A stretch of DNA of 64,000 nucleotides, from the sequence record KY963424. One strand, given 5' to 3'. The notes below the pieces were generated by a model. That model saw only the letters and a program-made list of their open reading frames with translations, ran no database searches and was not told the origin of the DNA. The number at the start of each line of letters is the position of its first letter. Positions within the stretch are counted from its first letter, which is position 1. The DNA is from Shigella phage SSP1. The translations under genes were made by a program, and so were the position numbers. Below, piece by piece: positions 1-64,000 of the stretch.

Positions 1-29
1 TGCAGGTTCGAATCCTGTGCCCAGCACCA
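1..29 (+). tRNA. 3-prime fragment of a tRNA (T-arm, acceptor strand, CCA), truncated by window start
   Basis: GGTTCGAATCC T-loop context followed by acceptor strand and terminal CCA at 27-29. Confidence 0.55.
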
Positions 30-211
30 ATTTAAGGATTAGTATGTTTAAACTCCTAGTAGTTATCTGGTATAGCCAATCAAATAGAGCTAATACCTCT
101 CACGTTATAGACTTTAATACTAAAAATGAAGCTGAAGAAGCATATGCTAATTTAATACAACGTAATAAAGAATCTCGTAGTATAGTTTATGAAGTGACTA
201 AACTTTATTAA
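17..211 (+). CDS. hypothetical small protein (start uncertain, probably internal ATG near 44)
   Basis: ORF in track; 5-prime end overlaps tRNA fragment so annotated start is doubtful. Confidence 0.3.
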   Translation: MPSTNLRISMFKLLVVIWYSQSNRANTSHVIDFNTKNEAEEAYANLIQRNKESRSIVYEVTKLY

Positions 212-219
212 AAATTCAT

Positions 220-248
220 TTGCTTTCTCTCTTATTTATTGTTATAAT
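220..248 (+). promoter_or_regulatory. T5 early-type sigma70 promoter (TTGCTT-N17-TATAAT)
   Basis: -35 TTGCTT 220-225, -10 TATAAT 243-248, 17-bp spacer, conserved leader ATAAATTAATGAGAGGG before ATG 279. Confidence 0.75.
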
Positions 249-278
249 ATTTATATAAATTAATGAGAGGGAAACCAA

Positions 279-572
279 ATGAAACGTTATCTTTCTGTTG
301 TGTTCCAAACTGGTGGTCAACGCTATACCTATGAATTTCCTAGCTCTTGGAAGATCAAAGAAGGTGATCAAGTAGTAGTGTTAACACCGCGTGAGGGTTT
401 CAAGGTAGTAACGGTTAAGCAAGTATTTCCAAAAGATCGTGAACCAGCTAAAGGCATTCGCTATAAGATGATTCATGGTGTAGTTCGTCAAGTACCACGA
501 GCGGAAGTCGAAATCAAAGTAGATAAAGATGGTAAACTTAAATATACCTCTTGCTTAGATGAGTTGCTATAA
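279..572 (+). CDS. hypothetical early protein
   Basis: ORF directly downstream of consensus promoter and RBS-containing leader. Confidence 0.6.
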   Translation: MKRYLSVVFQTGGQRYTYEFPSSWKIKEGDQVVVLTPREGFKVVTVKQVFPKDREPAKGIRYKMIHGVVRQVPRAEVEIKVDKDGKLKYTSCLDELL

Positions 573-778
573 TGAGAATTACTTTCACAGAAAAGATTAT
601 GGGTAATGGTGTTATGATCATTACCGCATGGGATGGTAATCAGTGGTGTAGTGTTTCAGGTATTAAGCCTGAAGAACAAACACTAGAAAATATCTCAAAG
701 ATTAAGCGAAGAATGGCAGAACGTGCACGACTTCCAGGTGCGCCTAGAAATGGTAAACGTTCTGCAATTAAATATTAA
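572..778 (+). CDS. hypothetical early protein
   Basis: ORF overlapping previous stop (ATGA-type coupling). Confidence 0.5.
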   Translation: MRITFTEKIMGNGVMIITAWDGNQWCSVSGIKPEEQTLENISKIKRRMAERARLPGAPRNGKRSAIKY

Positions 779-779
779 T

Positions 780-856
780 GCTTCGGTAGCTTAGCGATCT
801 AAAGCACTCGGCTGATAACCGAGAGATCGGGGGTTTAAATCCCTCCCGGAGTACCA
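780..856 (+). tRNA. tRNA-Ile (anticodon GAU)
   Basis: Cloverleaf by eye: acceptor GCTTCGG/CCGGAGT, anticodon stem CTCGG/CCGAG with loop CTGATAA, T-stem GGGGG/CCCTC, 3-prime CCA. Confidence 0.7.
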
Positions 857-953
857 AATTTAGGAATTAAGACTATGCGTCCAGGAAAGTTTAAAAAAGC
901 TAATTGGTCTAAAGAGTATAAAGAATACTTACTTAGTCTAGTAAAACATAACA

Positions 954-1027
954 GTTAGTTGGCAGAGTGGTTATGCACCTCCCTCATACGGAGCGACTAC
1001 AGTGGTTCAAATCCACTACTAACTACC
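954..1027 (+). tRNA. tRNA with CAU anticodon (Met or lysidine-Ile)
   Basis: Acceptor AGTTAGT/ACTAACT, anticodon loop CTCATAC, T-arm AGTGGTTCAAATCCACT, 3-prime CCA. Confidence 0.65.
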
Positions 1028-1065
1028 ATTAAAATAGCTAGAGATAGCTAAATTTAGGAGCAGCT

Positions 1066-1260
1066 ATGTTAACAATTAAAATAATGTCAGCCAAGAATGG
1101 TGAACATATCCATACGGGCAAAAGCGTAAGCTTTAATCCTAGAAATAAGAGATTGGCTATAGTTGGAGTAGATCAAGCCATCTTTTTAAAAGAAGATGAA
1201 GTAGCATACGTCATGAACCAAACTGGTAAGACAGTTTCCGTATACTATGGAAAAGTATAA
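1066..1260 (+). CDS. hypothetical protein
   Basis: ORF with RBS AGGAG upstream. Confidence 0.5.
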   Translation: MLTIKIMSAKNGEHIHTGKSVSFNPRNKRLAIVGVDQAIFLKEDEVAYVMNQTGKTVSVYYGKV

Positions 1261-1302
1261 AGAATAAAGAGCTGAGCCAAATTCTAACATCGGGGAGATC
1301 TA

Positions 1303-1671
1303 ATGAAAGCATATCAAAATCTTAAATCTGGCGTAATTAACCTTGTTCATGAAAATCAGATTATTCAGCTATACTCCGACAATGGTGAACTTAAACAGAA
1401 AGTTCTAGTCGAAGATCTAGAAGGTATCACACCTCACTTTGACCCTGAGGCCTTTCGCATTGTAGATGTGGAAGTGGTTCCTCAAGTCGAGGGTGGTCAG
1501 CACCTAAATGTCAATGTGTTAAGCCGTGATCAGCTTTTGGATGCACAGAAACATCCTGAAAAATATCCTCAGTTGACCATCCGTGTCTCTGGCTATGCTG
1601 TTCGATTTAACGCATTGACGCGTGAACAACAGAACGACGTTATTAGTCGTACATTTACTCAGGCGATATAA
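1303..1671 (+). CDS. autonomous glycyl-radical cofactor (GrcA/YfiD-like)
   Basis: C-terminus [55 protein letters not shown] closely matches the GrcA/PFL glycyl-radical domain (RVSGY radical glycine motif). Confidence 0.8.
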
Positions 1672-1752
1672 TGGGGTTTGGATACGATTTCTCCCAGCTA
1701 CGCAAGGTAGTCGAGCAAACTCCATTTATCTCCCAAGTTTTAGGAGAAATGT

Positions 1753-2052
1753 GTGGATCGAGCATTAAGACGCCATCACCGGCAACGTGTGAAAAACAAT
1801 CGCAAAAAGTATTGGACAGTCTTCCCACATGAAGAAAGTCCTAAGCGGTTAGGCATTATCACTACCACTCCTTGCATCTGTTCTTGTTGGATGTGTGGGA
1901 ATCCTCGCAAATACTATAAGAATAGTAAAGCAGGTATGAAAATCTCGGAGATTAAAAAGATGGATGCAATGATTATGGGCATCACCTTTACAGGTGGTAT
2001 CTCTGATGAATTCGACGGTTTTGTAACTCAGGATATTGTCGAAATTATCTAA
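1753..2052 (+). CDS. hypothetical Cys-rich protein (GTG start, uncertain)
   Basis: ORF with CxCxC..CxxC cluster; non-ATG start in track. Confidence 0.35.
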   Translation: MDRALRRHHRQRVKNNRKKYWTVFPHEESPKRLGIITTTPCICSCWMCGNPRKYYKNSKAGMKISEIKKMDAMIMGITFTGGISDEFDGFVTQDIVEII

Positions 2053-2061
2053 TTAATAATA

Positions 2062-2098
2062 AACCCCAGCTATTGAATACGTAGTCTGGGGTTTTCTT
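2062..2098 (+). terminator. putative intrinsic terminator
   Basis: Stem AACCCCAG/CTGGGGTT followed by TTTCTT. Confidence 0.5.
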
Positions 2099-2116
2099 GT
2101 ATATAGGATTTTCGAA

Positions 2117-2302
2117 ATGAAAATTTTTAAAGTGAACTATAGCGGCCTGTGGTTAGGTGGTACAGCTATTGTTGTTGCGGAAACTGTGGAAGAAGCAATC
2201 GAACTGGCTAGAAACCATAGAAGTTCTATAGAATTCGAGGATGTGACAGTAGAAGAACTCCCGAGCAGTGGGGTAGTATACAACGACAACGGAGATTACT
2301 GA
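2117..2302 (+). CDS. hypothetical protein
   Basis: ORF with upstream RBS. Confidence 0.45.
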   Translation: MKIFKVNYSGLWLGGTAIVVAETVEEAIELARNHRSSIEFEDVTVEELPSSGVVYNDNGDY

Positions 2303-2360
2303 TGTTATATTTTGAAGTTCGCCCACATTAAGTTAATTTAAAAGACTTAATGGAGGTAAT

Positions 2361-2756
2361 ATGAGCCGTACATATCGTAAACAATCTGGTGATCGTCACT
2401 GGCGTGATGCACATCGTTCTACTTATAATTTTCATAGCACTAATATCCGTATTCCGTATATCTACACGGATAGGGATGGTAAGCAGTGGAAGTATTATCA
2501 AGTTCGATCCAATGAAGCATGGGCTAAAACTTGGGATGAAATTGAGAAGGAGATTCAGGAAAATATCATCCGTAACGAGAAGAAAGATGGGCACTGGTGG
2601 GATTCTGTTAGTAGGAATGTTAAGTGGCATTCTAACAAAATGGTTCGTCAAGGAAACCGTCGCGAACTTCATCGTGTGATGAAAGATCCAGAAAATTACG
2701 ACTATAATCGCGATCATGATCTGCGTAAGCGTGGGTTATGGTGGTGCTACGACTAA
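2361..2756 (+). CDS. hypothetical basic protein
   Basis: ORF with RBS GGAGG; Trp/Arg-rich. Confidence 0.5.
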   Translation: MSRTYRKQSGDRHWRDAHRSTYNFHSTNIRIPYIYTDRDGKQWKYYQVRSNEAWAKTWDEIEKEIQENIIRNEKKDGHWWDSVSRNVKWHSNKMVRQGNRRELHRVMKDPENYDYNRDHDLRKRGLWWCYD

Positions 2757-2773
2757 TTTCGTAAATAATTCAT

Positions 2774-2802
2774 TTGCTAAAACCCTCTCCTTTTGATATA
2801 AT
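2774..2802 (+). promoter_or_regulatory. T5 early-type promoter (TTGCTA-N17-TATAAT)
   Basis: -35 2774-2779, -10 2797-2802, conserved leader ATAAATTGATGAGAGGG. Confidence 0.75.
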
Positions 2803-2832
2803 ATTTATATAAATTGATGAGAGGGCTTTGAA

Positions 2833-3105
2833 ATGAAAGAAGCAGAAATTAATGAAATGGCTAGAGTATTCATCGTTTCCTATATGCAAGGCAGTTGCAA
2901 TAGTTTATTCGAGTCCGCTGTAGTATTTCAGGAAATGTTAGCCGAAAAAGGCGTACATATGGAAGATACTGAAATTGAAGATCTTCTAATGGAAACTTGT
3001 AGTAGTGCTGAAGTCTTCCAGTGTGGTAACTGTAATTGGTGGTGTCCAGAGCATGATCGTTCTGAAGAAGGTTCCTACTGTTCCGATTGTGAAGGAGAAG
3101 AATAA
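2833..3105 (+). CDS. hypothetical acidic Cys-rich protein
   Basis: ORF downstream of consensus promoter; C-terminal CGNCNWWC..CSDC motif. Confidence 0.55.
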   Translation: MKEAEINEMARVFIVSYMQGSCNSLFESAVVFQEMLAEKGVHMEDTEIEDLLMETCSSAEVFQCGNCNWWCPEHDRSEEGSYCSDCEGEE

Positions 3106-3404
3106 TGAATAAGTTTATTATTGCTCTGGTGATTTCAGCAGTTAGTTTCGGTTCTCTGGCATCTACCAAAGTTTCTATGAAAAATGGTAATGTTAAAGTT
3201 CAACAGAACGGCATTATTACCGAATATGGTAAAGTTCGTGATGTTAAGGAACGTAATGGTAAAGTAGAAATCTATACTAATAAAAACTTCTCTACTCCAG
3301 CCGTTACTATTAGCAAACGCGGTGAAATAACCACTCAACGTACTAATAGCTCCAGTTCTTTTACTTGTCGTTATGATTGCGACTTTGAAGGTGAAGATGA
3401 ATAA
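3105..3404 (+). CDS. putative secreted/periplasmic protein
   Basis: N-terminal signal-peptide-like MNKFIIALVISAVSFGSLAS. Confidence 0.5.
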   Translation: MNKFIIALVISAVSFGSLASTKVSMKNGNVKVQQNGIITEYGKVRDVKERNGKVEIYTNKNFSTPAVTISKRGEITTQRTNSSSSFTCRYDCDFEGEDE

Positions 3405-3792
3405 TTTAGACCCTAGAATTAAATTTGCAATTACAGAAATCCAAGATCAAATTGATGAGGATTTCACTGTTTGGTCAAGGTCTGGTAATGGAGAATATTG
3501 CCAGCTTTATAGTATGAAAATGGGTATCTCAATTGAGCTTAATATCAACTCTGAAGGTAGGGTAGAAGCCCAACCCATGTTCAGTGTTCCAGGCTTCTCT
3601 GGATTTGTTGCAGGTATAAAATTGTGTCTACCAAATAACCATCTTCATCGAGTTATTTGTCAGTTAGAGACTATTAAGCATTTCTTGCCAGAAGGTAACA
3701 TTAATGACTACTACCATGAAGTTGTAGCAGCTCATATGATGAAAGAACGCAAACGTCGGAGAGAAGAACGTGAAAAGACTAAACATCAATAG
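3397..3792 (+). CDS. hypothetical protein
   Basis: ORF; start moved to internal ATG with SD-like GGTGAAG upstream. Confidence 0.45.
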   Translation: MNNLDPRIKFAITEIQDQIDEDFTVWSRSGNGEYCQLYSMKMGISIELNINSEGRVEAQPMFSVPGFSGFVAGIKLCLPNNHLHRVICQLETIKHFLPEGNINDYYHEVVAAHMMKERKRRREEREKTKHQ

Positions 3793-4066
3793 CACAGTGC
3801 AGATTCCAGCAACTAAGGATGTTTTAACATTCCTACGGAGTGAAAACGCTCAGTTTTGGCATGATCATGTTGTAAAGAACGGTAGTACTCCAGATGTAGT
3901 TGCCTTTGCTAAAAAACGTATCGAAGAATATAAAGATCCAGAGATTAAAGATGGGATGATCACTATGCAATTGTGGGTAGCCATGAATACGTTTGGACCT
4001 ACTATGAGTCTAGGAGTTACTCCACTGTTTACTAATATTCTAATTAATGAAAAGGATCTGAAATGA
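3770..4066 (+). CDS. hypothetical protein
   Basis: ORF overlapping neighbours in operon-like array. Confidence 0.45.
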   Translation: MKRLNINSTVQIPATKDVLTFLRSENAQFWHDHVVKNGSTPDVVAFAKKRIEEYKDPEIKDGMITMQLWVAMNTFGPTMSLGVTPLFTNILINEKDLK

Positions 4067-4347
4067 TTATCTCTCCATTTGCTCTTTGGTTCGTCATCGG
4101 ATCTGTGGTTGCTATTTATAGCTTGGTTGATGATCTGTATATTTCTAAGAATAAAGATGTAATATTATACGTTATACATAAAACTCGACCGTTAGACATA
4201 CCACCTCTTGATGATAAAACATTACTCAGATGTGCTAGATCTATGATATTTATTGTGGATATTCTTCTAGGCCCAACATCTGTGTTTTTCTTTTATAGAA
4301 AAACTCGTAATATGAAAAAGTTTAAAGCTGAAATGCGGAATATTTAA
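4063..4347 (+). CDS. hypothetical membrane protein
   Basis: Two hydrophobic segments (LWFVIGSVVAIYSLV; IFIVDILLGPTSVFFFY). Confidence 0.5.
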   Translation: MIISPFALWFVIGSVVAIYSLVDDLYISKNKDVILYVIHKTRPLDIPPLDDKTLLRCARSMIFIVDILLGPTSVFFFYRKTRNMKKFKAEMRNI

Positions 4348-4457
4348 AGAACTCGCGTAGGACCGAGTTGCGTCACCTGCAACTGTTACGGATAAGGGAG
4401 TCGTGCCCCTTAGTGCGGTAAGTGGTGAGGTGGCTGCTAGCCCTAACTGGAGATAAT

Positions 4458-4802
4458 ATGACTATATTACTAATTCTTATTACAACTTGGTTTTTAATCG
4501 GTGCTGGATATGCTATAGCTATTATTAGACATTTGGACGAATACTCTGCTGAATGGTTTGTTAAGTATCTACGTATTGATAATCAAGAACATGAGTTTAA
4601 AGATGAAAAGCAGAAAAAAGCAGTAAATAATATGACAGCCAAAGAATGCTTGTTCTACATGCGTATTGTAGGGTTCTTTGGACTATTAGTTGCTGGCCCA
4701 ATTGGTTCTACCATTGCTCCATATAAAGAAACAGTTGCTGACATCAAATTGTGGAGAAATGCAGGGGTACTACGCAAAGCTAGAGAAACTAATATTATAT
4801 AA
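4458..4802 (+). CDS. hypothetical membrane protein
   Basis: ATG with GGAG RBS; TM segments ILLILITTWFLIGAGYAIAII and IVGFFGLLVAGPIG. Confidence 0.5.
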   Translation: MTILLILITTWFLIGAGYAIAIIRHLDEYSAEWFVKYLRIDNQEHEFKDEKQKKAVNNMTAKECLFYMRIVGFFGLLVAGPIGSTIAPYKETVADIKLWRNAGVLRKARETNII

Positions 4803-4847
4803 GATTGATGCTAAATCAACTTACTAGCAAAAGCAAATAATGACAAA

Positions 4848-4881
4848 GCCCAGCCTGCACTTTTGCGACTGGGCTATTTTT
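4848..4881 (+). terminator. putative intrinsic terminator
   Basis: GCCCAG...CTGGGC stem followed by TATTTTT. Confidence 0.5.
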
Positions 4882-4896
4882 ATAATAAAATTTTAG

Positions 4897-4925
4897 TTGC
4901 TTAGATGCCCAAACTTTTGTATAAT
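4897..4925 (+). promoter_or_regulatory. T5 early-type promoter (TTGCTT-N17-TATAAT)
   Basis: -35 4897-4902, -10 4920-4925, 17-bp spacer. Confidence 0.7.
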
Positions 4926-4956
4926 ATGTTTATAGATTGAGGCAAGAGGATTAAAT

Positions 4957-5637
4957 ATGAAAATCATCTCTAAATTCGTAGATGTGTATGATTTGCAGAA
5001 CAGTTTATTTGACGCAGATCGTGTTTGGGAACGTAAAACTGAAGAGCTAACAATAAAAGCCCCAGATGATGGCAACTATATGATCATGCAAGAACGTAGG
5101 ATTGCTCGTATTGAGGGGAAGATTGGCTACTTTAAAATTTTGCCTTTCTTCCTAGCTGGGGAGATTTACTGGTTATACCACATTGATGTACTGGATACCC
5201 AAGTAAAAACCTTCAGTCTGGACAAGGCGTTAGAAATTTTAGATGAGAAGGGATGGTCAACAGGGTTTTCTTTGCTAGACATAAACAGAGGGAAGCCAAA
5301 AGAGTCGATCTTATCGTGGCAAGAAGAAGTTACCCCGAAAGCTAAAGAAGCCTTATCTGAGCTAAGAGTACCGCTAGCAGTTCTAGATTCATTAGTTCCA
5401 AATGATAAAGATAACAATAAATACTTCAAGATTATAACTAATCCGCGTCTACACCTATCAGGTATTCCGTGGCAGGAAATTGAAAGTAACTTATACCGTT
5501 TACACCAGATGATCGAGCAATATATCTGGGGCGTGTTAGGAACCGGTGAACCAAATACTATTACGATTTCCGATAAGGATCGCTTAGCTGCACATGGATT
5601 TGATACTGTTACTTCTTTTAGGAATATGAAAAGATGA
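4957..5637 (+). CDS. hypothetical protein
   Basis: 226-aa ORF downstream of promoter. Confidence 0.55.
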   Translation: MKIISKFVDVYDLQNSLFDADRVWERKTEELTIKAPDDGNYMIMQERRIARIEGKIGYFKILPFFLAGEIYWLYHIDVLDTQVKTFSLDKALEILDEKGWSTGFSLLDINRGKPKESILSWQEEVTPKAKEALSELRVPLAVLDSLVPNDKDNNKYFKIITNPRLHLSGIPWQEIESNLYRLHQMIEQYIWGVLGTGEPNTITISDKDRLAAHGFDTVTSFRNMKR

Positions 5638-6131
5638 TCAGTAAGGAAGAGCTAAGAAGAATGTTCGATTACCAAGAAGATGGTAATCTTATCTGGAAAC
5701 CCAGGGAAGGGGACGAACATTTTAATAAGATATTCGCCGGAACAGTAGCAGGATCTAGACAAAGTACAGGGCATAGAGTAGTTGAACTATATAATGGTTC
5801 CCTAGCTATAGGGGCGCACAGATTAATCTATGCATGGCATACTGGAGAATGGCCTGAAATAGTTGATCACAAGGACAAAGACCCAACTAATGATAGATTT
5901 GAGAATCTAAGACCTGCTACAAGATCTGATAATGCTTGTAACCAAAAAGTAAGAAGCGATAACCATTTAGGCGTTAAAAATATCCATAGAAAAACAAATG
6001 GGACTTACCAAGTAAGAATTACCAAACATGGTAAGCAAGTTTCGAAAACACTTAAGAGTTTGGAAGAGGCTATAAAATGGCGGGATACCAAACTCAAAGA
6101 ACTCCACGGTGAGTTTGCGAGTACAGGCTAA
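5634..6131 (+). CDS. HNH homing endonuclease with AP2-like DNA-binding region
   Basis: AHRLIYAWHTGEWPEIVDHKDKDPTNDRFENLRPATRSDN HNH_3-type motif; paralog of minus-strand ORF 29527-30024. Confidence 0.75.
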   Translation: MISKEELRRMFDYQEDGNLIWKPREGDEHFNKIFAGTVAGSRQSTGHRVVELYNGSLAIGAHRLIYAWHTGEWPEIVDHKDKDPTNDRFENLRPATRSDNACNQKVRSDNHLGVKNIHRKTNGTYQVRITKHGKQVSKTLKSLEEAIKWRDTKLKELHGEFASTG

Positions 6132-6574
6132 TGCGGAAAGGGTTTGTAGACTTAGTTTGGAATAACAAGATGTATATCCTGGGAGCAGGTCTAGCGATAG
6201 GCATCGGGTTCGGCACTTATCACTTAGTAGATAAAGTGGAGACTTTAGCGGGAGATCTTGCGGTAGCTACTAAAAAGATTTCTTCTCTAGAGATTTCCCT
6301 TAATAAGGTGAAAGCTGAAAGCGAACTTCGTGAGACTAGAATGAATCAGTATTTCACGATGAATAATATTTCTCAAGCAGACTTAGATAAGAAAATTGGT
6401 CAGCTTGATAAAGCACTTAACCGCCAAGATATTATAGCCGCAAAGCCTGGATTGGTAACATTAATTGCTAAAAAGCAGAGTAAGGAGTTCGAGGAAAGAT
6501 TAGCATGTTTAACTGGAAACTTGGAATACTGCTCGCAGCCGCAATCACAATCACAGGCTGTGCACAAGAAATAG
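6131..6574 (+). CDS. candidate i-spanin (inner-membrane spanin)
   Basis: N-terminal TM segment then coiled-coil-like periplasmic domain; 3-prime end overlaps a lipoprotein gene. Confidence 0.45.
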   Translation: MRKGFVDLVWNNKMYILGAGLAIGIGFGTYHLVDKVETLAGDLAVATKKISSLEISLNKVKAESELRETRMNQYFTMNNISQADLDKKIGQLDKALNRQDIIAAKPGLVTLIAKKQSKEFEERLACLTGNLEYCSQPQSQSQAVHKK

Positions 6575-6858
6575 AGTCAGAACCCACACATGAGCTACCA
6601 ACAGCTCATGTAGACTGGCCTAAAGGACTTCAACCTTGTAGCTTTGACTTTAAGTTTGAAAAGAAATTAGCTACAAATGGGGAAGATGGCGTAGTAGTTG
6701 TTGTACCATATAAAGATTGGAATATGTTGGCAAAATGCCGTGAGGCAGAATATTCATATATTTCACGACTGACAAGTATGGTTTGCTTCTATCGCCAAGA
6801 TTTGCAAGAAAAACGTTGTTTAGTATATTATCCACCAATTAACAATAGGAAAGATTAA
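6505..6858 (+). CDS. candidate o-spanin (outer-membrane lipoprotein)
   Basis: Lipobox ITGC after hydrophobic signal; overlapped architecture with upstream TM/coiled-coil gene. Confidence 0.45.
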   Translation: MFNWKLGILLAAAITITGCAQEIESEPTHELPTAHVDWPKGLQPCSFDFKFEKKLATNGEDGVVVVVPYKDWNMLAKCREAEYSYISRLTSMVCFYRQDLQEKRCLVYYPPINNRKD

Positions 6859-7610
6859 TGTCAGTATTAGTCGGTTTACATGGTGAAGCTGGTTCGGGAA
6901 AAGATACCGTTGCAAAATTAATTATCGATTGGTGTAATGACACGTATCCAACGTGTTTTTCTCGTCGTTATAGTTTTGCTAAGCCCGTTTATGAACTTGC
7001 ATCCGTAATCCTCGGTGTAACTCCAGAGTTTCTAGGAGAGCGCAGGGGAAAAGAGATTGACCAATGGTTTACGGTCACACAGTCTCAATTGGAGCGAGCC
7101 AGAGATGTGTGGTTTAAGTACGGTATAGATAAGTTTGAAGACTTCTCGTACGTTTGGCCTATTTTTGAGGAAAAATATCTTAATCCTCAACAACTTATCT
7201 CAGAGAATAAAGAGGACGGACTTTATAGTTTATTTATTTCTCCGAGAAAAATGTTACAGCTCGTAGGAACAGAGCTAGGAAGGCAGCTGGTGCATGAACG
7301 CATTTGGCTCATAATTCTGGAGCAATCCATCGCTAAAGACGACCCAGACGTCGCCGTAATAACAGATGTTAGATTCCCCAATGAAGGAGAGTTACTCAGA
7401 GAAACAAACCATTTAGATATGGATTCTTTGATAGTAAATGTAGTACCAGCTGAGCAGAAGTTCACTATTAAATCAGATCATCCATCTGAAAGTGGTATTC
7501 CTGCAAAATATATTACTCACGAATTAGTTAATAAATTCGATGGTATCAATAACCTTAAACTAGAAGTTTATAACTTCTGTGACTTAGAGCTAGAACCACT
7601 AGTTGGATAA
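6858..7610 (+). CDS. dnk: deoxynucleoside monophosphate kinase
   Basis: P-loop GEAGSGKDT at N-terminus; 250 aa as recalled for T5 dNMP kinase. Confidence 0.7.
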   Translation: MSVLVGLHGEAGSGKDTVAKLIIDWCNDTYPTCFSRRYSFAKPVYELASVILGVTPEFLGERRGKEIDQWFTVTQSQLERARDVWFKYGIDKFEDFSYVWPIFEEKYLNPQQLISENKEDGLYSLFISPRKMLQLVGTELGRQLVHERIWLIILEQSIAKDDPDVAVITDVRFPNEGELLRETNHLDMDSLIVNVVPAEQKFTIKSDHPSESGIPAKYITHELVNKFDGINNLKLEVYNFCDLELEPLVG

Positions 7611-7622
7611 TCAAGGATCGCT

Positions 7623-8204
7623 ATGACTAATAAAAAAGAAAAGACTAACCTGTTTCACTCCATTCGCCAATCTAATGAGTATACCTTTTTCTTTGATGAA
7701 GAATTAGGCCCGCCGGATGAATACCGTGATTTATCAATGGTACTTATGCAAGCAAATGAGGACGACGAAATTAATCTGATGATTAATGGCCCGGGTGGTT
7801 ATGTTGATACTGCTGCACAGTTATCTAACTTAATTGCTAATTGCCGTGGAACAGTTATAGGACATCTGGTTGGTCCTAGTGCTTCTGCTTACTGCACAAT
7901 TTTCCTATCCTGTCATGGGTGGGTAGTACACCCACATGCTACGCTAATGGGACACACGTTCTCTGGCGGATTCTGTGAGAAGGGTCAAGAAATCAAGAAA
8001 GCCTATGAATCTTACAACAAGTTCGTAGAAGATATGATGCTAGATGTCTACTATCCGTTCTTCTCAATAGACGAAATCGACGAGATGGTAAAAGACAATA
8101 AAAATATCTATCTAGATAGCAAAGAAATCCATAAGCGTATTGAAATCTTGGCAAAATATCGATCTGAGCAATATAATAAAGCCCAGTTATCTCGATCAGA
8201 GTAG
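7623..8204 (+). CDS. ClpP-like serine protease (putative)
   Basis: INGPGGYV...GPSASAYC...HPHA resembles ClpP INSPGG / catalytic Ser / His spacing. Confidence 0.45.
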   Translation: MTNKKEKTNLFHSIRQSNEYTFFFDEELGPPDEYRDLSMVLMQANEDDEINLMINGPGGYVDTAAQLSNLIANCRGTVIGHLVGPSASAYCTIFLSCHGWVVHPHATLMGHTFSGGFCEKGQEIKKAYESYNKFVEDMMLDVYYPFFSIDEIDEMVKDNKNIYLDSKEIHKRIEILAKYRSEQYNKAQLSRSE

Positions 8205-8228
8205 CATAATGAAGAGTAAGTAGTTTTA

Positions 8229-8260
8229 AGCCAGGGTTTAACGACCCTGGCTTTTCTTTT
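8229..8260 (+). terminator. intrinsic terminator
   Basis: Stem AGCCAGGG/CCCTGGCT, loop TTTAACGA, then TTTTCTTTT. Confidence 0.7.
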
Positions 8261-8322
8261 ATCTAAAATTCTTCTTGACAACGACAAAATTTTATGCTCC
8301 AAATAAGATCTTTAAAAACACA

Positions 8323-8351
8323 TTGTAATTTTCCTCCAAAATTAGTATAAT
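8323..8351 (+). promoter_or_regulatory. sigma70 promoter (TTGTAA-N17-TATAAT)
   Basis: -35 8323-8328, -10 8346-8351; RBS GAGGAGG 8363-8369. Confidence 0.6.
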
Positions 8352-8375
8352 GGTACTGGTTAGAGGAGGTTACAA

Positions 8376-9032
8376 TTGGAAAAGTTCTTACAATTATTAA
8401 CGGTACTGCTCCAAGAAGCGAAAGATCCAGCATCGCTTCTTAAACGTCTGCTAACTATCTTAGTTGCTGTCATTATTTTCTTATTTGTTAGTAATACTAG
8501 TGAGGTGATGTCATTCTTAAAGACTTTCTCCACGTCTGCGGTTCTACAGGATGTTCAAACTCAAAGGATAAGTAATTTTCCTAACGTAGCTAGAGAAAAG
8601 AGCATGGTGCTTTTTTCCCAAACGGGTGCGGATGCTGTTTTTGTCGTAAAGTATAAACCCGATGCCGTTAATGATTATTCTAACATTATTGCATGGGAAA
8701 GCAATGCGCAATTAGATAGGACTGACTTGGCCGATAAAGCGGTAAATAAAACGTCTGAGCTATATAGACGACACTTAGACGGCTTTAACTACGCATCGGA
8801 CTTAAGTGTAAAAGTAAATAAATACATGGGGTTAAATATACCTGCGTTTAAGAATGTTACTTTTAATTACATATACACTTGTCCGTATTTCAATCTAAAC
8901 AATATCTATGCTGGATATATTGGTATTGCTTGGAAAGATAATCCTGTAGATGCAGCCGATTCTGAGAAATTTAACGAGTACTTAACAAAGCTCTGTTCCC
9001 CACAACAGAGATCTTTAGGTAGATCAATATGA
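8376..9032 (+). CDS. hol: holin (T5-type)
   Basis: 218 aa, N-terminal TM LLKRLLTILVAVIIFLFV, immediately upstream of and coupled to endolysin; TTG start. Confidence 0.7.
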   Translation: MEKFLQLLTVLLQEAKDPASLLKRLLTILVAVIIFLFVSNTSEVMSFLKTFSTSAVLQDVQTQRISNFPNVAREKSMVLFSQTGADAVFVVKYKPDAVNDYSNIIAWESNAQLDRTDLADKAVNKTSELYRRHLDGFNYASDLSVKVNKYMGLNIPAFKNVTFNYIYTCPYFNLNNIYAGYIGIAWKDNPVDAADSEKFNEYLTKLCSPQQRSLGRSI

Positions 9033-9442
9033 GTTTTAAATTTAGTCAAAGAAGTTTAGATAGATTAAAAGGTGTTCATCCAGACTTAGTAAGAGTAACT
9101 CATAGGGCTTTAGAATTAAGCCCGTATGATTTTACGATTACAGAAGGACTTCGTTCTCTAGAGCAAAGTGCTAAGAATATTGCTAATGGAACCTCGTTTT
9201 TAAAAGACCCAAGCAAATCCAAGCATGTTCAAGGTAGGGCGGTAGATTTTGCTCCACTTAAGGATGGAAAGATTGACTGGAATGACCTAGAATCCTTCAA
9301 GTTAGTGGCAGATGCCTTCTTCAAAGCAGCCGAAGAGCTAGGAGTAAAGATTAGATGGGGTGGTGATTGGAACCAAAATGGAAGTTATAAGGATGAAATC
9401 CAACGAGGTACTTTTGACGGACCACACATAGAACTAGTTTAA
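9029..9442 (+). CDS. lys: endolysin, L-alanyl-D-glutamate peptidase (M15 family)
   Basis: 137 aa; ALELSPYDFTITEGLRS..NIANGTSFLKDPSKSKH..DF..DWND matches recalled T5 endolysin. Confidence 0.85.
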   Translation: MSFKFSQRSLDRLKGVHPDLVRVTHRALELSPYDFTITEGLRSLEQSAKNIANGTSFLKDPSKSKHVQGRAVDFAPLKDGKIDWNDLESFKLVADAFFKAAEELGVKIRWGGDWNQNGSYKDEIQRGTFDGPHIELV

Positions 9443-9453
9443 TTAATAACTGA

Positions 9454-9477
9454 GGCGGGAATATTCCCGCCTTTTTA
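9454..9477 (+). terminator. intrinsic terminator
   Basis: Perfect palindrome GGCGGGAAT/ATTCCCGCC followed by TTTTT. Confidence 0.8.
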
Positions 9478-9519
9478 GGCAAAGGGGGCTTTAATAATTT
9501 TTGAAGATAGGAGAAAGCC

Positions 9520-9936
9520 ATGTTTGCAGAACTATTCCTTATGATGCTGCTGGGTATCTGGAAAATAAGTCTAGTAGTATTCGTTTTAATGATAGTCTTT
9601 ACTATCCTTGCATTAACTACCCGAAATAGCTTATTAATAAAGGTTATTCACGGACTAGAGTATATAATTATGGGTTCATTCGGCGTTTGTAAATGCAATT
9701 GCCATAGAGATACGAAATATTGTTGGTTATGGATGGAACTAGAGAATCCTATATCCATAGCTTTGGCTGTTTCATTCGGCATGATTCTTATGGCCCTTAT
9801 TCTAGCATTAATACCTTTGATGTTAGCTGGGGGAGTTACAGCGTATTTCACCCTTTTCTCCCCGATACTTATGTACTCAATTTACCCAATAACTATGTAT
9901 CTAGTTAGGAGAAGATTTATACATGCAGTAGATTAA
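9520..9936 (+). CDS. hypothetical polytopic membrane protein
   Basis: Several hydrophobic segments across 138 aa. Confidence 0.5.
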   Translation: MFAELFLMMLLGIWKISLVVFVLMIVFTILALTTRNSLLIKVIHGLEYIIMGSFGVCKCNCHRDTKYCWLWMELENPISIALAVSFGMILMALILALIPLMLAGGVTAYFTLFSPILMYSIYPITMYLVRRRFIHAVD

Positions 9937-9949
9937 GATAAAAAAGTAG

Positions 9950-9978
9950 TTGACTTTTAGCCCTAGTTATTGTATAAT
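9950..9978 (+). promoter_or_regulatory. T5 early-type promoter (TTGACT-N17-TATAAT)
   Basis: -35 9950-9955, -10 9973-9978, leader ACATAAATTAGTTAAGAGAGG. Confidence 0.75.
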
Positions 9979-10011
9979 ATATACATAAATTAGTTAAGAG
10001 AGGTATATATT

Positions 10012-10443
10012 ATGTCTGATCGTTTCTATACTCAAATGGCGGAACATTTTCGTATACCACATTACGAGCTAAACATTGCACTCCGTGACCATGACTCTCC
10101 TGAGTACAAAAAGCTCGAAAAGAAAGCGGAAAAATCTATTGATACAAAGGTAGGTGCATCTATGTCTAAGGGCAAAAAGTTAACTCGTCTTGATCTTAAT
10201 AAAATTTTAACTGAACTTTTGGGTACTGATATTGAAGGTGCTAAATTACCGCTTCTTGTACTAGAGACTATGATTAAAAAGGTCAAAAATAAAGAATATA
10301 AGAAGGTAGAAGTCCCAGAAGGCAGATTAAAGGCTCCTTATCAGGAAGCATTAACCGAGTGTTTGGGTGTAAATCTTGATCTGAGCACCGCAACAGTAAA
10401 AACCATGAAAAACTTCTTAGAGGCCATTAATAACTATGAGTAA
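10012..10443 (+). CDS. hypothetical protein
   Basis: ORF downstream of consensus promoter. Confidence 0.55.
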   Translation: MSDRFYTQMAEHFRIPHYELNIALRDHDSPEYKKLEKKAEKSIDTKVGASMSKGKKLTRLDLNKILTELLGTDIEGAKLPLLVLETMIKKVKNKEYKKVEVPEGRLKAPYQEALTECLGVNLDLSTATVKTMKNFLEAINNYE

Positions 10444-10726
10444 ATTAGTATATCTATTGAAAGGTTCCACGTGTCGTCCTTGTGCTCTTTTCGAGCCAGT
10501 ATTTGATAAAGTAGTCAGTGACTATAATTTGGAAGTCCACAAAGAGACTGATAATACAGAATTAATGCAGAAATTTGGTGTGCGCCAAGTTCCTGTAGTA
10601 GTTCTGGCAGATCGCTTACCTAATGGTCGAGTAGAAGCTAATCATATTTTGATTGGACGTCAGCTTCGTAAAGAAACTATGCACGAAGCTATTAAAAATT
10701 TCCTGGATGATAATCCAGAGGACTAA
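10436..10726 (+). CDS. thioredoxin/glutaredoxin-like protein
   Basis: CxxC active-site-like CRPC near N-terminus and VPVVV beta-strand typical of thioredoxin fold. Confidence 0.55.
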   Translation: MSKLVYLLKGSTCRPCALFEPVFDKVVSDYNLEVHKETDNTELMQKFGVRQVPVVVLADRLPNGRVEANHILIGRQLRKETMHEAIKNFLDDNPED

Positions 10727-10732
10727 TAAACA

Positions 10733-10765
10733 AAGCCTGATCTTAGCTGATCAGGCTTTTATTTT
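10733..10765 (+). terminator. intrinsic terminator
   Basis: 10-bp stem AAGCCTGATC/GATCAGGCTT then TTTTATTTT. Confidence 0.8.
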
Positions 10766-10767
10766 AC

Positions 10768-10796
10768 TTGCTTTTTGCTAAAAATTTTGGTATAAT
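10768..10796 (+). promoter_or_regulatory. T5 early-type promoter (TTGCTT-N17-TATAAT)
   Basis: -35 10768-10773, -10 10791-10796, leader ATAAATTGATAGGAG. Confidence 0.75.
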
Positions 10797-10824
10797 ACTT
10801 ATATAAATTGATAGGAGTATTACG

Positions 10825-11202
10825 ATGAACTATGCATATCTAATTATTAATAACAATGTAGTTTGTGGTACTCGCGCCGTTGAGATGGGTATTACAGAAG
10901 AAAAGTATAAGTCACTTCCAGAAAAGGAACAACAATATTATGTTGAAGAAGCTGCTTGGGAATATGCTGATGTTTATCCCGAACAACGTGAAGATCGCGT
11001 TACTATTGTTGTTTCTTTGGGGCTGGTTGGCTGTGATACCGAAGTTGATACAGACCTAGAGACTTTAGAAGAGTGGGAAGAATTAGACATTTCAGCTAAA
11101 AACTCTTTAATCCGTGAGGCTTTTTGGGAAGCAGTTGACTGCCATGTTGTCTTCGAGCCTAACGATGAGGAAGCTGAGAAGCATACTAACCAATGGGGAT
11201 AA
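10825..11202 (+). CDS. hypothetical acidic protein
   Basis: ORF downstream of promoter. Confidence 0.55.
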   Translation: MNYAYLIINNNVVCGTRAVEMGITEEKYKSLPEKEQQYYVEEAAWEYADVYPEQREDRVTIVVSLGLVGCDTEVDTDLETLEEWEELDISAKNSLIREAFWEAVDCHVVFEPNDEEAEKHTNQWG

Positions 11203-11206
11203 TTAA

Positions 11207-11452
11207 ATGTTAGCGGAACAAGCAAAACGTTTAGCCAGGATAAATAGAGCTGCACTCCTTAAGAGCAAGAAGAAAACGTATAAGTATATTAAAAAGAGAA
11301 TAGTTTCTTCCGTAGGTATTGGAGGTTCTTTTGTACAGTTTAATCGTGATGAAATTAGTTATGAAGCTATAAAAGCCCTCTATAAAGAGGGCTATACTCT
11401 CCAACTATCTAATGATTATGGCACAACTATTTTAACTGTTATTTGGGAATAA
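11207..11452 (+). CDS. hypothetical protein
   Basis: ORF with basic N-terminus. Confidence 0.45.
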   Translation: MLAEQAKRLARINRAALLKSKKKTYKYIKKRIVSSVGIGGSFVQFNRDEISYEAIKALYKEGYTLQLSNDYGTTILTVIWE

Positions 11453-12306
11453 TTATGAAAAAAGAATTTAACCTGCATGAAATGTTAGTAGTACCAGACG
11501 ATGCTAATCTGTTCTTCGTAGGAGATATTCACGGCTGTAATGATATGCTGGAAGATGCTCTTAAACTAGCAGGATATAAAGAAAAGCGTGACTATGTTGT
11601 CTGTGTTGGTGACTTAATTGACCGAGGCACACAAAACCTACAAGTCTTAGCCAAATTCCTATATAATCCACGTTTTATCAGTGTACGTGGTAATCATGAT
11701 CAATTTATGATTGTGGGAGATTGGGCTAATTGGATGTATAATGGTGGTATGTGGGCCATGAATGAACTAGATGCAGACACCATTAAAAATATTGCCGAAG
11801 ATATGGCTGAAAAAATGCCTCTACTTATGACTGTGCTACATAGAGGGAAAAAATATGGTGTAGCACATGCCGCAGTACCAATTGAATACAAAGAATGTGG
11901 CAATGAAGTAAAAATCCCTAATTGGGACAATCTAGTAGTACAACTAGAACATGCCACAGGTCATGAGTTAGGGGATCTTATGGATGCCTACCTATGGGAT
12001 CGTGATGTTATTCAAGATGTATTTTCCCATATGTCTGAGGATGCAAATCACCCATACTTTAAAAAGTATGCAGGGATGCCGGAAGAACTAATAAACGTAG
12101 TGCCAGAAGTTAAAGGGGTAGATTTCGTGTTTCACGGACATACTGGAGTTCCTTACCCACTTCTTTATAAGAACCGTGTTTATCTTGATACTGGCGGTGT
12201 TTTCAACGGGCAGTTGACGGTTGCGCAAGTTAACGATGAAACTGGCAAAATCACCACATTTACCACAGACAAAAATGATAGCTGCGGTGTACAGAGGATT
12301 CTTTAA
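11443..12306 (+). CDS. Ser/Thr protein phosphatase (metallophosphatase)
   Basis: Motifs GDIHGC, GDLIDRG, GNHD characteristic of PPP-family phosphatases. Confidence 0.8.
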   Translation: MGIIMKKEFNLHEMLVVPDDANLFFVGDIHGCNDMLEDALKLAGYKEKRDYVVCVGDLIDRGTQNLQVLAKFLYNPRFISVRGNHDQFMIVGDWANWMYNGGMWAMNELDADTIKNIAEDMAEKMPLLMTVLHRGKKYGVAHAAVPIEYKECGNEVKIPNWDNLVVQLEHATGHELGDLMDAYLWDRDVIQDVFSHMSEDANHPYFKKYAGMPEELINVVPEVKGVDFVFHGHTGVPYPLLYKNRVYLDTGGVFNGQLTVAQVNDETGKITTFTTDKNDSCGVQRIL

Positions 12307-12827
12307 TGAAAGTTCGCTTTTGGAGTGATCTCCACTTGGGGCATGCAAATATTACTAAATTCAGACCAATCTTCTCTACTATGGAAGAGCATGATGAATT
12401 TATTATGGATACTATTACATCCATGAAAGATAAGCGTACAGTATTCTATATTTTAGGAGACGCATTTGTATCTAGAAATGGTTTGGAGAAGTTCGAAAAA
12501 CTCTTTGGCAATGTTAGAACTACGTTAGTTCTGGGAAACCACGACTTAGAACGAGAAGGATTATCTTTCAAAGACTTAATAGGAGTTGTAGATAACGTAC
12601 AATCACTAGTTAAATATAAAAACTTCTGGCTTTCCCATGCTCCAATACACCCTGGGGAGCTGAGAGGTAAAAAGAACTTACATGGGCATACTCACTTTGA
12701 GTTAATGGGAGATCCTCGTTATATTAACGTTTGTGTCGAGTATGCAAAATCACCAGTACGCCTGGAAGACATCATGGGTGGTAAGTACACTTCGCATGAT
12801 AAAACTAGTTGGATGTTAGATGTCTAA
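12306..12827 (+). CDS. calcineurin-like metallophosphoesterase
   Basis: Motifs DLHLGH, GDAF, GNHD, HGHTH. Confidence 0.7.
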   Translation: MKVRFWSDLHLGHANITKFRPIFSTMEEHDEFIMDTITSMKDKRTVFYILGDAFVSRNGLEKFEKLFGNVRTTLVLGNHDLEREGLSFKDLIGVVDNVQSLVKYKNFWLSHAPIHPGELRGKKNLHGHTHFELMGDPRYINVCVEYAKSPVRLEDIMGGKYTSHDKTSWMLDV

Positions 12828-12935
12828 GTATATAGCTGAGGCTATTATTAAACGAATCATACAAGCGATAGCGATACTTATAATCATTTGTATTGCTATT
12901 GGTACGGGATTAGGCATTTTAATTAAAAGTTTTAT

Positions 12936-12964
12936 TTGCTAAAATGCTTAAGTTTCTGTATAAT
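12936..12964 (+). promoter_or_regulatory. T5 early-type promoter (TTGCTA-N17-TATAAT)
   Basis: -35 12936-12941, -10 12959-12964, leader ATAAATTGATGAGAAGG. Confidence 0.75.
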
Positions 12965-12994
12965 TACTTTATAAATTGATGAGAAGGAATCAAA

Positions 12995-13426
12995 ATGAAC
13001 AAAGTTGATAAAGCTCTAGTTTTCGCAGCAGCAGATAAGTTTGAACAAGTTAAGGCAACTTTCCGAACCTTGTTCCAGTCTTACGTTCAGGATAAGTCTA
13101 ATCCTATCTCTGAACGTTTGATGGTCTGGGAATGTCATGCTTGCAATGCCCTATTAATTGCGGATTATCGTAGCGATATAGATAAAAATCTGTGCGAAAT
13201 TCTTATCCCTGAGGAGGCAGAACGTTATCAGTTAATCTCTTTCCAAGATTTGGCGGAGCATATCATTCCTGATGATCTTTGGGATAAATACTACGGTGAT
13301 CCTGAAGATGAGGGAATGACTCCAGAAGCCTGTATTGAGCTGATCTGCAAAGATCATCCTGAAATTGCAGAGAAATTTGAAAAAGTTTTTGCTTCTGAGT
13401 TCTCCGGCGTTGTTAACGATTGGTAA
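12995..13426 (+). CDS. hypothetical acidic protein
   Basis: ORF downstream of promoter. Confidence 0.55.
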   Translation: MNKVDKALVFAAADKFEQVKATFRTLFQSYVQDKSNPISERLMVWECHACNALLIADYRSDIDKNLCEILIPEEAERYQLISFQDLAEHIIPDDLWDKYYGDPEDEGMTPEACIELICKDHPEIAEKFEKVFASEFSGVVNDW

Positions 13427-13443
13427 GTACTTAAAAAATTCAG

Positions 13444-13472
13444 TTGCTTTAAGCCTTAAAATTCTGTATAAT
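13444..13472 (+). promoter_or_regulatory. T5 early-type promoter (TTGCTT-N17-TATAAT)
   Basis: -35 13444-13449, -10 13467-13472, leader CATAAATTAATGAGAGAGG. Confidence 0.75.
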
Positions 13473-13504
13473 AAGTTCATAAATTAATGAGAGAGGAAAT
13501 TCTA

Positions 13505-13756
13505 ATGGAAAACATGACTAAAAATGAAATGGCTAACGTTCTGGCAATTCTCCTCGATATGCAAGGATTTGAGGGGCAACTGATGAAAATGTCTATTCCG
13601 GCAATGAAAAAGATGTATGATTCCCTGAATAAGAATGCTATGGCGTTCAACCTTGCAAAACAGGAAGCACGTTTTGCGAAAGAGCATCAGGCAACTGCCG
13701 AACGCCGTGCAGCATCCTTTGAGCGTGAAGTTAAGCAACTGAAAGGTAAGAAATAA
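13505..13756 (+). CDS. hypothetical protein
   Basis: Track ORF starts at ATG inside the conserved promoter leader; real start more likely ATG 13505. Confidence 0.5.
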   Translation: MENMTKNEMANVLAILLDMQGFEGQLMKMSIPAMKKMYDSLNKNAMAFNLAKQEARFAKEHQATAERRAASFEREVKQLKGKK

Positions 13757-13917
13757 TGGAGAATAAACTAGCATTAGTAGCAATAATGGTAGTTTTCCAA
13801 GCGATATTTTTGGGACTTATCCACAATAAAGTTTCTAAACTAGAAAACTCAGCAAAAGAACTGAAAGTAGAAATGTGTAAATTAGTCCCGGATAACGAAA
13901 AATGTAGGGGTATTTAA
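13756..13917 (+). CDS. small hydrophobic protein (53 aa)
   Basis: TAATG-coupled to both neighbours; TM segment LALVAIMVVFQAIFLGLI; below ORF-track length cutoff. Confidence 0.4.
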   Translation: MENKLALVAIMVVFQAIFLGLIHNKVSKLENSAKELKVEMCKLVPDNEKCRGI

Positions 13918-14198
13918 TGTTAATTGAAATTCTCATCGGATTGCTAGTGCTTATGACACTAGCAGCGATTGGTGGGGTTATTGGTATTGTAAGCCTACGA
14001 AAAAATATGGAGAGTATGCTTATTACTAATAGTGGACTCCACTGCCGCTTAATAGGACAAGAACAAGATATTGAACTAGCTCAGAGACGCTCAGATATTC
14101 TAAAAGAAAAACTAAACAATATCGAAGCAATTGCTGGGAATACAAAACTACCTAATAAAGTAATGCGTGCACAGATAATTACGGAGATTAAAAAATGA
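13917..14198 (+). CDS. hypothetical membrane protein
   Basis: N-terminal TM segment MLIEILIGLLVLMTLAAIGGVIGIV. Confidence 0.5.
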   Translation: MLIEILIGLLVLMTLAAIGGVIGIVSLRKNMESMLITNSGLHCRLIGQEQDIELAQRRSDILKEKLNNIEAIAGNTKLPNKVMRAQIITEIKK

Positions 14199-14440
14199 TG
14201 ATGTTTATTCTAGCGTTTTATCTAATTGTGGTTAGTGTACTGGTTACTAAATACCACACATGGACGCCAAAGAATGTTGTTAAGGTAGCCTTATTTGTTA
14301 TTCCAGTTCCACTTATTATCTTTTCTATGTTACTGGTGATGTTAGTTGGTAAAATAACAAAAACTGATATTAAACGTATTGCTTATGAATTGCAACAGTC
14401 TTGTGATATGGTAGAGGATATTCTTAAAGATGAAGCTTAA
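14195..14440 (+). CDS. hypothetical membrane protein
   Basis: Two hydrophobic segments; overlapping stop/start with neighbours. Confidence 0.5.
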   Translation: MMMFILAFYLIVVSVLVTKYHTWTPKNVVKVALFVIPVPLIIFSMLLVMLVGKITKTDIKRIAYELQQSCDMVEDILKDEA

Positions 14441-14756
14441 TTTTAATGAATTAAATACCTTACATGAGATATTACAGTTTGTGAATAATAATATTAGTAT
14501 TCCAGATGATACACTAGAAGTTCTCATGTTAATCGAGAAAAAGGTAGGAATTGAAATTGAGGACTCTTGGAAACCACTTTCTGTATTAACACCACTTAAT
14601 ATGAAAGTGATAGTTAAAAATATTGATACTGGTGAAGAGTGTGAAATGATTCGTAAAGAACTAGCTGATAGCTATTCACCAAAGTCTGTAGTAATGTACC
14701 ATGATGATACTGCTAAGACTCTACAGACAGCTAGTTACGTATGGCGTCTCCCATGA
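14430..14756 (+). CDS. hypothetical protein
   Basis: ORF in coupled array. Confidence 0.45.
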   Translation: MKLNFNELNTLHEILQFVNNNISIPDDTLEVLMLIEKKVGIEIEDSWKPLSVLTPLNMKVIVKNIDTGEECEMIRKELADSYSPKSVVMYHDDTAKTLQTASYVWRLP

Positions 14757-14855
14757 TTGATTTAGTACCAATTACTGCGGGGCTACTAGCACTATTAGTG
14801 CTCGCAGTTTTTATTATTGTGGAGCAGGCCAAAGTAATAAGGAGACTTAAAAACA

Positions 14856-15056
14856 ATGATAAAACGTCTTGTTTATCAGGCACCAAAGATTGTAACTGAG
14901 TATTTTGTATTACTGCCTCAGATTGTATTTCTAACAGCATTATTTAATATACTTTTTCGACATCTAGGAATAACGGAAAATATCTTCTACACTTCTGAAC
15001 TACTTCCTTTTATGTACGAAGGCATCATCGTGGCAATTAACGGAGTTCGTAAATGA
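14856..15056 (+). CDS. hypothetical small membrane protein
   Basis: Hydrophobic stretch YFVLLPQIVFLTALFNILF. Confidence 0.4.
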   Translation: MIKRLVYQAPKIVTEYFVLLPQIVFLTALFNILFRHLGITENIFYTSELLPFMYEGIIVAINGVRK

Positions 15057-15514
15057 CAGCACTACAACAACTACAGAATTACTGGTTTGATAACCAATTT
15101 AACGATCTCTTCATCCAGTTGTTTGTCGAAACGAACGGACGCTTCAACTACCGATTCTTTAATAAGTTTCACGAAACAAAATTCTCGCATACAGAAATTA
15201 ATGCAGCGATCCAAGACCTAACTGGTTCTAAAGTAGTTCAATATCGTGAAGTAGACTTTACACCAGATTGTTTTGGGTTTGAATTGTTTAAGAAAGCATA
15301 TAAATTTGGTAAGTTTGAGGATGCTCGTCAATGGGTTCATGATTTCTGGTACAACACTGATATTGTTCCTAGTCGTGTGCTGATTCTTAACTGGATTGCT
15401 AAGCAACATCCACCTAAAGCTCAATCGTCCTTCTTACCAACTGACACAGGAAACCTCTACCATGACAGAAAAGAAAAATCCATTGCTGGAGCAGATGAAG
15501 GAATGGGAGAGTAA
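15053..15514 (+). CDS. hypothetical protein
   Basis: 153-aa ORF overlapping previous stop. Confidence 0.5.
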   Translation: MTALQQLQNYWFDNQFNDLFIQLFVETNGRFNYRFFNKFHETKFSHTEINAAIQDLTGSKVVQYREVDFTPDCFGFELFKKAYKFGKFEDARQWVHDFWYNTDIVPSRVLILNWIAKQHPPKAQSSFLPTDTGNLYHDRKEKSIAGADEGMGE

Positions 15515-15833
15515 TATTGAATCTGGTCTAGTAGATGGAGAAGATATTGTTAACTCTATGTTAGAAGTAACAATAGATAATATTGATCCCATCTTAGCTA
15601 GTGAAACCTCAGATCTTATAGGACTTTCTATTGCATTCGATTCTTTGGCTAAATTAGCTTTAGATGATGAAGAGATAACCAAAGAAGATCTCGCCTCAGC
15701 TATGAATATGGCTATTAACGCTTACATTGGCAAACGTACCGATGAACTCGACAAACAAATCAAAAAGCGTGATACAACGTTAAATCTTATGGAAACGGCC
15801 ACTATGTTAAGAAGTGGTAAGCAACTTCATTAA
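15462..15833 (+). CDS. hypothetical acidic protein (start ambiguous: 15396, 15462 or 15495)
   Basis: ORF overlaps the previous gene; several in-frame ATGs. Confidence 0.4.
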   Translation: MTEKKNPLLEQMKEWESNIESGLVDGEDIVNSMLEVTIDNIDPILASETSDLIGLSIAFDSLAKLALDDEEITKEDLASAMNMAINAYIGKRTDELDKQIKKRDTTLNLMETATMLRSGKQLH

Positions 15834-15840
15834 TTTTAGA

Positions 15841-15868
15841 GGCCAGGACTTAATTGTTCTGGCCTTTT
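15841..15868 (+). terminator. putative intrinsic terminator
   Basis: GGCCAG...CTGGCC stem followed by TTTT. Confidence 0.6.
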
Positions 15869-15887
15869 GTGTTTCAAGGAATATAAT

Positions 15888-16085
15888 ATGAAAGCACTAG
15901 ATAATTACTTAAAGGCTAAATATAGCCCTACAGAAGATCAATCTGCTGTAACTTGTGAAATAAGTCGAAATAATACAGTACGATTGGCTCAAAAAGGCGG
16001 AGGAACATCTGCCAGTATTATTTGGCTATCAGAAGAACAAGCAAAAGACTTGTACCATAAACTAGACAAGTTATTTAACAAGTAG
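15888..16085 (+). CDS. hypothetical protein
   Basis: ATG with AGGA RBS; track ORF uses upstream TTG. Confidence 0.45.
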   Translation: MKALDNYLKAKYSPTEDQSAVTCEISRNNTVRLAQKGGGTSASIIWLSEEQAKDLYHKLDKLFNK

Positions 16086-16086
16086 T

Positions 16087-16533
16087 ATGAGAGAAAAAGT
16101 AAATGAATTATTAATCGAGGAAGCTAACAACTTCCCAATAAATAGGTTTATCAAATCGGATGGGTCTATTAATAGAACTAAGATTAAGCAGTTACATCCC
16201 GACTTTCAACAAGAAGCACTAAACCTTATATTTATCAAGAAAGCTGTTGCAGTTCATGGAGCTTTCTTTGGGTATGAGCGTGTAAATTACAAAACAATGC
16301 AACAACAAGTCGAGATCTACTGTCCAGATCATGAAGGATATTACTGGCAAACTGCTAGATCTCATTTAGAAGGGCATGGTTGTCGACTGTGTGCACACAA
16401 GGTTGTACAGCGTGTCACGGATTATGGAACTTATACCGTGCCAGCATGTTATCATAAATTTGTAATTGACGATAATCATATAGTTTGGTATAATAAGTTT
16501 TCAAAGCTAAGAATGGAGATAAATAGTGAGTAG
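16087..16533 (+). CDS. hypothetical protein with Cys/His cluster
   Basis: CPDHEGYYW...HLEGHGCRLCAHK suggests a metal-binding site. Confidence 0.5.
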   Translation: MREKVNELLIEEANNFPINRFIKSDGSINRTKIKQLHPDFQQEALNLIFIKKAVAVHGAFFGYERVNYKTMQQQVEIYCPDHEGYYWQTARSHLEGHGCRLCAHKVVQRVTDYGTYTVPACYHKFVIDDNHIVWYNKFSKLRMEINSE

Positions 16534-16816
16534 CTATATTATATGGTCAAATCCATTAGCAGCACTTAGTAACAAACTATTTAAAACAACGTTGGGCTAT
16601 AATGAAATAGACTTAAGCAGTCGCCCCATACCAAATACATGCTCACTAGTCCCAGATCTGTATAAAGTAGTAATAAATAACGTAGAATATTTGGTTGACG
16701 AATTTGACAGAAGGTATATACTAGAGAGTATTTATGATGCCAGTATATCAATGAATGAATTGATAGAGCATGCCCAAATGTGTGATAAAAGTTGGATGTT
16801 AATATGGAAATCATAG
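16526..16816 (+). CDS. hypothetical protein
   Basis: ORF in coupled array. Confidence 0.45.
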   Translation: MSSYIIWSNPLAALSNKLFKTTLGYNEIDLSSRPIPNTCSLVPDLYKVVINNVEYLVDEFDRRYILESIYDASISMNELIEHAQMCDKSWMLIWKS

Positions 16817-17037
16817 CAATTATTTTAGTAGTTATGTTATTCATCGTAGTACTTGTATCTTTTGCTATTATGCGTAGAGCTAGAGAACTAGCAGAAGATC
16901 TAGTAAAATTACGTGGTGAGTTGGCTGCTCTTAAACTACAACGAGAGGCCTTAAAAGTATTTGTAGCTCAAGGTAGCGCAGCGCATACAGCAGAAGACTT
17001 CATCGTATCTCTCAAACGTTACATGGGAATCAAATAA
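16792..17037 (+). CDS. hypothetical membrane protein
   Basis: N-terminal TM segment IIAIILVVMLFIVVLVSFAIM. Confidence 0.45.
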   Translation: MDVNMEIIAIILVVMLFIVVLVSFAIMRRARELAEDLVKLRGELAALKLQREALKVFVAQGSAAHTAEDFIVSLKRYMGIK

Positions 17038-17222
17038 TGGAAACATTACTTCTTGTATTACTAGGAGGCTCACTCCTAATAATCCTGGGGCTGATACTGA
17101 TTTGCAGTCGCCTCAATACTAAGAATCTAGAGTTAACCTGTGAGAATGAAATTCTCAATAATGAACTCTTTCAATATAACATCGCAGCTCATAAACTGTT
17201 AGACAAACTGGAGGATATATAA
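17037..17222 (+). CDS. hypothetical small membrane protein
   Basis: N-terminal TM segment LLLVLLGGSLLIILGLILI. Confidence 0.45.
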   Translation: METLLLVLLGGSLLIILGLILICSRLNTKNLELTCENEILNNELFQYNIAAHKLLDKLEDI

Positions 17223-17836
17223 TGTTTACACAACAACCTATTCAAGTAGTACCGGATCATGAACTGAACACATGGGATTATAGCTTTAAAGATTTAACTG
17301 CTACTGTACAATTTAAATCTATGAAGCTAACATTTGCACATACGGATCTTAAAGCCTGTAAAGATCTTGAAGGTAAGCTCGAAGATGCTCGTAAGATTTT
17401 TGGCAAGGCTCGCATCCCAGCTGATAATCTAATTAACGCATTAATCGATGCAGGGTACAAACTTGTGAAGACTGAGGTGAACCGCCCTAGTACTCCAGTG
17501 ACTATTAGAGATCCGTGGCCGTCAGGGACAATCTCAATGCTGAATAACTCCGATAAAAGATTAATGTCGGATATGCACAATGTTCCTTGTGGGGGTGTGG
17601 TAAGTAGTACGCAGTCATATAAGTTTGGGGAAGATTACGGCCCTTCTGTACAGCTGAAACATACTCAAGAAGCTTTTGAATCTGATATGCGAAGCGTAGC
17701 ACCTGCGGATGCTGGAGTTTCTAGGAGTTCTGTTTATGCTATTCATTTTAATAATCCTAGTAAACATGGAAGTTTAGAGGATGCTATTATGGAGGCGTTG
17801 GGAGCCGCTATTAATGAAGATAAGAGAGGTAATTAA
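17222..17836 (+). CDS. hypothetical protein
   Basis: 204-aa ORF coupled to neighbours. Confidence 0.5.
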   Translation: MFTQQPIQVVPDHELNTWDYSFKDLTATVQFKSMKLTFAHTDLKACKDLEGKLEDARKIFGKARIPADNLINALIDAGYKLVKTEVNRPSTPVTIRDPWPSGTISMLNNSDKRLMSDMHNVPCGGVVSSTQSYKFGEDYGPSVQLKHTQEAFESDMRSVAPADAGVSRSSVYAIHFNNPSKHGSLEDAIMEALGAAINEDKRGN

Positions 17837-18177
17837 TGATATTTGGTAAAACAAAAATAGCCCCTGCTGGGGAAAATTTAATTACTCTTAGCCTTTACTA
17901 TAAAGACGAGGATTCTGAGGTAGAGACATTAGAATACGTGGTGGTAGTAAACAGTAAGGCTAAAGAGACAGAATTATTTAATACATTAATAGAGATATCA
18001 AACTGTGAATCTCTACCCCCATTGACCCCTAGAAATGTTGCCCATATGGTTAACCAGCTAGGAATGCTGTGGTATAAATTAGAACCTAGTAAAAGTAATA
18101 CTACAGGAACTTTTAAACCACGAAGAGAGAAAAAGACACAAGTTAGTGATACTAGTCAGCAGGCATGGGATATATGA
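17836..18177 (+). CDS. hypothetical protein
   Basis: ORF in coupled array. Confidence 0.45.
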   Translation: MIFGKTKIAPAGENLITLSLYYKDEDSEVETLEYVVVVNSKAKETELFNTLIEISNCESLPPLTPRNVAHMVNQLGMLWYKLEPSKSNTTGTFKPRREKKTQVSDTSQQAWDI

Positions 18178-18920
18178 TTGAAGAAGCTAATAAATTTAAG
18201 AATATACTCGCTTTAGCAGTAACAGCAGATCACAAATGTCTATCAGAGCTAGAGCCAGATGTCAAACATGCAGTAATGTTTGTTTGTGAGATGTTCCCTG
18301 CTAAATGGGAGGGCAAGAAGATTAAGTTTGATATTAATGCTCCTCAAGCAGATCTAGCGTATTCATACGTGGATATGAACAAAGTATTGAAGTCTTTAGA
18401 TCCAACTGCTAAAGGGCATAGAGCTAACTTTTTACATGTTATTATAGATGAACCTTTGCCAACATATCCAGAAGCAAACGTTCGTCAGGCACTAGAGGCC
18501 TATCCTGAACAACTTCTTATTCCGCCTAAGAAATGTAAGTATGACCATCTTCCCCCTCTAAAATATATGGAGAGTGTTTCTTTCGAGGATATTAATAAAA
18601 CAATTGGAGCTATGATAGCACGGATTGCAGTATCTCATACCCGTAAGATTCCATTAACGGATATTGAAGATAACATTCTTTATGCTATTCATGATGAAGA
18701 GAATACCTTTAGACGTCTTGCGGATGTTCTAGGATTAGGATCATTAACTGCGGCTGTGCTTAACTATGCTCCTAAAACAAATAAATACCCTAGAGGTACG
18801 TTAACCTATGAGGAATCTGGATCAGAATCTTCGTTTCTAGCAACATATATTTACCTAGCATCTAAAGGGGTATATCTCAAAGCCAAGAAGAATCCAAAAA
18901 CGTTAGCAAAATCTTCTTGA
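18165..18920 (+). CDS. hypothetical protein
   Basis: 251-aa ORF; last + strand early gene before the repeat region. Confidence 0.5.
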   Translation: MGYMIEEANKFKNILALAVTADHKCLSELEPDVKHAVMFVCEMFPAKWEGKKIKFDINAPQADLAYSYVDMNKVLKSLDPTAKGHRANFLHVIIDEPLPTYPEANVRQALEAYPEQLLIPPKKCKYDHLPPLKYMESVSFEDINKTIGAMIARIAVSHTRKIPLTDIEDNILYAIHDEENTFRRLADVLGLGSLTAAVLNYAPKTNKYPRGTLTYEESGSESSFLATYIYLASKGVYLKAKKNPKTLAKSS

Positions 18921-19261
18921 CGTTATTAAAAATGTATGTTATAATAATCTCATAGATTAACAATAACTCTTATTGTGAACTCTAGGGGCGATGATTATTA
19001 CAACTCTATTTGCGTCTGTGCTATAGCGGCTAGTCTTAGCGCGGGCCAATATTAGAGTTCTTCCGTAATACTCACGCGCCCCACGAGGAATCTCACATGA
19101 AATGGGGGATCATTTACTTTTAAAACATACGAATATATTTAAAGGCAATATTTGTATTCAAGATGATACACTTGTTGCCGCTCTCCATCTCTAGGATCAC
19201 ATACACTTTCCTAGAAACTCCAGAGTTCTCACGAGATATCACACTTCTAGTGGGCGGTTCT

Positions 19262-19333
19262 CCTAAGTTTCTAGGAACATATACTAGGCGGTTAATACAG
19301 GGCGGTTATGGGGAGGGCGGTTATTTCTAGACA
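19262..19333 (+). repeat. four direct copies of GGCGGTT(A/C)
   Basis: GGCGGTT at 19263, 19297, 19311, 19326. Confidence 0.7.
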
Positions 19334-19366
19334 ACATTTTTTGAAAACACATTTTCAGAAATTATT

Positions 19367-19972
19367 GTCGGATTTGCACACTGACATAAGTTTAAAAACT
19401 GGTCGGATTTGCACAATTGCCTAAGTTTTTAGGAACATATAATCTCCTGAAAATGCCAGCATTATTTCGGGCCGAAGGCCCATGGTTGCCTGAGTTTTTA
19501 GAGCCACAGAAATTTTCACTTGTCAAGCTATTTTGCCCCATTTAGCAAATAAAATTTTACTTTATCTCCACTAATCTCAAATTAACCCAAATCTTCTCAA
19601 CTCTTCCCCAAAATCCCCACAAATCAGGTGCTCCGCACCAAACATGCGCCCCTCTAGCTTCCCCCCCCCCCCTAATTTTCTCTCGCTCTCTCAACTTCTC
19701 CCCAAACCCACACAATCACACACCCTCTCATCGAAGTCACAAAAATATTCCTGAAACCATAAATCTGTCTCCTAGTAAACTCGTGTCGGATTTGCACATA
19801 CCCCACAGGATTCGAACGCAGTTCGAGATTGCTGGAGTTTTTGGGAAAATTCATTGTCGGATTTGCACACTATAAAAATTTTTCGGGTCGGATTTGCACA
19901 CTACCAAAAATTGTCGGATTCGCACATACACGCCCGCACGTAACACCCGTGGAGCAATGTCGGTTTTGCACA
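19367..19972 (+). repeat. dispersed array of seven copies of 14-mer GTCGGATTTGCACA
   Basis: Exact copies at 19367, 19402, 19785, 19856, 19887; one-mismatch copies at 19913 and 19959; same orientation. Confidence 0.85.
19661..19672 (+). repeat. C12 homopolymer within a G-depleted C/A/T-rich tract
   Basis: Twelve consecutive C; surrounding 19560-19780 has about 6 percent G on + strand. Confidence 0.85.
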
Positions 19973-20002
19973 AAAGCGCAGGGCAATTGCCCTGCGCTAA
20001 AT

Positions 20003-20160
20003 ACGAATGATAATAAGAATCATTCTCATTTAAAAAGCGGAATGAGAATGATAATAATTCGCATTTAGAAAGTGAAATGAGAATCAATCTCATTTAAAAA
20101 GTGGAATGATTCTCATTTAGATAGTGGAATGCAAATGATAATGATTCGCATTTAAGAACG
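20003..20160 (+). repeat. tandem array of degenerate AT-rich palindromic repeats (AATGAGAAT...ATTCTCATT / TGATAAT cores)
   Basis: About five tandem units each ending CATTTA(R)AAAG; extra copy at 20491-20512; resembles Fur-box-like GATAAT arrays. Confidence 0.6.
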
Positions 20161-20161
20161 G

Positions 20162-20295
20162 AAGTGAGAAACACTGTTATTTAAGTTATCCACAGACTTA
20201 TCAACAGCACGATTTGACTTGACAAAACCCTAGCCATTTTGAAGCGTTATTAACAGACTTATCCACAGCTTATCCTACTGTATAAATATACAGTA
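20162..20295 (+). repeat. left arm of about 135-bp imperfect inverted repeat carrying DnaA boxes
   Basis: Reverse complement of 23553-23686 aligns with few mismatches; TTATCCACA at 20186-20194 and 20259-20267, TTATCAACA at 20198-20206. Confidence 0.8.
20276..20295. promoter_or_regulatory. LexA (SOS) box-like palindrome TACTGTATAAATATACAGTA
   Basis: 19 of 20 matches to E. coli LexA consensus TACTGTATATATATACAGTA. Confidence 0.55.
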
Positions 20296-20550
20296 TTCCT
20301 ACGCAGTGAATAATTCTAATATAGCGTTAAAACGCTCTCAAACGCATTCTAACGCGTTTAATTTTGGTGGGGATACTAAATCAAGGGCAAAATTGAAGGA
20401 GGCTTGAAAATTAGTTAGCGCGCTAACGATCACACAAGGCGACACGTAACACCCGAATCATTAGCAGGCTAACCATCGCGGGCGCGGTCAAATGAGAATG
20501 ATTATCATTTGAAAATTGGGGCACTTCCAGATAGTTGCGCCCCGTGATTA

Positions 20551-20745
20551 TTAGTCTGGTAGTCGATGCGTGATCTTTTCCTCCTCCCCATATGAGTCCA
20601 CCAAATACTTATAATAACCATCGTGATCATAAATCACTTTATCATATTCGCCACGCTCAACCGCTTGTCGGTTTTCCGGCGTATCGGGCACGTAAAAAAC
20701 ATCAACCATTGTACTAGTTTTGGTTACAACAATTTTATTGCTCAT
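20551..20745 (-). CDS. hypothetical protein (cassette gene 8)
   Basis: 64-aa ORF, GC-richer composition, last gene of minus-strand cassette. Confidence 0.45.
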   Translation of the reverse strand: MSNKIVVTKTSTMVDVFYVPDTPENRQAVERGEYDKVIYDHDGYYKYLVDSYGEEEKITHRLPD

Positions 20746-20855
20746 AATAACTCCCTAGTAAATATATTTTTGCCAATAGTGGCGAACGTTATCGCCCCCA
20801 GCGGAATCATTAGCGGCCTTACTATTACCAACGAAAGTATATAATCTCATTAGTA

Positions 20856-21017
20856 TTATTTTCCTTGCATTAATTTATATATAACGAACATTCCGCAAAA
20901 CTGCCCTAATATAGTGCAGACAACAAGGGATAACACAATATTGCCGATTGTGTTATAAATAACCATACCAACAATAAGGGATAACGCATATCCTAGCAAA
21001 GCAATATAAACAGCCAT
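20856..21017 (-). CDS. small two-TM membrane protein (cassette)
   Basis: ATG one nt after upstream stop; hydrophobic MAVYIALLGYALSLIVGMVIY and LSLVVCTILGQFCGMFVIY. Confidence 0.45.
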   Translation of the reverse strand: MAVYIALLGYALSLIVGMVIYNTIGNIVLSLVVCTILGQFCGMFVIYKLMQGK

Positions 21018-21018
21018 A

Positions 21019-21363
21019 TTATTTACCCATTTTTCGAAACGCTGTTTCAATACTATCAGCCGTGGATTGAATATATGCTCCTTTCATTATCAGGCGCTCG
21101 GTGCACACCTTACGGAAAATATTAATAAAATCATCCTCATTTTCTGCAATTAATGCTTCACCCATAACCTGAACGTCGCAAGCTGCAAAGGTTAAAAATT
21201 GAAACGCTAGTTCACGGGCAACGACCGCATTGATTTTATAATGCGCCTTACCCTCATAAATATTAATAACGCCCTTATATGCTGGCGAAAGCTGGTTTAA
21301 ATAGCTTGCTAATAATGCCGGGCGGCAGTTAGCAACAAAACGATTTCCCTCATAAATAACCAT
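21019..21363 (-). CDS. hypothetical protein (cassette)
   Basis: 114-aa ORF with GGGAGG RBS supplied by upstream small ORF. Confidence 0.55.
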   Translation of the reverse strand: MVIYEGNRFVANCRPALLASYLNQLSPAYKGVINIYEGKAHYKINAVVARELAFQFLTFAACDVQVMGEALIAENEDDFINIFRKVCTERLIMKGAYIQSTADSIETAFRKMGK

Positions 21364-21364
21364 T

Positions 21365-21490
21365 TTATAACCTCCCGATCAGATAGCCCGATAATAACAT
21401 AAAGATCCCCAGCGAAAGAGGATCATTCTTAAATAAGGTGGCGATAAAACCGCCAGCCATTGCAAGGGCAATAACAATAACGCTTTTCAT
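21365..21490 (-). CDS. small hydrophobic peptide (41 aa, cassette)
   Basis: ATGA overlap with upstream stop; sequence MKSVIVIALAMAGGFIATLF...; below track cutoff. Confidence 0.4.
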   Translation of the reverse strand: MKSVIVIALAMAGGFIATLFKNDPLSLGIFMLLSGYLIGRL

Positions 21491-21699
21491 AGTACCCCAC
21501 GAAACGCAGCGTAAAAGGTGGCAAAGTGCCTAACCGTTTCAAGGATCACGTTGCCGCGCTTGTCGAATTTCTTTTCAGTAACACGAAAAGCGTTTTTGTT
21601 ACGTGCTACATATTCGATTTTACAATCTGGACGCTCGAATGTGTTAGCATCCACCAGCTTAAAACCTTTCGAACGTGCAAGAGAAACGTTACGAATCAT
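21487..21699 (-). CDS. hypothetical protein (cassette)
   Basis: 70-aa ORF translationally coupled to neighbours. Confidence 0.5.
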   Translation of the reverse strand: MIRNVSLARSKGFKLVDANTFERPDCKIEYVARNKNAFRVTEKKFDKRGNVILETVRHFATFYAAFRGVL

Positions 21700-21701
21700 T
21701 T

Positions 21702-21881
21702 TTATTCTCCTTTACTATTCATGCAGCCCAGCAGATAAGAAAATGCAGCGATACCCGCGCCAATAATAACCATTGGTTTTGTGACTACTAAACCGCAATA
21801 ATCTTGAATGCCGTAAGCGGTGGCGAAAAGGGTCAAAATAGCGCCCAAGATACCCGCCAGAATAGCTCGAAAAATAACCAT
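21702..21881 (-). CDS. small two-TM membrane peptide (59 aa, cassette)
   Basis: GGGGAG RBS; MVIFRAILAGILGAILTLFATAYG...MVIIGAGIAAFSYLLG; below track cutoff. Confidence 0.45.
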   Translation of the reverse strand: MVIFRAILAGILGAILTLFATAYGIQDYCGLVVTKPMVIIGAGIAAFSYLLGCMNSKGE

Positions 21882-21931
21882 TTTTTAATACTCCCCTAGT
21901 TAGTGGGGCGAAAGTAACGCCCCGTTATTAA

Positions 21932-22162
21932 TTACATTAAGATAATTTTTGCAGCTTGTTTTTTGGTGCAATGTTCCGCCTTCAGGGTATCCAGCAAAAA
22001 GCCCGCTGTTTGTTGATCGATTTGATCATTATCATAAAGCGTCTGGATGGTGTTATAAGTTTTAGCAATGCCGTATTCTTGGACCATTTCTTGAATAATC
22101 CAGCGATTTGATACCCAGCCTTTACCAGTGAAAAGAGCGTCAGAAGAAGAAAAAGCAACCAT
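21932..22162 (-). CDS. hypothetical protein (cassette)
   Basis: 76-aa ORF on cassette strand. Confidence 0.5.
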   Translation of the reverse strand: MVAFSSSDALFTGKGWVSNRWIIQEMVQEYGIAKTYNTIQTLYDNDQIDQQTAGFLLDTLKAEHCTKKQAAKIILM

Positions 22163-22277
22163 TTTAAGCCTCCAAATTTTTGGGAAAATTTTCGACCGTC
22201 CTCAAACGGTGTAAAGGCATTATAACAAAAAAGGCCACCATAAAAGGCGACCTTTACAAAACTTTACAATAGGCTAG

Positions 22278-23267
22278 TTATTGCTCGTTTTCGGTGTTAT
22301 TGGTAAAAGTAGAAATATCGATACCTTTTACCATTTCATCGATCATCTCAGCGATGTTAAAACTTTGGACCATTTCCAACATTGCCGCTTCCATAGCCGC
22401 CCCCGCTACCGCTTTCGCTTTCTGGTTACTCGGGGCGTACTGGTCAACCGCTACACTCAGCAGGTTAGCGATCACTACACGACCAACCGGCGTATCAATA
22501 TAGCCTTTGATCATGAACGGTGCTTTTTTAGCCGCTACTTTCGTGATTTGAGTTAGTGCAATTTTACCCGCTTCCAGTTTTGCAGCGTTTACAACGGCAG
22601 ACTTATTGGCGGCAACGATGTTAGCAATCTTGGTCATAGTGTTTTTTCCTTTATTTTCAGTAGTTTGAGTGTGAACGCTTTTAGTGTTAGAATTTACAGC
22701 ATGTTTTTCTATATTGCCAATACTTTCTTCCCTTTCGAAAGAAAATCCGGCGTCAACAATATCGCCGTCATATACCCGATTATATAACTCCGACGGTAGC
22801 AAAAAATTACCGTTATCATCAAAGGCCATTATAGCCGCAAAACGATACCCATCAGAATCCGACCGATTCCAGCCAACTGATAAATAACGCCAAAATGAAT
22901 CAAGAAAATTTTCTACGTCATAAAGATCATTATCATTGGCCTCATAGTTTTCTATTGAAAAAACTTCTAAGCCCGCCCCAGTATCATAGGCTTTTACTGT
23001 GTTGCCTTTTACGATTATGAAATCAGTATCCGGCCCCCGACTAGTGAGTAATTGATAATCCTGATTATACAAAACAAGCGTTGCCCCTTGCTTATATAAC
23101 GGTAGAAAACTATTCATATTATAAGCATCATAAGCATCAAAAAAGTTTTGATGAATAGTTTCAATATTGAAAACAAAATGTTTAATGCTGGTGGTCCTGC
23201 TACCATCCAGCAGGTTACGCAGCGCACCTTTTAAGACGGTTGCGTTATCTGGTTTATATAGCCTCAT
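22278..23267 (-). CDS. hypothetical 329-aa protein (first and largest cassette gene)
   Basis: Long ORF with RBS GAGGAGG; N-terminal Asp/Tyr-rich domain and Ala/Lys-rich helical C-terminal half; no motif I recognise. Confidence 0.6.
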   Translation of the reverse strand: MRLYKPDNATVLKGALRNLLDGSRTTSIKHFVFNIETIHQNFFDAYDAYNMNSFLPLYKQGATLVLYNQDYQLLTSRGPDTDFIIVKGNTVKAYDTGAGLEVFSIENYEANDNDLYDVENFLDSFWRYLSVGWNRSDSDGYRFAAIMAFDDNGNFLLPSELYNRVYDGDIVDAGFSFEREESIGNIEKHAVNSNTKSVHTQTTENKGKNTMTKIANIVAANKSAVVNAAKLEAGKIALTQITKVAAKKAPFMIKGYIDTPVGRVVIANLLSVAVDQYAPSNQKAKAVAGAAMEAAMLEMVQSFNIAEMIDEMVKGIDISTFTNNTENEQ

Positions 23268-23552
23268 TTGTTGGCCTCCTCGTTAATCGGTGAGTGAATG
23301 ATAAGGGTAATTTTCTAGTATAGGCAAAGATTATTTTACTTTTTTATTTTCCTTGCCTAGTGCCTAATTTTATGCTAACCGCGCAGCGGTGTAATAAAGA
23401 GCAAAACACGGCGAAGCCACCAGGGCGCCGCATTGCCGCCACCTGGCCAACGTGTTGGGCCTTTACTTTAATATTACCCCGCAGCGTTTAGCTCGTTAGA
23501 AAGCGTTTTAGGCGGCCTAAAATTGATTGCAGTCGTTAACACTGCCTTTCTA

Positions 23553-23572
23553 CCCTGTATATTTATACAGTA
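23553..23572. promoter_or_regulatory. LexA box-like palindrome (CTGTATATTTATACAG core)
   Basis: CTGT-N8-ACAG with AT spacer, 17 of 20 to LexA consensus; inverted copy of the site at 20276-20295. Confidence 0.5.
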
Positions 23573-23686
23573 GGATAACCTGTGGATAACTCTGTGTAAA
23601 AGTCCCCATATCGCCGCCTATTGTGTCAAATTATTTTGTGCTGTGGATAACGTTGTGGATAACTTAAATGATAGTGGTTCTCACTT
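23553..23686 (+). repeat. right arm of inverted repeat carrying DnaA boxes
   Basis: TGTGGATAA at 23581-23589, 23642-23650, 23654-23662; reverse complement matches 20162-20295. Confidence 0.8.
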
Positions 23687-23696
23687 ATGCCGATAG

Positions 23697-23765
23697 TTTC
23701 TTATAGTTATTATTATAATGGTGATGATTACATATAGCTATTATTATAGTGGTGATGATTTCATA
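23697..23765 (+). repeat. AT-rich direct repeats (two copies of about 31 bp)
   Basis: AGTTATTATTATAATGGTGATGATTACATAT and AGCTATTATTATAGTGGTGATGATTTCATAT in tandem inside a 350-bp AT-rich non-coding stretch. Confidence 0.75.
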
Positions 23766-24045
23766 TAGTTATTATTTCTCATTAATTTATAAGTATATTA
23801 TATATCATGAAATAGTTAGTTGGCTAATGAGATTTTCCGTGATTAATAGTCTGCTAATAGTTCAGGCCGTTACAATCCACCAGCATGATTATCATCCTAG
23901 CAATTATTAGTCTGCTATCTTTCCGATGCATACTAACAAATAAAAGTCAATTAATTAATTTTATAAAATAAGTCATTTGATCTTGATTTTTAAAAGTCAA
24001 GACCTTTTCCAACTATTTTTCAATTTTGCGTTTGTTAATGATTTG

Positions 24046-24285
24046 TTAAGTCGAAAATAGGCGGCCTAAAACGCCCCAGAACGCAATAAAGTTTTTAGCC
24101 ATCCCATCATAAGGGGATATGCCGTTTATCGCTGCCACGAGGTTTTTGGATTTTGTCAAGTAGGGCAGGGCAAATATAAATGAAAAAATTACTTGCCTAT
24201 TTGCTTTGTTTTGTGGTATTCGCGCGCCCGTTTCTTTTAATTTTGGGCCGTCGCCGGACGTGGTGCGGAAAACTGTATTAGCCAT
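24046..24285 (-). CDS. hypothetical protein (doubtful)
   Basis: 79-aa minus-strand ORF without clear RBS or promoter. Confidence 0.25.
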   Translation of the reverse strand: MANTVFRTTSGDGPKLKETGARIPQNKANRQVIFSFIFALPYLTKSKNLVAAINGISPYDGMAKNFIAFWGVLGRLFST

Positions 24286-24286
24286 A

Positions 24287-24314
24287 TTGCTAATAATTTT
24301 GATATAATATAATA
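24287..24314 (+). promoter_or_regulatory. sigma70 promoter (TTGCTA-N16-TATAAT)
   Basis: -35 24287-24292, -10 24309-24314, upstream of HNH gene with AGGAG RBS. Confidence 0.5.
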
Positions 24315-24342
24315 ACCAAATGAAACTAATAGGAGAATACTA

Positions 24343-24684
24343 ATGATTGAACTAACAAAAGATATTGATTTAGAAACCGTACTAGATAACCTTTACTATG
24401 ATGAAACTAGTCCTAGTTGCCTACGGTGGAAAGTATCCCGCCCCGGTTGCGCCCTTCATGGGGTAGCAGGTACTAAACGGAAGGATGGCTATTGGTCTGT
24501 TCAACTAAATAAAGAGCGTTATCTTGCGCATCGTATTGTGTGGTTACTATTTAATTATAAAATAGATAGCAAACTAGTAATTGATCATATTGATCGTAAT
24601 CCTAGTAACAATTTTATTGATAACTTACGGTTAGTAACTCAAGCCGAAAACAACCAAAATAAAGGAGAGTATAGAAAGGCGTAA
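24343..24684 (+). CDS. HNH homing endonuclease
   Basis: LAHRIVWLLF...IDHIDRNPSNNFIDNLRLVTQAENN HNH_3 motif; AT-rich relative to neighbours. Confidence 0.75.
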   Translation: MIELTKDIDLETVLDNLYYDETSPSCLRWKVSRPGCALHGVAGTKRKDGYWSVQLNKERYLAHRIVWLLFNYKIDSKLVIDHIDRNPSNNFIDNLRLVTQAENNQNKGEYRKA

Positions 24685-24804
24685 AATTTACATTTCTTTA
24701 CAAATATAAGGTTGCGCCTTTTTCGTTATTTGTTATTATTTATCTCGTAGGGCGGCAATGACGAACTACACGGCGGGAAGTTTACCGCCGCGCTCTTTAA
24801 AAAT

Positions 24805-24828
24805 TGGGTATATCTTAAAGCCTATCGG
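24805..24828 (+). repeat. left copy of 24-bp inverted repeat TGGGTATATCTTAAAGCCTA(T/C)CGG
   Basis: Reverse complement of 25075-25098 with one mismatch. Confidence 0.8.
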
Positions 24829-24862
24829 CGGTAAACTTATTACATTATAAGGAATCGACGAT

Positions 24863-25066
24863 ATGAAACAAACTTTATTGATCACTGGTAAACCTAGCAA
24901 GGCACTGGATAGCAAAACAAAAAATTTATTGACAGTAGCGCAAAGATCGGTAAAATATCGATTTGAGCAGTACAAGAAAGGCCGCCAGCAAGGTTTAGAA
25001 ATGATCTGGCGAAATATTATGATCGACCTGAAGGAAAATCATAAAAAACTGCAAAAAATAGTTTGA
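24863..25066 (+). CDS. hypothetical basic 67-aa protein flanked by inverted repeats
   Basis: ORF with AAGGAA RBS lying between the two 24-bp repeat copies. Confidence 0.45.
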   Translation: MKQTLLITGKPSKALDSKTKNLLTVAQRSVKYRFEQYKKGRQQGLEMIWRNIMIDLKENHKKLQKIV

Positions 25067-25074
25067 CAACATAG

Positions 25075-25098
25075 CCGGTAGGCTTTAAGATATACCCA
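25075..25098 (-). repeat. right copy of 24-bp inverted repeat
   Basis: CCGGTAGGCTTTAAGATATACCCA is reverse complement of left copy. Confidence 0.8.
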
Positions 25099-25296
25099 GT
25101 TCGATAAGAGCGATAACTTGATACAATTTGACGGTCGGTACTTACCATAATGTGCCCCGCCCCCTAACTGGGATATAGCGGCCCGCGTGGAGTTCCTTAA
25201 ATTGATTTTATAATGGCGAGCGGATTTTTTCTTATTACCTGTTATTTTCCAGCAGGTAATGCGGAACAATCCCCTAAATAACTTGGAGTTTATACC

Positions 25297-25548
25297 ATGA
25301 AAAACGTTATTACCGCGCCTAAAATTGGTCAATCTGTTTTCATCCCTTTCGTTACTAAAACGGATGAATTAACCGGAAAAGCCGAACGTATTAAAGGCGC
25401 GGCGCTCATGCCGTTCGATACAATCGATGCGGTATACGCTGAAACAGAACGCAGTAACAACGGCAAGCCGATTTATAACGTTCGCGTTAAATCTGGCGAC
25501 GTTGTAAAGGTTGTTCAACGCAACGAAAAATGGGAAGCCGTTTTATAA
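25297..25548 (+). CDS. hypothetical pre-early protein
   Basis: ORF preceded by conserved leader CCCCTAAATAACTTGGAGTTTATACC. Confidence 0.55.
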   Translation: MKNVITAPKIGQSVFIPFVTKTDELTGKAERIKGAALMPFDTIDAVYAETERSNNGKPIYNVRVKSGDVVKVVQRNEKWEAVL

Positions 25549-25562
25549 TTTAGTGTTAACTT

Positions 25563-25590
25563 TATATGCCCCAGTAGTTCGGGGCATATA
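25563..25590 (+). other. GC-cored hairpin without U-tract (pre-early intergenic punctuation)
   Basis: 10-bp stem TATATGCCCC/GGGGCATATA with 8-nt loop. Confidence 0.6.
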
Positions 25591-25646
25591 ACGATTAACA
25601 TTATGTTAATCTTATCCCTTAAATTAAATTAATTGGAGTTTATATC

Positions 25647-26054
25647 ATGACTAACGTTAAAGCCGCAAAATTCACCTGGAACGAAGAAAACACCCAAAAA
25701 GCTGTTACCATGTATCAGCAGTTAATCAATGAAAACGGATTAGAATTCGCAAACAGCGACGGCCTGAAAGAGATTGCGAAAGCAGTGGGCGCGACTTCTC
25801 CCGTGTCAGTTCGTTCGAAATTGACCAGCGCGAAAGCCTATCAAAAAAGCGATAAGCCTCGCAAGGTTGGCGGCGGTAGCTCAATCCGCAAGGCTCATTA
25901 TGTGCGAGTAATTGCAAGACACGCCATCGATTCCGGCATTATCAAAGACGCCGATGATCTGGCAAGCCTTGAAAGCGCGAAGCTGGAAACGCTGGACGCC
26001 GTGGCGCAGTTGTTAGGCGTTGCCGATGAGGTGAAACAAGCCGCAGGCGAATAA
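25647..26054 (+). CDS. hypothetical pre-early protein
   Basis: ORF preceded by leader CCTTAAATTAAATTAATTGGAGTTTATATC. Confidence 0.55.
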   Translation: MTNVKAAKFTWNEENTQKAVTMYQQLINENGLEFANSDGLKEIAKAVGATSPVSVRSKLTSAKAYQKSDKPRKVGGGSSIRKAHYVRVIARHAIDSGIIKDADDLASLESAKLETLDAVAQLLGVADEVKQAAGE

Positions 26055-26062
26055 ATTTAATT

Positions 26063-26088
26063 AGTGGGGATTATTCCCCACTATTTTC
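26063..26088 (+). terminator. hairpin / possible terminator
   Basis: Stem AGTGGGGA/TCCCCACT loop TTAT followed by ATTTTCC. Confidence 0.5.
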
Positions 26089-26109
26089 CCCTTGATTGGA
26101 GTTTTTAAA

Positions 26110-26307
26110 ATGATCTTTTACCCCACTGAATCGCTCATTCTAGGCTTATTTATTATGGCGGCCTCGTTATTGTTCGCATATTTTCAAAATGATTTAGATT
26201 CGTATTATTTTAAACGCAAATCTAAGTTAGCGAAGCGTTTGGGCCTGATTTGTTTTATTGCCGCCGTTGCTTGTGGTGTTAGTTCTAGCCTGATGCCGAT
26301 TAGTTAA
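26110..26307 (+). CDS. small two-TM membrane protein (pre-early)
   Basis: ATG after TTGGAGTTTTTAAA leader; hydrophobic LILGLFIMAASLLFAYF and LGLICFIAAVACGV. Confidence 0.5.
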   Translation: MIFYPTESLILGLFIMAASLLFAYFQNDLDSYYFKRKSKLAKRLGLICFIAAVACGVSSSLMPIS

Positions 26308-26319
26308 ATATTGCAAATT

Positions 26320-26345
26320 ATAACGCCTATTATTGGAGGCGTTAT
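26320..26345 (+). other. intergenic hairpin
   Basis: Stem ATAACGCCT/AGGCGTTAT. Confidence 0.55.
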
Positions 26346-26347
26346 AT

Positions 26348-26364
26348 TTGGCAATATTTGCCAA
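26348..26364. promoter_or_regulatory. 17-bp palindrome TTGGCAA-TAT-TTGCCAA (operator-like)
   Basis: Perfect 7-bp half-sites, located about 40 bp upstream of A1 start. Confidence 0.4.
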
Positions 26365-26404
26365 TAACAAACGTTTTTTAATCCCTTTAATGGAGTTTAT
26401 TATT

Positions 26405-28075
26405 ATGATTATTTCCGCAGAAAAACAAACCGTTATCCTGAAGCTGGCCGCTGACTTTAATTTCTATGGTAAACGTCTGCGCGCCACTAAATTGGAAGTA
26501 TGTGACGATATTTCGAAAGCGGTATACGATACACCGAAACACTCTACCGCGATTTGTGATTGGCTGGAAGCAAATAAACCAGCGAAACCGAAAACGGCAA
26601 AAGTAGCAAAAGCTATTAAAAACGACGAGCGCCCCGAGGCGGCTGGAATTATTTCTAGCACGGTGGAACAGTGGGAAGTAAAGCAGGGCAAACGCTTTAT
26701 TATTACATCGATTCAGAATAATACTTTCCCGCATAAAAACTTTTTGGCCTCACTGGAACAATACGCTAAATTTATCGGCGCTGATTTACTTGTTTCTAAG
26801 TATATTTATAACAAAAACGGCTTTCAAAATGGTGAAGGCGCGGACGGTGTAAAATATGATTCCGCGTTTGATAAGTATATTTGCAGCAAAAACGTGTTTT
26901 TAAATAACCGCCGTTTTGCTTTCATGGCTGAAATTAATGTTCTGCCCACTGCAGACTATCCGCTGTCTGGATTCGCAGAAACTGCAACGGCTCTCAATCT
27001 TGAAGGTCTGGCAATTGGTCACGCTAAAATCACCGCCGAAAGCGTGCCAGCTCTCAAAGGTGAAGTAGTACGCCGCATGTACTCAACCGGAACGGCAACA
27101 CTCAAAAACTACATTCAGCAGAAAGCAGGACAGAAAGCGGAAGCACTGCATAATTTCGGTGCGCTGATTGTTGAGTTCGACGAAGACGGTGAGTTTTTTG
27201 TGCGCCAGCTTGAAACGATGGACGAAAGCGGCATGTTTTACGATTTGAATATTTGCGCGACCCCCGCCGGATGTTATGAAACATCGGGGCATGTTTTAGG
27301 TTTACAATATGGCGACATACACGCCGAAAAACTTGATGAGGAGTGCGCCGCAGCGTCATGGGGTCATGGTGATACTTATGGGCTAGTGGATATTCTTAAA
27401 CCTAAATATCAGTTTGTGCATGACGTTCACGATTTTACATCACGCAACCATCACAACCGCGCTTCAGGTGTATTTCTAGCGAAACAGTATGCAGCCGGAC
27501 GTGACAAGGTTCTGGATGATCTCATCGACACCGGGCGCGTGCTGGAATCAATGGAACGTGATTTTAGTCAAACGATCATTGTCGAATCTAATCACGATCT
27601 GGCGCTATCCCGTTGGCTTGATGATCGCAATGCTAACATTAAAGACGATCCAGCCAACGCGGAACTGTATCACCGCCTTAATGCTGCGATTTACGCGGCA
27701 ATCGGTAATCATGACGATACTTTCAACGTGCTGGATTATGCGCTGCGTACGGTTGCAGGTTGCGAGTTTAACGCGATTTTCCTGACAACTGACCAATCGT
27801 TTAAAATCGCAGGCATTGAATGCGGCGTACACGGTCACAACGGCATTAACGGGAGCCGTGGCAATCCGAAGCAATTCAAGAAATTGGGCAAGTTAAACAC
27901 GGGGCACACCCACACCGCCAGCATTTACGGCGGCGTTTATACCGCTGGCGTCGCTGGTTCCCTCGATATGGGCTATAACGTTGGCGCGTCAAGCTGGACG
28001 CAAACGCATTTAATTACCTATGCAAACGGCCAGCGCACTTTGATTGACTTTAAAAACGGCAAATTTTTCGCATAA
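26405..28075 (+). CDS. A1: A1 pre-early protein (metallophosphatase-fold, host DNA degradation/takeover)
   Basis: 556 aa from ATG 26405 as recalled for T5 A1; phosphoesterase motifs GDIHAE and GHGD; conserved pre-early leader. Confidence 0.75.
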   Translation: MIISAEKQTVILKLAADFNFYGKRLRATKLEVCDDISKAVYDTPKHSTAICDWLEANKPAKPKTAKVAKAIKNDERPEAAGIISSTVEQWEVKQGKRFIITSIQNNTFPHKNFLASLEQYAKFIGADLLVSKYIYNKNGFQNGEGADGVKYDSAFDKYICSKNVFLNNRRFAFMAEINVLPTADYPLSGFAETATALNLEGLAIGHAKITAESVPALKGEVVRRMYSTGTATLKNYIQQKAGQKAEALHNFGALIVEFDEDGEFFVRQLETMDESGMFYDLNICATPAGCYETSGHVLGLQYGDIHAEKLDEECAAASWGHGDTYGLVDILKPKYQFVHDVHDFTSRNHHNRASGVFLAKQYAAGRDKVLDDLIDTGRVLESMERDFSQTIIVESNHDLALSRWLDDRNANIKDDPANAELYHRLNAAIYAAIGNHDDTFNVLDYALRTVAGCEFNAIFLTTDQSFKIAGIECGVHGHNGINGSRGNPKQFKKLGKLNTGHTHTASIYGGVYTAGVAGSLDMGYNVGASSWTQTHLITYANGQRTLIDFKNGKFFA

Positions 28076-28082
28076 TTAAATT

Positions 28083-28110
28083 TATAAGCGGGGTATATAC
28101 CCCGCTTATA
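28083..28110 (+). other. GC-cored hairpin without U-tract
   Basis: Stem TATAAGCGGGG/CCCCGCTTATA around TATATA loop. Confidence 0.6.
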
Positions 28111-28142
28111 TCCCTTATTAAATTAATTGGAGTTTTATAACT

Positions 28143-28535
28143 ATGAAAAAGCAAAATATCCCATTCGATCGCGCTCAATCTTCCATCGTTCTGGTTTATT
28201 CTAATGGTGAGCGGTATCACGTTGAGGCCGGTCACGTTGTTGATGATTTAATCGACTTTAATGACGCTTTACAGATTACTACTTTCGCCTATACGCAAGG
28301 CCGCGCAAGTAGTCACATCAAGGCCGCAGGCGTTTATGTTGATACGGTGAAGCAGGAAACGATTATCATCGACGCCGTAAAATCCGGTCTAGCCTTTGCA
28401 GTTGTCGCGCCTTGTCCAGCTTGCTTTGATGATCAGCTATCGAGCGCAAAGGTATATATCTGCGCGGGTGTTCGTTCTCATGTATCCGGCGAAGATATTA
28501 GTTTCATCGCTGATGCGTTGGCTTATGGTCTTTGA
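28143..28535 (+). CDS. A2: A2-like pre-early protein (assignment by position and size)
   Basis: 130-aa ORF between A1 and dmp with conserved leader TTAAATTAATTGGAGTTTTATAACT. Confidence 0.45.
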   Translation: MKKQNIPFDRAQSSIVLVYSNGERYHVEAGHVVDDLIDFNDALQITTFAYTQGRASSHIKAAGVYVDTVKQETIIIDAVKSGLAFAVVAPCPACFDDQLSSAKVYICAGVRSHVSGEDISFIADALAYGL

Positions 28536-28548
28536 TAGTTGATTTATT

Positions 28549-28575
28549 ATTGCCCGCTGATAAATAGCGGGCAAT
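28549..28575 (+). other. GC-cored hairpin without U-tract
   Basis: 10-bp stem ATTGCCCGCT/AGCGGGCAAT, loop GATAAAT. Confidence 0.6.
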
Positions 28576-28615
28576 GCTGGATAAACTAAATCCCTTTAAT
28601 GGAGAACGTAACAAA

Positions 28616-29350
28616 ATGAATCAAGTTAAAATGAATATTACCCGTAATTTCCCGCATATTTCCCGCGTCATGATTTGGGATCTGGACGGAACAATCATTA
28701 ATTCATTCCATCGTGTCGCGCCTTGCTTTGATAGCGAGGGTAATTTAGATTTAAATAAGTATAAGAATGAAGCGTGTAAGCATCATTTAATAATGCAAGA
28801 TACCTTATTGCCTTTGGTTGAATATATGCGCCAGTGCATGAATGACGCAAATACTTTAAACATTATTTGTACCGCTCGACTAATGAGCAAATCGGACTAT
28901 TATTATTTGCGCAAACAAGGCTTACGCGGTCGTGGGGATAGTAATATCCGCGTGTTTTCCCGCGATACGCTGCATAAATATTTTGAAGCTGATAAAGTTA
29001 GCGAAATATACCACAGTAAGGACGCAGTTTATAAATCGTATTATTTTGAGCTATTCAAACAACTATATCCGAACGCTGATTTTACAATGATTGATGATCA
29101 TAAAGGTGTATTATCAGCGGCAGCGTCATACGGATTTAAAACGCTGGACGCGCAAGCCGTTAATGATATTCTATCAATCGGCGTGGCATTGATAGGCGGA
29201 ACCTTTATTGATGAATCTCTCGATGATGATAATGATTATCAGTTCCTAGCGGACCGCTTAAAACTATGTTGGGAAAGCATGACCGAAGAAGAACGCGCAG
29301 AATATAGTTGCAGCCCGCAACAATATATTGAGAAATTAAAAGTTGCGTAA
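28616..29350 (+). CDS. dmp: 5-prime-deoxyribonucleotidase (HAD family)
   Basis: 244 aa from ATG 28616 as recalled for T5 Dmp; HAD motif I WDLDGTI. Confidence 0.75.
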   Translation: MNQVKMNITRNFPHISRVMIWDLDGTIINSFHRVAPCFDSEGNLDLNKYKNEACKHHLIMQDTLLPLVEYMRQCMNDANTLNIICTARLMSKSDYYYLRKQGLRGRGDSNIRVFSRDTLHKYFEADKVSEIYHSKDAVYKSYYFELFKQLYPNADFTMIDDHKGVLSAAASYGFKTLDAQAVNDILSIGVALIGGTFIDESLDDDNDYQFLADRLKLCWESMTEEERAEYSCSPQQYIEKLKVA

Positions 29351-29526
29351 TAATTAAAATTGAAATAGTTTCATCCTGTAATTAAAAATGGTTGCAGGGT
29401 GAAACAGTTAGCAGGGTAATAGTCACGGGGGTGGCGGTTAGCAGACTAAGTATTTTCGCCCTAGCCACTGGACTCACCCACGCGTACGTAATCCAAAGAA
29501 TTTGGCAAAAGTCATTTTAGCGCTAA

Positions 29527-30024
29527 TTAATTATGATTTGCAAACTCACCGTGATAGTGCTCCCTGGCTTTTCTAAGTTCTTTTTCAGCCTGCTCAAGAG
29601 TTTTAAAAGTTCCCACGGTAATCCTATTGCCATTTACACGTAATTTTGCTTCGAACTTTTCCTCACCACGTTTATATACTCCCTTAACTCCGGTAGACTC
29701 ATTCTTCCATCCCGAAGAGTTTTTGCCATTCTCTGCATTTGTTGCTTTACGCAGGTTATTCCATCTATTGTTGAAAGGATCTTGATCTTTATGATCAATG
29801 AGAAACTCACTCGGATCTTCTCCTGTCATGTATAGATATGCTACCCGATGGGCTTTATATAACCCATTACTGCCCATTGATAGGGATATTCCTGAGCTGT
29901 TTCTACTGCCTGCTGGCTTACCTTTACGACTTCCCGAGTTCCAAGTAAAGATACCAGTTCCAGGATCATAATCAAATTTCTTCTGGTATTCTGCTAAGGG
30001 CAGTAGAGGTTTATGATTTGCCAT
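29527..30024 (-). CDS. HNH homing endonuclease with AP2-like domain
   Basis: AHRVAYLYMTGEDPSEFLIDHKDQDPFNNRWNNLRKATNAEN; 165 aa, paralog of 5634-6131. Confidence 0.75.
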   Translation of the reverse strand: MANHKPLLPLAEYQKKFDYDPGTGIFTWNSGSRKGKPAGSRNSSGISLSMGSNGLYKAHRVAYLYMTGEDPSEFLIDHKDQDPFNNRWNNLRKATNAENGKNSSGWKNESTGVKGVYKRGEEKFEAKLRVNGNRITVGTFKTLEQAEKELRKAREHYHGEFANHN

Positions 30025-30229
30025 CTATCTTGGATCTCCTCCGAGAACTTCTTGAACCGTCATTCCACTCCCGCTCAAACTCCGCACGTTTCTCATCAAA
30101 CTTCCGCTCCCTTTCCGCAATCTCCCGCGATACTTCCGCAATATATTTACGATGCTTGTTGATTGCCGCAGTCGTCCCGAAAACTCCCGCGAGTATCCCG
30201 ATAATAAAAGCAATTACAATACTAAACAT
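30011..30229 (-). CDS. small single-pass membrane protein with charged C-terminus
   Basis: TM segment FSIVIAFIIGILAGVFGTTAAI then Arg/Glu-rich tail; coupled to upstream ORF. Confidence 0.5.
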   Translation of the reverse strand: MFSIVIAFIIGILAGVFGTTAAINKHRKYIAEVSREIAERERKFDEKRAEFEREWNDGSRSSRRRSKIDGKS

Positions 30230-30416
30230 CTAATTCCCTCTCAATTTGCAGAATACGGGTGCTATCACAACGTTGCAGTAGTACTAGCTTTTCTAGAATA
30301 ACTTGTTGTTGTTTCACCTGAGCTTCTAGAGTTTTTAGGCGGAGATACACGATACGAGAGACAATGAGGATTACCCAGACTAATATTACTATTAGTGTAA
30401 CTGCCACCTCCATCAT
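30222..30416 (-). CDS. small single-pass membrane protein
   Basis: TM segment VAVTLIVILVWVILIVSRIVYL; ATGA overlap with upstream ORF. Confidence 0.5.
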   Translation of the reverse strand: MMEVAVTLIVILVWVILIVSRIVYLRLKTLEAQVKQQQVILEKLVLLQRCDSTRILQIERELDV

Positions 30417-30520
30417 TTACGTTTCTCCAATAATAAGGTCTCAATTCTAGCTAAGTGATTATCTAAAATACACTGTCCAATAATCACAATCCCTAGTAGT
30501 GTAATAATTACCCATTCCAT
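30413..30520 (-). CDS. small membrane peptide (35 aa)
   Basis: TAATG and ATGA coupling to both neighbours; MEWVIITLLGIVIIGQCIL; below track cutoff. Confidence 0.4.
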   Translation of the reverse strand: MEWVIITLLGIVIIGQCILDNHLARIETLLLEKRK

Positions 30521-30711
30521 TAAATCCACCCCGCCATAGCTGCTAACCAAAAGCCTACGAAAATAAAGAATAAGATAGTTCCGAACCCAAAACTATTTAT
30601 CCAGCTATCATACACCTCTCCACGTCTGCTCTTTCTTTTATTTGACATATCTTTCATGCTCCTGTAAATGTTGTATTTGGAATATTTTATATTTTGTGCA
30701 TAACCAACCAT
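30520..30711 (-). CDS. small C-terminally anchored membrane protein
   Basis: Basic N-terminus, C-terminal TM segment FGFGTILFFIFVGFWLAAMAGWI. Confidence 0.5.
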   Translation of the reverse strand: MVGYAQNIKYSKYNIYRSMKDMSNKRKSRRGEVYDSWINSFGFGTILFFIFVGFWLAAMAGWI

Positions 30712-30823
30712 GCTTGTGACTTCCTAGAGGACTTCTACTTTTCTTACATAGTGGTTTCTGCCAATATACCATCCAAGAAATAAAAAATTTAGTTTACTTG
30801 GATGTCTTTTTGCTTTATACTAA

Positions 30824-31090
30824 TTACAGGTAGTTAGATTGCTCTAGTTTAAATTTACAATCACCATATTTAAGGTCAAACTGACTGAGATCCCACCACC
30901 CAAACTTAGTGCGGAGCTGTACTACTGGAAAGCGATCTCCCTTAATACGAACTTTTTGAACCTTGAGGCCGTAATGTTCTTCTCCAGCACCACCAAAAGA
31001 TTTTACAAATCCAGTACAAAATGGTTTGGGAGCAGGTGCACAACCAGATAACATAACTGTGGTAACTAGTGCAATCACAAACTTTTTCAT
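30824..31090 (-). CDS. llp: Llp-like lytic-conversion lipoprotein (receptor-blocking)
   Basis: Signal peptide with lipobox LSGC; divergent from and adjacent to the receptor-binding protein gene; own strong early promoter. Confidence 0.65.
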   Translation of the reverse strand: MKKFVIALVTTVMLSGCAPAPKPFCTGFVKSFGGAGEEHYGLKVQKVRIKGDRFPVVQLRTKFGWWDLSQFDLKYGDCKFKLEQSNYL

Positions 31091-31121
31091 ATTTATCTCT
31101 CCATTTCTAATTTATGAATCT

Positions 31122-31150
31122 ATTATAGCAAAATAGAGGGATGAAAGCAA
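31122..31150 (-). promoter_or_regulatory. T5 early-type promoter for llp (TTGCTT-N17-TATAAT)
   Basis: Minus-strand -35 at 31145-31150, -10 at 31122-31127, then AGATTCATAAATTAGAAATGGAGAG leader. Confidence 0.75.
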
Positions 31151-31175
31151 ATACATTTTTATAATAGGAGATTAT

Positions 31176-32933
31176 ATGGGTTTTTTCGCTGGAAAATATA
31201 GCGATGGTAAGACCGTACTATCTTTAAATACTGAATCTGGTGGTGACATTAATCGTCACTATAGTCCAAATGCTAATAGTATTTTTCATAGTGATATGCC
31301 ATTTGTCCTAGTTGATGGTACTTACGAGGCTGGGTTAGGAAATGCTGGAAATGGGTTTTTTGTATGCCAGATGCCTTCTGACATAATAAATATTAAATCC
31401 AACGACCCAGGTAGAGTTATACTAACTGCTATTGAGATTAATGGTACTCATAGGGCTTTTCTTAACGGTACTCAGAGTAAGGTGGGTCAAACTATAGTTG
31501 CCACTCAAGCAGATCCTTTTAGATCTTTTGCTAGTGTTTCCCAGACTAGTGGATTTGCATTTGGTAATAGCCTGGCATCTGGTACATATAACTATAATCC
31601 ATCTATAGGACATGAAGAATCTATTTCTAGGAATGGTACAGGGGGTACTACCTTACATAGTACGTATCATGGTATAGTTAGGCCAGGTGCAGGAGCTCCA
31701 GTAGGTATTACTGTTGCAGAAGCTTTTGCACAGTTAGGATTCCCTACTAATAGTAGTACAGTACCTATAGATGGTAATAACCAATATTACTGGGACCCAG
31801 GATGGATGTCTCCTTTAGGATCAGCACACAGAGGGCACGATTGGTTTTATGTTTGTAACTCTAACATACGTGGGTATGGTGGGGTAAGACAAGGTCTTCC
31901 TGGTAATGTAAATACTATGTATCATGATGGAGGTAACAGATTTGTTTGTAGGGGTTCTACAACTAATTTAGCTAACCAATCTGGTAACGCTACAATATTA
32001 CAGGATTGGTATAACATAACCCCTACTAAAGTTATTTGGTACGTTTTGAATTTAAGATACTCAAATGGTGGTATGAGTATCTCTGGTAATCCTTTTACTG
32101 GTTCAGATATTCTTATATCTCCTTCTAATTTCATAATTAAAGGGGTTAGTCTTCCCAATACTGGATACAAGTTTATTAACCAAAACGCTTTCGGTAACTT
32201 AGGTTATAGACCAGATATGGAATACATTGGAAATAACGCAGCATACACTGGGGCCTTTGGGGATACCACTGCAAGATGTGAACTTGTAGGTTCTAGTAAC
32301 GGGAGTTTATGGTCTCCTGTAGACTATGGAGGGGCTAAGTCTCAAATTAGTATTTACAAATTCGGAGCTGGTAAGCAATGGTACGTAAACTCTAATGATA
32401 ATACTATCGGTAATGAACACGGGGTTGTTTGGGGGCCTTCAGCAGTTCCACTACGACTTTTTAGCGGAAATGTTGGTAGTTCTTACATGGGGGATGATAT
32501 TACTCCCAGCTATCCAGGAACTGGAGATAGATACGTTGGTTTATCAACTATTGGGCTAGGTATACCGGGTGGCAATGCTACAGTAATTCTTACCACTGAA
32601 GTTATATCAGGTAATCTTAACTGTGCAGGTGTTCCTGCTAATACATGGAATAACGGTGTGTTTCAAGTGCAAGGAAGAAGAGCATATAGTTATAGTAATG
32701 GAGACGCGATATTCCACCAGATTTTAACACTACCAGTAGGGTATTTAGTACCTTTTCATACTACATCTGCTTTTAGATACACACCTAACAATGCCCTAAG
32801 TAGAAATAGTTTTATATACACTGCTAAAAATCTGGGGAACGGAAATGTAGAGTTAGGGGTAGTTATGCACGTAAGTTTAGGTAGTGCAGTTTTCCTACCT
32901 AGATTAAGAGTAACAGTTCAACGCCTTACCTAA
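31176..32933 (+). CDS. receptor-binding tail protein (pb5-like)
   Basis: 585 aa; N-terminus [17 protein letters not shown] resembles recalled pb5 family start; Gly/Asn-rich; position next to llp as in T5. Confidence 0.65.
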
Positions 32934-32943
32934 AGGAGGAAAT

Positions 32944-33426
32944 ATGGCAAATGATGTATTAGTACCAGATCTTATGTCCCCTGAAGGGATGGATGTAATT
33001 GAAGCTTATTTACAGTGCGGTAGTGATGTGCCCTCTGCCGCACGTAGTCTCGGAATGTCAGAAATTGCTTTCCGAGATATTATGAATCGTAGTGAAGTTA
33101 AGAACTACTTAAATGATATTTTTATGGAGAGTGGATTCCGTAACAGAGATCGTTTATTTGGTGTTCTGGATGAAGTTATCAAGCGTAAACTAGAGGAGCT
33201 AGAAGAAACCGGCATGGGTTCTGATCAGGATATTATGGATATTCTCTGGAAAGCACATAAAATGAAAATGGAAGAAATGAAAATGATGGTAGAATTGGAG
33301 AAAGTGAAGGCAGCAGCCCGTACTCCAGCTAATCAGACTAATATCCAGAATAACATTATTGCTGGAGCTGGAGATCAAAACTACATGGATTTAATTACTT
33401 CCCTAGCTACTGGAGGTAAGAAGTAA
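32944..33426 (+). CDS. terminase small subunit (putative)
   Basis: Directly upstream of and coupled to the large terminase; HTH-like [17 protein letters not shown]. Confidence 0.5.
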
Positions 33427-34742
33427 TGGAAGTATCAAGACCCTATGTTAATACAGTAGATGTTATTGATTTCGGAATAGATAAGCGTTTCTTTCGTCTA
33501 CCTGTTTCGGGAATACTAGCGCAAGAAGGTATTACACCTAATGGCCCTCAAATAGCAATTATCAATGCCCTAGAAGACCCTAGACATCGTTTTGTAACGG
33601 CGTGTGTATCACGCCGTGTGGGTAAGTCCTTTATAGCATATACACTTGGGTTCCTAAAACTGCTGGAACCTAATGTGAAAGTACTAGTAGTTGCTCCTAA
33701 CTACTCACTGGCCAATATCGGATGGTCTCAGATTCGTGGTCTTATTAAAAAGTACGGCCTACAAACCGAACGTGAGAACGCTAAAGATAAAGAGATTGAG
33801 CTGGCAAACGGCTCACTGTTTAAACTAGCTTCCGCGGCGCAGGCTGACTCAGCAGTTGGACGTTCATATGATTTTATCATCTTTGATGAGGCGGCAATTT
33901 CTGATGTTGGTGGTGATGCCTTTAGAGTTCAGCTACGTCCTACCCTAGATAAACCTAATTCTAAGGCTCTATTTATCTCTACCCCTCGTGGAGGTAACTG
34001 GTTTAAGGAGTTTTATGCCTATGGATTTGATGATACATTACCTAACTGGGTATCTATTCATGGTACATATCGTGATAACCCACGTGCTGATCTGAATGAT
34101 ATCGAAGAAGCACGTCGTACAGTTAGTAAAAACTACTTCCGTCAGGAATATGAGGCTGACTTCTCTGTATTCGAAGGTCAGATCTTTGATACCTTTAATG
34201 CTATCGATCATGTTAAAGACCTCAAAGGTATGCGTCACTTCTTTAAAGATGATGAAGCATTCGAAACGTTGCTCGGTATTGACGTTGGTTATCGTGATCC
34301 TACAGCAGTTCTTACTATCAAGTATCACTATGATACGGATACTTACTATGTATTAGAAGAGTACCAGCAAGCGGAGAAAACCACAGCTCAGCATGCTGCT
34401 TACATTCAGCACTGTATAGATCGTTATAAAGTTGATCGTGTTTTTGTTGACTCTGCCGCAGCTCAGTTCCGTCAGGACTTAGCGTATGAACATGAGATTG
34501 CCTCTGCTCCTGCTAAGAAATCTGTCCTAGATGGCCTAGCATGTTTACAAGCACTATTCCAACAGGGTAAGATTATTGTAGATGCTTCATGTTCCTCATT
34601 AATTCATGCACTGCAGAACTATAAGTGGGATTTCCAAGAAGGTGAAGAAAAATTATCACGTGAAAAACCACGTCATGATGCTAACTCTCACCTTTGTGAT
34701 GCTCTGCGCTATGGAATTTACTCTATTTCCCGTGGTAAATAA
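33426..34742 (+). CDS. terminase large subunit
   Basis: Walker A-like SRRVGKS, Walker B IIFDEA, C-terminal nuclease-like acidic motifs; 438 aa. Confidence 0.85.
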   Translation: MEVSRPYVNTVDVIDFGIDKRFFRLPVSGILAQEGITPNGPQIAIINALEDPRHRFVTACVSRRVGKSFIAYTLGFLKLLEPNVKVLVVAPNYSLANIGWSQIRGLIKKYGLQTERENAKDKEIELANGSLFKLASAAQADSAVGRSYDFIIFDEAAISDVGGDAFRVQLRPTLDKPNSKALFISTPRGGNWFKEFYAYGFDDTLPNWVSIHGTYRDNPRADLNDIEEARRTVSKNYFRQEYEADFSVFEGQIFDTFNAIDHVKDLKGMRHFFKDDEAFETLLGIDVGYRDPTAVLTIKYHYDTDTYYVLEEYQQAEKTTAQHAAYIQHCIDRYKVDRVFVDSAAAQFRQDLAYEHEIASAPAKKSVLDGLACLQALFQQGKIIVDASCSSLIHALQNYKWDFQEGEEKLSREKPRHDANSHLCDALRYGIYSISRGK

Positions 34743-34856
34743 ATAAGTATAGGATGGGATACTACTCAGTTGGTATCCCATCCCTGCATTTTAAAATCCC
34801 CTTTACAAATTCGATACGATTATGTATACTATATTCATACAGTTGAGGAGAACACT

Positions 34857-35294
34857 ATGGCAAGCAATGTAAAATATAAACGCGATGCTATATCCCTTAT
34901 GAGAGACGGAATAAAAAGTCAATATAAAAAAGACTCTCAATGTGCTATCTGCGGTTGTGCTGAAGAATTAGAGCTTCATCATTACCATACGGTGTCTCTA
35001 CTAGTTAAAAAATTTGCTAAAGAACTCCAATTGGATTTCACTGACGAAGAAATAGTCCTTTCAAATAGGACGGCATTCTATGATCGATATAGGCATGAGC
35101 TAGTAGAAGACACTGTTACCCTTTGTGTACACCATCACCAATTATTACATAAGGTTTACACAAAAGAACCTCCTTTATTTTCTGCTAATAAGCAAAAAGT
35201 GTGGGTTCAAAAGCAGAAAGACAAATTACAGAATCCTCAAGAAAAGACACAAGTCAAGACTGAAACAAAATCAGGATTCGCAAGGTTCTTATAA
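34857..35294 (+). CDS. HNH endonuclease (terminase/portal-associated)
   Basis: CAICGC...LELHHYH...CVHHHQLLH zinc-binding HNH motif; GAGGAG RBS at internal ATG. Confidence 0.65.
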   Translation: MASNVKYKRDAISLMRDGIKSQYKKDSQCAICGCAEELELHHYHTVSLLVKKFAKELQLDFTDEEIVLSNRTAFYDRYRHELVEDTVTLCVHHHQLLHKVYTKEPPLFSANKQKVWVQKQKDKLQNPQEKTQVKTETKSGFARFL

Positions 35295-36511
35295 TGGGTT
35301 TTAAAAGCTGGATTACTGAAAAGCTAAATCCGGGTCAACGTATTATAAGAGACATGGAACCAGTTAGTCATCGCACTAACCGTAAGCCTTTTACCACTGG
35401 ACAAGCCTACAGTAAAATTGAGATTCTCAATAGAACTGCTAATATGGTTATAGATAGTGCGGCGGAGTGTTCTTATACTGTCGGAGATAAATATAATATT
35501 GTCACGTATGCCAATGGCATCAAGGCAAAGACTCTAGACACTCTCTTAAATGTACGACCTAATCCATTCATGGATATAAGCACATTCCGTAGACTTGTAG
35601 TCACTGACCTACTTTTTGAAGGTTGTGCATACATCTATTGGGATGGCACAGCACTTTATCATGTCCCTGCTGCACTTATGCAAGTAGAGGCAGATGCCAA
35701 TAAGTTTATCAAAAAATTTATATTTAATAATCAGATAGACTATCGCGTAGATGAGATTATCTTTATAAAGGATAACAGTTACGTGTGTGGCACAAATTCT
35801 CAAATTTCTGGACAATCTCGTGTTGCTACTGTTATTGATTCTCTTGAGAAGCGATCTAAGATGCTTAACTTTAAAGAGAAATTCCTCGATAACGGAACCG
35901 TGATTGGTCTTATTCTTGAGACGGATGAAATCCTGAACAAGAAATTGCGTGAGCGTAAACAAGAAGAATTACAACTAGATTATAATCCTAGTACTGGTCA
36001 GTCCTCTGTCCTGATTCTAGATGGTGGTATGAAAGCTAAACCGTACTCCCAAATATCCTCTTTTAAAGATCTAGACTTTAAGGAAGACATTGAAGGATTT
36101 AATAAATCCATCTGTCTAGCCTTTGGTGTTCCGCAAGTGTTACTTGATGGCGGTAATAATGCGAACATTCGACCAAATATCGAACTGTTCTATTACATGA
36201 CTATCATCCCTATGCTGAACAAACTGACTAGTTCTCTTACTTTCTTTTTTGGTTATAAGATTACTCCTAATACTAAGGAAGTAGCTGCGTTAACACCAGA
36301 CAAAGAAGCTGAGGCTAAACATTTAACCTCATTGGTTAATAATGGTATTATGACTGGTAATGAAGCTCGTTTAGAGCTGAACCTTGAACCTTTAGATGAT
36401 GAGCAGATGAATAAGATTCGTATTCCTGCTAACGTTGCTGGTTCTGCAACAGGCGTATCTGGTCAAGAAGGTGGTAGACCTCAAGGTTCCACCGAGGGAG
36501 ATAAAGAATGA
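35294..36511 (+). CDS. portal protein
   Basis: 405-aa protein between terminase and protease/capsid genes; size close to T5 pb7. Confidence 0.75.
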   Translation: MGFKSWITEKLNPGQRIIRDMEPVSHRTNRKPFTTGQAYSKIEILNRTANMVIDSAAECSYTVGDKYNIVTYANGIKAKTLDTLLNVRPNPFMDISTFRRLVVTDLLFEGCAYIYWDGTALYHVPAALMQVEADANKFIKKFIFNNQIDYRVDEIIFIKDNSYVCGTNSQISGQSRVATVIDSLEKRSKMLNFKEKFLDNGTVIGLILETDEILNKKLRERKQEELQLDYNPSTGQSSVLILDGGMKAKPYSQISSFKDLDFKEDIEGFNKSICLAFGVPQVLLDGGNNANIRPNIELFYYMTIIPMLNKLTSSLTFFFGYKITPNTKEVAALTPDKEAEAKHLTSLVNNGIMTGNEARLELNLEPLDDEQMNKIRIPANVAGSATGVSGQEGGRPQGSTEGDKE

Positions 36512-36990
36512 TTGATTATAATGGTCTAAAGACCATTTTTGGTGAAAAACTACCAGAATCTCATATCTTCTTTGCTACGGTTGCTGCGCATAAATATGTT
36601 CCTAGCTATGCTTTTCTACGTAGAGAACTAGGACTTTCATCTGCGCATACTAACCGTAAAGTATGGAAGAAATTTGTAGAGGCATATGGTAAAGCAGTTC
36701 CCCCTGCTCCACCATTAACTCTTTCTAAAGATTTAACTGCTAGTATGTCTATTACAGAAGGGGCAACATTAACACTTTCTGTTACTGCAACCGGTGGCAC
36801 CGGTCCTTATACTTACGCATGGACTAAAGATGGTTCTCCTATTCCAGGTGCTTCAGGAGCTACCTACACTAAGCCTGCAGCAGCTACTGATGATTCTGGA
36901 GTCTATAAAGCAACGGTTACAGATAGCAAGAAAGTTAGTAAACCTTCTACTGCATGTACAGTAACGGTTAATCCAGGTGTTGGAGGCTAA
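36508..36990 (+). CDS. head decoration protein with C-terminal Ig-like domain (pb10-like)
   Basis: C-terminal TLSVTATGGTGPYTYAWTKDGSPIPGASGATYT...GVYKATVTD is an Ig-like domain signature. Confidence 0.6.
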   Translation: MIDYNGLKTIFGEKLPESHIFFATVAAHKYVPSYAFLRRELGLSSAHTNRKVWKKFVEAYGKAVPPAPPLTLSKDLTASMSITEGATLTLSVTATGGTGPYTYAWTKDGSPIPGASGATYTKPAAATDDSGVYKATVTDSKKVSKPSTACTVTVNPGVGG

Positions 36991-36993
36991 TAA

Positions 36994-37626
36994 ATGACAC
37001 AAGCTGCTATTGACTATAACAAGTTAAAATCAGCACCGGTTCATTTAGATGCTTATATTAAATCTATTGATAGCGAATCCAAAGAGGGTGTTGTAAAAAT
37101 CCGTGGATTCGCTAATACAATTAGTAAAGATCGCGCTGGTGATGTAATTCCTGCTTCGGCATGGAAAACATCTAATGCACTTGCTAACTACATGAAAAAC
37201 CCGATTATTCTTTTCGGACATGACCATCGTCGTCCAATCGGCAAGTGTATTGATCTTAACCCTACTGAAATGGGTCTCGAAATCGAATGCGAGATCTACG
37301 AAAGTTCTGATCCGGCTATCTTTTCACTAATTAAAAACGGTGTACTGAAAACTTTTAGTATCGGATTCCGCTGCCTAGATGCAGAGTGGGATGAAGCTAC
37401 TGATATATTTATTATTAAAGATTTAGAACTATACGAAGTCTCGGTAGTTTCTGTACCTTGTAATCAGGACTCAACATTCAACCTCGCTAAGAGCATGAAT
37501 GGTCATGATTATACTGAATGGCGTAAATCTTTTACTGCAATAAGTTCTAAAGCTGTCCCAGCTCAAGAACGTAATCTTTCTGAACTAGAAAAACTTGCGA
37601 TAGCTTTAGGCTACGTTAAAGAATAA
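36994..37626 (+). CDS. prohead protease
   Basis: 210-aa protein immediately upstream of the major capsid gene. Confidence 0.7.
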   Translation: MTQAAIDYNKLKSAPVHLDAYIKSIDSESKEGVVKIRGFANTISKDRAGDVIPASAWKTSNALANYMKNPIILFGHDHRRPIGKCIDLNPTEMGLEIECEIYESSDPAIFSLIKNGVLKTFSIGFRCLDAEWDEATDIFIIKDLELYEVSVVSVPCNQDSTFNLAKSMNGHDYTEWRKSFTAISSKAVPAQERNLSELEKLAIALGYVKE

Positions 37627-37643
37627 CGGAGAATTATTTAAAA

Positions 37644-39020
37644 ATGACTATTGATATTAATAAGCTGAAAGAAGAACTTGGTCTGGGTGATCTGGCTAAA
37701 TCTCTGGAAGGTCTGACCGCTGCTCAGAAAGCTGCTGAAGCTGAACGTATGCGTAAAGAGCAGGAAGAAAAAGAACTGGCCCGTATGAATGACCTGGTTT
37801 CTAAAGCAGTTGGCGAAGATCGTCAGAAACTGGAAGAAGCTCTGACTCTGGTTAAGTCTCTGGACGAGAAATCCAAGAAGAGCGCAGAACTGTTTGCACA
37901 GACTGTAGAAAAACAGCAGGAAACTATTGTTGGTCTCCAGGATGAAATTAAATCTCTGCTGGCAGCTCGTGAAGGACGTTCCTTCGTCGGTGATAGCGTA
38001 GCTAAAGCACTGTACGGTACTCAGGAAAACTTTGAAGATGAAGTTGAAAAACTGGTTCTGTTATCTTATGTAATGGAAAAAGGCGTATTCGAGACCGAGC
38101 ACGGTCAGAGACACCTGAAAGCTGTAAACCAGTCCTCTTCAGTAGAAGTTTCTAGTGAAAGCTATGAAACTATTTTCTCCCAGCGTATTATTCGTGACCT
38201 GCAGAAAGAACTAGTAGTTGGTGCTCTGTTTGAAGAACTGCCAATGTCCAGCAAAATTCTTACTATGCTGGTTGAACCAGATGCTGGTAAAGCTACTTGG
38301 GTAGATGCTAATACATATGGTACTGATGCTACTACTGGTAACGAAGTTAAAGGTGCTCTGACTGAAATTCAGTTCAAAACCTATAAACTGGCTGCTAAGT
38401 CCTTCATTACTGATGAAACTGAAGAAGATGCAATCTTCTCCCTGCTACCATTGCTGCGTAAGCGTCTGATTGAAGCACACGCTGTTTCTATCGAAGAAGC
38501 GTTTATGACTGGTGACGGTACTGGTAAGCCTAAGGGTCTGCTGAAACTGGCTGAAGGCGATAGTGCTAAAGTTATTACTGAAGCTAAAGCTGATGGTTCT
38601 GTTCTAGTAACTGCTAAAACTATCTCTAAACTGCGTCGTAAACTGGGCCGTCATGGTCTGAAACTGAGCAAACTGGTACTTATCGTATCTATGGATGCTT
38701 ACTACGATCTGCTGGAAGATGAAGAATGGCAGGATGTTGCCCAGGTTGGTAATGATGCTGTTAAACTGCAAGGTCAGGTTGGTCGTATTTACGGTCTGCC
38801 GGTTGTAGTTTCTGAGTTCTTCCCGGCTAAAGCTAACTCTGCAGAGTTCGCAGTTATTGTTTATAAAGATAACTTCGTAATGCCGCGTCAGCGTGCTGTT
38901 ACTGTTGAACGTGAGCGCCAAGCTGGTAAACAGCGTGATGCGTACTACGTTACTCAGCGTGTTAACCTGCAACGTTACTTCGAAAACGGCGTTGTATCTG
39001 GTGCTTACGCTGCATCTTAA
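37644..39020 (+). CDS. major capsid protein precursor (pb8-like) with N-terminal scaffolding delta domain
   Basis: 458 aa; coiled-coil-rich first 150 aa; strongly host-optimised codon usage; position after protease. Confidence 0.85.
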   Translation: MTIDINKLKEELGLGDLAKSLEGLTAAQKAAEAERMRKEQEEKELARMNDLVSKAVGEDRQKLEEALTLVKSLDEKSKKSAELFAQTVEKQQETIVGLQDEIKSLLAAREGRSFVGDSVAKALYGTQENFEDEVEKLVLLSYVMEKGVFETEHGQRHLKAVNQSSSVEVSSESYETIFSQRIIRDLQKELVVGALFEELPMSSKILTMLVEPDAGKATWVDANTYGTDATTGNEVKGALTEIQFKTYKLAAKSFITDETEEDAIFSLLPLLRKRLIEAHAVSIEEAFMTGDGTGKPKGLLKLAEGDSAKVITEAKADGSVLVTAKTISKLRRKLGRHGLKLSKLVLIVSMDAYYDLLEDEEWQDVAQVGNDAVKLQGQVGRIYGLPVVVSEFFPAKANSAEFAVIVYKDNFVMPRQRAVTVERERQAGKQRDAYYVTQRVNLQRYFENGVVSGAYAAS

Positions 39021-39041
39021 TACAGGCTTTTCAGCCGATAA

Positions 39042-39065
39042 GGAGAGCTTCGGCTCTCCTTTTTT
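39042..39065 (+). terminator. intrinsic terminator
   Basis: Stem GGAGAGC/GCTCTCC with UUCG tetraloop then TTTTTT. Confidence 0.85.
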
Positions 39066-39079
39066 ATTGGGAAAAATAA

Positions 39080-39592
39080 ATGCAAATCATCACAGCCGAA
39101 GATTATAGATTATATGGTAGCTTAAAACGACCTGAATTAGAATCTGGTGTAGAAATGATGATTACTGCTGCCAATGCGCTGATCACGAGCCTTCTAGGCA
39201 TGGATGATGCTGATGCGGTAGACCAGTTAATCAATACAAAACCTACACGTAGGAAATATTTTCTGAGTTCACCATCTGCTACCTCCGTAACTAAAGTGAC
39301 GATTAATGATAATGAGATTGACCCAGAGCAGTATAAGCTATACTCTGACGGTATTATCCTTCTCAAATTTAATCCTCCAGAAGGTTATATGGATGTAGCA
39401 TATACACAAGGTGGATTTAATCCAGTGCCTGAAGATCTCAAACTTGCAGCGTGTATGCTAGTAGATCATTGGCATAAACAAGATTATCGCCAAGCTAAAA
39501 CAATTGGTGGTGAAACAGTAACCTTCAATAGCACTAAGTCTGGTATTCCAGAGCATATTCGTACTATTATTGAAGTATATAGGAGAGTATAA
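39080..39592 (+). CDS. head completion / head-tail connector protein (putative)
   Basis: 170-aa ORF immediately after capsid gene. Confidence 0.5.
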   Translation: MQIITAEDYRLYGSLKRPELESGVEMMITAANALITSLLGMDDADAVDQLINTKPTRRKYFLSSPSATSVTKVTINDNEIDPEQYKLYSDGIILLKFNPPEGYMDVAYTQGGFNPVPEDLKLAACMLVDHWHKQDYRQAKTIGGETVTFNSTKSGIPEHIRTIIEVYRRV

Positions 39593-40359
39593 TGTCTCTT
39601 TCCGATCTAGCTAAACAAATTATTAAAGAGCAGCTAGATACTGCAGGACGATCTGAAAATAATAAGAATACTGTTGTGTACTCTGTTGAAACAGGGTTAA
39701 AAGATCCTACCAGAGATGGTACTATTGCTCAAGTATCTTTTAAGTTTTCAAAACCCGTATCACAAGATCTTCTTGATGTTAGAACAGCCTCCATACTAAA
39801 AGCTGTATCCTCTAGTTTAGATATTTCAGGAGATTTAGGTGCTCTAGAAAATTTAATACAAGCAACTGCTGGTAAAAAATCTGCTGTAGGTAAAAAACGT
39901 TCTACAGGCAGAGTACAGGTAAACTTTGGAGATCCTAAAGACGTAGAGGATGGATACTCAGGTGCAATAACAGGTGCTTCCGGACGTTTCGTGTCTAATA
40001 GCAATATGAAGGTTATATTAGAGATAGTTGCTAAAGAATACTTAATAAAGGATATGAAAAAGACAGGAGCGCCATTAAAATTTAGAACCGGTCGCTTTGC
40101 AAATTCTCTAAAAATTAAGGATGTTATGCTTAGAGACGCAGAGACTAGTAAAGGTTCTCCTGAATTGAACGTAACATATAATTATATGACTCGTCCATAT
40201 TCTGTGTTCAACCCCGCAGTATCTACATATAGAAGATTATCTCTACGACCTTATCCTGGCGCTAGAAACCCACAAAAACTTATTGGTGAGGCTATAGCAA
40301 AAGCTGCAAGAGACCTGATTCACTCCAGATATAAAATTAAGGTTAATCAAGGAACCTAA
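39592..40359 (+). CDS. neck / tail completion protein (putative)
   Basis: 255-aa ORF in head-tail joining position. Confidence 0.45.
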   Translation: MSLSDLAKQIIKEQLDTAGRSENNKNTVVYSVETGLKDPTRDGTIAQVSFKFSKPVSQDLLDVRTASILKAVSSSLDISGDLGALENLIQATAGKKSAVGKKRSTGRVQVNFGDPKDVEDGYSGAITGASGRFVSNSNMKVILEIVAKEYLIKDMKKTGAPLKFRTGRFANSLKIKDVMLRDAETSKGSPELNVTYNYMTRPYSVFNPAVSTYRRLSLRPYPGARNPQKLIGEAIAKAARDLIHSRYKIKVNQGT

Positions 40360-40362
40360 TAA

Positions 40363-40848
40363 ATGGACCATAGAACAAGTATTGCACAAGCTATGGTTGA
40401 CCGAATCTCTAAACAAATGGATGGTTCTCAACCTGACGAATATTTTAATAACCTATACGGAAACGTTTCTCGTCAAACTTATAAATTTGAGGAAATACGA
40501 GAGTTTCCTTATGTGGCAGTTCATATCGGAACTGAAACTGGGCAGTATCTTCCTTCAGGCCAACAGTGGATGTTTTTAGAACTTCCAATCCTGGTGTACG
40601 ATAAAGAGAAAACAGACATTCAAGAGCAACTTGAAAAACTCGTAGCGGATATAAAAACCGTTATTGACACAGGTGGAAATTTAGAATATACTGTTAGTAA
40701 ACCTAATGGATCGACCTTCCCATGTGAGGCAACTGATATGATCATTACATCAGTTAGTACAGATGAGGGTCTACTGGCCCCATATGGTTTAGCAGAAATA
40801 AATGTAACAGTGAGGTATCAGCCTCCACGTAGGTCACTTCGCAGATAA
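40363..40848 (+). CDS. tail terminator protein (putative)
   Basis: 161-aa ORF directly upstream of tail tube gene. Confidence 0.5.
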   Translation: MDHRTSIAQAMVDRISKQMDGSQPDEYFNNLYGNVSRQTYKFEEIREFPYVAVHIGTETGQYLPSGQQWMFLELPILVYDKEKTDIQEQLEKLVADIKTVIDTGGNLEYTVSKPNGSTFPCEATDMIITSVSTDEGLLAPYGLAEINVTVRYQPPRRSLRR

Positions 40849-40874
40849 GTTACAGATTAGGAGAAAATAATTAA

Positions 40875-42281
40875 ATGTCTTTACAACTATTACGTAATAC
40901 TCGAATCTTCGTGTCTACGGTTAAGACCGGTCACAATAAGACCAACACGCAAGAGATTCTAGTTCAGGATGATATTTCTTGGGGTCAGGACAGTAACTCA
41001 ACAGATATTACTGTTAATGAAGCTGGTCCGCGTCCAACTCGTGGTTCTAAACGTTTTAATGACTCTTTAAACGCAGCTGAGTGGAGTTTCTCTACTTATA
41101 TCCTGCCATATAAAGATAAAACTACTAACAAACAGATTGTTCCTGACTATATGTTATGGCATGCACTTTCTAGTGGTAAAGCTCTTAACCTAGAAGGTGA
41201 TACAGGAGCACACAATAACGAAGCTAACTTTATGGTTAACTTCAAAGATAACTCTTATCACGAGTTAGCAATGTTACATATTTATATTCTGACCGATAAA
41301 GCATGGAGTTATATCGATTCCTGTCAGATTAATCAGGCAGAAGTTAACGTTGATATTGAAGATATTGGTCGTGTAACTTGGTCTGGTAATGGTAATCAGC
41401 TTATTCCTCTGGATGCTCAGCCATTTGATCCTGATACTGTAGGTATTGATGATGAAACTTATATGACTATTCAGAGTTCTTATATCAAGAACAAATTGAC
41501 TATCCTGAAAATTAAGGATATGGATTCTGATAAGGCATATGATATCCCTATTACTGGCGGTACTTTCACCATTAATAACAATATCACGTACCTAACCCCG
41601 AATATTATGTCCCGTGTAAATATTCCGATCGGTTCATTTACTGGTGCGTTTGAATTAACTGGTTCACTAACTGCCTATCTAAATGATAAATCTCTTGGTT
41701 CTATGGAGCTGTACAAAGATCTTATCAAGACTCTGAAGGTAGTTAACAAGTTTGAAATTGCACTTATCCTTGGTGGTGAGTATGATGATGAACGCCCGGC
41801 AGCTGTGTTAGTTGCTAAACAGGCGCATGTTAACATTCCTACTATTGAGACTGATGATGTACTTGGTACTTCAGTAGAGTTTAAAGCTATTCCTACAGAT
41901 CTGGATACTGGTGATGAAGGTTATCTTGGTTTCTCTAGCAAGTATACTAAAACCACTGTGGCTAATCTGATTGCTACAGGAGATGGCGCTAAAACTCCAC
42001 CAAAACTAGTTGAATCAATCACAGTTAAATCTGCTGGTAATGTCACTTCAGTAGCGAACAGTAATACTCTACAGATGTCTGTTGAAGTAACTCCGCCAGA
42101 TGCTACTAATAGTGCCGTAACCTGGTCTATTTCTAGTGGTGATGCAGCTACAATTGATCCAGAGTCTGGTCTATTAACTGCGGACACTACTAAGACAGGC
42201 TCTGTTACTGTCAAAGCTGTAGCTAAAGACGGTTCTGGTGTAGAAGGTACTAAGAGCATTACAGTTACTGCTGGTGGCTAA
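40875..42281 (+). CDS. major tail tube protein (pb6-like) with C-terminal Ig-like domain
   Basis: 468 aa; C-terminal Big_2-like segment VTSVANSNTLQMSVEVTPPDATNSAVTWSISSGDAATIDPESGLLTA. Confidence 0.8.
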   Translation: MSLQLLRNTRIFVSTVKTGHNKTNTQEILVQDDISWGQDSNSTDITVNEAGPRPTRGSKRFNDSLNAAEWSFSTYILPYKDKTTNKQIVPDYMLWHALSSGKALNLEGDTGAHNNEANFMVNFKDNSYHELAMLHIYILTDKAWSYIDSCQINQAEVNVDIEDIGRVTWSGNGNQLIPLDAQPFDPDTVGIDDETYMTIQSSYIKNKLTILKIKDMDSDKAYDIPITGGTFTINNNITYLTPNIMSRVNIPIGSFTGAFELTGSLTAYLNDKSLGSMELYKDLIKTLKVVNKFEIALILGGEYDDERPAAVLVAKQAHVNIPTIETDDVLGTSVEFKAIPTDLDTGDEGYLGFSSKYTKTTVANLIATGDGAKTPPKLVESITVKSAGNVTSVANSNTLQMSVEVTPPDATNSAVTWSISSGDAATIDPESGLLTADTTKTGSVTVKAVAKDGSGVEGTKSITVTAGG

Positions 42282-42285
42282 TTAA

Positions 42286-43185
42286 ATGTACTACTCTCTA
42301 ATGAGAGAGTCAAAAGTTATAGTTGAGTATGATGGTAGGGCATTTCATTTTGATGCCCTATCAAACTATGATATACAGACTTCCTACGAGGAATTCAAGA
42401 CTCTTCGTAGGACTGTTCATCGTAGAACTAACTATGCAGACTCTATTATAAATGCTCAAACTCCCTCTTCTATCTCTCTAGCAGTAAATTTCAGTAATAC
42501 TCTTACTGAGGCTAACTTCTTTGAATGGTTAGGTTTTGATAGAAAAGGTAATACTTTCTTACTCCCACTATATAGTAGTAATATTGAACCTATTATGTTC
42601 AATATCTATATAGTAAATAAAGATAATAACTGTGTATATTTTGAAAACTGTTATGTATCTACGGTAGATTTTTCTTTAGATAAGAACATACCAATTCTTA
42701 ATGTTGGTATTGAGTCTGGGAAATTCTCAGAGGTATCTACCTATAGAGAAGCAGCTTCTATTATACAGGGTGAAGTAATGTCTTACAGCCCAGTAATAGC
42801 TTCTACTAATGGCAGCATCTTACCCGGTCTTATTTCTGCCTCTTTATCTTTCCAACAGCAGTGCTCCTGGAGAGAGGATAAGAGTGTTTTTGATATAAAT
42901 AAAATTTATAATAATAAAAGAGCCTATGTAACTGAAATGAATGCTTCGGCAACCATCTCTCTATACTACTTAAAACGTTTTGCAGGAGATATGGTTTATA
43001 ATATAGAACCGGAGATAGATATACCTTTAACGATAAGAAATAATAATATTTCTATAGATTTTCCTTCAGCACGTATTACAAAACGCCTAGAGTTCTCAGA
43101 TGTGTATAGAGTTGAGTGGGATATTATACCTACTGCTTCTTCAGACCCAGTGAGAATAGATTTCTTTGGAGAAATTAAAAAATGA
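42286..43185 (+). CDS. hypothetical tail-associated protein
   Basis: 299-aa ORF between tail tube and tape measure genes. Confidence 0.45.
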   Translation: MYYSLMRESKVIVEYDGRAFHFDALSNYDIQTSYEEFKTLRRTVHRRTNYADSIINAQTPSSISLAVNFSNTLTEANFFEWLGFDRKGNTFLLPLYSSNIEPIMFNIYIVNKDNNCVYFENCYVSTVDFSLDKNIPILNVGIESGKFSEVSTYREAASIIQGEVMSYSPVIASTNGSILPGLISASLSFQQQCSWREDKSVFDINKIYNNKRAYVTEMNASATISLYYLKRFAGDMVYNIEPEIDIPLTIRNNNISIDFPSARITKRLEFSDVYRVEWDIIPTASSDPVRIDFFGEIKK

Positions 43186-43586
43186 TTAATTTAAAAGATA
43201 TTACTCTTGATACTCGTACTATTACTCTTTCCTACCCAGGTATGCCGAACTTTAAACTAGAACTTAACTATATGTCTCGTGCTACCTCTAAACGTGTTAT
43301 TTCTTCTGCTAAACGCGATGAATGGGTTAACGGTACTTTGATTCAGGTGCAGGATGATGATAAGTTCATTGAAGCCTTTGTTGACGCAGCTATTAAAGGC
43401 TGGACTGGCTTAACTGTTGGTGACGTTGAAAAACTGATGCTGATTGAAACAGACGCTGATCCTACTACTGAAGTTCCTTTTAGCCGCGATAATGCTGTAA
43501 TGCTCATGCAGAACTCTGCTGCGTTTGATTCTTGGATCAACCAGACAGTGTTCCACTTAGACACTTTTCGTAGCCCAAAAGCGTAA
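43182..43586 (+). CDS. putative tail assembly chaperone
   Basis: 134-aa acidic protein upstream of tape measure gene. Confidence 0.45.
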   Translation: MINLKDITLDTRTITLSYPGMPNFKLELNYMSRATSKRVISSAKRDEWVNGTLIQVQDDDKFIEAFVDAAIKGWTGLTVGDVEKLMLIETDADPTTEVPFSRDNAVMLMQNSAAFDSWINQTVFHLDTFRSPKA

Positions 43587-43647
43587 AGAACTCCTAGATG
43601 CTGTTGCTGATTTTGCAGATAAATGTATTAAAAGCTCAGCATCTAAA

Positions 43648-44016
43648 ATGACCAAACAACAATATTTGATACTTTGTGAGTCAATGGGTATAGAACCTGA
43701 TCCTAAGGCTATGCCCGTTGAACTCGAAGATTTTCCACCTATTGTATCTATTAGTATGAATATTTATAACAGTCTGATTGACTGTTTCATACCTGGTGAC
43801 TTTCCTATTTTTATAGGTAAGGATAAGGCTGCATTAGGTGTTTTATTTGATATTTATGGGATTACTGATCCTATAGAAAAAGAATTTGTTCTACACATTA
43901 TCAATATATTTGATGCTAAAGCTGTAGATGCTGCACGTAAGCGTGCTGAGAAGCATAAACCGCAAAACGGAAGGATTCCTAACGTTAAGCCACATGCTAG
44001 ATCTCGTGCACGGTAA
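43648..44016 (+). CDS. putative tail assembly protein
   Basis: 122-aa ORF immediately upstream of tape measure gene. Confidence 0.4.
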   Translation: MTKQQYLILCESMGIEPDPKAMPVELEDFPPIVSISMNIYNSLIDCFIPGDFPIFIGKDKAALGVLFDIYGITDPIEKEFVLHIINIFDAKAVDAARKRAEKHKPQNGRIPNVKPHARSRAR

Positions 44017-44051
44017 AAGTTTCCTCCAATGGGCGTTCCACGATGAGGCTT

Positions 44052-44082
44052 GGCTCTGGGTGATTTGCCCAGAGCCTTTTTT
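44052..44082 (+). terminator. intrinsic terminator
   Basis: 9-bp stem GGCTCTGGG/CCCAGAGCC then TTTTTT. Confidence 0.85.
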
Positions 44083-44099
44083 ATTGGGAAAAATAAAAC

Positions 44100-47000
44100 A
44101 TGACTGATAAGCTAATACGAGAATTACTAATAGACGTTAAACAGAAGGGGGCAACTCGTACTGCAAAGTCTATTGAAAACGTATCTGATGCGTTGGAAAA
44201 TGCTGCTGCTGCTTCCGAACTGACAAATGAGCAGTTAGGTAAAATGCCCAAAACCCTTTACTCCATTGAGAGGGCAGCAGATAGAGCAGCGAAAAGTCTT
44301 ACTAAAATGCAAGCTAGTAGGGGTATGGCTGGTATCACTAAATCTATTAATGATATTGGTGATAAACTAGACTACCTAGCTATCCAACTTATTGAAGTAA
44401 CAGATAAACTAGAAATTGGATTCGATGGAGTTTCTAGATCTGTTAAAGCAATGGGTAATGATGTTGCAGCTGCAACAGAGAAAGTTCAAGATAGATTGTA
44501 TGATACTAATAGAGCATTAGGTGGCACAGCTAGAGGTTTTAATGACACTGCTGGTGCCGCTGGTAGAGCTTCTAGAGCTATTGGTAATACTTCTGGTTCA
44601 GCGCGTGGTGCAACTCGTGATTTTGCGGCAATGGCTAAGATCGGTGGTAGTCTACCTATTATGTACGCAGCTCTTGCTTCCAACATCTTCGTTTTGCAAT
44701 CAGCATTTGAACAACTTAAACTAGGTGATCAGCTAAATCGTCTAGAAAAATTTGGTGTTATAGTAGGTACTCAGACAGGTACTCCTGTTCAGACCCTTGC
44801 TAGATCACTACAAGAAGCTGCTGGATATGCTATTTCTTTTGAGGAAGCGATGAGACAGGCGTCTTCAGCATCTGCTTATGGATTTGATGCCGAACAACTT
44901 AATAAATTTGGTTTAGTAGCTCGTCGTGCTGCTGCTGTTCTTGGCGTTGATATGACTGATGCACTTAACCGTGTAATTAAGGGTGTATCTAAACAAGAAA
45001 TCGAACTTCTGGATGAACTTGGTGTCACCATCCGTCTTAATGATGCATACGCTGATTATGTTAAACAGTTAAATGCTGCAAACACAGGTATAACATATAA
45101 TGTTAATAATCTTACCACTTTCCAGAAGCAACAAGCATACGCTAACGCGGTAATTGCTGAATCTACTAAGCGTTTTGGCTACCTAGATGAAGTACTACGT
45201 GCAACTCCGTGGGAGCAATTTGCTGCTAATGCAGATGCTGCACTAAGAAAAATACAACAAGCTGCTGCTAAGTATTTAGGGCCAGTAATTGATGCTATCA
45301 ACACAGTATTTTATACATCTCAGGCTTCTATATCTGCTGAAGCAGCTAGAGCTCAAGAAAAAACTAATAGACAGATAGACCCTACCAACGTTGGTGCTGT
45401 TGCTTTAAGTTTAGCTGCTTCTGAAGAAGGCTATAATAAAGCTCTAGATATGTATAAGGAATCTCTTGATAAGCGTAATAAGCTAAAATCTGAGTTCGAT
45501 AAACGAATGGAACAAGCAGATTTCTATACAAAACTAGCTATACGTCAGGTTGGAGAAGGTATTCCTGTTGGTATTGCAGCAGCAGGTGCCTCGGAGGCCA
45601 ATAAGCAATTTGTAGCAGAAACTGCAGCTATGGGTCTACAAGTAACTAGACTTGGTAAGGAAGTAGAGGATTCTACAGAGAATCTCAATGCTTGGAAATC
45701 AGCGTATCAAGCTGCTGGGGCTGCTGCTGCAAAAGCTAATCCAGAGTTTCAGAAGCAAATTAATCTACAGAGAGATACTACTGATCCTGATGCTGTATAC
45801 GATTTTAACTCTACTGTATTAAAAGGACTAACTGAGCAGCAGAAAGCGTACAATCAGACTAAGAAAACTGCTAGTGACTTAGCTAATGATATACAGAACG
45901 TTGCTCAGAATACAGATACTGCTGCTAAAACTAGTGCTACTTTAGCAGATGCTATAAAAAACATAGAATCTCTATCTCTAGGTACTGGTAAGAGTGCTGA
46001 TGAATATGTTAAAAATCTTAACCTAGGCTACAATACTCTGTCTGAAATGAAAACTGCGTCTCAGGCCTTATCTGAGTATGTTAAACTAACTGGTAATGAA
46101 ACTAAAAATCAGTTAGCAGTTCAACAGAAGATAGCTGATGTATATAACCAAACTAAGGATAAAGAAAAAGCACAGGAAGCTGGTAGGCGTTTAGAACTCC
46201 AACAGTTAGAAGAGCAAGAAGCTGCTTTACGCCGTGTTCTTCAAACAAACCAGGGAAATAAAGCTGTTGAGAAAGAAATTGAAAAAATTCAGCTGGAGAA
46301 ACTTAAGCTTACCAATCAGGGCATGGAAGCTCAGAAGAAAGTTAAGGATTATACAGATAAAATTCTGGGTGTAGATCGTGAGATAGCTCTTCTGAATGAC
46401 CGTACTATGACTAGCACTCAGTATAGATTAGCACAGTTAAAGTTAGAACTAACCATAGAGGAGGAAAAATACGAGTGGTATTTAAAACAAGCGGATAAAC
46501 AAAAAGAGGCAGAACAGTCTAGACGTGCTCAAGCACAGATAAGTAGAGAGTTATGGGAAGCAGAGAAACAAGCTACTGCTACTCATGTATCCGCCCTTAT
46601 GGATGCCTTAGAGGTTAGCCAAACGCAGAGAAATGTCACTGGTCAGTCCCAGATTCTCACTGAAAGGTTATCTATTCTGCAGCAGCAGCTGGAGCTGTCT
46701 AAAGGTAATACTGAAGAAGAAATTAAATATCGTAATGAGATTTATAAAACTTCAGCAGCCTTAGAACAGCTTAGGAAACAGAGGGATAGCCAGATGCAGC
46801 AACAGGTAGGGTCTTCTGTAGGTGCTGTATATACTCCTACAACTGGACTATCTGGAGAAGATAAAGATTTTGCTGATATGCAAAATAGAATGGCTTCTTA
46901 TGACCAGGCAATCTCTAAATTATCTGAGCTAAACTCTGAAGCAACCGCTGTGGCTCAAAGTATGGGTAATCTAACTAATGCCATGATCCAGTTCTCCCAG

Positions 47001-47780
47001 GGATCTTTAGATACTACTTCCCTGATTGCTTCTGGTATGCAGACTGTGGCCTCTATGATTCAATATAGTACTAGTCAACAGGTTAGTGCAATTGATCAGG
47101 CTATTGCAGCAGAGCAAAAACGCGATGGTAAATCAGAAGCATCTAAAGCTAAGTTGAAGAAGCTGGAAGCTGAAAAGCTGAAGATTCAACAAGACGCAGC
47201 TAAGAAGCAGATTATCATCCAAACTGCAGTAGCTGTAATGCAGGCGGCAACAGCTGTTCCATACCCGTTCTCTATCCCTCTGATGGTAGCGGCAGGTTTA
47301 GCGGGTGCTCTGGCCCTCGCCCAAGCATCTTCTGCATCGAGTATGTCGAGTATTGCTGATTCGGGAGCTGATACAACTAGTTACTTAGCCTTAGGAGAGC
47401 GCCAAAAGAATATAGATGTGTCCATGTCTGCTAATGCAGGTGAACTATCTTATATCCGTGGCGATAAAGGCATAGGCGGTGCTAATTCTTTCGTTCCTCG
47501 TGCTGAGGGTGGTAACATGTACCCAGGGGTTAGCTATCAAATGGGTGAGCATGGTACAGAAGTAGTTACACCTATGGTTCCTATGAAAGCTACACCTAAT
47601 GATGAGCTAAAAACCTCATCTAACTCAACTTCAGGAAGACCCATCATCCTGAATATTAGTGCTATGGATGCTGCAAGTTTTAGAGAGTTTGCTTCTAGTA
47701 ATAGTAGTGCTCTAAGAGACGCAGTAGAATTAGCTCTGAATGAGAACGGTGCTAGTCTGAAAACATTAGGAAATTCTTAA
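44100..47780 (+). CDS. tape measure protein (pb2-like)
   Basis: 1226 aa, Ala/Gln-rich coiled-coil composition, hydrophobic segment near C-terminus, upstream of distal tail protein. Confidence 0.85.
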   Translation: MTDKLIRELLIDVKQKGATRTAKSIENVSDALENAAAASELTNEQLGKMPKTLYSIERAADRAAKSLTKMQASRGMAGITKSINDIGDKLDYLAIQLIEVTDKLEIGFDGVSRSVKAMGNDVAAATEKVQDRLYDTNRALGGTARGFNDTAGAAGRASRAIGNTSGSARGATRDFAAMAKIGGSLPIMYAALASNIFVLQSAFEQLKLGDQLNRLEKFGVIVGTQTGTPVQTLARSLQEAAGYAISFEEAMRQASSASAYGFDAEQLNKFGLVARRAAAVLGVDMTDALNRVIKGVSKQEIELLDELGVTIRLNDAYADYVKQLNAANTGITYNVNNLTTFQKQQAYANAVIAESTKRFGYLDEVLRATPWEQFAANADAALRKIQQAAAKYLGPVIDAINTVFYTSQASISAEAARAQEKTNRQIDPTNVGAVALSLAASEEGYNKALDMYKESLDKRNKLKSEFDKRMEQADFYTKLAIRQVGEGIPVGIAAAGASEANKQFVAETAAMGLQVTRLGKEVEDSTENLNAWKSAYQAAGAAAAKANPEFQKQINLQRDTTDPDAVYDFNSTVLKGLTEQQKAYNQTKKTASDLANDIQNVAQNTDTAAKTSATLADAIKNIESLSLGTGKSADEYVKNLNLGYNTLSEMKTASQALSEYVKLTGNETKNQLAVQQKIADVYNQTKDKEKAQEAGRRLELQQLEEQEAALRRVLQTNQGNKAVEKEIEKIQLEKLKLTNQGMEAQKKVKDYTDKILGVDREIALLNDRTMTSTQYRLAQLKLELTIEEEKYEWYLKQADKQKEAEQSRRAQAQISRELWEAEKQATATHVSALMDALEVSQTQRNVTGQSQILTERLSILQQQLELSKGNTEEEIKYRNEIYKTSAALEQLRKQRDSQMQQQVGSSVGAVYTPTTGLSGEDKDFADMQNRMASYDQAISKLSELNSEATAVAQSMGNLTNAMIQFSQGSLDTTSLIASGMQTVASMIQYSTSQQVSAIDQAIAAEQKRDGKSEASKAKLKKLEAEKLKIQQDAAKKQIIIQTAVAVMQAATAVPYPFSIPLMVAAGLAGALALAQASSASSMSSIADSGADTTSYLALGERQKNIDVSMSANAGELSYIRGDKGIGGANSFVPRAEGGNMYPGVSYQMGEHGTEVVTPMVPMKATPNDELKTSSNSTSGRPIILNISAMDAASFREFASSNSSALRDAVELALNENGASLKTLGNS

Positions 47781-47787
47781 AACTGGA

Positions 47788-47810
47788 GGAGGACTTTGAG
47801 TCCTCCTTTT
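47788..47810 (+). terminator. intrinsic terminator
   Basis: Stem GGAGGACT/AGTCCTCC then TTTT. Confidence 0.8.
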
Positions 47811-47889
47811 CTTTATGGAAAAATAAAAATTTCTTGATAAAATTTTCTAATACTATTATAATATTGTTATTAAAGAGGAGAAATTAACT

Positions 47890-48504
47890 ATGAGATTACC
47901 AGACCCATACACGAATCCGGAACTTTCAGGCTTAGGATTCGAAAGTGTTAACCTGATTGATAATGACCCAGTAATTCGTGATGAGTTACCAAATGGTAAA
48001 GTTAACGAAGTTAAGGTATCCGCTCAATACTGGGGTATAAATATTTCTTACCCAGAATTATTTCCAGATGAATATAGTGTTCTAGATGCTTTTATTCTAG
48101 AATACAAAAGGACTGGTGGTTATATAGATGTTATATTACCACAATACGAAGCTTTTAGAGTTAGAGGTAATACTAGTCTAGTAAATATACCTGCTGGACA
48201 GAAGGGTTCTAATATAACTATGGATACAAAAGGACTTCTTACAGGTACTCCAAAACCGGGGGATCTATTTAAGCTGTCTAACCACCCAAAAGTATATAAA
48301 ATAACATCATTTAACAAATCAGGTAATACATGGTCCATAAACCTATACCCTGATTTATTTATAACTACTACTGGAGCGGAGAAGCCAGTATTTAATGGAA
48401 TACTATTTAGAACAAAACTCATGAATGGTGATGCTTTTGGATCTACACTAAATAATAACGGAACATACTCCAACATCTCATTAAATTTACGGGAAAGTCT
48501 ATGA
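47890..48504 (+). CDS. distal tail protein (pb9-like)
   Basis: 204 aa as recalled for T5 pb9; positioned between tape measure and hub. Confidence 0.75.
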   Translation: MRLPDPYTNPELSGLGFESVNLIDNDPVIRDELPNGKVNEVKVSAQYWGINISYPELFPDEYSVLDAFILEYKRTGGYIDVILPQYEAFRVRGNTSLVNIPAGQKGSNITMDTKGLLTGTPKPGDLFKLSNHPKVYKITSFNKSGNTWSINLYPDLFITTTGAEKPVFNGILFRTKLMNGDAFGSTLNNNGTYSNISLNLRESL

Positions 48505-51350
48505 AAAAAATATTAGATAGTGCTAGAAACTACTTAAAAAATAATAGCAGAATAAAAACTGCTAGTCTAATTTCTCTAGAGTTGCCTAGCTCTACTGGTA
48601 CTAGTACTGCTTTTATTTATTTAACTGATTATTTTAGAGATGTACTATATAATGGTATTTTGTATCAGGCTGGTAAAGTTAAATCTATTAGCGCACATAA
48701 ACAAAACAGAGATTTATCTATTGGCAGTCTATCTTTTACTATTACGGGTACAGCGCAGGATGAAGTACTGAAATTAGTGCAGAATGGTGTGTCCTTTTTA
48801 GATAGAACAGTATCAATCCACCAAGCAATTATTACAGAGGATGGTTCTATTTTACCTGTAGACCCAGACACAAACGGGCCTTTATTATACTTTAGAGGTA
48901 GAATTACTGGTGGAGGTATTAAGGATAATATTAGTACTTCGGGAGTTGGAACCTCCACAATTACTTGGAATTGTTCTAACCAATTCTATGATTTTGATAG
49001 GGTTAATGGTAGATTTACTGATGATGCTTCTCATAGAGGGCTTGAAGTTGTAGCAGGGCAATTACTTCCATCTAACGGGGCTAAAAGACTTGAGTACCAA
49101 GAAGACTACGGTTTCTTTCACGCCAATAAAAGTATCTCTATTCTAGCAAAGTATCAGGTACAGGAGGAAAGATACAAGCTAAAGTCTAAGAAAAAGCTAT
49201 TTGGACTATCCAGAAGTTATAGTCTTAAAAAGTATTATGAGACTGTTACTAAAGAAGTAGATATAGATTTTAACCTTGCTGCTAAATATATACCAGTAGT
49301 TTATGGTGTGCAGAAAATACCTGGAATACCTATTTTTGCGGATACGGAATTACATAATCCTAATATAGTTTACGTAGTATATGCTTTTGCTGAAGGAGAG
49401 ATAGACGGTTTTCTTGACTTTTCCTTTGGTGATAATCCTATGATTTGTATGGACTCTAATGATAGCTCTGCTAGAACCTGCTTCGGTGTTAAAAAAGTAG
49501 CAGGAGACACCATGCAAAGAATAGCATCAGGAATATCTTCTAGTAGTCCTTCTGTGCATGGCCAGGAATATAAATATAACGATGGTAATGGTGATATAAG
49601 GATTTGGACTTATCATGGAAAAGCCGATCAAACTGCTTCTGAAGTATTAGTAAATATAGCGAAGGAGCGTGGGTTCTATCTCCAAAGTATGAACGGTAAT
49701 GGACCTGAGTACTGGGATGCTAGATATAAACTATTAGATACTGCATACGCGGTAGTACGCTTTACTATTAATGAAAATAGAACTGAGATCCCAGAAGTTA
49801 GTGCTGAGATTCAGGGTAAGAAGATAAAAATCTACCATTCTGATGGTAGAGTAACTGCTAATAGTACTAGTTTAAATGGTATTTGGCAAACACTTGACTA
49901 CTTAACTTCAGATAGGTATGGTGCAAACATTGCTATTGATCAGTTCCCTCTCCAACAATTGGTACAAGAAGCTGCTATCTTAGATATTATAGATGAATCT
50001 TACCAGGTATCTTGGCAGCCATACTGGAGATATGTTGGGTGGACTGATCCATTAGCAGAAAATAGGCAAATAGTACAAATGAATACTATTCTAGATACAT
50101 CTGAATCAGTATTTAAAAACGTGCAAGGTTTGCTAGAGTCCTACGGTGGGGCTATTAACAACTTATCTGGTCAATATAGGATTACTGTAGAAAAATATTC
50201 TAATACTCCATTAGAGATTAATTTTCTGGATACTTATGGTGATTTAGAGCTATCAGATACTACTGGTAGAAATAAATTCAACTCAGTTCAAGCATCCATC
50301 GTAGACCCAGCTCTTAGCTGGAAAACTAACTCTATTACCTTTTACAACTCTAAATATAAAGAGCAAGATAAAAATTTAGACAAAAAATTACAATTATCTT
50401 TTGCAAATATAACTAACTACTATACTGCTAGAAGTTTTGCAGACAGAGAGCTTAAAAAATCTAGGTATTCTAGAACCCTCTCATTTTCTTTACCATACCA
50501 ATTCATTGGTATTGAGCCTAACGATGCTATTGCATTTACATACGACCGTTATGGATGGGATAAGAAATACTTTTTAGTAGATGAAGTCGAAAACTCTAGA
50601 GAAGGAAAGATAAATGTTACTCTACAAGAGTATGGGGAAGATGTATTTATCAACTCTGATCAAGTAGATAATAGTGGTAATGATATACCAGATATTAGTA
50701 ACAATGTTCTTCCTCCTAGAGATTTTAAATATACCCCTACACCCGGTGGTTTAGTTGGTTCTATAGGAAAAAATGGTGAGCTATCTTGGCTTCCAAGTTT
50801 AACTAATAACGTAGTTTATTACTCTATCATGCATTCAGGTCATGCTGAACCCTATATCGTACAGCAACTAGAAACAAATCCCAATGAACGCATGATCCAA
50901 GAGATAATTGGAGAGCCTGCAGGTTTAGCAATATTTGAAATAAGGGCCGTGGATATAAACGGTAGAAGAAGTTCTCCAGTAACATTATCTATAGAACTTA
51001 ACTCTGCTAAAAACCTAAGTGTAGTATCTAATTTTAGGGTAACTAATACGGCTTCTGGGGATGTAACTGAGTTTGTAGGCCCAGATGTAAAACTAGCTTG
51101 GGATAGGATACCAGAAGAAGATATAATAGAAAGTATATTCTATACTCTGGAGATCTATGATTCTCAGAATAGAATGCTAAGAAGTGTACGTATTGAAAAT
51201 CAGTATACTTATGACTATTTATTAATGTATAATAAGGCAGATTTTGCTCTTCATAACAGCGATGCTCTAGGAATCAATAGAAAACTATATTTTCGTATTA
51301 GAGCAGAAGGAGATGATGGAGAACAGTCTGTGGAGTGGGCATCCATTTAA
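48501..51350 (+). CDS. baseplate hub protein (pb3-like)
   Basis: 949 aa as recalled for T5 pb3; follows distal tail protein. Confidence 0.8.
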   Translation: MKKILDSARNYLKNNSRIKTASLISLELPSSTGTSTAFIYLTDYFRDVLYNGILYQAGKVKSISAHKQNRDLSIGSLSFTITGTAQDEVLKLVQNGVSFLDRTVSIHQAIITEDGSILPVDPDTNGPLLYFRGRITGGGIKDNISTSGVGTSTITWNCSNQFYDFDRVNGRFTDDASHRGLEVVAGQLLPSNGAKRLEYQEDYGFFHANKSISILAKYQVQEERYKLKSKKKLFGLSRSYSLKKYYETVTKEVDIDFNLAAKYIPVVYGVQKIPGIPIFADTELHNPNIVYVVYAFAEGEIDGFLDFSFGDNPMICMDSNDSSARTCFGVKKVAGDTMQRIASGISSSSPSVHGQEYKYNDGNGDIRIWTYHGKADQTASEVLVNIAKERGFYLQSMNGNGPEYWDARYKLLDTAYAVVRFTINENRTEIPEVSAEIQGKKIKIYHSDGRVTANSTSLNGIWQTLDYLTSDRYGANIAIDQFPLQQLVQEAAILDIIDESYQVSWQPYWRYVGWTDPLAENRQIVQMNTILDTSESVFKNVQGLLESYGGAINNLSGQYRITVEKYSNTPLEINFLDTYGDLELSDTTGRNKFNSVQASIVDPALSWKTNSITFYNSKYKEQDKNLDKKLQLSFANITNYYTARSFADRELKKSRYSRTLSFSLPYQFIGIEPNDAIAFTYDRYGWDKKYFLVDEVENSREGKINVTLQEYGEDVFINSDQVDNSGNDIPDISNNVLPPRDFKYTPTPGGLVGSIGKNGELSWLPSLTNNVVYYSIMHSGHAEPYIVQQLETNPNERMIQEIIGEPAGLAIFEIRAVDINGRRSSPVTLSIELNSAKNLSVVSNFRVTNTASGDVTEFVGPDVKLAWDRIPEEDIIESIFYTLEIYDSQNRMLRSVRIENQYTYDYLLMYNKADFALHNSDALGINRKLYFRIRAEGDDGEQSVEWASI

Positions 51351-53407
51351 TGATTTCGAATAATGCACCAGCCAAAATGGTCTTAAATAGTATAATGACT
51401 GGATATACAATGGCATATGTCCAGCACTCTATATATACTGACTATGACGTTATTGGCAGATCTTTTTGGTTAAAGACAGGAGAAAGTGTAGATAGACGTG
51501 ATTATACTGGTATAGATACTTTCTTCGTAATGATTAATAATCTGACCCCTTCAACCTCTTATGAGATTCAAGGGGCTTTCTACGACTCTATTATTGATTC
51601 TGAACTGTTAGAGGCTAAGATTGGTATCAATCTCTCTAATGAGACTAACTTTAGGACAAAAGAGAAGCCAACAATTGTTGCAGCAAGATCTGAATCAGAA
51701 CCTGTGGATGTTGGGGTAGGTGCACCGATAGTTATCGTAGAAACAACTGGTGAAGCAAGCTACTGTACTATTGAGTTAAAAAGTACAGCTACTGAAGACA
51801 GTCCTTGGACTAAGTATTACATTGGTGCTTTAGGTTCTACTATTAAATTTGGTGGAGTTCCTATCGGAGATTACAAGATCAGAATATCTGGTCAAGTAAC
51901 TATGCCTGATGGTGTTACAGTTGATTCTTCTGGGTATTATGAATTCCCTAATATTTTAACTGTAGCGTATAATTTTGTTCCTCCTACTGCACCTATCAAT
52001 ATTGTTTTTAAAGCTGCACGAATTGCTGATGGTAAAGAACGCTATGATGTTAGAATTGAGTGGGATTGGGAACGCGGTGGCGGTGCTAATGTTCGTGAGT
52101 TCTTGGTTACTTATATAAACTCTGAAGAATACGGTAAGACTGGCTGGGCTAAAGCCCAAAAGATAAACGTTGGTGCTGCTAGAGCTGCAACAATTATATC
52201 CTTTCCATGGAAAGTTGAGCATACTTTTAAGGTATCATCAATTGCCTGGGGACCAAATAAGCAGGATATAACAGAATCAGCTCCTGTAACATTTATATTG
52301 AATGAAGATACTCCTCTAGACAACAGCTTTGTCAATGAGACGGGTATTGATGTTAACTATGCCTTTATTAAAGGCAGCATGAAAGATGGAGAAATCTGGA
52401 GACAGACATTCTTAATCGATGCAGCTACTGGTGCTATTAACATCGGTCTGCTAGATGAAGAGGGAAAAGCACCTATTTCTTTTGATCCTATAAACCGTGT
52501 TGTTAACGTTGATGGTAAAGTAATTACTAGAGATATTAATGCTGCGAATTTTATCATGACTAACTTATCCGGTAAGGATAATCCAGCAATTTATACTCAA
52601 GGTAAATCTTGGGGAGATAATAACTCCGGTATTTGGATGGGCATGGATAATACCTCTGCCAAAGCTAAGTTAGACATTGGTAATGCCACACAGTGGATTC
52701 GTTATGATGGTGATGTGCTACGTATCTCTAGTGGTGTAGTAATTGGGACACCAAATGGCGATGTAGATATTGGTACTGGGATGCAGGGTAAACAAACAGT
52801 ATTTGTTTATAAGTTAGCAACATCTCTACCCGCTAAACCACTAGAACAAGATTACCCGCCTCCTGGTTGGTCAAAAACTCCACCTAACCGTACAGATATG
52901 ACACAAAATATCTATGCAACTACGGGTACACTTGATCCGGTTACTAACAAACTTCTTGAAGGTACTAGCTGGTCTGATGTAGTTCAGTGGAGTGGTACTG
53001 AAGGTACTATTGGTGCAGATGGTCAAAGGGGGCCTGGCATGTATTCCTTAGGTATTCCAGGTCTTGGAGGCTGGGATGATGGACAAGCTAATGCCTTCTT
53101 CCAGAATAACTTTGGTAGTCCACCAGTTAGATATGATGTATTGACTGAGTTTAATAGTAATGCTCCGCAATCTGCATTTACTCGTCAATGGAATGGTTCC
53201 GGTTGGATTAACCCTGCAATGGTTCTTCATGGCAACATGATTGTTAATGGAACTGTGACTGCTGATAAGATTGTGGCAGGAAATGCCTTCTTATCACAAA
53301 TCGGTGTTAATATAATCTATGATAGAAATGCTGCGTTATCAGGGAACCCTGAAGCATACTATAAGATGAAGATAGACCTAAATAGTGGGTATATCCATAT
53401 AAGGTAA
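51335..53407 (+). CDS. central straight fibre / baseplate protein (pb4-like)
   Basis: About 690 aa following hub gene; alternative TAATG-coupled start at 51350. Confidence 0.7.
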
Positions 53408-53411
53408 AATA

Positions 53412-53834
53412 ATGAGTACAGAAAATAGAGTAATTGATATTGTTGTTGATGAGAAAGTACCTTATGGTCTTGTCATGCAGTTTATGGATGTTGATGATAG
53501 TGTCTACCCTCCCTCTGAAATACCTGTTAACCTAACAGGTTACTCACTTCGTGGAACTATTAAAGCAAGTCTTGATGAAGATGCAGAAACTTTAGCTACT
53601 TTTAAAACTCGTATAATCGATGCGGCTCAAGGAGCTGCTGCTATTAGCCTTAGTGTTGGAGATGTTAATAATATTGGTATTAAGGCATCCAAAGAGCGTG
53701 ATAAATATAACCCAAGACAACGTTTTGCAGGCTATTACGATATTCTAATGACCCGCGATGTTATTGGTTCAGAAGTCAGTTCTTTCCGTATTATGGAAGG
53801 AAAGGTTTATGTGAGTGATGGGGTAACTCAATAA
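53412..53834 (+). CDS. collar protein (p132-like)
   Basis: 140 aa immediately upstream of L-shaped fibre gene. Confidence 0.6.
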
Positions 53835-56800
53835 TGGCACTTAAAACTAAAATTATTGTACAGCAGATTCTGAACATAGATGACACTACAACTACTGCTA
53901 GTAAGTACCCTAAATATACAGTAGTTTTAGGAAATTCTATTAGCTCTATTACTGCTGGTGAATTAACTTCTGCTGTAGAAGCCTCCGCTGCTTCTGCGGC
54001 AGCAGCAAAAGGTTCTGAAATTGCTGCTAAAGATTCTGAGAATAAAGCAAAAGACTCCGAAATTATGGCGGGTATCTATGCAGATTCTTCCCAAACATCA
54101 GCTACTCAATCCGCAGCTTCAGCAGCAGAATCTGAGAAACAAGCTAGATTATCTCAGAAGAGTGCAGATGCTTCTGCTACATCAGCGGAAGAGTCTAAAG
54201 GATTTAGAGATTCTGCTGAACTAGCTGCTCAGAATGCTGAGAACAGTCGTAGACTTGCTGAACAAGCTAAGTCTGCTGCGCAAGCTGCTCAAACAGCGGC
54301 TGAAACTGCTAAGACTGGTGCTGAAACAGCAAAAGCTGGAGCAGATGCTGCTGCTACAACTGCTGGAGAACACGCTGCTGCTGCGAAACAATCAGAATTA
54401 AATGCTAAAACTTCTGAGACTAATGCTGCTAGCTCTGCTACAGAAGCGGGGGACAAAGCTATTGATGCTACTACTGAAGCAGATCGTGCTAAAGCTGAAG
54501 CAGATCGTGCAACTCAGATTGTTGATAGTAAACTTGATAAGGTAGATATTTCTGGTTTCATCAAAGTTTATAAGACTAAAGCAGAAGCCGATGCGGATGT
54601 TGGAAGTCGTGTACTAGGGGAGAAGATCCTAGTATGGAATCAAACTGATTCAAAATATGGGTGGTATAAGGTCACTGGTACTGCCGAAGCTCCTGTTCTA
54701 GAATTAGCAGAAATAGAGCAAAAGCTAGTTTCTATTAATAACGTTCGTGCAGATGACGCGGGTAACGTACAGATTACTCTTCCTGGTGGTAACCCCTCTT
54801 TATGGCTAGGTGAAGTTACTTGGTTCCCTTATGATAAAGATTCAGGTGTTGGCTATCCCGGTGTTCTGCCTGCCGATGGCCGTGAAGTCCTTCGTGTAGA
54901 CTACCCAGACACTTGGGAAGCCATCGAAGCTGGTCTAATTCCTTCTGTATCAGAAGCTGAATGGCAGGCTGGTGCAATACTCTACTTCTCCACTGGTGAT
55001 GGTTCTACAACCTTCCGTTTACCAGATATGATGCAAGGGCAGGCTTTCCGTGCACCAACTAAAGGTGAAGAAAATGCTGGTGCTATCAAAGAACAAATTC
55101 CTTATATCACCACTGTGAATGGAATTAGTCCTGCTGACGATACTGGAGCTATTAAGCTCCCTTACGTGGCGATGGTTAATGGAACTATTATACCAGATGA
55201 GAATGGAAACCTAGCACTAGGTAACGTTGTTACTAAGAATGTTTGGAATGGTACTGATGGAGAAGTTCTACTTCGTGGTGCTTTTGGTTTAGGTGGTGCT
55301 GGTATTGCGTTAAATGAACCTGATATAGTATCATTTTTTAAGGCTATGAGAGCTTTTGGCTCTGGGTATTATCGCAATGATACGGGATTTGATGGCTTGC
55401 CTGCATACGCTGCAGGTTTCTACTCCAGGGTAGCAGATACTAACTCGTTTATCTGCCCATCGTATGGTAGTGCTTCAGTATTTGTAGCTGCAATCAATGA
55501 TGCTGGTTTAGATAGTGAAAACCCTATTGTTCATACTAATATTCTTTATGGTACTGTTAATAAGCCAGATCTAAATGGTGATACTAATGGAGTTCTTAGT
55601 GTTGGTAAAGGCGGTACTGGAGCTACCACAGTTAGTGCTGCTAAGAAAGCTTTAGAAGTTGGTGGAGTTTTCTGTAATGATAGCCCAGCTGATGCTGCTT
55701 TCAACTCTCTCCAGAGCCCTGCTGGTATTCATGAGTTTAGACTAACTAATGAGGGGTTATGGGGTGTATGGAAGAAGGGGGAAGAAACGGTAGCTGCGTT
55801 GCCTATAGGCTCTGGTGGTACAGGAGCTACTGATAAAGTTGCTGCACGTGATAACTTTGAATTGGGGTATCATAATACTCCTAGATTTACTGGGGTAGAT
55901 CTATCTAATCCCGAAAGCATACCCTATAGTGGTATCCTTAATCTAAACAGGCTAAAGGAATCTGATCAAAATGTTATTACTCAGGGTAGAATCTATCATG
56001 AGATGCAATCAGATTTGGCTAAAATTACCCTTCATATTAACAATACTTTAAATGGTGCAAACCGTTATATACAGTTTGTAGAAAATGGTGATTTAACTGG
56101 GCTACAGAATGTACATGCAGTTAACTACCTTGCAAGTGGTTATGTTACAGCCCAGGGATGGATCAAAGGCGGGGAAAAAATCTATATACAGCAAACAGGT
56201 GGGGGCAACAGGGAAATTAGTATGGCTGTACCTACTCCTAATAATGACCCTGGTGCTGGTTCTTGGGTTAACTTACTACAGGGTAACTGGTATAACGGTT
56301 ACTGGCAAGTAGGTGGTATCCGTGGTAGTGGACCGGACTTAGACTGCCTCCGTATTGGAGTTAACAACTCTGGTACAGATTGGAAGGAATTCAATTTCTA
56401 CAACTCCTATGGTGGCCATATAACTGCTCCAAAAGGTTTTCGTGGTCAGTGTACTCAAGGATATTGGGGCTTAGAGTGGGATTACATGGGCGCCCCATTT
56501 CATGCAGAGTCTGTAGCAAATAATGATGGTGGTTGGTCTCCTATAGTATCGGGAGGTTCTTTATCCGCTGGTGGATATCATTTAAGAATAGGCCTTGGCT
56601 GTATCTCTAATGGTAACGCTGCATGGCCTGACGCTGCTCTTAAGTTAAATGGGGATGGCCAGTTCCACCGTTCATTCAACTTTAGAACAAACGGTAGCGT
56701 GTATACTTGGGGTAATGATCCTTGGGGAGGTAACTATGACTTTGCTATGAACCCTTCTTCAGATAGAGATATCAAAAGAGATATTAATTATGATGATGGG

Positions 56801-57184
56801 TTAGCCTCCTATGAGAATATAAAGCAATTTAAACCTACCACATTTATCTATAAACTAGATAAGTATAATCGTGTACGCCGTGGTGTTATTGCTCAAGATC
56901 TTTATAAAATTGACCCTGAGTACGTAAAACTGGTTCCTGGTTCCCCTATCATAGAAACTCCAGAACATCATTGCTGTGACGAAAAAACTGAGAACGTAGA
57001 AAGTAAGATCATTGACTATGAGGATGATACTTTAGCTCTGGATATTAACCCGATCGCTATTGATACGGCATTAGCAGTTCGTTACTTGTCTCTAAAGTTC
57101 GAAGAGTCCCAGGAAGAACTGAAGTCCGTTAAGGCAGAACTGGCAGAGTTAAAAGCTCTAGTAGCCACTCTGGTAAATAAGTAA
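53834..57184 (+). CDS. L-shaped tail fibre protein A with C-terminal intramolecular chaperone (S74-like) domain
   Basis: 1116 aa; Ala/Glu/Ser-rich N-terminal coiled region; GGTGATT repeats; C-terminal DRDIKRDINYDDGLASYENIKQFKPTTFIYKLD...GVIAQDL chaperone domain. Confidence 0.8.
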   Translation: MALKTKIIVQQILNIDDTTTTASKYPKYTVVLGNSISSITAGELTSAVEASAASAAAAKGSEIAAKDSENKAKDSEIMAGIYADSSQTSATQSAASAAESEKQARLSQKSADASATSAEESKGFRDSAELAAQNAENSRRLAEQAKSAAQAAQTAAETAKTGAETAKAGADAAATTAGEHAAAAKQSELNAKTSETNAASSATEAGDKAIDATTEADRAKAEADRATQIVDSKLDKVDISGFIKVYKTKAEADADVGSRVLGEKILVWNQTDSKYGWYKVTGTAEAPVLELAEIEQKLVSINNVRADDAGNVQITLPGGNPSLWLGEVTWFPYDKDSGVGYPGVLPADGREVLRVDYPDTWEAIEAGLIPSVSEAEWQAGAILYFSTGDGSTTFRLPDMMQGQAFRAPTKGEENAGAIKEQIPYITTVNGISPADDTGAIKLPYVAMVNGTIIPDENGNLALGNVVTKNVWNGTDGEVLLRGAFGLGGAGIALNEPDIVSFFKAMRAFGSGYYRNDTGFDGLPAYAAGFYSRVADTNSFICPSYGSASVFVAAINDAGLDSENPIVHTNILYGTVNKPDLNGDTNGVLSVGKGGTGATTVSAAKKALEVGGVFCNDSPADAAFNSLQSPAGIHEFRLTNEGLWGVWKKGEETVAALPIGSGGTGATDKVAARDNFELGYHNTPRFTGVDLSNPESIPYSGILNLNRLKESDQNVITQGRIYHEMQSDLAKITLHINNTLNGANRYIQFVENGDLTGLQNVHAVNYLASGYVTAQGWIKGGEKIYIQQTGGGNREISMAVPTPNNDPGAGSWVNLLQGNWYNGYWQVGGIRGSGPDLDCLRIGVNNSGTDWKEFNFYNSYGGHITAPKGFRGQCTQGYWGLEWDYMGAPFHAESVANNDGGWSPIVSGGSLSAGGYHLRIGLGCISNGNAAWPDAALKLNGDGQFHRSFNFRTNGSVYTWGNDPWGGNYDFAMNPSSDRDIKRDINYDDGLASYENIKQFKPTTFIYKLDKYNRVRRGVIAQDLYKIDPEYVKLVPGSPIIETPEHHCCDEKTENVESKIIDYEDDTLALDINPIAIDTALAVRYLSLKFEESQEELKSVKAELAELKALVATLVNK

Positions 57185-57190
57185 GAGTAT

Positions 57191-57209
57191 AGGGGAGTAA
57201 TTCTCCCCT
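57191..57209 (+). other. intergenic hairpin between fibre genes
   Basis: Stem AGGGGAG/CTCCCCT with 5-nt loop. Confidence 0.5.
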
Positions 57210-57227
57210 ATTTACTAAGGAAATACT

Positions 57228-59315
57228 ATGTCACGTAATTTAATGCCTAAATCTGGCGCAATGGCGCCTTACGTAGTAGTTAACAGAGACGCTGCAGTTG
57301 CTGGTGTTTTCTCTGTCGATGGAGAGGCTGGTGCTGTTGTACTAACTTCCAAATATCTACAAATTACAAAATATACTACTGATAAAGCTGCTACTGATGC
57401 ATCTATTAATAGTATTAATGAATCAATTGGTAATATTAATACTGCATTAGGTGGTATTAATACTACTTTAGGTACTAAAGCTGCTAAAGGTGCTAATAAC
57501 GATATTACAGAATTAAATGCACTGACTAAAGCTATTACTATTGCTCAGGGTGGTACTGGTGCTACTACGTTAGAGGGTGCTAAGAAGGCCTTACAAGTTG
57601 AGCGCCTTCGCCAACAGAGTAATGGAACTTTTATTGTATCTCCTAATGAGAAATATTCTTTATTTATATATGATAGTGGAGATTTTGGTCTACTTGATAA
57701 TTCTACCGCAGCAGTACAAGCATTAAAAGTTGCATTTGGTGGTACTGGAGGAACTACTCCAAAAGCAGCAAGAAAAAATCTTAATGTTCCGGTTGGCGCC
57801 TCGGCTGAAAAAATTGCTGATGGGGAAGATGTTCTAAACTATATTGCGGTTGCAGGTCAAAGTGGATACTATTCATCTGGTGAATTAATAGTTAATGGGC
57901 CTCCTAAGCAAGAAGGTTGGTGGGCCTATAACTTCCACTGTCATGGTGTGGATATTAACGGAGCTGCTCAGTATGGTACACTAAAAGCTACAGGAGCACT
58001 TGGAAGTACTTGGATCAATATTCTAGATGGTACAGACAACTGGAGAGGATGGAAAGAGCAATTTAATACCCAGTCTATCATACAGTTTTCAAATGGGGGT
58101 ACTGGTGCTACTTCTAAAGATGGTGCAAGAACTAACCTGGATATTGACAGATTCAAACAAAGTGCTACTGAGACTATGGTATATGCTCCCGGAAGTGGAT
58201 TTAGAATCACTGCTAGGCCTAATGGGGAATGGGGTACATGGAGAGATGATACCGGTACTTGGGTTCCTTTGGCTATTACAGCCGGGGGTACAGGAGCTAA
58301 TTCTGCCGACCAAGCTAGAAAAAATCTAGAGTTAACAGAGTGGAACCTCTTATCCTCTATGGATGGTAAATACCCTAATGGGTTTAATTTTGACACTCTT
58401 GCTGTAAATAGTAAGTTTACTGTTCCACCTACTGGAGGAAATATTGTTGGTACCCGACCATACCAACAAATAAACGGGTTGGAAGACGCTTGGTTTTTCC
58501 TAGAGACTCTAGTACACCCAGATCCTAACTATAGAATGCAAAGAGCCACCACGTTTACAGGAACTTGGAAAGGTTCAGTAAGCGTACGTATTATGGAGAA
58601 TGGTACTTGGGGTGTATGGCAACAAGCTCATGGGGCTTTGGGGCAATTAGTTAATGCAATCTCTAACCGAGGTGCCATTAGAGTACAGGGGGCTGCAAGT
58701 GGGGAATCTGGGTCACTAATAAGTGGTGCTATTACTGGTGGTTCATTTACTGATTGGAGATCAAGACCTACAGGAGTACTAGTAGAACATACTGGATTGG
58801 ATTCTGCATCTTCTGTATTTAAAAGCGTAATGTGGGGTGTAGACTGGTTAGCCGGTATGGATGTAGTAGGCTGGAGTGCCGGCGGTGCACAGTTAAACAT
58901 GTATTGCAGGGGGGCTGAGTTTCGTTTTGATAGCGCTGGTAATGCTGTTGGTGGTAACTGGGTAAGCAGTTCTGATATTCGCATGAAAGCCAATCTTAAG
59001 GAAATTGAGAATGCTCGTGATAAGGTTAAGTCTCTAGTAGGCTATACATACTACAAGAGAAATACTCTAGCAGAAGAAAGAGATACCGTGTACAGTACTG
59101 AGGCTGGTGTTATCGCTCAAGATGTGCAATCTGTTCTCCCAGAAGCAGTGTACAAGATTGAGCCACAAAAAGAAGACAGTATGCTTGGTGTCTCCCATGC
59201 AGGTGTCAATGCTCTTCTAGTTAATGCTTTTAATGAACTTAACGAAGTTGTTGAAAAGCAGCAACAAGAGATTGATGAGCTTAAGAAACTGGTAAAACAG
59301 TTACTTGATAAATAA
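57228..59315 (+). CDS. second tail fibre protein (LtfB-like) with C-terminal intramolecular chaperone domain
   Basis: 695 aa; four GGTG(A/G)(T/N) repeats; C-terminal SSSDIRMKANLKEIENARDKVKSLVGYTYY...GVIAQDVQ chaperone domain. Confidence 0.75.
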   Translation: MSRNLMPKSGAMAPYVVVNRDAAVAGVFSVDGEAGAVVLTSKYLQITKYTTDKAATDASINSINESIGNINTALGGINTTLGTKAAKGANNDITELNALTKAITIAQGGTGATTLEGAKKALQVERLRQQSNGTFIVSPNEKYSLFIYDSGDFGLLDNSTAAVQALKVAFGGTGGTTPKAARKNLNVPVGASAEKIADGEDVLNYIAVAGQSGYYSSGELIVNGPPKQEGWWAYNFHCHGVDINGAAQYGTLKATGALGSTWINILDGTDNWRGWKEQFNTQSIIQFSNGGTGATSKDGARTNLDIDRFKQSATETMVYAPGSGFRITARPNGEWGTWRDDTGTWVPLAITAGGTGANSADQARKNLELTEWNLLSSMDGKYPNGFNFDTLAVNSKFTVPPTGGNIVGTRPYQQINGLEDAWFFLETLVHPDPNYRMQRATTFTGTWKGSVSVRIMENGTWGVWQQAHGALGQLVNAISNRGAIRVQGAASGESGSLISGAITGGSFTDWRSRPTGVLVEHTGLDSASSVFKSVMWGVDWLAGMDVVGWSAGGAQLNMYCRGAEFRFDSAGNAVGGNWVSSSDIRMKANLKEIENARDKVKSLVGYTYYKRNTLAEERDTVYSTEAGVIAQDVQSVLPEAVYKIEPQKEDSMLGVSHAGVNALLVNAFNELNEVVEKQQQEIDELKKLVKQLLDK

Positions 59316-59320
59316 AAGAA

Positions 59321-59349
59321 AACCCCAGTGGATTGCCCACTGGGGTTTA
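59321..59349. terminator. bidirectional intrinsic terminator between convergent genes
   Basis: 12-bp stem AAACCCCAGTGG/CCACTGGGGTTT, A-run upstream and T-run downstream. Confidence 0.85.
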
Positions 59350-59352
59350 TTA

Positions 59353-59619
59353 TTACCTGCTACCAGCAATAATACCTAAATTAAACACTGCTAACATAGC
59401 TCGAAGAGTAGGATCTTCTGAATTACTACATAGTTCGATAAAAGCCTCCTCATCCCAATGGATTACATTGCCTTCACGATCTACTTTGAGAACTACGTTA
59501 TTCATGTCTGGTTCTGCTACCATAACATGATGATATGTAGCGGGATGTTCAAATGATCCTACCATATTAGGATCAACAAAATTATTTACTTCCTGAACTT
59601 CCAAATCCACCTTCTCCAC
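59353..59619 (-). CDS. hypothetical protein
   Basis: 88-aa ORF downstream of dUTPase on minus strand. Confidence 0.5.
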   Translation of the reverse strand: MEKVDLEVQEVNNFVDPNMVGSFEHPATYHHVMVAEPDMNNVVLKVDREGNVIHWDEEAFIELCSNSEDPTLRAMLAVFNLGIIAGSR

Positions 59620-60028
59620 GATTAGTCTCCTCTAGTTCGTCAACGATTTTAAAATTATGGGTTGAGTAGTGTGGTACTATCACCAACTGACAAAGTCTTT
59701 CGAAATTTTCTAATGTTTGTATTTCAGAACCGTAGTTAAATAGATTCATCTTAATAGTTCCACGATAGTCTGAGTCAATCACTCCTGCGGTGTTTGCGAT
59801 CATCAGATGACGCTTACCTAAAGAGCTGCGAGGAACTACCAAACCGAACCAACCTCGCGGAATTTCCACCGCGACACCGGTGTCAATCATTAAGGATTTG
59901 CCTGGTGCAATAGCACGTAAATCTGCGGCAGGGTTAGTACCAAAGAACGCTCGTAAATCCATACCTGCGGCATCTTCGGAACCAATCTTAGGCATACAAT
60001 CTGGATGAGTTAATTTAATTTTAATCAT
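59582..60028 (-). CDS. dut: dUTPase
   Basis: 148 aa; conserved dUTPase motifs AGMDLRA, GLVVPRSSLG, IDSDYRG, RGEGGFGSSG. Confidence 0.9.
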   Translation of the reverse strand: MIKIKLTHPDCMPKIGSEDAAGMDLRAFFGTNPAADLRAIAPGKSLMIDTGVAVEIPRGWFGLVVPRSSLGKRHLMIANTAGVIDSDYRGTIKMNLFNYGSEIQTLENFERLCQLVIVPHYSTHNFKIVDELEETNRGEGGFGSSGSK

Positions 60029-60900
60029 TGTTCTGCAATCTCCAAAATATCTTTTGTAAACTTATCTAATACATCTTGACCTACAGCAGCAATAGCATCT
60101 ACACAGTAGGTAGGTAAATCAACCAGAATTAAGTTTCGGTAAAGCAATTCTTCCGAAGCATTTAAATTCTGTATATATTTCTGTTTTCCAGGTAGTGGAA
60201 GCTGATCAATAATATCCAGAACGTTACCAAATTCACGAATAATATTATACCCGCGTTTTGCCCCAATACCTTCAACACCACGGATATTATCCCCTAAATC
60301 ACCCATAATTGCTTTCAGAGAGATAAACTGCTCTACATCGTCAACATTATGATGCTCATACATATCACGAAGATGGTATTCGCGACGTGTTGTAAAAGAG
60401 AAGCGAGAAACTTTATCAGTTAATAAAGTATCCCAGTCACCATCAGTAGAAATCAACCAAACGTGATCATACAGATGTCCAATGAGTTTAACGATATAAG
60501 CCGCCATATCATCTGCTTCTACACCACGAATAGTGAATGTTGGGAATGTAGTTTCACATAGTTCGAAAGCATCTTTCAAATACTCGAAGAACTGCTCATC
60601 TAACGCTTTCTCCTCTTCCGTACGCTGCGAGTATTTCTCATCTCGATTCCCTTTATACTCAGGGAGATGCTCTAAGCGGAATGCAGACTTCCCTTTATCT
60701 CCTAAAACTATTGTAGTTCTAGCGGAATAAGATTTTGCTAGAGACTGAATAGTGGAAACATAACTTGAGGCAAATGGTTTTTTACTGTTATTATGCTTGA
60801 AGCGAAAGCCTAAGTTAGTTCCATCAACAATCATTAGGTTACGACGGGAAGCCATTTCAGCTTCCTCTTCTTCAATAAATTTTCCCCAGGATTTACTCAT
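60025..60900 (-). CDS. D15: flap endonuclease / 5-prime-3-prime exonuclease
   Basis: 291 aa; N-terminus MSKSWGKFIEEEEAEMASRRNLMIVDGTNLGFRF matches recalled T5 D15 exonuclease. Confidence 0.9.
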   Translation of the reverse strand: MSKSWGKFIEEEEAEMASRRNLMIVDGTNLGFRFKHNNSKKPFASSYVSTIQSLAKSYSARTTIVLGDKGKSAFRLEHLPEYKGNRDEKYSQRTEEEKALDEQFFEYLKDAFELCETTFPTFTIRGVEADDMAAYIVKLIGHLYDHVWLISTDGDWDTLLTDKVSRFSFTTRREYHLRDMYEHHNVDDVEQFISLKAIMGDLGDNIRGVEGIGAKRGYNIIREFGNVLDIIDQLPLPGKQKYIQNLNASEELLYRNLILVDLPTYCVDAIAAVGQDVLDKFTKDILEIAEQ

Positions 60901-61382
60901 TATTTAATTAAGTCCTCAACAGATGCATGATGTAGCCACGGCTCAAATAAACCAATTACGATTTCCATGTCTTTCTTATTTAACACCATATGGGTACGAC
61001 TCATTAAGTTGTCAACCATCGGGTCTGAGCTATCCAAAGCTATTAACCACTGTCCTCTGTCTTTCTTGAATATTAATGCAGGTTTGGAGTTCATCTGCTC
61101 ACCTTCACGTGAGCACTGCTGCCACCACTTCTCTAGAGTGGATTCACCAACATTAAATAAATTACTTGATATATTATCATCTTTATACCACTTAACTTCG
61201 AAGCAGTATTTACTAATGTGTCCGCTTTGTGGTGGAAGGTAGATGTCACCCTTCAATCCGTGGCTCTGGCCAAAAGCACCAGAACCAGGAACACGTTCCC
61301 ACTCAAGACCTGTACGTTCACGTAAAATATCTCTTACCTGATATTCACCACGTTTACCCTTCTCTCTACTATCTACAGCCAT
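60900..61382 (-). CDS. D14: D14-like protein (function unknown)
   Basis: 160-aa ORF between flap endonuclease and SbcC-like genes. Confidence 0.55.
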   Translation of the reverse strand: MAVDSREKGKRGEYQVRDILRERTGLEWERVPGSGAFGQSHGLKGDIYLPPQSGHISKYCFEVKWYKDDNISSNLFNVGESTLEKWWQQCSREGEQMNSKPALIFKKDRGQWLIALDSSDPMVDNLMSRTHMVLNKKDMEIVIGLFEPWLHHASVEDLIK

Positions 61383-61385
61383 GTT

Positions 61386-63224
61386 TTATTCTAAGTAGGA
61401 AAATCCTTCTGCATCTTTTTTGACAGTAATCTTATGGGCCAATGGATGCGTATGCCCATGAGAAACAATGATAGAATTTAGACTTTCTTCCTCATTTAAT
61501 AATTCAACAAGGGTGTCAAGTCCTTTAGTATCAATAAAGCTAATTACTTCATCAAGGAATAGAAGATTAATATTAACTTTACTAATAGATGTTAGTAGCA
61601 TTCGAATAGCTAACAGAGTTGCTAGGTTGATTCTACTTTGCTGACCAGTAGAGCAGTTCTCCATACTGGTACGGTTTCCATCATTGAAGATTACTACTTG
61701 TAATTTCGTTTCATCAAGCTCAAATCCAAGTGCGAACTTACCGCCAGTCATAATAGAAAGGTATTTATTGATAAGCTCTTCAAATACTTTCACACTATGC
61801 TCTAGTTTATACCCTACCAGATTTTTCAATGCGGCGATCAGAATATCGAGATCAGCAACAGCTTCTGATACTCCATCTAGTTTGGAAGTAATCTCAGACA
61901 TTTCTGCCTCAGCTTTCTCAATCTGTTCTAGTTTCGCTCTATATTTTGCATTGGCTAATTCAACATTTGCATTATGCTCTTTGGCAATTGCAACCTTAGA
62001 ACGTCCGTCAGCGATTTCCTGTTCTAGTTGTCGGATTTGCACCTGTAGGTTTTGCACATTGAGTTCTTCAAAAGAGGCATCACTCATTGAATTTTTGAAC
62101 TCGTCTCTAGCTGCTACTGCTTTATCCAAAGCATCCTTTGCTCTGATATACGTAGTGTACTCAAGTTGTTCTTTCTTCAGCTGTTCTAGCTTGGTTTCAA
62201 GAGATTGCTTCTCTTTGAACAGAGGATCATATTCTGTTCTAGCCATATCCATTGCTTTTTGAGCAGCAGTTATATCCAGATGAGTACCACAAGTAGGACA
62301 TTCAGTATTTGAAGCCTCTTGCTTGAACTTCTGATAACGTTTCTTGACTTCGCCCGCACGTGAGGTCACAATTGTTAGGTCACGCGTAACACTCGAGATC
62401 TCTTCATTTTGGTCGGTGGGCGCAGGTAAATTTTTGAAAGGCTCGAAAGATTGTTCGGCAACTTGTACAGCTTTGTCCAAATTACGCAATTTAGTAATAT
62501 TAGCCTCTTGAGACTTGGCTAATGCCGCCTTAATTTTCGATTCAGTAAGTTCTTGTGCTAAGGGTTCTTCGTCAAACTCAGGCACTTCGACTGGTTCCTG
62601 CAAAGTTCCCAGATTATTCTTTCCATTAAGGATTTTCGTAATTACAGCCATTTGGCCCTGCAAATTATTCAAGGTATTTGCTATTTCTTTACGGTCGGCC
62701 TTAATAGTTTCTGACATTTCTTTGTACTGTTCTTGATTGAACAAGTTAACAAGAAAAGCCTTACGTGTTGCATCTGTTGCTTTTAGAAAATCTAGGTTGG
62801 AACCCACTGATTGATAAATTAGTTTGGTGAATGTTTGGAAGTCACCACCCATAATCTCTTCAATCATCTTGTATGTTTGAGTTGCCGTGTGGCCACTAAT
62901 ATCTTCTCCATTCTTAATAAGAGTTACTTTAGCAGTTGATTTAACTACTTTATGCAATTCATACTCATCTTCATCTTTTGAGAAGTAAGCGTGCATATCA
63001 TACTCTTTTTTCGGAGAAGACCAGGAGAACAGAGCATCCTTCTTAATACCACGTGAGTTCTTATTATAAAATAGTTCTTCAATAACAGTAGCAATAGTGG
63101 ATTTTCCTAACCCATTGCCACCAATTAGTTGGGTAACTGGATTCTTATCGAAATGAATTACGATGTCCTTACCGTAAGACATAACGTTACTAAATTTTAG
63201 TGTCTTAATTGTAATCTTTGACAT
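61386..63224 (-). CDS. D13: SbcC/Rad50-like recombination ATPase
   Basis: Walker A GGNGLGKST, long coiled-coil middle, CxxC zinc hook (CPTCG), C-terminal signature/Walker B LLFLDEV; start set at internal Met. Confidence 0.85.
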   Translation of the reverse strand: MSKITIKTLKFSNVMSYGKDIVIHFDKNPVTQLIGGNGLGKSTIATVIEELFYNKNSRGIKKDALFSWSSPKKEYDMHAYFSKDEDEYELHKVVKSTAKVTLIKNGEDISGHTATQTYKMIEEIMGGDFQTFTKLIYQSVGSNLDFLKATDATRKAFLVNLFNQEQYKEMSETIKADRKEIANTLNNLQGQMAVITKILNGKNNLGTLQEPVEVPEFDEEPLAQELTESKIKAALAKSQEANITKLRNLDKAVQVAEQSFEPFKNLPAPTDQNEEISSVTRDLTIVTSRAGEVKKRYQKFKQEASNTECPTCGTHLDITAAQKAMDMARTEYDPLFKEKQSLETKLEQLKKEQLEYTTYIRAKDALDKAVAARDEFKNSMSDASFEELNVQNLQVQIRQLEQEIADGRSKVAIAKEHNANVELANAKYRAKLEQIEKAEAEMSEITSKLDGVSEAVADLDILIAALKNLVGYKLEHSVKVFEELINKYLSIMTGGKFALGFELDETKLQVVIFNDGNRTSMENCSTGQQSRINLATLLAIRMLLTSISKVNINLLFLDEVISFIDTKGLDTLVELLNEEESLNSIIVSHGHTHPLAHKITVKKDAEGFSYLE

Positions 63225-64000
63225 ATTTCGCAGCTCTAGCCAAGATTCTATCAATGTCACCTTGAGATAGCTTCTCAACTTCACGGAAGTAAAGTTCAAG
63301 TTCACCTAACATATCAAGATCAACAAGATTTAACTTAGCGTCTTTAGTAACTCGATGATTAATCTTCTTATCTAATAAATCAGAGTCTTTGATAGACTTT
63401 AATTGAACAACGTCACCAGTAACTTCATAGACTACACGATCATAATCACTAGGTTCCATCTCTTCACCAGCTCCGATTGTTTTACGAATCAGTTGTGGTA
63501 AATCACCGAGTTCAATCCATTCTACTTTTAATGTATCGGTATCAATGATAAAGCAACCATTTGTACCTTTTGTGCGTTCTCTATGGAACGATGTAGTTAA
63601 TGGAGACCCTGGGTAGAGGAGTCTAGTAGATCCGATAGTCTGGCTATTAGTATAAGAATGTAAATCGCCAGCAATTACAGTATCATAACAGTTGTACTTA
63701 GTTAGATCAATTTCTGGTTTTACATGTGGAGGGATTTCACCACGAACATGCGTGAAACATAGTTTTGATTCAGATGGTTTCCACTTAGACTTATGGATCT
63801 CATCATACGGAACAATATCAAATTCAGGGGAACGATATGGTTTGGTAATTACTTCCCACTTCCCACTCGTTACTTTATTAATAACTCCCGCATAATGATA
63901 TAGGCATGAAATAGTTTTAGTTAACATTTCATGATTTCCAGTAAAGATTTTGCCCGGATGGTCAAGTCTTGACATGAACTGTTCAAGCAGTTCTATTTCT
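63205..64000 (-). CDS. D12: SbcD/Mre11-like nuclease, 5-prime truncated by window end
   Basis: Phosphoesterase motifs GNHE, GDLHS, HGH; reading frame open to window edge so true start lies beyond 64000. Confidence 0.8.
   Translation of the reverse strand, partial: EIELLEQFMSRLDHPGKIFTGNHEMLTKTISCLYHYAGVINKVTSGKWEVITKPYRSPEFDIVPYDEIHKSKWKPSESKLCFTHVRGEIPPHVKPEIDLTKYNCYDTVIAGDLHSYTNSQTIGSTRLLYPGSPLTTSFHRERTKGTNGCFIIDTDTLKVEWIELGDLPQLIRKTIGAGEEMEPSDYDRVVYEVTGDVVQLKSIKDSDLLDKKINHRVTKDAKLNLVDLDMLGELELYFREVEKLSQGDIDRILARAAKYVKDYN

Follow-up and report, generated by a model that had tools for sequence, protein, structure and literature searches.

Genes and control elements of the block

The window, i.e. 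the whole 64,000-nt stretch of Shigella phage SSP1 DNA that was analysed (KY963424), is a Tequintavirus (T5-like) genome sequence and is reverse-complemented relative to the reference records. It contains one predicted T5-type long direct terminal repeat (pre-early region; 19501-29473, minus strand, 9,973 bp), which carries two divergent pre-early gene arms. The rightward arm (plus strand) comprises a homologue of T5p007 (9.2 kDa protein; 25297-25548; 90% identity to the T5 protein; Pfam DUF7177, E = 8e-43), the DNA-binding protein A2 (25647-26054; phrog_1725), a small membrane protein (26110-26307; 97% identity to T5 ORF006, which is annotated in T5 as 'A1 protein precursor'; phrog_4820), the DNA transfer protein A1 (26390-28075; phrog_1745, E = 1.8e-244; start codon uncertain, within 26333-26492), a homologue of T5 ORF002 with unknown function (28143-28535; 84% identity; phrog_4576) and dmp, encoding deoxynucleoside-5'-monophosphatase (28574-29350; T5-equivalent start at about 28616; phrog_415; annotated dmp in phage SPC35). 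Both A2 and A1 are needed for second-step transfer, and A1 is also needed for host shut-off. The original prediction of A1, an A2-like gene and dmp in this block was confirmed more firmly than it had been put: identities to the T5 proteins were 96% (A1, over 527 aa), 95% (A2, over the full 135 aa) and 96% (Dmp, over 244 aa), with the 'A2-like' gene proving to be an A2 orthologue of full length. T5p007 belongs to a set of four genes whose conservation extends to every T5-like first-step-transfer region (Davison 2020).

A putative promoter region for the rightward arm (24791-25112, plus strand) contains inverted repeat A/A' (arms at 24791-24829 and 25074-25112) and two near-consensus sigma-70 sites, TTGACA-16-TAAAAT at 24929-24956 and TTGACA-17-TAAGAT at 25063-25091; these promoter-like sites, which are consensus matches only, correspond in position to T5P2 and T5P1 (T5 4663-4880, mapped via the alignment). 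The region overlaps a small ORF (24863-25066; phrog_4718).

The original prediction had also assigned A1, the A2-like gene and dmp a conserved leader of their own. Two occurrences of the pattern CCCTTA..TTGGAGTTT were found where 0.01 would be expected, one ahead of A2 (25616-25641) and the other ahead of the ORF002 homologue (28112-28135). Four copies of the core TTGGAGTTT, which includes the Shine-Dalgarno sequence GGAG, were found, all within 25283-28135 and each 5-6 nt ahead of an ATG. The assignment holds for A2, whereas the motif is absent upstream of A1 and dmp. Exact copies number four in SPC35, one in MM-1 and none in T5, so TTGGAGTTT is not a family-wide leader; it is the ribosome-binding-site context of four genes.

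The leftward arm (20551-23267, minus strand) was assigned from BLASTP matches to T5 proteins (67-96% identity), Pfam and PHROG matches and the SPC35 annotation. It comprises a DUF7566 gene (22278-23267), a single 329-aa gene corresponding to a fusion of T5 ORF011 and ORF012, followed by homologues of ORF013 (21932-22162), ORF014 (21702-21881), ORF015 (21487-21699) and ORF016 (21019-21363) and by one further gene (20551-20745), all on the minus strand.

Two HNH homing-endonuclease genes were found. One lies inside the repeat (24343-24684, plus strand; Pfam HNH_3, E = 7e-17; phrog_99) at a site where T5, SPC35, MM-1, K16 and K18 have none; their alignments stop at about 24244-24268 and restart at 24687. 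The other (29527-30024, minus strand; phrog_99, E = 6.5e-56) lies 54 nt from the predicted terminus, within the block as originally delimited but outside the repeat. T5, SPC35 and MM-1 lack it, their alignments skipping from 29523 to 30054; it has a same-place counterpart in Kenya-K18, annotated there outside the repeat.

Repeats of the injection-stop region

Two copies of a 132-nt sequence, 23555-23686 (IRC-spacer-IRD, minus strand) and 20162-20293 (IRD'-spacer-IRC', plus strand), form an inverted repeat pair with 76.5% identity. The former, for which T5 annotates IRC/IRD at 6022-6152, contains two DnaA-box pairs (minus-strand boxes at 23654, 23642, 23593 and 23581). The latter lies in the injection-stop-signal region, its homologue being labelled 'injection stop signal (iss)' in AY543070, and contains two DnaA/DnaA* box pairs, TTATCCACA-GAC-TTATCAACA at 20186/20198 and TTATTAACA-GAC-TTATCCACA at 20247/20259. 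The inverted repeat thereby holds eight DnaA/DnaA* boxes in four pairs with a spacing of 3 bp, compared with seven boxes reported for T5.

DRE/DRC direct repeats and palindromes occupy 20008-20184 (plus strand), the site of direct repeat C and palindromes E-I in the T5 annotation; they include an 81-nt direct repeat (20017-20097 and 20104-20184, 80% identical) and 33-nt families, with one extra copy at 20487-20519. The palindrome GCGCAGGGCAATTGCCCTGCGC (19976-19997) contains the T5 'major nick 1 (7.9%)' motif CCCTGCGC and aligns with T5 9661-9668, the position and sequence of nick 1 in the T5 annotation. Five DRD repeats (GTCGGATTTGCACA; 19785-19972, plus strand) lie inside the repeat; the T5 annotation lists nine DRD copies. 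The DRD sequence has 11 matches in the window (0.18 expected), seven of which form an array at 19367-19972 that includes two copies beyond the repeat end, at 19367 and 19402. DnaA-box pairs, DRD array, DRE repeats and nick-1 motif match the description given by Davison.

Base composition and codon usage

The block had been singled out by a visibly higher GC content, a difference that persisted in the exact sliding-window and codon-usage computation, most clearly in GC3. The GC content of 18921-30300 is 40.78%, as compared with 38.81% for the whole window, 37.27% for the left flank and 39.01% for the right flank, and the ten highest-GC sliding blocks of 11.4 kb all begin at 18601-19601. The excess is real and the block is the top one of its size in the window; it amounts to only 2 to 3.5 points, however, and is mainly a third-codon-position effect. 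A1, A2 and the ORF002 homologue (46-50% GC) are its main source, whereas the central non-coding stretch of the block has a GC content of only 36.4%. A second GC-rich region is found at 52001-61973 (40.6%), with 2-kb windows at 54-56 kb reaching up to 43%.

Pooled GC3 was 0.407 in the repeat genes, 0.318 in the left flank and 0.274 in the right flank, and the per-gene median was 0.40 in the repeat versus 0.297 in the flanks (Mann-Whitney p = 6e-6). The host-usage index, calculated with an approximate host codon table, was 0.665 in the repeat versus 0.56 and 0.58 in the flanks (p about 1e-5). Among the scored repeat genes, the HNH gene at 24343-24684 ranks last in both GC3 (0.27) and host-usage index (0.571; same approximate table), with values near the flank medians, unlike the rest of the block. 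The GC3 of the repeat genes is shifted in T5 itself as well (0.38 vs 0.30). The slightly higher GC goes back to the pre-early genes, in which third-position GC is raised and codon use is more host-like; we infer that this shift may reflect their translation by the unmodified host machinery before the tRNA genes of the phage early region enter the cell.

A single copy of the long terminal repeat

The stretch 19501-29473 is very probably the long direct terminal repeat of a Tequintavirus, i.e. first-step-transfer DNA, present here as one copy in merged or concatemer-junction form. The block is an ordinary T5-like terminal repeat of about 10 kb, a structure that is already known and described. 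It matched 543 phage records, nearly all of Salmonella, Escherichia and Klebsiella phages; hundreds of T5-like phages share it in synteny over its whole length and with 84-98% identity, and the reference records annotate a terminal repeat. SPC35 positions 3-9779 ('left TR; comprises first-step-transfer (FST) DNA') are 98.4% identical to the block.

The limits were mapped from the annotated repeats of T5 (1-10139 and 111614-121752), SPC35 (1-9573 and 108779-118351) and MM-1 (1-10407 and 107633-118039), both ends of which align to the same window positions, 29473 and 19501, with conserved sequence on both sides of each terminus. Following the T5 convention, the repeat begins at 29473, which is both the left genome terminus and the base with which the right repeat opens, and ends at 19501, its last base. 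These termini are a homology-mapped prediction, and the true ends could be shifted. Compared with them, the originally claimed limits of 18921-30300 overshoot by 580 bp on the left, into unique non-coding DNA, and by 827 bp on the right, into unique DNA with the second HNH gene and a small membrane-protein gene.

The two flanks correspond to opposite ends of the unique region, and the sequence is continuous from one to the other through the single repeat copy. On the right, SPC35, MM-1 and T5 alignments cross the right-repeat start at the junction 29474-29523 (minus strand) and continue to the genes found ahead of the right repeat in the references: llp/Cor, pb5, terminase and portal. On the left, where the early genes that come after the left repeat in the references are found, alignments run past the left-repeat end to positions below 19501; T5 9214-10356, which spans the left-repeat end at T5 10139, aligns to 20410-19285. 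The junction itself (19285-19500, minus strand) contains the two outlying DRD copies, an overrun of T5 'Repeat Region 3'. Davison gives the T5 overrun as 270 bp. A second repeat copy was not found within the 64-kb window.

No virion-form record can show the order right unique end, repeat, left unique end. This order is confined to concatemers, circles and assemblies with merged copies, and it therefore supports the collapsed-repeat reading. Together with the full-length homology to annotated repeats, this gene order upholds the original proposal of a collapsed terminal repeat in a circularised T5-like assembly. Virions of this phage would, on this reading, carry two physical copies. T5-like virion DNA has the repeat at both ends, whereas replicative concatemers and circles have one copy between unit genomes; a short-read assembler that merged two identical copies and circularised the contig would produce the order seen in the window. 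The same layout, with a single internal repeat, is found in many GenBank records of 91-111 kb, including SP33 and PH204 (about 110 kb each), and the phiR2-01 draft and AKFV33 likewise have one copy placed where the late genes end and the early genes start, AKFV33 being shown 'excluding the terminally redundant DNA'. In phiR2-01 the artefact is documented (PMC8624392), with an assembly of 112,795 bp for a true genome of 122,696 bp and a measured coverage of about 2000x in the repeat versus about 1000x elsewhere.

Repeat limits that differ from those of T5, SPC35 and MM-1, extending outward past the HNH gene at 29527-30024 or ending in the injection-stop region, are rather unlikely and would make 19501-29473 approximate. 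The annotated limits do depart from the T5-type ends in Kenya-K18 (32 and 101 nt away) and in Kenya-K16 (several hundred nt away), the HNH insertion just beyond the predicted terminus has no counterpart in the three references, and members of the family have repeats of 8,081 to 12,854 bp (Davison 2020). However, that variation comes from internal insertions and deletions (Davison 2020), Kenya-K18 places the same HNH gene outside its repeat, and the window is conserved on both sides of both termini relative to three references with mutually agreeing ends.

It is very improbable that terminal redundancy has been lost, or that packaging is of the headful, circularly permuted type, so that the single copy would be the true genome structure. 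The window does hold one copy, and sequence alone does not prove two per virion; yet every end-characterised Tequintavirus (T5, BF23, phiR2-01, SPC35, MM-1) has long direct repeats at both ends, terminus-flanking sequences and adjacent terminase genes are conserved (86-96% DNA identity), and A1, A2 and the injection-stop region, which make up the apparatus of two-step injection, are intact. Almost no credence can be given to a horizontally acquired, compositionally foreign island in place of a terminal repeat: the highest GC of any 11-kb block in the window, a GC3 clearly above both flanks and an HNH gene would fit such an island, but the synteny across T5-like phages and the reference annotations already contradict it, T5 shares the GC3 shift, and the one clearly mobile gene (24343-24684) is flank-like in GC3 and host-usage index.

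In T5 and BF23 the left repeat copy enters the cell first. Given two-step injection, the terminus equivalent to 29473 of the terminal repeat would lead into the cell, and transfer would pause near the injection-stop region (about 19950-20300) with its DnaA-box inverted repeats, DRE/DRC/DRD repeats and 7.9% nick. Host RNA polymerase would then transcribe the two divergent pre-early arms, and Dmp, A1 and A2 would break down the host DNA, bring about host shut-off and let in the remaining 92% of the genome.

Among the closest known repeats, that of SPC35 (HQ406778; 9,573 bp) shares gene order, end positions and the four TTGGAGTTT ribosome-binding-site contexts, with an identity of 99.85% over 19501-24254. 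The window differs by an insertion of about 430 bp with the HNH gene (24255-24686), which yields the 9,973-bp repeat, and by the additional HNH gene close to the terminus. In the right flank, identity drops to 86%, and the SPC35 record is in virion form with both copies. T5 (AY587007, AY543070; 10,139 bp) shares dmp, A1, A2 and T5p007 (90-96% protein identity), divergent pre-early arms, inverted repeat A/A', palindromes A and B, homologous termini, IRC/IRD inverted repeats with DnaA boxes, DRC/DRD/DRE repeats and the nick-1 motif, at a DNA identity of about 84-88%. T5 ORF003 and the T5 ORF009/010 insertion have no counterpart in the window, whose HNH gene occupies a different site from that of T5.

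Homology, limits and topology of the terminal repeat

The block 18921-30300 of the Shigella phage SSP1 record KY963424 was compared by megablast with 50,697 phage records, of which 543 yielded matches, their hosts being nearly all Salmonella, Escherichia and Klebsiella. The best match was Salmonella phage SPC35 (HQ406778, genus Tequintavirus), with an identity of 98.4%; positions 3-9779 of SPC35 aligned with window 19295-29471 on the opposite strand, and the SPC35 record annotates its own 1..9573 as the left repeat. The block is collinear throughout with the annotated repeats of its relatives, at identities of 98.4% to SPC35, 80-93% to MM-1 and 83-89% to T5 (AY587007/AY543070). On these alignments, it qualifies as a T5-type terminal repeat, i.e., the first-step-transfer (pre-early) region of a Tequintavirus (Demerecviridae). 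The feature is already known: it is the textbook T5 first-step-transfer region, and the original prediction, which read the block as the collapsed terminal repeat of a T5-like genome, recognised it correctly. Homology, boundary mapping and the order of the flanks all support that reading, the duplication being predicted from the sequence. Nothing new on phage biology follows from the repeat finding itself.

The boundaries were mapped by aligning the window by BLAST with three references whose repeats are annotated, namely SPC35 (left 1..9573, right 108779..118351), MM-1 (left 1..10407, right 107633..118039) and T5 (left 1..10139, right 111614..121752). In all three, window 29473 corresponds both to genome position 1 and to the base with which the right repeat begins, and window 19501 to the base with which the repeat ends; at both ends the sequence on either side is conserved between the window and the references. 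The predicted repeat length is 9,973 bp. The block as originally delimited covers the repeat and extends past the homology-mapped ends, by 580 bp at its left end and by 827 bp at its right. The ends 19501 and 29473 are predictions from homology, whose uncertainty could reach a few hundred nt because the limits of the 'DTR' annotated in two further T5-like records, Kenya-K18 and Kenya-K16, deviate by between 32 and several hundred nt. These annotations, which agree neither with one another nor with those of T5, SPC35 and MM-1, were set aside as boundary references and served solely to gauge the boundary uncertainty. The final 240 nt of the repeat include a run of 13 C (19661-19673) in a strongly G-poor, C/T/A-rich stretch (19560-19740, + strand); sequencing errors could have occurred at this homopolymer.

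The alignments of the right repeats of SPC35, MM-1 and T5 cross the repeat start into window 29474-29523 and go on beyond 29523 to a small membrane-protein gene, a Cor/llp-type gene (30824-31090), pb5 (31176-32933), terminase and portal. Those of the left repeats continue past the repeat end to window positions lower than 19501, toward the early genes. The two ends of the unique region are thus found on opposite sides of the block, and the ends of the repeat are homologous to known termini. A single copy stands between unique sequences that lie at opposite genome ends in the virion-form references, and self-comparison detected no second or partial copy elsewhere in the 64-kb window. Judged by gene order, this is the arrangement of a concatemer junction, of a circle, or of an assembly in which two identical copies were merged; it would be impossible in a record of virion form. 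Circles without one repeat copy have been described (Davison). The merging of copies during assembly was measured for phiR2-01, where a contig of 112,795 bp had a depth of ~2000x over the repeat vs ~1000x elsewhere, the true genome being 122,696 bp (PMC8624392). Several GenBank records of 91-111 kb, e.g., SP33 and PH204, contain the same internal single copy. For annotation, the genome would have to be re-opened at 29473 as the left terminus and a second copy of the 9,973-bp repeat added at the opposite end, the forward strand by T5 convention being the minus strand of the SSP1 record. The predicted virion genome would be ~10 kb longer than the assembly, and the repeat genes now counted once would occur twice.

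The identity to SPC35 is mosaic, falling from 99.85% over 19501-24254 to ~97% over 24687-29523 and to 86% in the right flank, and the closest relative of the left flank is Klebsiella phage KPP2018 (95.9%). Across window 19501-34877, this mosaic suggests recombination in the vicinity of the repeat borders and the HNH sites. Two HNH endonuclease genes were found. The first (24343-24684, + strand, 113 aa) interrupts the repeat at a position where five references (T5, SPC35, MM-1, Kenya-K16 and Kenya-K18) have no such gene, and is distantly related (47-64%) to the split ORF010/ORF009 of T5, which is located at a different site. The second (29527-30024, - strand, 165 aa) lies 54 nt outside the predicted terminus and is probably a homing endonuclease; it occupies the same place in Kenya-K18 and is absent from T5, SPC35 and MM-1.

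Injection-stop region and pre-early genes

The injection-stop region of the repeat has the order IRD'-spacer-IRC' and IRC-spacer-IRD, with DnaA boxes, DRE and DRD repeats and the 7.9% nick motif, and the homologous stretch is annotated in AY543070 as the injection stop signal. Eight DnaA/DnaA* boxes, in four pairs 3 bp apart, lie in a 132-nt inverted repeat (20162-20293 and 23555-23686); paired DnaA boxes in an inverted repeat are the pattern given for T5-like phages (Davison). DRE/DRC repeats extend over 20008-20184, and the nick-1 palindrome at 19976-19997 holds the 7.9% nick motif, CCCTGCGC. The seven copies of the DRD array (19367-19972) run past the repeat end, as in T5 (Davison). DRD-like matches at 62030-62058 were discarded as probably due to chance, being located inside an ORF of 639 aa.

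The genes dmp, A1, A2 and T5p007 are conserved in all T5-like first-step-transfer regions (Davison 2020). All four are present: BLASTP identities to the T5 proteins were 96% for Dmp, 96% for A1, 95% for A2 over its full length and 90% for T5p007, in agreement with the PHROG and Pfam matches. The original assignment of A1, an A2-like gene and dmp to the block is thereby confirmed. The rightward arm (+ strand of the window) consists of T5p007, A2, a small membrane protein, A1, the ORF002 homologue and dmp, and the leftward arm (20551-23267) of homologues of T5 ORF011-016. T5 ORF011 and ORF012 are fused in the window as a single gene of 329 aa (Pfam DUF7566; 22278-23267, - strand); they are probably one gene, split by the T5 annotation or by a mutation in T5. 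T5 ORF003 is absent. A perfect palindrome of 28 nt, TATAAGCGGGGTATATACCCCGCTTATA, was observed at 28083-28110 in the interval that separates A1 from the ORF002 homologue; this is the site where T5 and MM-1 have the extra gene ORF003, which SPC35 lacks as well.

Two near-consensus promoters (24929-24956 and 25063-25091) occupy the positions onto which T5P2 and T5P1 map, in the interval bounded by inverted repeats A and A', and T5 palindromes B and A have their counterparts in hairpins at 26062-26083 and 28536-28588. A1, the A2-like gene and dmp had also been credited with a conserved leader of their own, CCCTTA..TTGGAGTTT. This full form was found just twice, upstream of A2 and of the ORF002 homologue, whereas TTGGAGTTT occurs four times, each 5-6 nt ahead of an ATG (25297, 25647, 26110 and 28143). 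The motif at these four genes is the context of a GGAG ribosome-binding site. As a conserved pre-early leader it was rejected, being missing before A1 and dmp and without exact copies in T5.

T5 and BF23 are the only phages in which two-step injection with a pause after ~8% of the genome has been demonstrated by experiment (Davison 2020). The conserved A1, A2 and injection-stop region suggest that the present phage would behave likewise. Following the biology of T5 and BF23, the left copy of the repeat would be the first part to enter the cell, transfer would pause near the injection-stop region, and the pre-early genes would then be expressed by the host RNA polymerase.

Base composition and codon use

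The G+C content is 40.78% for the block, 38.81% for the whole window, 37.27% for the left flank and 39.01% for the right flank, and the block ranks first among the 11.4-kb blocks of the window. The visibly higher G+C content originally noted therefore holds on exact computation, as an excess that is small and not unique, the region 52-62 kb attaining up to 40.6% and 2-kb windows at 54-56 kb up to 43%. It derives mainly from A2 (50%), A1 (46%) and the ORF002 homologue (46%); the central non-coding part has only 36.4%. The shift is more pronounced at third codon positions, where the pooled G+C content (GC3) is 0.407 for the repeat genes, 0.318 for the early-gene flank and 0.274 for the late-gene flank. 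The per-gene medians are 0.40 inside vs 0.297 outside the repeat (Mann-Whitney p = 6e-6), and the median of the repeat is attained by only 4% of the outside genes. On an index of codon similarity to E. coli, computed with an approximate codon table, the repeat genes score 0.665 vs 0.56 and 0.58 (p about 1e-5). The HNH gene 24343-24684 is an exception, with a GC3 of 0.27 and an index, from the same approximate table, of 0.57.

A foreign island would be one reading of a block richer in G+C than its surroundings. It was rejected, as the block is syntenic across the family and the T5 repeat genes have the same GC3 shift (0.38 vs 0.30); in the reference repeats, the G+C content is 40.1-41.1% vs 36.7-39.8% in adjacent sequence. 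These comparisons mark the shift as a trait of the family. The pre-early genes may be under selection for host-like codon use, since they would be translated at a time when the phage tRNA genes have yet to enter the cell; in the literature searched, no paper was found that states this reason for the codon shift. Two tRNA genes (Ile-GAT and Met-CAT) in window 780-1028 are markers of the early region; the other members of the T5-type tRNA cluster are presumably located outside the window.

Fur-like palindromes

The palindromes of the injection-stop region (direct repeat C and palindromes E-I of T5), e.g., AATGAGAATCATTCTCATT, match the 7-1-7 motif of Fur, TGAnAATnATTnTCA. A scan of the whole window for this palindrome, allowing at most one mismatch, yielded seven matches where 0.49 would be expected, six of the seven being inside the repeat. 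They cluster at window 20014-20507, with five matches in the non-coding repeats of the injection-stop region. A perfect Fur-type palindrome at 29227-29241 was discounted, as it lies within dmp, where it encodes DDDNDYQ and could be a coincidence of coding. The literature searched contained no paper linking Fur to T5, and it is considered improbable that the injection-stop palindromes are Fur boxes. If Fur-Fe of the host does bind, it could belong to a nucleoprotein block that pauses DNA transfer; alternatively, pre-early events could become iron-sensitive. The palindromes are a lead, not a result, and together with the host-like codon use they offer cheap, testable approaches to the mechanism of the T5 injection pause.

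Fur-like palindromes recur in T5, in MM-1 and in the distant Sugarlandvirus KpGranit. Palindromes of the AATGAGAATCATTCTCATT type form arrays of 2-3 copies with a spacing of 29-35 bp in the terminal repeat of KpGranit (1503-1587) and in two unrelated enterobacterial phages of ~149 kb, the unclassified Klebsiella phage KP2025 (PP919962, 1480-1546) and the Seunavirus KE23 (PP856722, 1504-1547). This recurrence suggests that the phages share a module to which a host factor binds. In the two ~149-kb phages the arrays are intergenic or overlap only a small hypothetical ORF.

Follow-up and report, generated by a model that had tools for sequence, protein, structure and literature searches.

The seven same-strand copies of a 14-mer at positions 19367-19972 are almost certainly the direct repeats named DRD that belong to the untranslated Repeat Region 3, or injection stop signal (iss), of the Demerecviridae, and they form two clusters that flank the boundary of the terminal repeat, a layout that is found across the phage family. 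The window, by which we mean the whole 64,000-nucleotide stretch of Shigella phage SSP1 that was analysed (record KY963424), carries this region at the junction of the ~10-kb terminal repeat with the early genes, as other T5-like phages do. The DRD repeats are already known as a named element of a model phage, and their presence here will not surprise a T5 specialist; the additions that we make are modest, namely the family-wide two-cluster layout, which is new here, and new evidence, from comparison of the sites, that argues against DnaA as the binding protein. Together these sharpen the question of partner and function into simple binding experiments. Long-standing problems in T5 are the stop and restart of DNA injection and the exact cutting of genome ends that bear a 10-kb repeat; the target of A2 and the terminase site belong to these problems, and DRD is an obvious probe for binding assays because it is short, family-wide, strictly oriented, and located where both processes occur.

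A pattern scan of the window recovered the five exact and two one-mismatch copies of GTCGGATTTGCACA that had been described, all on the + strand. The exact copies are at 19367-19380, 19402-19415, 19785-19798, 19856-19869, and 19887-19900, and the one-mismatch copies are GTCGGATTCGCACA (19913-19926), a variant that recurs in relatives, and GTCGGTTTTGCACA (19959-19972). The conserved repeat unit is 15 bp, extending one base beyond the 14-mer (TGTCGGATTTGCACA). With up to two mismatches allowed, there are 11 matches to GTCGGATTTGCACA in the 64-kb window compared with 0.18 expected, and none of 100 shuffles of the window gives 11 matches, in agreement with the preliminary description that the repetition is far beyond chance. 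Its report of irregular spacing within noncoding DNA also holds: the start-to-start distances are 35, 383, 71, 31, 26, and 46 bp, and we regard the array as noncoding because it contains only short overlapping open reading frames (42-80 aa) and because relatives differ from the window here by 2-, 5-, and 10-bp indels, which are not multiples of three. The homologous stretch of T5 has no annotated gene. Helical phasing of the copies was ruled out, as the distances are not multiples of ~10.5 bp. Two copies that relatives keep are missing from the window; one is a third outer copy that has decayed to ACGAGATATCACAC (19231-19244, +) and that alignment shows as an intact ATCGGATTTGCACA in T5, SPC35, and SIA3lw, and the other is an inner copy that has been replaced near 19735-19770.

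The window is from a T5-like phage (Tequintavirus), is reverse-complemented with respect to T5, and is nearest to Salmonella phage SPC35. For the 1.7 kb around the array, matches of 76-99% identity occur in hundreds of T5-like phages (Demerecviridae), with SPC35 (98.7% over 19330-20000, and 99.7% for the A1 protein) and Th1 as the best matches. To the untranslated junction region of many of these phages, the array region can be aligned at 87-99%. In the T5 record (NC_005859), iss is annotated as untranslated at 9140-10149, the left terminal repeat at 1-10219, and the 7.9% major nick at 9748/9749; the homologous region thus lies where the left terminal repeat ends on the right, inside the repeat and just beyond it. 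Comparison with T5, which the preliminary description had proposed as a check, revealed exactly the same 14-mer at the homologous place, in nine copies (with no more than one mismatch) over 9752-10490 on the corresponding strand, with one more in gene T5.019; the copy at 19367 is homologous to T5 10340-10353. The array shares with the T5 repeats its junction position, an identical 14-mer on the same strand relative to the neighboring genes, a location between the 7.9% nick palindrome and the DRA-like repeats (GGGCGGTTA), and collinearity of the named elements, which are the DnaA-box pairs (IRD'/IRC'), the DRE-type repeats, the 7.9% nick, and the end of the terminal repeat. The one difference is in copy number, with nine copies in T5 and seven in the window, one inner copy having been replaced and one outer copy having decayed. 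The DRD repeats and Repeat Region 3 are reportedly also treated in work by Heusterspreute in 1987, by Wang in 2005 (with nine DRD repeats), and by Davison in 2015. Nine DRD repeats are listed for the Repeat Region 3/iss region of T5 in the available text of Davison (2020, bioRxiv 10.1101/866236), which also states that the functions of the repeats there cannot be guessed, and our equation of the 14-mer with DRD follows from the copy number of nine in T5 and from the order of elements listed in that text. The motif string was not found in the literature searched.

The terminal-repeat boundary, TTTTTA/GAGCCACAG, falls at window position 19500/19501, and the terminal repeat lies to its right, at about 19501-29473. 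Seven records fix this boundary at the homologous position, by the annotated repeat ends of T5, MM-1, SPC35, EscoHU1, SIA3lw, and My1, the last of another subfamily, and by the PhageTerm-derived end of Klebsiella phage KpGranit. In these seven phages, the DRD copies are at about -270, -133, and -98, and at +245 to +455, relative to the boundary. The annotated ends of Kenya-K15 and pork29 are off this position by 19 bp and 207 bp, respectively, and both are still inside the gap between the clusters; the annotated repeat end of Kenya-K16 is discordant with those of its relatives. The preliminary description treated the array as a single cluster, and although all of its copies are present, the boundary maps between them, so the array consists of two clusters. 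The outer cluster, on the unique side, contains the copies at 19367 and 19402 plus the decayed copy at 19231, and the inner cluster, within the terminal repeat, contains the five copies at 19785-19972, compared to six in most relatives. Measured from the boundary, the outer cluster is 85-134 bp away on the outside and the inner cluster 284-470 bp away on the inside, and the outer copy that is 85 bp away (19402-19415) is in a column block that is 100% conserved in 11 phages.

The boundary itself is within the most conserved block of the region (19440-19560), together with a GGGCC-GAA-GGCCC hairpin (19469-19481), and this is the only block of DNA that is still alignable to the Klebsiella phages. 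Between the boundary and the inner cluster is a C-rich spacer (19560-19760, +), in which a C12 run (19661-19672) exceeds its counterparts in ten aligned relatives by 5-6 nt; it may be a homopolymer that is hypervariable, or else an artifact of sequencing or assembly. The innermost DRD copy, ending at 19972, abuts a conserved nick site. No DRD copy is near the left terminus, at about 29473 in the window.

The two-cluster layout is present in four lineages: the Markadamsvirinae, the Klebsiella Sugarlandvirus phages (including Boggle), in which the DRD consensus is TGTCGGWWWTGCACAT, Pectobacterium phage My1 (Mccorquodalevirinae), and the Vibrio T5-like phages pVp-1 and GRLPWR (Ermolyevavirinae). 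In the shared order, the outer repeats come first, followed by the boundary block, the inner repeats, the nick consensus, the DRE-type repeats, and the paired DnaA boxes. For GRLPWR, comparison of the two repeat copies in the record places the boundary 8 bp from the homologous point, with DRD-like sites on both sides. In the Vibrio phages, DRD has drifted to T.G.ATTTGCACC while the adjoining DnaA boxes remain canonical (TTATCCACA), and the Proteus T5-like phages have only degenerate DRD remnants. Among 11 close relatives, the seven stable copies show 95-100% per-column conservation compared with about 83% for the other columns; when the two variable copies are included with them, 249 of 5000 random block sets are equally conserved.

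Beyond the array, the motif is rare. The preliminary description had named an equal frequency throughout the genome as the finding that would tell against its interpretation, and this is not what we see, with eight of the 11 matches (up to two mismatches) in the complete Kenya-K17 genome (106,672 bp) falling within the homologous 600 bp. An isolated near-copy with one mismatch (17566-17579, +) is located in the open reading frame homologous to T5.019 (17222-17836) and is exact in T5 (12153-12166), although it is uncertain whether it is a functional site. The SbcC-like D13 gene (ORF 61386-63305, minus strand) contains two adjacent near-copies with one and two mismatches (62030-62058, starting at 62030 and 62045, +), which are situated ~360 bp upstream of the 64.8% nick site. 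All three near-copies are also conserved in T5 and K17, and their orientation is always that of the array. Because the D13 pair specifies a repeated VQ motif belonging to a coiled coil, it may have arisen by coincidence of coding, or it may provide extra binding sites. We also scanned a set of bacterial and archaeal genomes, in which each of 185,579 species is represented once, for closely spaced DRD pairs and found none in the enterobacterial genomes. The seven matches that were obtained are one T5-like contaminant contig, one possible marine T5-like phage, and otherwise unrelated tandem repeats. The first is in a 'Spirochaetia' metagenome-assembled genome (MAG; L017) and is clearly T5-like contamination; the second, a 2.3-kb contig of an 'Alphaproteobacteria' MAG (CAZMBF010000179.1), has tandem 22-bp units of TTTTATAGTCGGATTTGCACCA, which carry the Vibrio-type DRD variant, at 553-600, and is possibly a piece of an unrecognized marine T5-like phage that was assigned to a bacterial MAG during binning.

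The preliminary description argued that the repeats imply a specific binding protein, of either host or phage origin. The conservation, uniform orientation, and retention of DRD across subfamilies fit a sequence-specific binding site, although no DRD-binding protein was found in the literature searched. As to its origin, the comparisons lean towards a phage-encoded protein, because the motif drifts in the Vibrio phages next to DnaA boxes that stay canonical, and because enterobacterial genomes lack such arrays; this is not proof, and a host factor could still be responsible if it changes along with the host. Two phage proteins are candidates. The small terminase (the T5.156 homologue, window 32944-33426) has a homologue throughout the family, with 92-100% identity in the exact-motif subfamily, about 52% in the Klebsiella phages, and 41-45% in the Vibrio phages; for A2, the pre-early DNA-binding protein (25647-26054), the values in the same groups are 81-100%, about 65%, and about 40-44%. 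Because the two proteins diverge in parallel, covariation with the motif does not discriminate between them. Pfam searches of A2, the small terminase, and the flanking open reading frames gave nothing significant; for the small terminase, there was a weak helix-turn-helix hint but no DNA-binding domain at a significant level. We note that an old T5 entry (GenBank M62847) labels the start of the small-terminase gene as 'sciB: putative', a single-chain interruption locus, which hints at a historical tie between this gene (32944-33426) and nick formation.

On balance, we think it probable that DRD is a cis-acting site for one of these two T5 proteins, either a pac site for the small terminase or a site of second-step restart by A1/A2; if this is correct, then a 14-15-bp motif would be tied to a 50-year-old question that is thereby made directly testable. 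Our tentative preference is for DRD as the binding sites of a phage-encoded protein, probably the small terminase, that mark the cut at the right end. According to this proposal, a sequence-specific phage protein, with the small terminase subunit as the leading candidate, would bind the co-oriented 15-mers, loading onto both of the DRD clusters that flank the boundary in replicated concatemeric DNA. The loaded clusters would then position the large terminase so that its cut generates the right end of the genome. We infer that the right end would be packaged first, since the left end is injected first, in which case the DNA entering the capsid would carry the inner cluster, and the outer cluster would stay behind on the other side of the cut, in the manner of SPP1 pacR/pacL or lambda cosB R. 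A packaging array is preferred because the boundary is between the clusters in every lineage examined, an arrangement that would be needed for presentation of a cut site and not for injection. It is also consistent with the boundary block being the best-conserved part of the region, with confinement of the motif to this locus in the whole K17 genome, and with small terminases that are 92-100% identical where the motif is exact and 41-52% identical in the lineages with variant motifs. Against it, the inner cluster begins 245-285 bp from the cut, the position equally fits the end of first-step transfer (about 7.9-8.3% of the genome), the Proteus phages keep only remnants, and the left terminus is without DRD. 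An experimental link between DRD and terminase was not found in the literature searched.

Repeats that bind the small terminase next to a terminase cut are known from the pac site of SPP1 (pacL-pacC-pacR) and, as R sites, from lambda cosB. DRD resembles these in position only, having short repeats on one or both sides of a genome-end site and within a few hundred base pairs of it; by analogy, it would also have a cis-acting and phage-lineage-specific function. DRD differs in that T5 has exact ends with a 10-kb direct repeat, rather than headful or cohesive ends, and in that the copies are more numerous and all co-oriented. DRD is also adjacent to a genome-end cut but is not present at every terminase site; its absence from the left terminus (about 29473) is not fatal, as termination cuts can use other signals. 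A second repeat, GGCGGTTA, occurs six times in the window, compared to 1.0 expected, with copies at 19287-19323 and 29433-29440 that are all on the same (+) strand; three are 178-214 bp outside the right boundary and one is about 35 bp inside the left terminus. In the T5 literature these repeats probably go by the name 'DRA', and it may be GGCGGTTA, and not DRD, that is the terminase signal common to both genome ends.

The main alternative, only somewhat less likely, is that DRD controls the two-step transfer of DNA into the cell, either with A2 (together with A1) binding to restart the second step, or with a pre-existing virion or host factor halting entry at about 8%. The array region is the annotated iss, and the estimated shear point of first-step T5 DNA (about 9618) is immediately left of the inner cluster (9752-9974). 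A2 is found only in the same phage family as the array, and its AlphaFold model (pLDDT 84) has a predicted N-terminal four-helix domain that is helix-turn-helix/Myb-like, followed by a basic linker and then by a second helical domain at the C terminus. A 2026 T5 preprint describes A2 as essential and DNA-binding, with its mechanism and target still unknown. In addition, the co-oriented sites at 17566 and 62030/62045 would suit a factor that acts on entering DNA. However, transfer control gives no reason for the boundary to be between the clusters in every lineage. The first-step stop of T5 transfer needs no new protein synthesis, so A2 cannot itself cause it. Moreover, no sequence specificity has been reported for A2, and comparison of its model with the PDB gave no significant match (best E = 0.44).

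It is unlikely that DnaA binds the DRD copies as boxes of low affinity, or that some other conserved host protein binds them, so that they extend the nearby DnaA-box cluster, which in the available text of Davison (2020) is proposed to tether the DNA to membrane-bound DnaA as it enters. In its 3' half, ATTTGCACA, DRD is one position off the DnaA-box consensus TTWTNCACA (as quoted in that text), the innermost copy at 19959 contains TTTTGCACA, an exact fit, and true DnaA boxes are 215-300 bp away, at 20186-20267; the core ATTTGCAC is also kept from Vibrio to Escherichia phages. Nonetheless, the conserved DRD unit is longer, at 15 bp, with TGTCGG outside any DnaA box, and in six of the seven copies the corresponding sequence is ATTTGCACA or ATTCGCACA, one or two mismatches away from the nine-mer TT(A/T)TNCACA. 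In the Vibrio phages, the last base of DRD changes to C (GCACC), giving variants that end in CACC and are off the DnaA-box consensus, whereas the adjacent genuine boxes are still TTATCCACA. Enterobacterial chromosomes do not have arrays of the motif, and the available text of Davison (2020) does not count the DRD copies as DnaA boxes.

An iteron-type replication origin, composed of direct repeats, DnaA boxes, and A/T-rich DNA, is very improbable. As in plasmid and phage iterons, there are several co-oriented direct repeats in noncoding DNA close to paired DnaA boxes, and A/T-rich palindromes are also nearby. Yet the DRD distances are irregular (26-383 bp), there is no adjacent initiator gene, and the flanking open reading frames are without a Rep-like domain. 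Furthermore, earlier electron microscopy cited in the available text of Davison (2020) places the T5 origins near mid-genome, and according to the same text the replication genes are silent during first-step transfer. Least probable of all is that DRD copies are functionless remnants of local duplications kept by recent common ancestry, for although copy number varies, with two copies lost from the window and almost none in the Proteus phages, the motif outlasts alignable flanks in the Klebsiella, Pectobacterium, and Vibrio phages, conservation of the seven stable copies is well above that of the other columns, and orientation and layout are invariant.

Several other elements near the array warrant mention. 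The nick site, AAA/GCGCAGGG, is within the palindrome GCGCAGGGC-AATT-GCCCTGCGC (19973-19997, +) and corresponds to the 7.9% major single-chain interruption of T5, with the consensus Pu pGCGC. DRD does not determine nicking, as it is absent from the vicinity of the major T5 nicks at 18.5% and 32.6%, and a distance of 360 bp separates the D13 pair from its nick. The homologues of major nicks share PuGCGCAGG (window 7039, 19975, and 62419, all +; T5 22336, 9748, and 78573) as well as CGTAA(T/C)NC positioned 38-42 nt upstream, and the nick signal may be bipartite. In Proteus phage Stubb (NC_048086), the PhageTerm-derived repeat end (11415/11416) coincides with the nick consensus CACATAG/GCGCAGGG rather than with the boundary block, which suggests that a nick-derived pile-up of reads was taken for a terminus.

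A scan for promoters and terminators showed no convincing promoter overlapping any DRD copy, and a role for DRD as a transcription operator was rejected, with the sole strong promoter being at 18917-18945. This near-consensus sigma-70 promoter (+ strand; TTGACG, a 17-bp spacer, TATAAT, and an extended -10 TG) is directly after the open reading frame at 18165-18920 and fires into about 400 nt (transcript about 18950-19330) that is without a T5-annotated gene. An equivalent promoter together with a conserved 'GGGGGA..TAT' element is at the same place in T5 and in the Klebsiella, Pectobacterium, Vibrio, and Proteus phages, and the transcript may be a small RNA or encode a tiny open reading frame. 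An Rfam scan of 18700-20700 gave only subthreshold matches (PrrF at 29 bits against a cutoff of 90, and others), and thus no known RNA family at this locus.

Finally, the DRE-type repeats (20003-20150 and 20488-20512), which are located between the nick and the DnaA boxes, resemble Fur boxes. The best Fur-like match, GATAATAAGAATCATTCTC, has three mismatches from GATAATGATAATCATTATC, and several others have four or five; the weak Rfam match to the Fur-regulated PrrF is over the same DNA. Classical T5 enters via the iron-regulated receptor FhuA, and the Fur-like character of the DRE-type repeats is of interest for this reason.

Follow-up and report, generated by a model that had tools for sequence, protein, structure and literature searches.

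A G-depleted, strand-asymmetric tract adjoining the terminal repeat boundary of T5-like phage genomes

The tract with the strongest excess of C over G in the DNA examined here is, by its homology to T5, a sub-terminal noncoding segment of a phage terminal repeat (TR), where it fills the gap between two arrays of direct repeat D (DRD) in T5 Repeat Region 3. Its G depletion is inherited and family-wide. We propose, at a probability of roughly 40%, that the tract acts as a strand-polar cis element, defined largely by its composition and tied to the genome end. Since the G-poor stretch is inherited and only a run of 12 C's (C12) is private to this genome, the tract bears on how T5-like phages define their DNA ends, not on G-quadruplexes.

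Results

Composition and coding status of the tract

In the window (the whole 64,000-nucleotide stretch of DNA that was analyzed), the initial annotation had described about 220 bp almost free of G on the + strand and an asymmetry between the strands that is unusual for noncoding DNA of this genome. Counting bore out both statements. Positions 19560 to 19780 hold 64 A, 89 C, 13 G, and 55 T (221 nt), and the skew of C over G is the strongest in the 64 kb: G minus C per 200 nt falls to -73 at 19533 (mean, +4.8; standard deviation, 11.3; z of about -6.9), the runner-up being -43. The number of G's per 221-nt window reaches its minimum of 11 at 19546 (mean, 45.5; standard deviation, 7.9). Over some 200 nt, the tract is 40% C and 6% G, and in the alignment to T5 AY587007, its + strand corresponds to the “minus” strand of T5. 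The tract proper runs from 19537 to 19745 (Table 1), and the right-hand 35 nt of the interval first noted (19746 to 19780) lie outside this conserved part. The G-poor zone reaches that far because the sixth DRD copy has lost its G's; this copy is intact in most relatives, and its decayed form is common only to the window, Spc35, and S124.

Table 1. Features of the TR boundary region and their positions in the window
Feature	Position	Strand	Remarks
Sigma-70 promoter-like site, TTGACG-17-TATAAT with TG (predicted)	18917..18945	+	11/12 matches; overlaps the stop codon of the last early gene
DRD repeats, two copies outside the TR	19367-19380, 19402-19415	+	Repeat search; T5 annotation; alignment
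GC hairpin GGGCC-GAA-GGCCC	19469..19481	.	End 19 nt outside the TR boundary; invariant in T5, Th1, MM-1, and Spc35
Whole TR, ~10 kb	19501..29474	-	Single copy in collapsed assembly; reversed versus the T5 reference
TR terminal 36 bp, GAGCCACAGAAATTTTCACTTGTCAAGCTATTTTGC	19501..19536	+	Boundary at 19500/19501
Core G-depleted, C-rich tract	19537..19745	+	11 G in 209 nt; skew extreme of the 64 kb; homologous to T5 AY587007 ~9898-10103
18-nt direct repeat, copy 1, TCTCAACTCTTCCCCAAA	19595..19612	+	Overlaps T5 “direct repeat A” copies 2-3
Hairpin/inverted repeat GGTGC-TCC-GCACC	19627..19639	.	Sole G-containing block in mid-tract
C12 homopolymer	19661..19672	+	Within hypervariable island 19651-19676; private to this genome
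18-nt direct repeat, copy 2, TCTCAACTTCTCCCCAAA	19689..19706	+	
Decayed DRD repeat copy 6 and spacer	19746..19780	+	GTCGGATTCGCACA to CCTGAAACCATAAA, G's lost
DRD repeats, five copies inside the TR (GTCGGATTTGCACA)	19785..19972 (starts 19785, 19856, 19887, 19913, 19959)	+	Repeat families; T5 “direct repeat D” annotation; Davison 10.1101/866236
Palindrome J with T5 major nick 1 site	19975..19998	+ (G-poor) strand nicked	Nick 19975/19976 by homology

A coding role for the tract was rejected: the overlapping open reading frames (ORFs; 52 to 60 aa) are mechanical, and relatives differ by indels of 1 to 6 nt that are not triplets. A 55-aa ORF at 19163 to 19330 was likewise discarded as a gene, as it is without a ribosome-binding site and its region is rich in indels. 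Rfam gave no matches in the tract; weak sub-threshold matches fall in the DRC palindromes. Neither single strand of the terminal 476 nt folds better than shuffled sequences (z of +0.4 and +1.8), and no Chi site was seen in the G-rich strand of the tract when the sequence was read by eye. A lambda nut-like element (boxA with a hairpin) was also considered: although CGCTCTCTCAAC is similar to boxA, the parts are neither in the right order nor correctly spaced, and we judged the resemblance to be a by-product of composition. An A-tract periodicity of 10.2 bp at the tract ranks 30th of 6380 windows, which is only suggestive of bending.

The tract lies beside the terminal repeat boundary

Judging from the identity and context of the tract, the DNA almost certainly comes from a T5-like phage (Demerecviridae, Tequintavirus) whose nearest relative is Spc35. 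A1, at 26333 to 28075, is 99.7% identical to the A1 of Spc35. T5 coordinate 1 maps to 29474, after which the unique right-end sequence of T5 follows, and dmp adjoins receptor-binding tail genes. Early genes end at 18920, and the region considered here, flanked by the pre-early genes and the first early gene, spans the TR boundary. It is homologous to T5 at ~9.2 to 10.4 kb, with its elements in the same order, and corresponds to the Repeat Region 3 described by Davison (bioRxiv 10.1101/866236), which historically has also been called the “injection stop signal” region.

The position of the boundary is given by several records. The independently annotated TR ends of T5 (10139), MM-1 (10407), Spc35 (9573), and EscoHU1 (9914) all map to 19501, the position at which the NBSal003 and TUMS_E3 records begin; in seven cases, an IMG/VR contig terminates exactly 10 nt short of the 26-mer at 19511; and the TR of IME260 ends in the homologous ...CTGTGGCTC. 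The core tract starts 36 bp inside this boundary. For the right-hand copy of the repeat, the boundary coincides with the physical right terminus of virion DNA. The G-poor strand has its 5' end at this terminus and also carries the T5 nicks, the nick site being placed by homology and the nicked strand assigned from the literature (PMC10644984, PMC13250531). The T5 8-mer CCCTGCGC maps to palindrome J and to 7047, the homolog of nick 2, and AY692264 annotates the interruption at nick 1. At the left genome end, a mirror asymmetry is seen at 29385 to 29446 (24 G and 8 C in 62 nt); it is modest, is not among the extremes of the 64 kb, and overlaps the dmp terminator hairpin.

Repeats, hairpins, and a predicted promoter around the tract

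DRD is present in seven copies, two of which lie outside the TR; the tract and the cut site are therefore located between DRD arrays. Paired DnaA boxes (TTATCCACA and TTATCAACA) are found at 20185 to 20269. The two copies of the 18-nt repeat are 94 bp apart, with a chance expectation of 0.06 matches; together with the DRD arrays on either side of the tract, they are candidate binding boxes. A third match, with three mismatches, at 44838 is unrelated. Copy 1 of T5 “direct repeat A” was considered as a second, left-end binding site and rejected, since its position, 6960 within ORF011, is not a terminal one.

The conserved hairpin at 19627 to 19639 has 96% of cells paired, and its loops vary among relatives. 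Compensatory double changes (GGCGT...ACGCC) affect two of the five pairs in Th1, UTK0009, and EscoHU1. Only on the - strand was this hairpin flagged as a terminator-like element. The GC hairpin just outside the boundary occurs in near-identical form in Erwinia phage KEY.

The predicted promoter points at the TR boundary and the tract, and its RNA would therefore carry the C-rich strand. The same promoter-like arrangement, with 11 to 12 of 12 matches, is found in T5, IME260, Erwinia KEY, Proteus M4H10_20, and pVp-1. The motif TGTATGTTA is common to the window and the non-Vibrio phages (T5, IME260, KEY, and Proteus) and is absent from pVp-1. From the last early gene to the tract, the + strand has no annotated or predicted intrinsic terminator.

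Composition, length, and polarity are kept among relatives

Megablast and blastn searches found homologs of the tract in 441 phage records, all T5-like. In an alignment with 29 relatives (T5, Th1, MM-1, Spc35, and 25 IMG/VR sequences), the tracts of these relatives measure 203 to 205 nt and contain 4.9 to 9.3% G; the copies in Epseptimavirus measure 205 to 206 nt and contain 7.3 to 9.8% G. Length is kept at 203 to 206 nt across ~25% divergence, and near-invariant blocks alternate with variable ones within the tract. Variants that create a G occur about half as often as those of the complementary classes; A to G changes are seen in 11 of 59 columns and T to C changes in 21 of 52. Among close relatives, the identity of the tract (86 to 89%) is below that of the flanking DRD zone and the neighboring gene (97%). 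We therefore dropped conservation as proof of function and relied instead on composition, length, and recurrence across lineages. The lower conservation fits a compositional rather than a sequence-specific signal and is unusual for a terminase binding site.

This recurrence extends to sequences that cannot be aligned. A G-poor tract with extreme skew and the same polarity occupies the syntenic site in six Demerecviridae lineages, and its polarity relative to A1 is identical in every lineage compared. Erwinia KEY has 9 G and 66 C per 200 nt, adjoining a homologous boundary motif; Proteus M4H10_20 has 8 G and 69 C per 200 nt; and pVp-1 has 11 G and 54 C per 150 nt. In IME260, a stretch with 79 G and 19 C per 200 nt ends 30 bp from the TR end. 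Of the 150-nt windows in Chester, the one richest in C starts at the TR boundary; both Chester and pVp-1 have another, weaker stretch rich in C outside the repeat. In these distant phages, the tract-like stretch is found downstream of the conserved promoter-like site, with no credible ORF in between. A distance of 0 to 36 bp separates the tract from the TR boundary in three highly divergent lineages, the only ones compared whose TR ends are known.

The C12 homopolymer is private to this genome

The run of 12 C's is located exactly where the initial annotation had placed it, and the warning that it may be a slippage or assembly hazard is supported by its setting. C12 falls in the only hypervariable island of the tract (19651 to 19676), where column conservation is 3 to 40%, versus 90 to 100% in the surroundings. 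The longest C-run is C4-5 in 28 of the 30 distinct sequences, C7 in the nearest relative, Spc35, and C12 here only. Within the 64 kb, C12 is the sole run of at least 7 C's or G's, and all A or T runs are shorter than 9. It lengthens the tract by 5 nt compared with all other copies, and the best 40 phage matches are each 5 to 7 nt shorter across the interval that bears it. No variant with at least 7 C's was found in IMG/VR, and all 31 metagenome matches were chance matches without homology. C12 is either a miscalled homopolymer or a private expansion by slippage, from C4 through C7 to C12, and stands outside the conserved design of the tract.

Discussion

The reading that we favor is that of an element tied to the genome end. 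The tract may act together with the DRD arrays on its two sides and the invariant terminal block of 36 bp, forming the site at which the packaging and end-forming machinery recognizes and cuts the concatemer. The candidate tract is on the packaged side of the cut, at a distance of 36 bp; that it is on this side is trivially true for the right repeat copy. Packaging would start at the right end because injection runs left end first. Removal of the terminal fragment of the nicked strand at the right end would expose a ~475-nt structure-free, GT-rich 3' tail, which the tract may help to form and which could pair with the left repeat. Our search found no literature on how the ends of the 10-kb T5 repeats are cut and duplicated.

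One may go further and regard the lack of G on the 5'-ended strand by the right repeat boundary as a polarity signal of genome ends, encoded in composition and common to the family Demerecviridae, although we consider this unlikely. The conserved early promoter, itself predicted, would read across the cut site into the tract and so mark the point at which the concatemer is cut; the GT-rich 3' tail, after loss of the 475-nt fragment, would serve to prime concatemer synthesis once it had invaded the left repeat. If true, such a signal would tie together three unexplained peculiarities of T5: its strand-specific nicks, its 10-kb repeats, and the complex noncoding region at the repeat end.

It is possible, if unlikely, that the tract works instead at the RNA level, its C-rich, G-poor, unstructured + strand RNA loading host Rho. 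RNA made from the predicted promoter at 18917 to 18945, or by read-through of the early operon ending at 18920, would then be terminated at the repeat boundary, before entering the injection-stop region and the pre-early genes in antisense. The tract has the makings of a rut site, with C far in excess of G (89 versus 13) over an unstructured stretch of at least 80 nt and a fold z of +0.36 versus shuffles. Distant lineages keep this composition and not the sequence, always downstream of a TTGACA-17-TATAAT promoter-like site with no ORF between them. The polymorphism biased against new G's on the + strand and the lack of an annotated or predicted + strand intrinsic terminator ahead of the tract point the same way, and with the conserved promoter-like site on the same strand, a role in RNA is equally natural. 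Yet Rho loading does not explain why the boundary lies so close to the tract in three very divergent lineages, why the length is constant, or why some sequence blocks are near-invariant; moreover, the L028 variant of the hairpin pairs as G-U on the opposite strand only. The literature search returned nothing relevant on Rho or transcript maps in T5 infection.

A part in the injection stop signal, whereby the tract would stop DNA transfer or help it restart through A1 and A2, seems to us distinctly unlikely. The stop and restart of T5 transfer have been an open question for decades, and in papers from 2020 to 2026, neither the signal that stops transfer nor the mechanism that restarts it is regarded as defined. 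With the shear point of first-step transfer estimated at T5 9618, the tract of the left repeat would lie ~280 to 480 bp beyond it, within the tail or portal during the pause. Repeat Region 3, conserved among T5-like phages, is treated as the candidate region for the signal, and the 1-kb “injection stop signal” feature of AY692264 (9140 to 10144) covers part of the tract. This feature, however, is a broad label for a sequenced fragment and not a mapped function. Furthermore, the tract lies to the right, outside the DNA already in the cell, and nothing in a stop signal predicts its strand asymmetry.

The tract could also be a compositional relic without a function of its own, derived, for example, from decayed DRD or C-rich repeat units, with C12 being a sequencing or assembly error. 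It does evolve faster than its flanks, and the decay of DRD into G-poor sequence is visible both in copy 6 here and in CTCTCGCTCTCTCA, where S113 and saus176N have TCATCGGATTCGCA; C12 is unique and breaks an otherwise constant length. Still, a relic is improbable given that the syntenic site is extremely skewed, with the same polarity, in six unalignable lineages, that a length of 203 to 206 nt has been held across ~25% divergence, that polymorphism is biased against G, and that the hairpin at 19627 to 19639 shows compensatory changes.

Finally, it is highly improbable that the G-rich strand folds as a G-quadruplex or i-motif that blocks a polymerase or RNA polymerase or structures the end. 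The multiple G-runs described in the initial annotation are real. In favor of folding, T5-type sequences carry GGGGATTTTGGGG, IME260 has a canonical multi-run quadruplex array at the analogous place, and with C12 included, the G4Hunter score of -2.6 is the strongest in the 64 kb, over a four-run motif with loops of 8, 1, and 1. The quadruplex potential read into these runs fared less well, as neither strand of the window matches the canonical motif (four runs of at least 3 G's, loops of 1 to 7), and the four-run motif with loops of up to 12 is present only here because of C12. Even with loops of up to 12 allowed, a four-run motif is missing from all 29 distinct relatives, whose G4Hunter minima are about -1.2 to -1.8; the complementary G12 falls within the 25 nt of the tract that are least conserved. 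With distant lineages ranging from the array of IME260 to none in Chester, whose tract is without G-runs of at least 3, quadruplex potential finds no support as an explanation of the tract. The conserved property is the lack of G on one strand, not the G-runs on the other.

For the end-linked element that we propose, the wider pattern is a G-poor tract of fixed polarity at or adjoining the TR boundary, downstream of a conserved, unannotated promoter-like site, in six lineages. It gives workers on T5 a small, delimited target, ~200 bp plus the 36-bp terminal block, that lends itself to deletion, inversion, or recoding with existing T5 engineering tools. The tract itself is another copy of a long-sequenced T5 noncoding region, and C12 is a caution for assembly. 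The portions of the published descriptions available to us list the repeats and palindromes; neither the G depletion of the tract nor its polarity nor its analogs across the family are picked out in them.

Comparison with known systems

C12 recalls homopolymeric simple-sequence contingency tracts in that the length of the poly-C run differs between close relatives (C4-5, C7, and C12). Unlike these tracts, it lies in no reading frame or promoter spacer, there being no conserved ORF and no promoter hexamers around 19661 to 19672, and it switches no gene; the variation here is seen between isolates. Like telomere-like G-rich 3' strands, the G-rich strand runs 5' to 3' towards a DNA end and carries G4ATTTTG4 and, here, also G12. 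It differs from them in that there is no tandem telomeric array, the last 36 bp are not G-rich, and the canonical quadruplex motif is absent in relatives; the same tract is also found internally, in the left repeat. With rut sites such as lambda tR1, the tract shares more than 80 nt of C-rich, G-poor, unstructured sequence downstream of an operon end, here on a strand that is predicted to be transcribed. It differs in being tightly linked to the repeat boundary, in its constant length, and in its invariant blocks, none of which a rut site requires.

T5 Repeat Region 3 is the direct homolog, with DnaA-box inverted repeats, DRC palindromes, nick 1, DRD repeats, the tract, the TR end, and DRD repeats again. 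The genome studied here departs from T5 in its private C12 and the decayed DRD copy 6.

The role that we propose for the tract may be comparable to that of lambda cosB, SPP1 pac, and the T7 concatemer junction. Lambda cosB, SPP1 pacL/pacR, and the T7/T3 concatemer junction are likewise noncoding blocks on the packaged side of a precisely placed end, with flanking short repeats. In contrast to cosB, pac, and the T7 junction, the signal here would reside mainly in composition and strand asymmetry, not in defined boxes, and the repeat is 10 kb long. In T7, the phiOR promoter reads across the concatemer junction into the CJ pause site; similarly, the predicted promoter described here would read across the TR boundary.

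Position and composition of the tract

Megablast of the region retrieved 455 records of T5-like phages (Demerecviridae), with Spc35 as the closest match (~98% identity). The window runs opposite to the T5 reference, coordinate 1 of which falls at 29474; the unique right-end sequence of T5 comes after it, and dmp adjoins the receptor-binding tail genes. The ~10-kb direct terminal repeat (TR) is therefore present once in the assembly (19501-29474), so that a read depth of ~2x is expected over this interval and the true genome should be ~10 kb longer than a circular assembly suggests. The collapse leaves junctions at 19500|19501 and 29474|29475, and dmp abuts the unique region at its receptor-binding end. 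A stretch of ~575 bp (29479-30053), compared with ~108 bp in T5, separates the left end of the repeat from the right-end genes of the unique region; it holds a minus-strand ORF (~29530-30025), and an HNH homing endonuclease is listed nearby in annotated relatives. GC content is 49.5% at 27001-28000, in the gene for the pre-early protein A1, against ~38% in the rest of the window.

TR ends annotated for T5 (10139), MM-1 (10407), Spc35 (9573), and EscoHU1 (9914) share one alignment column, window position 19501. Seven IMG/VR contigs stop exactly 10 nt short of an invariant 26-mer at 19511, and two GenBank records begin at the boundary base. These ends place the right boundary of the TR at 19500|19501; in the right-hand copy of the repeat, the DNA physically terminates there on its right side. 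With the element order listed below, the region is the "Repeat Region 3" of T5, and the tract is an instance of this known, long-sequenced region. Copies 2-3 of the T5 "direct repeat A" lie inside it, and in AY692264 (st0) a 1-kb "injection stop signal" feature overlaps part of it.

Order of elements around the repeat boundary, read on the + strand (DRD and DRC, T5 repeat and palindrome families)
Feature	Position	Strand
Last early gene	up to 18920	
Promoter-like site	18917-18945	+
Two DRD repeats	19367, 19402	+
GC hairpin	19469-19481	
TR boundary	19500/19501	
Invariant 36 bp	19501-19536	
G-poor tract	19537-19745	+
Decayed DRD copy and its spacer	19746-19780	
Five DRD repeats	19785-19972	
Palindrome J with nick 1	19975-19998	
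DRC palindromes	20000-20180	
DnaA boxes	20185-20269	
Pre-early genes	right of DnaA boxes	

The initial annotation had described ~220 bp almost free of G on the + strand, and direct counting bears this out: 19560-19780 contains A64, C89, G13, and T55. The fewest G in any 221-nt window is 11, at the tract (mean, 45.5; SD, 7.9), and G minus C per 200 nt reaches its minimum of -73 at 19533 (mean, +4.8; SD, 11.3; z, ~-6.9), against -43 for the second-lowest value in the 64 kb. ORFs over the tract are mechanical only (52-60 aa), relatives carry indels of 1-6 nt within it, and an Rfam search found no match in it; the tract is therefore non-coding. The asymmetry, claimed to be unusual for non-coding DNA of this genome, is real and statistically extreme.

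Fur-box-like sites matching GATAATGATAATCATTATC with 2-3 mismatches (four matches at two places versus 0.1 expected) lie at 20009-20027, within the injection-stop region and its DRC palindromes, and at 29222-29246, in a 258-aa + strand ORF (28574-29350) near the left end of the repeat. Their presence is curious in that FhuA, the best-known receptor of such phages, is iron-regulated.

Conservation in T5-like phages

The tract is matched in 441 phage records, all T5-like. Thirty distinct sequences contain 4.9-9.3% G and are 203-205 nt long, the sole exception in length being the window (209 nt); four Epseptimavirus copies with ~75% identity are 205-206 nt long and contain 7.3-9.8% G. Near-invariant blocks, such as CTTCCCCAAAAT, TTTCTCTCGCTCTCTCA, ACAATCACACACCCTC, and ATCGAAGTCACAAAAAT, are interleaved with variable ones, and one hypervariable island (19651-19676) has a column conservation of 3-40%. 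Among close relatives, conservation is 86-89% in the tract versus ~97% in the neighboring gene and the DRD zone. Raw column counts, which ignore phylogeny, give 11 of 59 columns with A to G versus 21 of 52 with T to C, and G-creating variants are about half as frequent as the strand-complementary classes. Composition and length seem to be maintained more than sequence. A 5-bp hairpin (GGTGC-TCC-GCACC, 19627-19639) retains its pairing in 96% of cells; three sequences carry changes on both sides of two pairs (GGCGT...ACGCC), and the loops are variable. Since these double changes are probably a single evolutionary event, they support the hairpin modestly.

DRD repeats turn over: in the window, Spc35, and S124, copy 6 (19746-19761 in the window) persists in the decayed form CCTGAAACCATAAA, while at alignment columns 200-220 a DRD-like TCATCGGATTCGCA is present in S113 and saus176N in place of the G-free CTCTCGCTCTCTCA of T5 and the window. 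Part of the tract may therefore consist of decayed DRD copies. Just outside the repeat, 200 nt away, a G-rich cluster of GGGCGGTTAT repeats (19251-19328, + strand; G4Hunter, +1.6) has a skew opposite to that of the tract and is conserved in T5, Th1, MM-1, and Erwinia KEY.

The C12 run and G-quadruplex potential

Reading and counting both return the 12 C reported at 19661-19672, the sole C or G run of at least 7 in the 64 kb. The run falls in the hypervariable island, where most relatives have ...TAGCTTCTCCCCTAA and Spc35 has ...TTCCCCCCCTAA; the window has the Spc35 form plus five C. The best 40 database matches are all 5-7 nt shorter across this interval, and no variant with at least 7 C was found in IMG/VR or among homologous metagenome contigs. 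Thus, either C12 arose very recently by slippage or the homopolymer was miscalled; the run is private to SSP1 and possibly unreliable. It shifts the otherwise constant tract length by half a helical turn. Non-coding runs of C8-C9 or G8 occur near the repeat end in other T5-like genomes (compared sequences L024, 87-95; L042, 6742-6750; and L021, 4324-4331), so homopolymer growth here is not unique to the window.

The initial annotation also proposed G-quadruplex (G4) potential for the complementary strand. G4Hunter gives its strongest value in the window at C12 (-2.6), yet the tract lacks a canonical motif (loops ≤7), and a four-run motif appears only with loops of up to 12 and with C12 itself included. 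A four-run motif occurs in none of 29 relatives, whose G4Hunter minima are ~-1.2 to -1.8, so the potential is a private by-product of the homopolymer. In the Klebsiella phage IME260, an array (record 10100-10247) of ~ten G3-G5 runs at intervals of 8-13 bp forms canonical motifs (loops ≤7) and stops 30 bp short of the annotated end of the repeat; as a G4 candidate it is far superior to the tract of the window.

Recurrence in distant Demerecviridae

Distant members of the family were found via homologues of the A1 protein, and the syntenic non-coding gap was inspected in each.

Strand-biased tracts at the syntenic gap of distant phages
Phage	A1 identity	Composition	Other features
Klebsiella IME260 (Sugarlandvirus)	74%	G79/C19 per 200 nt, T5 orientation	G4-5 runs ~10 bp apart; 30 bp from annotated TR end; last bases ...CTGTGGCTC homologous to those of T5
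Erwinia KEY	66%	G9/C66 per 200 nt	directly after homologous boundary motif
Proteus M4H10_20 (Novosibvirus)	42%	G8/C69 and G17/C73 per 200 nt	
Vibrio pVp-1	32%	G11/C54 per 150 nt	
Vibrio Chester	33%	G13/C49 per 150 nt	tandem CTAGACTTCTATCCAT repeats, no G-runs; C-rich 150-nt stretch starts at record 118545, the start of the right repeat

Each tract is the most extreme stretch of its own locus, and polarity relative to A1 is identical in every tract compared. We regard this recurrence across lineages as established, on a par with the identity, position, polarity, and conservation pattern of the tract and with the private status of C12.

In the window, a strong promoter-like site (TTGACG-17-TATAAT after TG) and the stop codon of the last early gene overlap; the site faces ~550 nt of non-coding DNA, then the repeat boundary and the tract. 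Sites with 11-12 of 12 matches to TTGACA-17-TATAAT, placed immediately downstream of the last early gene and directed toward the tract, occur in the window, T5, IME260, Erwinia KEY, Proteus M4H10_20, and pVp-1; TGTATGTTA is common to the five non-Vibrio sequences. The examined parts of two T5 records carry no promoter feature at this site. The family-wide G-poor tract with its conserved promoter-like site is the part that deserves specialist attention.

Possible function

T5 is nicked in the minus (3'-5') strand (PMC10644984, PMC13250531), which corresponds to the + strand of the window, that is, the G-poor strand. Homology puts nick 1 at 19975|19976; the tract would thus lie on the 475-nt terminal nicked-strand fragment of the right repeat. 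A further copy of the T5 nick motif, CCCTGCGC, lies at 7040-7047 (- strand), where major nick 2 of T5 (18.3%) is expected, so nick sites appear to be conserved in SSP1.

We tentatively favor, with a probability of roughly 0.4, a strand-polar element associated with the genome end, a function that we infer from several features. The boundary lies 0-36 bp from the tract in all three lineage groups with known ends, despite unrelated sequences. The length of the tract is constant, it is flanked by repeat arrays and lies on the side of the cut that is packaged, its single strands are structure-free (z, +0.4 and +1.8 versus shuffles), and its G-poor strand is the nicked one. A rut-like tract, where Rho would load onto transcripts of the early operon or of the conserved putative promoter, would account for the conserved composition and the promoter-like site; we consider it unlikely, and it leaves both the boundary linkage and the fixed length unaccounted for. 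A contribution to stopping or restarting injection is more doubtful: both the estimated shear point and the published candidates lie to the left of the tract, and the signal itself is still described as undefined in papers up to 2026. That the tract has no function at all is less probable again, and action of the G-rich strand through a G4 is very improbable.

An element linked to the genome end could take two forms. The tract could supply a GT-rich 3' tail that pairs with the other repeat, or it could be recognized by the end-cutting and packaging machinery, in the manner of lambda cosB, SPP1 pac, or the T7 concatemer junction.

Follow-up and report, generated by a model that had tools for sequence, protein, structure and literature searches.

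A tandem palindromic repeat array in the injection-stop region of a T5-like phage resembles strong Fur operators

Introduction

The stop in T5 injection after 8% of the genome has stood as a question since the 1960s. The region concerned has been described in a comparison of 25 T5-like phages by Davison, which included 'Repeat Region 3' (10.1101/866236). The order of elements in this region is IRD'-spacer-IRC' (DnaA boxes), DRC with palE/palH/palG/palI interleaved, palJ, and nine DRD; the DnaA-box module has been described for T5-like phages in the same work (10.1101/866236).

The window analysed here is a stretch of 64,000 nucleotides (64 kb) from Shigella phage SSP1 (KY963424). Tandem AT-rich palindromic repeats had been predicted in it at 20003-20160 from the sequence, with a resemblance to the Fur box that might be coincidental. 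We compared these repeats with the T5 injection-stop signal (iss) region and with the enterobacterial Fur operators.

Results

Position of the array in the T5-type iss region

The 1.3 kb around the array matched a T5-like Tequintavirus, Salmonella phage Spc35, at 99.2% identity (positions 8479-9774, reverse strand). The match fell within the feature annotated there as the left terminal repeat/first-step-transfer (FST) DNA. The array was located in the non-coding iss region at the inner end of the left terminal repeat, between the pre-early and the early genes. No long or credible ORF was found in the 1.2 kb from 19331 to 20550, and the flanking gene sets converge on this region.

In the T5 record (L015), the stretch collinear with the array is annotated 'injection stop signal' (misc_feature, 2305-3309), and the array aligned directly with it. 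The order of elements in the window was that of Davison's list, reversed: the DnaA boxes, the array, palJ, and seven DRD (Table 1). This collinearity and the shared order identified the array as a previously catalogued element, the T5-type iss palindromic array (Repeat Region 3, DRC1-4 with palE/G/H/I), in which the individual DRC and pal names are assigned by order and position only. The repeats themselves are already known. The T5-type iss context is the main context of the array, and it was missed by the original prediction.

Beyond dmp, the first ORF of 90 aa or more (29527-30024) was encoded by the opposite strand, and the terminal repeat did not recur between the two (29350-29530). This single copy suggested that the assembly of the window joins the genome ends.

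Table 1. Features of the repeat array and of its flanks in the window
Feature	Position	Strand	Sequence and remarks
DRD repeats	19363..19972	+	Seven copies (T)GTCGGATTTGCACA, family D4, on the far side of palJ
palJ	19975..19998		Perfect GC-rich palindrome AGCGCAGGGCAATTGCCCTGCGCT bordering the array; inverted repeat I15
Unit 1	19999..20039		41 bp: AAATACGAATGATAATAAGAATCATTCTCATTT + spacer AAAAAGCG
Unit 2	20040..20074		35 bp: GAATGAGAATGATAATAATTCGCATTT + AGAAAGTG
Unit 3	20075..20103		29 bp: AAATGAGAATCAATCTCATTT + AAAAAGTG
Unit 4	20104..20126		23 bp, minimal unit: GAATGATTCTCATTT + AGATAGTG
Unit 5	20127..20161		35 bp: GAATGCAAATGATAATGATTCGCATTT + AAGAACGG
Junction	20162..20185		AAGTGAGAAACACTGTTATTTAAG, between the array and the first DnaA box
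DnaA-box module (T5 IRC'-spacer-IRD')	20186..20267	+	By pattern search and sequence
LexA (SOS) box-like palindrome	20276..20295		TACTGTATAAATATACAGTA, 19/20 to consensus
Separate palindrome	20488..20512		25 bp: TCAAATGAGAATGATTATCATTTGA, just downstream of the last pre-early ORF

Structure of the repeat units

Direct reading of the sequence bore out the prediction of about five degenerate units, with the true left boundary about 4 bp wider. The five units filled 19999-20161 head to tail, in the order 41, 35, 29, 23 and 35 bp. Each consisted of a palindrome and a near-constant spacer of about 12 bp (TTTAARAAGYG). A unit started with (G/A)AATG, the palindrome was closed by TCATTT or GCATTT, and the spacer AARAAGYG(G) followed. 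The palindrome increased in length by 6-bp steps, which gave the unit lengths of 23, 29, 35 and 41 bp. The outer arms (AATGA...TCATT) and the constant spacer were common to all units, including the 23-mers that are not Fur-like. The two cores quoted in the original prediction were in place, TGATAAT at 20008, 20049 and 20135, and ATTCTCATT at 20022 and 20109.

Tandem Repeats Finder reported overlapping arrays with periods of 35, 29, 23 and 87 (scores 74-229). Repeat finding placed three direct families (D2, D3, D5) on the same bases, together with many inverted pairs (I1-I14).

Folded as single-stranded DNA, the array gave -40 kcal/mol, compared with -16.9 +/- 3.0 kcal/mol for 200 dinucleotide shuffles (z = -7.8). 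On the basis of this value and of its conserved position in five relatives, the array is more than chance.

The fold is also what would be expected if the array acted as a DNA structure, with hairpins or cruciforms beside the nick mechanically stalling the passage through the tail or channel. Every unit is palindromic, the stem is longer in the larger units, and the major nick annotated in T5 is at the edge of the array. On the other hand, the stems are short and AT-rich, and the arms are often imperfect. In Unit 2, AATGAGAAT is paired with ATTCGCATT, and in Unit 5, AATGCAAAT is paired with ATTCGCATT; pairing is therefore not strictly maintained. A structural role would also leave the Fur-specific base pattern unexplained. 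In vitro, T5 ejects the whole genome with no stop at 8%, and therefore DNA alone is insufficient. We consider a purely structural role decidedly unlikely.

Fur-like sites in the array

A symmetric 19-bp Fur matrix was built from 16 promoter regions of E. coli K-12 under Fur control, each of which contributed its best site. (The region taken for the fur gene missed the real box just outside, a small flaw that left the matches unchanged.) The 16 training sites scored 10.5-22.8 bits. The best matches in the 64-kb window were at 20009 (21.8 bits), 20494 (19.1), 20044 (18.8) and 20131 (17.8), and 7 of the 11 matches of at least 14 bits fell inside 19990-20520. The array and the separate copy at 20488-20512 score as high as the strongest operators of E. 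coli. No site reached 14 bits in 74 kb of E. coli DNA that lay outside the training set and served as a control. A second matrix, based on iron boxes from a published list, produced the same top ranking and recovered the E. coli promoters too.

The matches differed between the units. In Unit 1, the top site (20009-20027) was accompanied by weaker matches 6 bp to each side (20003/20009/20015), and by hand count 16/19 positions agreed with the Fur consensus. Unit 2 had two sites 6 bp apart, 20044-20062 with 18.8 bits and 20050-20068 with 13.3 bits, and Unit 5 had 20131-20149 with 17.8 bits and 20137-20155 with 15.0 bits. Unit 3 gave a moderate site at 20073-20091 (14.3 and 10.5 bits at 20073/79). 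Unit 4 was not Fur-like, with no match of at least 10 bits to the 19-mer matrix.

Matches at exact 6-bp offsets (20003/09/15, 20044/50, 20073/79, 20131/37 and 20488/94) are partly due to self-similarity of the matrix. Such offsets are also seen in footprinted Fur clusters (Chen et al. 2007, PMC2189734). The array had the arrangement by which Fur operators are recognized, at least three adjacent NATWAT-type hexamers or 6-bp overlapping sites. The hexamers of the 35- and 41-bp units were laid out forward-forward-x-reverse, as in the Fur box.

Two controls addressed the suggestion that the resemblance was coincidental AT-richness. Permuted-column matrices, which were symmetric and had the same AT preference, palindromy and information, reached the observed values in 0.02-0.1% of trials (p of about 2-5e-4). 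In dinucleotide shuffles, the observed maximum was reached in 0.02% (p <= 2e-4) and the observed count never. The nominal p-values of both controls are weakened by about two orders of magnitude, as one motif was tested among a few hundred known regulators. AT-richness did not explain the scores of the array in either control. The array scored at operator level and such scores were rare in the permuted and shuffled controls, so the matches were above background. The predicted resemblance to the Fur box was thus upheld, and the array holds the best Fur matches of the 64-kb window. By-eye comparison with the motifs of ArgR, PurR, Cra, CRP and IHF found none that fits.

A strong Fur-like site was also present at the 3' codons of dmp (29222-29246), with two overlapping matches of 19.1 and 18.4 bits over GAT/AAT codons (DDDNDYQ). 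These were the only comparable matches elsewhere in the window. Fur-like matches can arise for other reasons, because this coding sequence has one.

The dmp site reached 24.8 bits in phiR201 and IME260, above every E. coli training site. The stretches concerned in relatives are L016 13148-13172, L017 14861-14885, L018 16460-16478, L020 7938-7993 and L079 13429-13447. The site is near the physical left genome end, and in My1 and two Vibrio phages a conserved GGTAATGAGACTnnTTCTC is present just past dmp. The dmp site may be a coding coincidence (DDDNDYQ), or the FST DNA may have a second conserved site at its opposite end.

Another Fur-like pair (12867-12891; 14.2 and 13.7 bits, 6 bp apart) was found in the intergenic gap, 167 bp long, that precedes the ORF at 12995-13426. 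It includes a TATAAT-like hexamer and may simply be an early promoter. The matches at 568 (ORF junction) and 12867 (intergenic) were excluded as parts of the array element.

Variation of the array among T5-like phages

The array was kept in position in T5, phiR201, IME260, My1 and a Proteus phage. Strong Fur-like sites were found in T5 (20.8 bits), Yersinia phage phiR201 (20.1), Klebsiella phage IME260 (19.7) and Pectobacterium phage My1 (21.1). The site in the Proteus phage was weaker (15.5 bits) and was present in three copies in the array.

For the analysis of units, viral contigs were scanned with 15-mers and the junction as the anchor. Many of the contigs recovered were unrelated, and only loci with the palJ motif upstream of the anchor were used. 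This gave 21 distinct T5-like arrays of about 5 to about 11 units each. The unit lengths were almost only 23+6n, namely 23 bp (49 units), 29 bp (11), 35 bp (14) and 41 bp (12). A long unit occupied the terminal (Unit 5) position in the T5-like arrays examined, with the exception of the Proteus phage. The 35- and 41-bp units scored 14-21.8 bits, and the 29-bp units 7-17 bits. The 23-bp units, the commonest class, were not Fur-like (below 5 bits as isolated units without their upstream context).

The consensus of the long units, GCGAATGATAATGATTCGC, matched the Fur consensus at 15/19 positions (column similarity p ~0.001), and the four mismatches were at low-information Fur positions. All 18 natural variants of its core outscored the median random mutant with an equal number of changes. 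The natural variants averaged 16.4 bits, compared with 10.8 bits for AT-biased mutants, none of which reached 16.4 in 5000. The substitutions found in nature were the Fur-tolerated ones (Mann-Whitney p = 6e-4).

These data bear on whether the array has any sequence-specific function. It might be a recombination-prone, AT-rich repeat that drifts, its Fur likeness being a coincidence of hexamer-periodic AAT-rich palindromes. Unit number and order shift fast among close relatives, slippage of a hexamer-periodic sequence would by itself yield 6-bp steps, and the dmp coding sequence of the same genome scores similarly by chance. However, the position of the array is retained across genera in which the neighbouring genes are not conserved, and the permutation, shuffle and mutant-neighbourhood tests all reject an explanation by composition only. 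We give such drift a slight chance.

The Vibrio phages pVp-1 and Chester retain the DnaA and LexA boxes as well as repeats similar to DRD. In place of the array they have unrelated tandem repeats, CTAGCCATCCAGAC / CTAGACTTC (L079 6480-6620, L020 40-160). The box recognised by Fur is the same in Vibrio.

A different repeat at the same position in the Vibrio phages is expected from co-evolution of a repeat with its protein, if the units are sites for a phage-encoded protein and the Fur likeness is incidental. The most obvious candidate would be A2 with A1, and another would be a nicking or packaging protein at palJ and the end of the terminal repeat. An action of A1/A2 on these palindromes has been proposed by Davison (10.1101/866236). 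A2 (25647-26054) falls in phrog_1725, a family of phage 'DNA binding protein', and its place next to A1 is conserved in all T5-like phages compared. It is pre-early, and A1 and A2 are needed to restart DNA transfer. The outer arms and the spacer shared by all units, 23-mers included, would also suit such a protein. Neither A2 nor A1 showed a Pfam domain that indicates DNA specificity.

Against a phage protein, the spacing of the arms ranges from 3 to 21 bp among the units, which a fixed dimer would not tolerate. The match to the Fur matrix and the Fur-tolerated natural variation would be left unexplained. The injection stop occurs without phage protein synthesis, and therefore a pre-early protein cannot establish it. 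Taking both sides together, we regard a phage protein as the intended ligand as rather unlikely.

Coding, promoter and RNA readings

ORFs running across the array were rejected. They cannot be real, because the unit lengths (all 2 mod 3) and the number of units vary among relatives and break any frame.

Promoter-like matches numbered 9, compared with 5.5 +/- 2.5 in shuffles, and none inside the array was above 9/12. One promoter-like site of 10/12 on the minus strand (20341-20313) was not conserved even in T5. Intrinsic terminators inside the array were rejected because of AT-rich stems with no T-run after them. A Fur operator overlaps the -35/-10 of the promoter of a repressed gene; here there were only the weak promoter-like matches, and no downstream gene. 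As there was no convincing overlap with a promoter and the flanking genes converge, the array was not filed as a classical Fur operator.

Rfam gave no family at gathering score. The best match was PrrF at 19969-20105 on the minus strand (29.3 bits against a gathering score of 90, E = 0.014). The sub-threshold minus-strand matches all ended at 19969/70, anchored on the palJ hairpin.

These results weigh on the classical reading, in which the array would be the Fur operator of an iron-responsive phage promoter or of a small RNA ending at palJ. Weak promoter-like hexamers are present in the array on both strands, palJ with its T-run forms a terminator-like end on the minus strand, and PrrF is itself a Fur-controlled small RNA. 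But the promoter-like matches were not above those in shuffles, with a maximum of 9/12, and the PrrF match was far under the gathering score. With about 5 to about 11 units, the length of a transcript would vary, palJ is absent in My1 and degenerate in IME260, and there is no downstream gene either way. A classical operator is thus highly improbable.

Elements flanking the array

A further copy of the repeat had been predicted downstream, and AATGAGAATGATTATCATT was indeed present at 20491-20509, within the separate palindrome. This palindrome had two Fur-like sites 6 bp apart (20488/20494), with 16.7 and 19.1 bits. Compared with the unit reference it had 82% identity, and its complementarity to several of the units was 90%. 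The palindrome and its GC-rich left flank were kept even in Vibrio phage pVp-1 (GCGCGGTCAAATGAGAACTATTCTCATTTAC, 13.5 bits). At the corresponding place in T5, no Fur-like site of at least 13 bits was found.

On the other side, palJ is the homologue of the point annotated in T5 as the 'major DNA single-chain interruption' (2700/2701 of the T5 record; palindrome at 2700-2722). The T5 record ends its terminal-repeat/FST feature at the same nick, beside the GC-rich palindrome. On the minus strand, palJ is followed by TTTTGTG and resembles an intrinsic terminator. It was missing from My1 and degenerate in IME260.

The window, T5, phiR201 and IME260 share the junction, which the Proteus phage retains in part. 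Beyond it, the consensus DnaA box TTATCCACA was found at 20186 and 20259, each with a one-mismatch box 3 bp away (TTATCAACA at 20198 and TTATTAACA at 20247). The DnaA boxes are 25-100 bp from the array, and the DnaA and LexA boxes are all within 130 bp.

In the stop-signal region, 9 bp separate the LexA box from the DnaA boxes. Two LexA-box matches were found in the window, compared with 0.01 expected. The box was kept in T5, phiR201 and IME260; in My1 (CTGG) and the Proteus phage, its core was altered at one or two positions. It was also present in the Vibrio phages Chester and pVp-1. The second box in the window was weaker (23553-23572, 17/20) and was beside the other DnaA-box module (23581-23662).

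The DRD copies straddle the end of the terminal repeat at about 19501, as placed from the Spc35 annotation. Each has a DnaA-box-like 9-mer; the one at 19964 (TTTTGCACA) fits TTWTNCACA exactly, and most of the others (ATTTGCACA) differ from it by one mismatch. The tract at 19560-19740, which lies between the DRD repeats and the terminal-repeat end, was strongly C-rich and strand-asymmetric, with a run of 12 C at about 19664-19675.

Discussion

A possible role for host Fur

The long units of the array could not be distinguished by sequence from strong Fur operators, which gives a concrete and cheaply testable hypothesis. Fur would probably bind a fragment of the array in vitro. That such binding is the selected function has a lower chance. 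As the best, though tentative, reading, we propose that the array may be a Fur landing pad beside the conserved DnaA and LexA boxes. More generally, the arrangement suggests that abundant DNA-binding proteins of the host, already in the cell when no phage gene has yet been expressed, could use the end of the FST DNA as a landing pad.

In the proposed mechanism, the FST DNA (the first 8% of the genome) would enter the cell, and iron-loaded dimers of host Fur would bind the long units. From there Fur would spread cooperatively onto the weaker short units, as it does on hexamer arrays. Fur, DnaA and LexA, all pre-existing host proteins, might then coat the last ~0.5 kb of the FST DNA from their neighbouring boxes. 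Such a complex could mark, anchor or protect the DNA end at the paused channel, and phage protein synthesis would not be needed. The role of the array here would not be that of a promoter operator.

A stronger version would give host Fur, loading with DnaA and LexA, a part in the T5 injection pause as a trans-acting component. Beside the 8% nick, iron-loaded Fur would polymerise over the array and so help to clamp or anchor the DNA as it comes in at the channel exit. We hold this version to be improbable. If it were true, the length or stringency of the first-step pause would depend on the iron (and SOS) state of the host. The receptors of T5-like phages (FhuA, FepA) are themselves Fur-controlled. 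The original prediction had drawn attention to TonB-dependent transporters as receptors of T5-like phages, and their link to the array is thematic only.

Counted against Fur are the lack of a promoter, the 23-bp units that are not Fur-like, and the other repeats in the Vibrio relatives. T5 plates on fur mutants, and therefore Fur cannot be essential.

If Fur does bind, it would be the first host factor tied to the iss region beyond a consensus match, and phage entry would be linked to host iron. If it does not, there must still be an explanation for why a phage repeat mimics a host operator so closely. A literature search found no paper linking T5-like phages with Fur, and the Davison preprint mentions neither Fur/iron nor LexA/SOS (10.1101/866236). 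The tentative Fur reading of the array appears for this reason to be new.

Comparison with known systems

The closest relative of the array is Repeat Region 3 of the T5 iss (Heusterspreute 1987; Wang 2005; 10.1101/866236), which has the same place, neighbours and order and can be aligned with it. The units in the window are 41-35-29-23-35, whereas those in T5 are 41-35-23-23-23-35. The window has in addition the Fur-like palindrome at 20488-20512, for which no counterpart was found in T5.

Plasmid centromere and iteron arrays, such as F sopC, are also tandem units of a short inverted repeat and a spacer in variable copy number. Unlike these, the phage array varies in unit length by 6-bp steps within one array, and its base pattern matches a host regulator. 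We know of no ParB- or Rep-like partner in T5-like phages.

The DnaA-box model of Davison (10.1101/866236) shares with ours the use of pre-existing host DNA-binding proteins on conserved sites at the end of the FST DNA. It names only DnaA, with IHF and Fis as possible, and treats the palindromes as possible A1/A2 cleavage sites (10.1101/866236).

Compared with the Fur operators, the array has no overlapped promoter or regulated gene and is part of the injected DNA of a virulent phage. It also differs from one compact Fur cluster in being five separate palindromes in a tandem repeat with constant spacers. On the other hand, its scores equal those of the best host sites, with overlapping sites 6 bp apart as in the known operators and clusters (PMC2189734). 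Its sites match GATAATGATAATCATTATC at 14-16 of 19 positions, as compared with the enterobacterial operators of iucA, fhuF, ryhB, fhuA and fepA-fes, and the core of the ryhB operator is found in the phage array as an identical 13-mer, AATCATTCTCATT.
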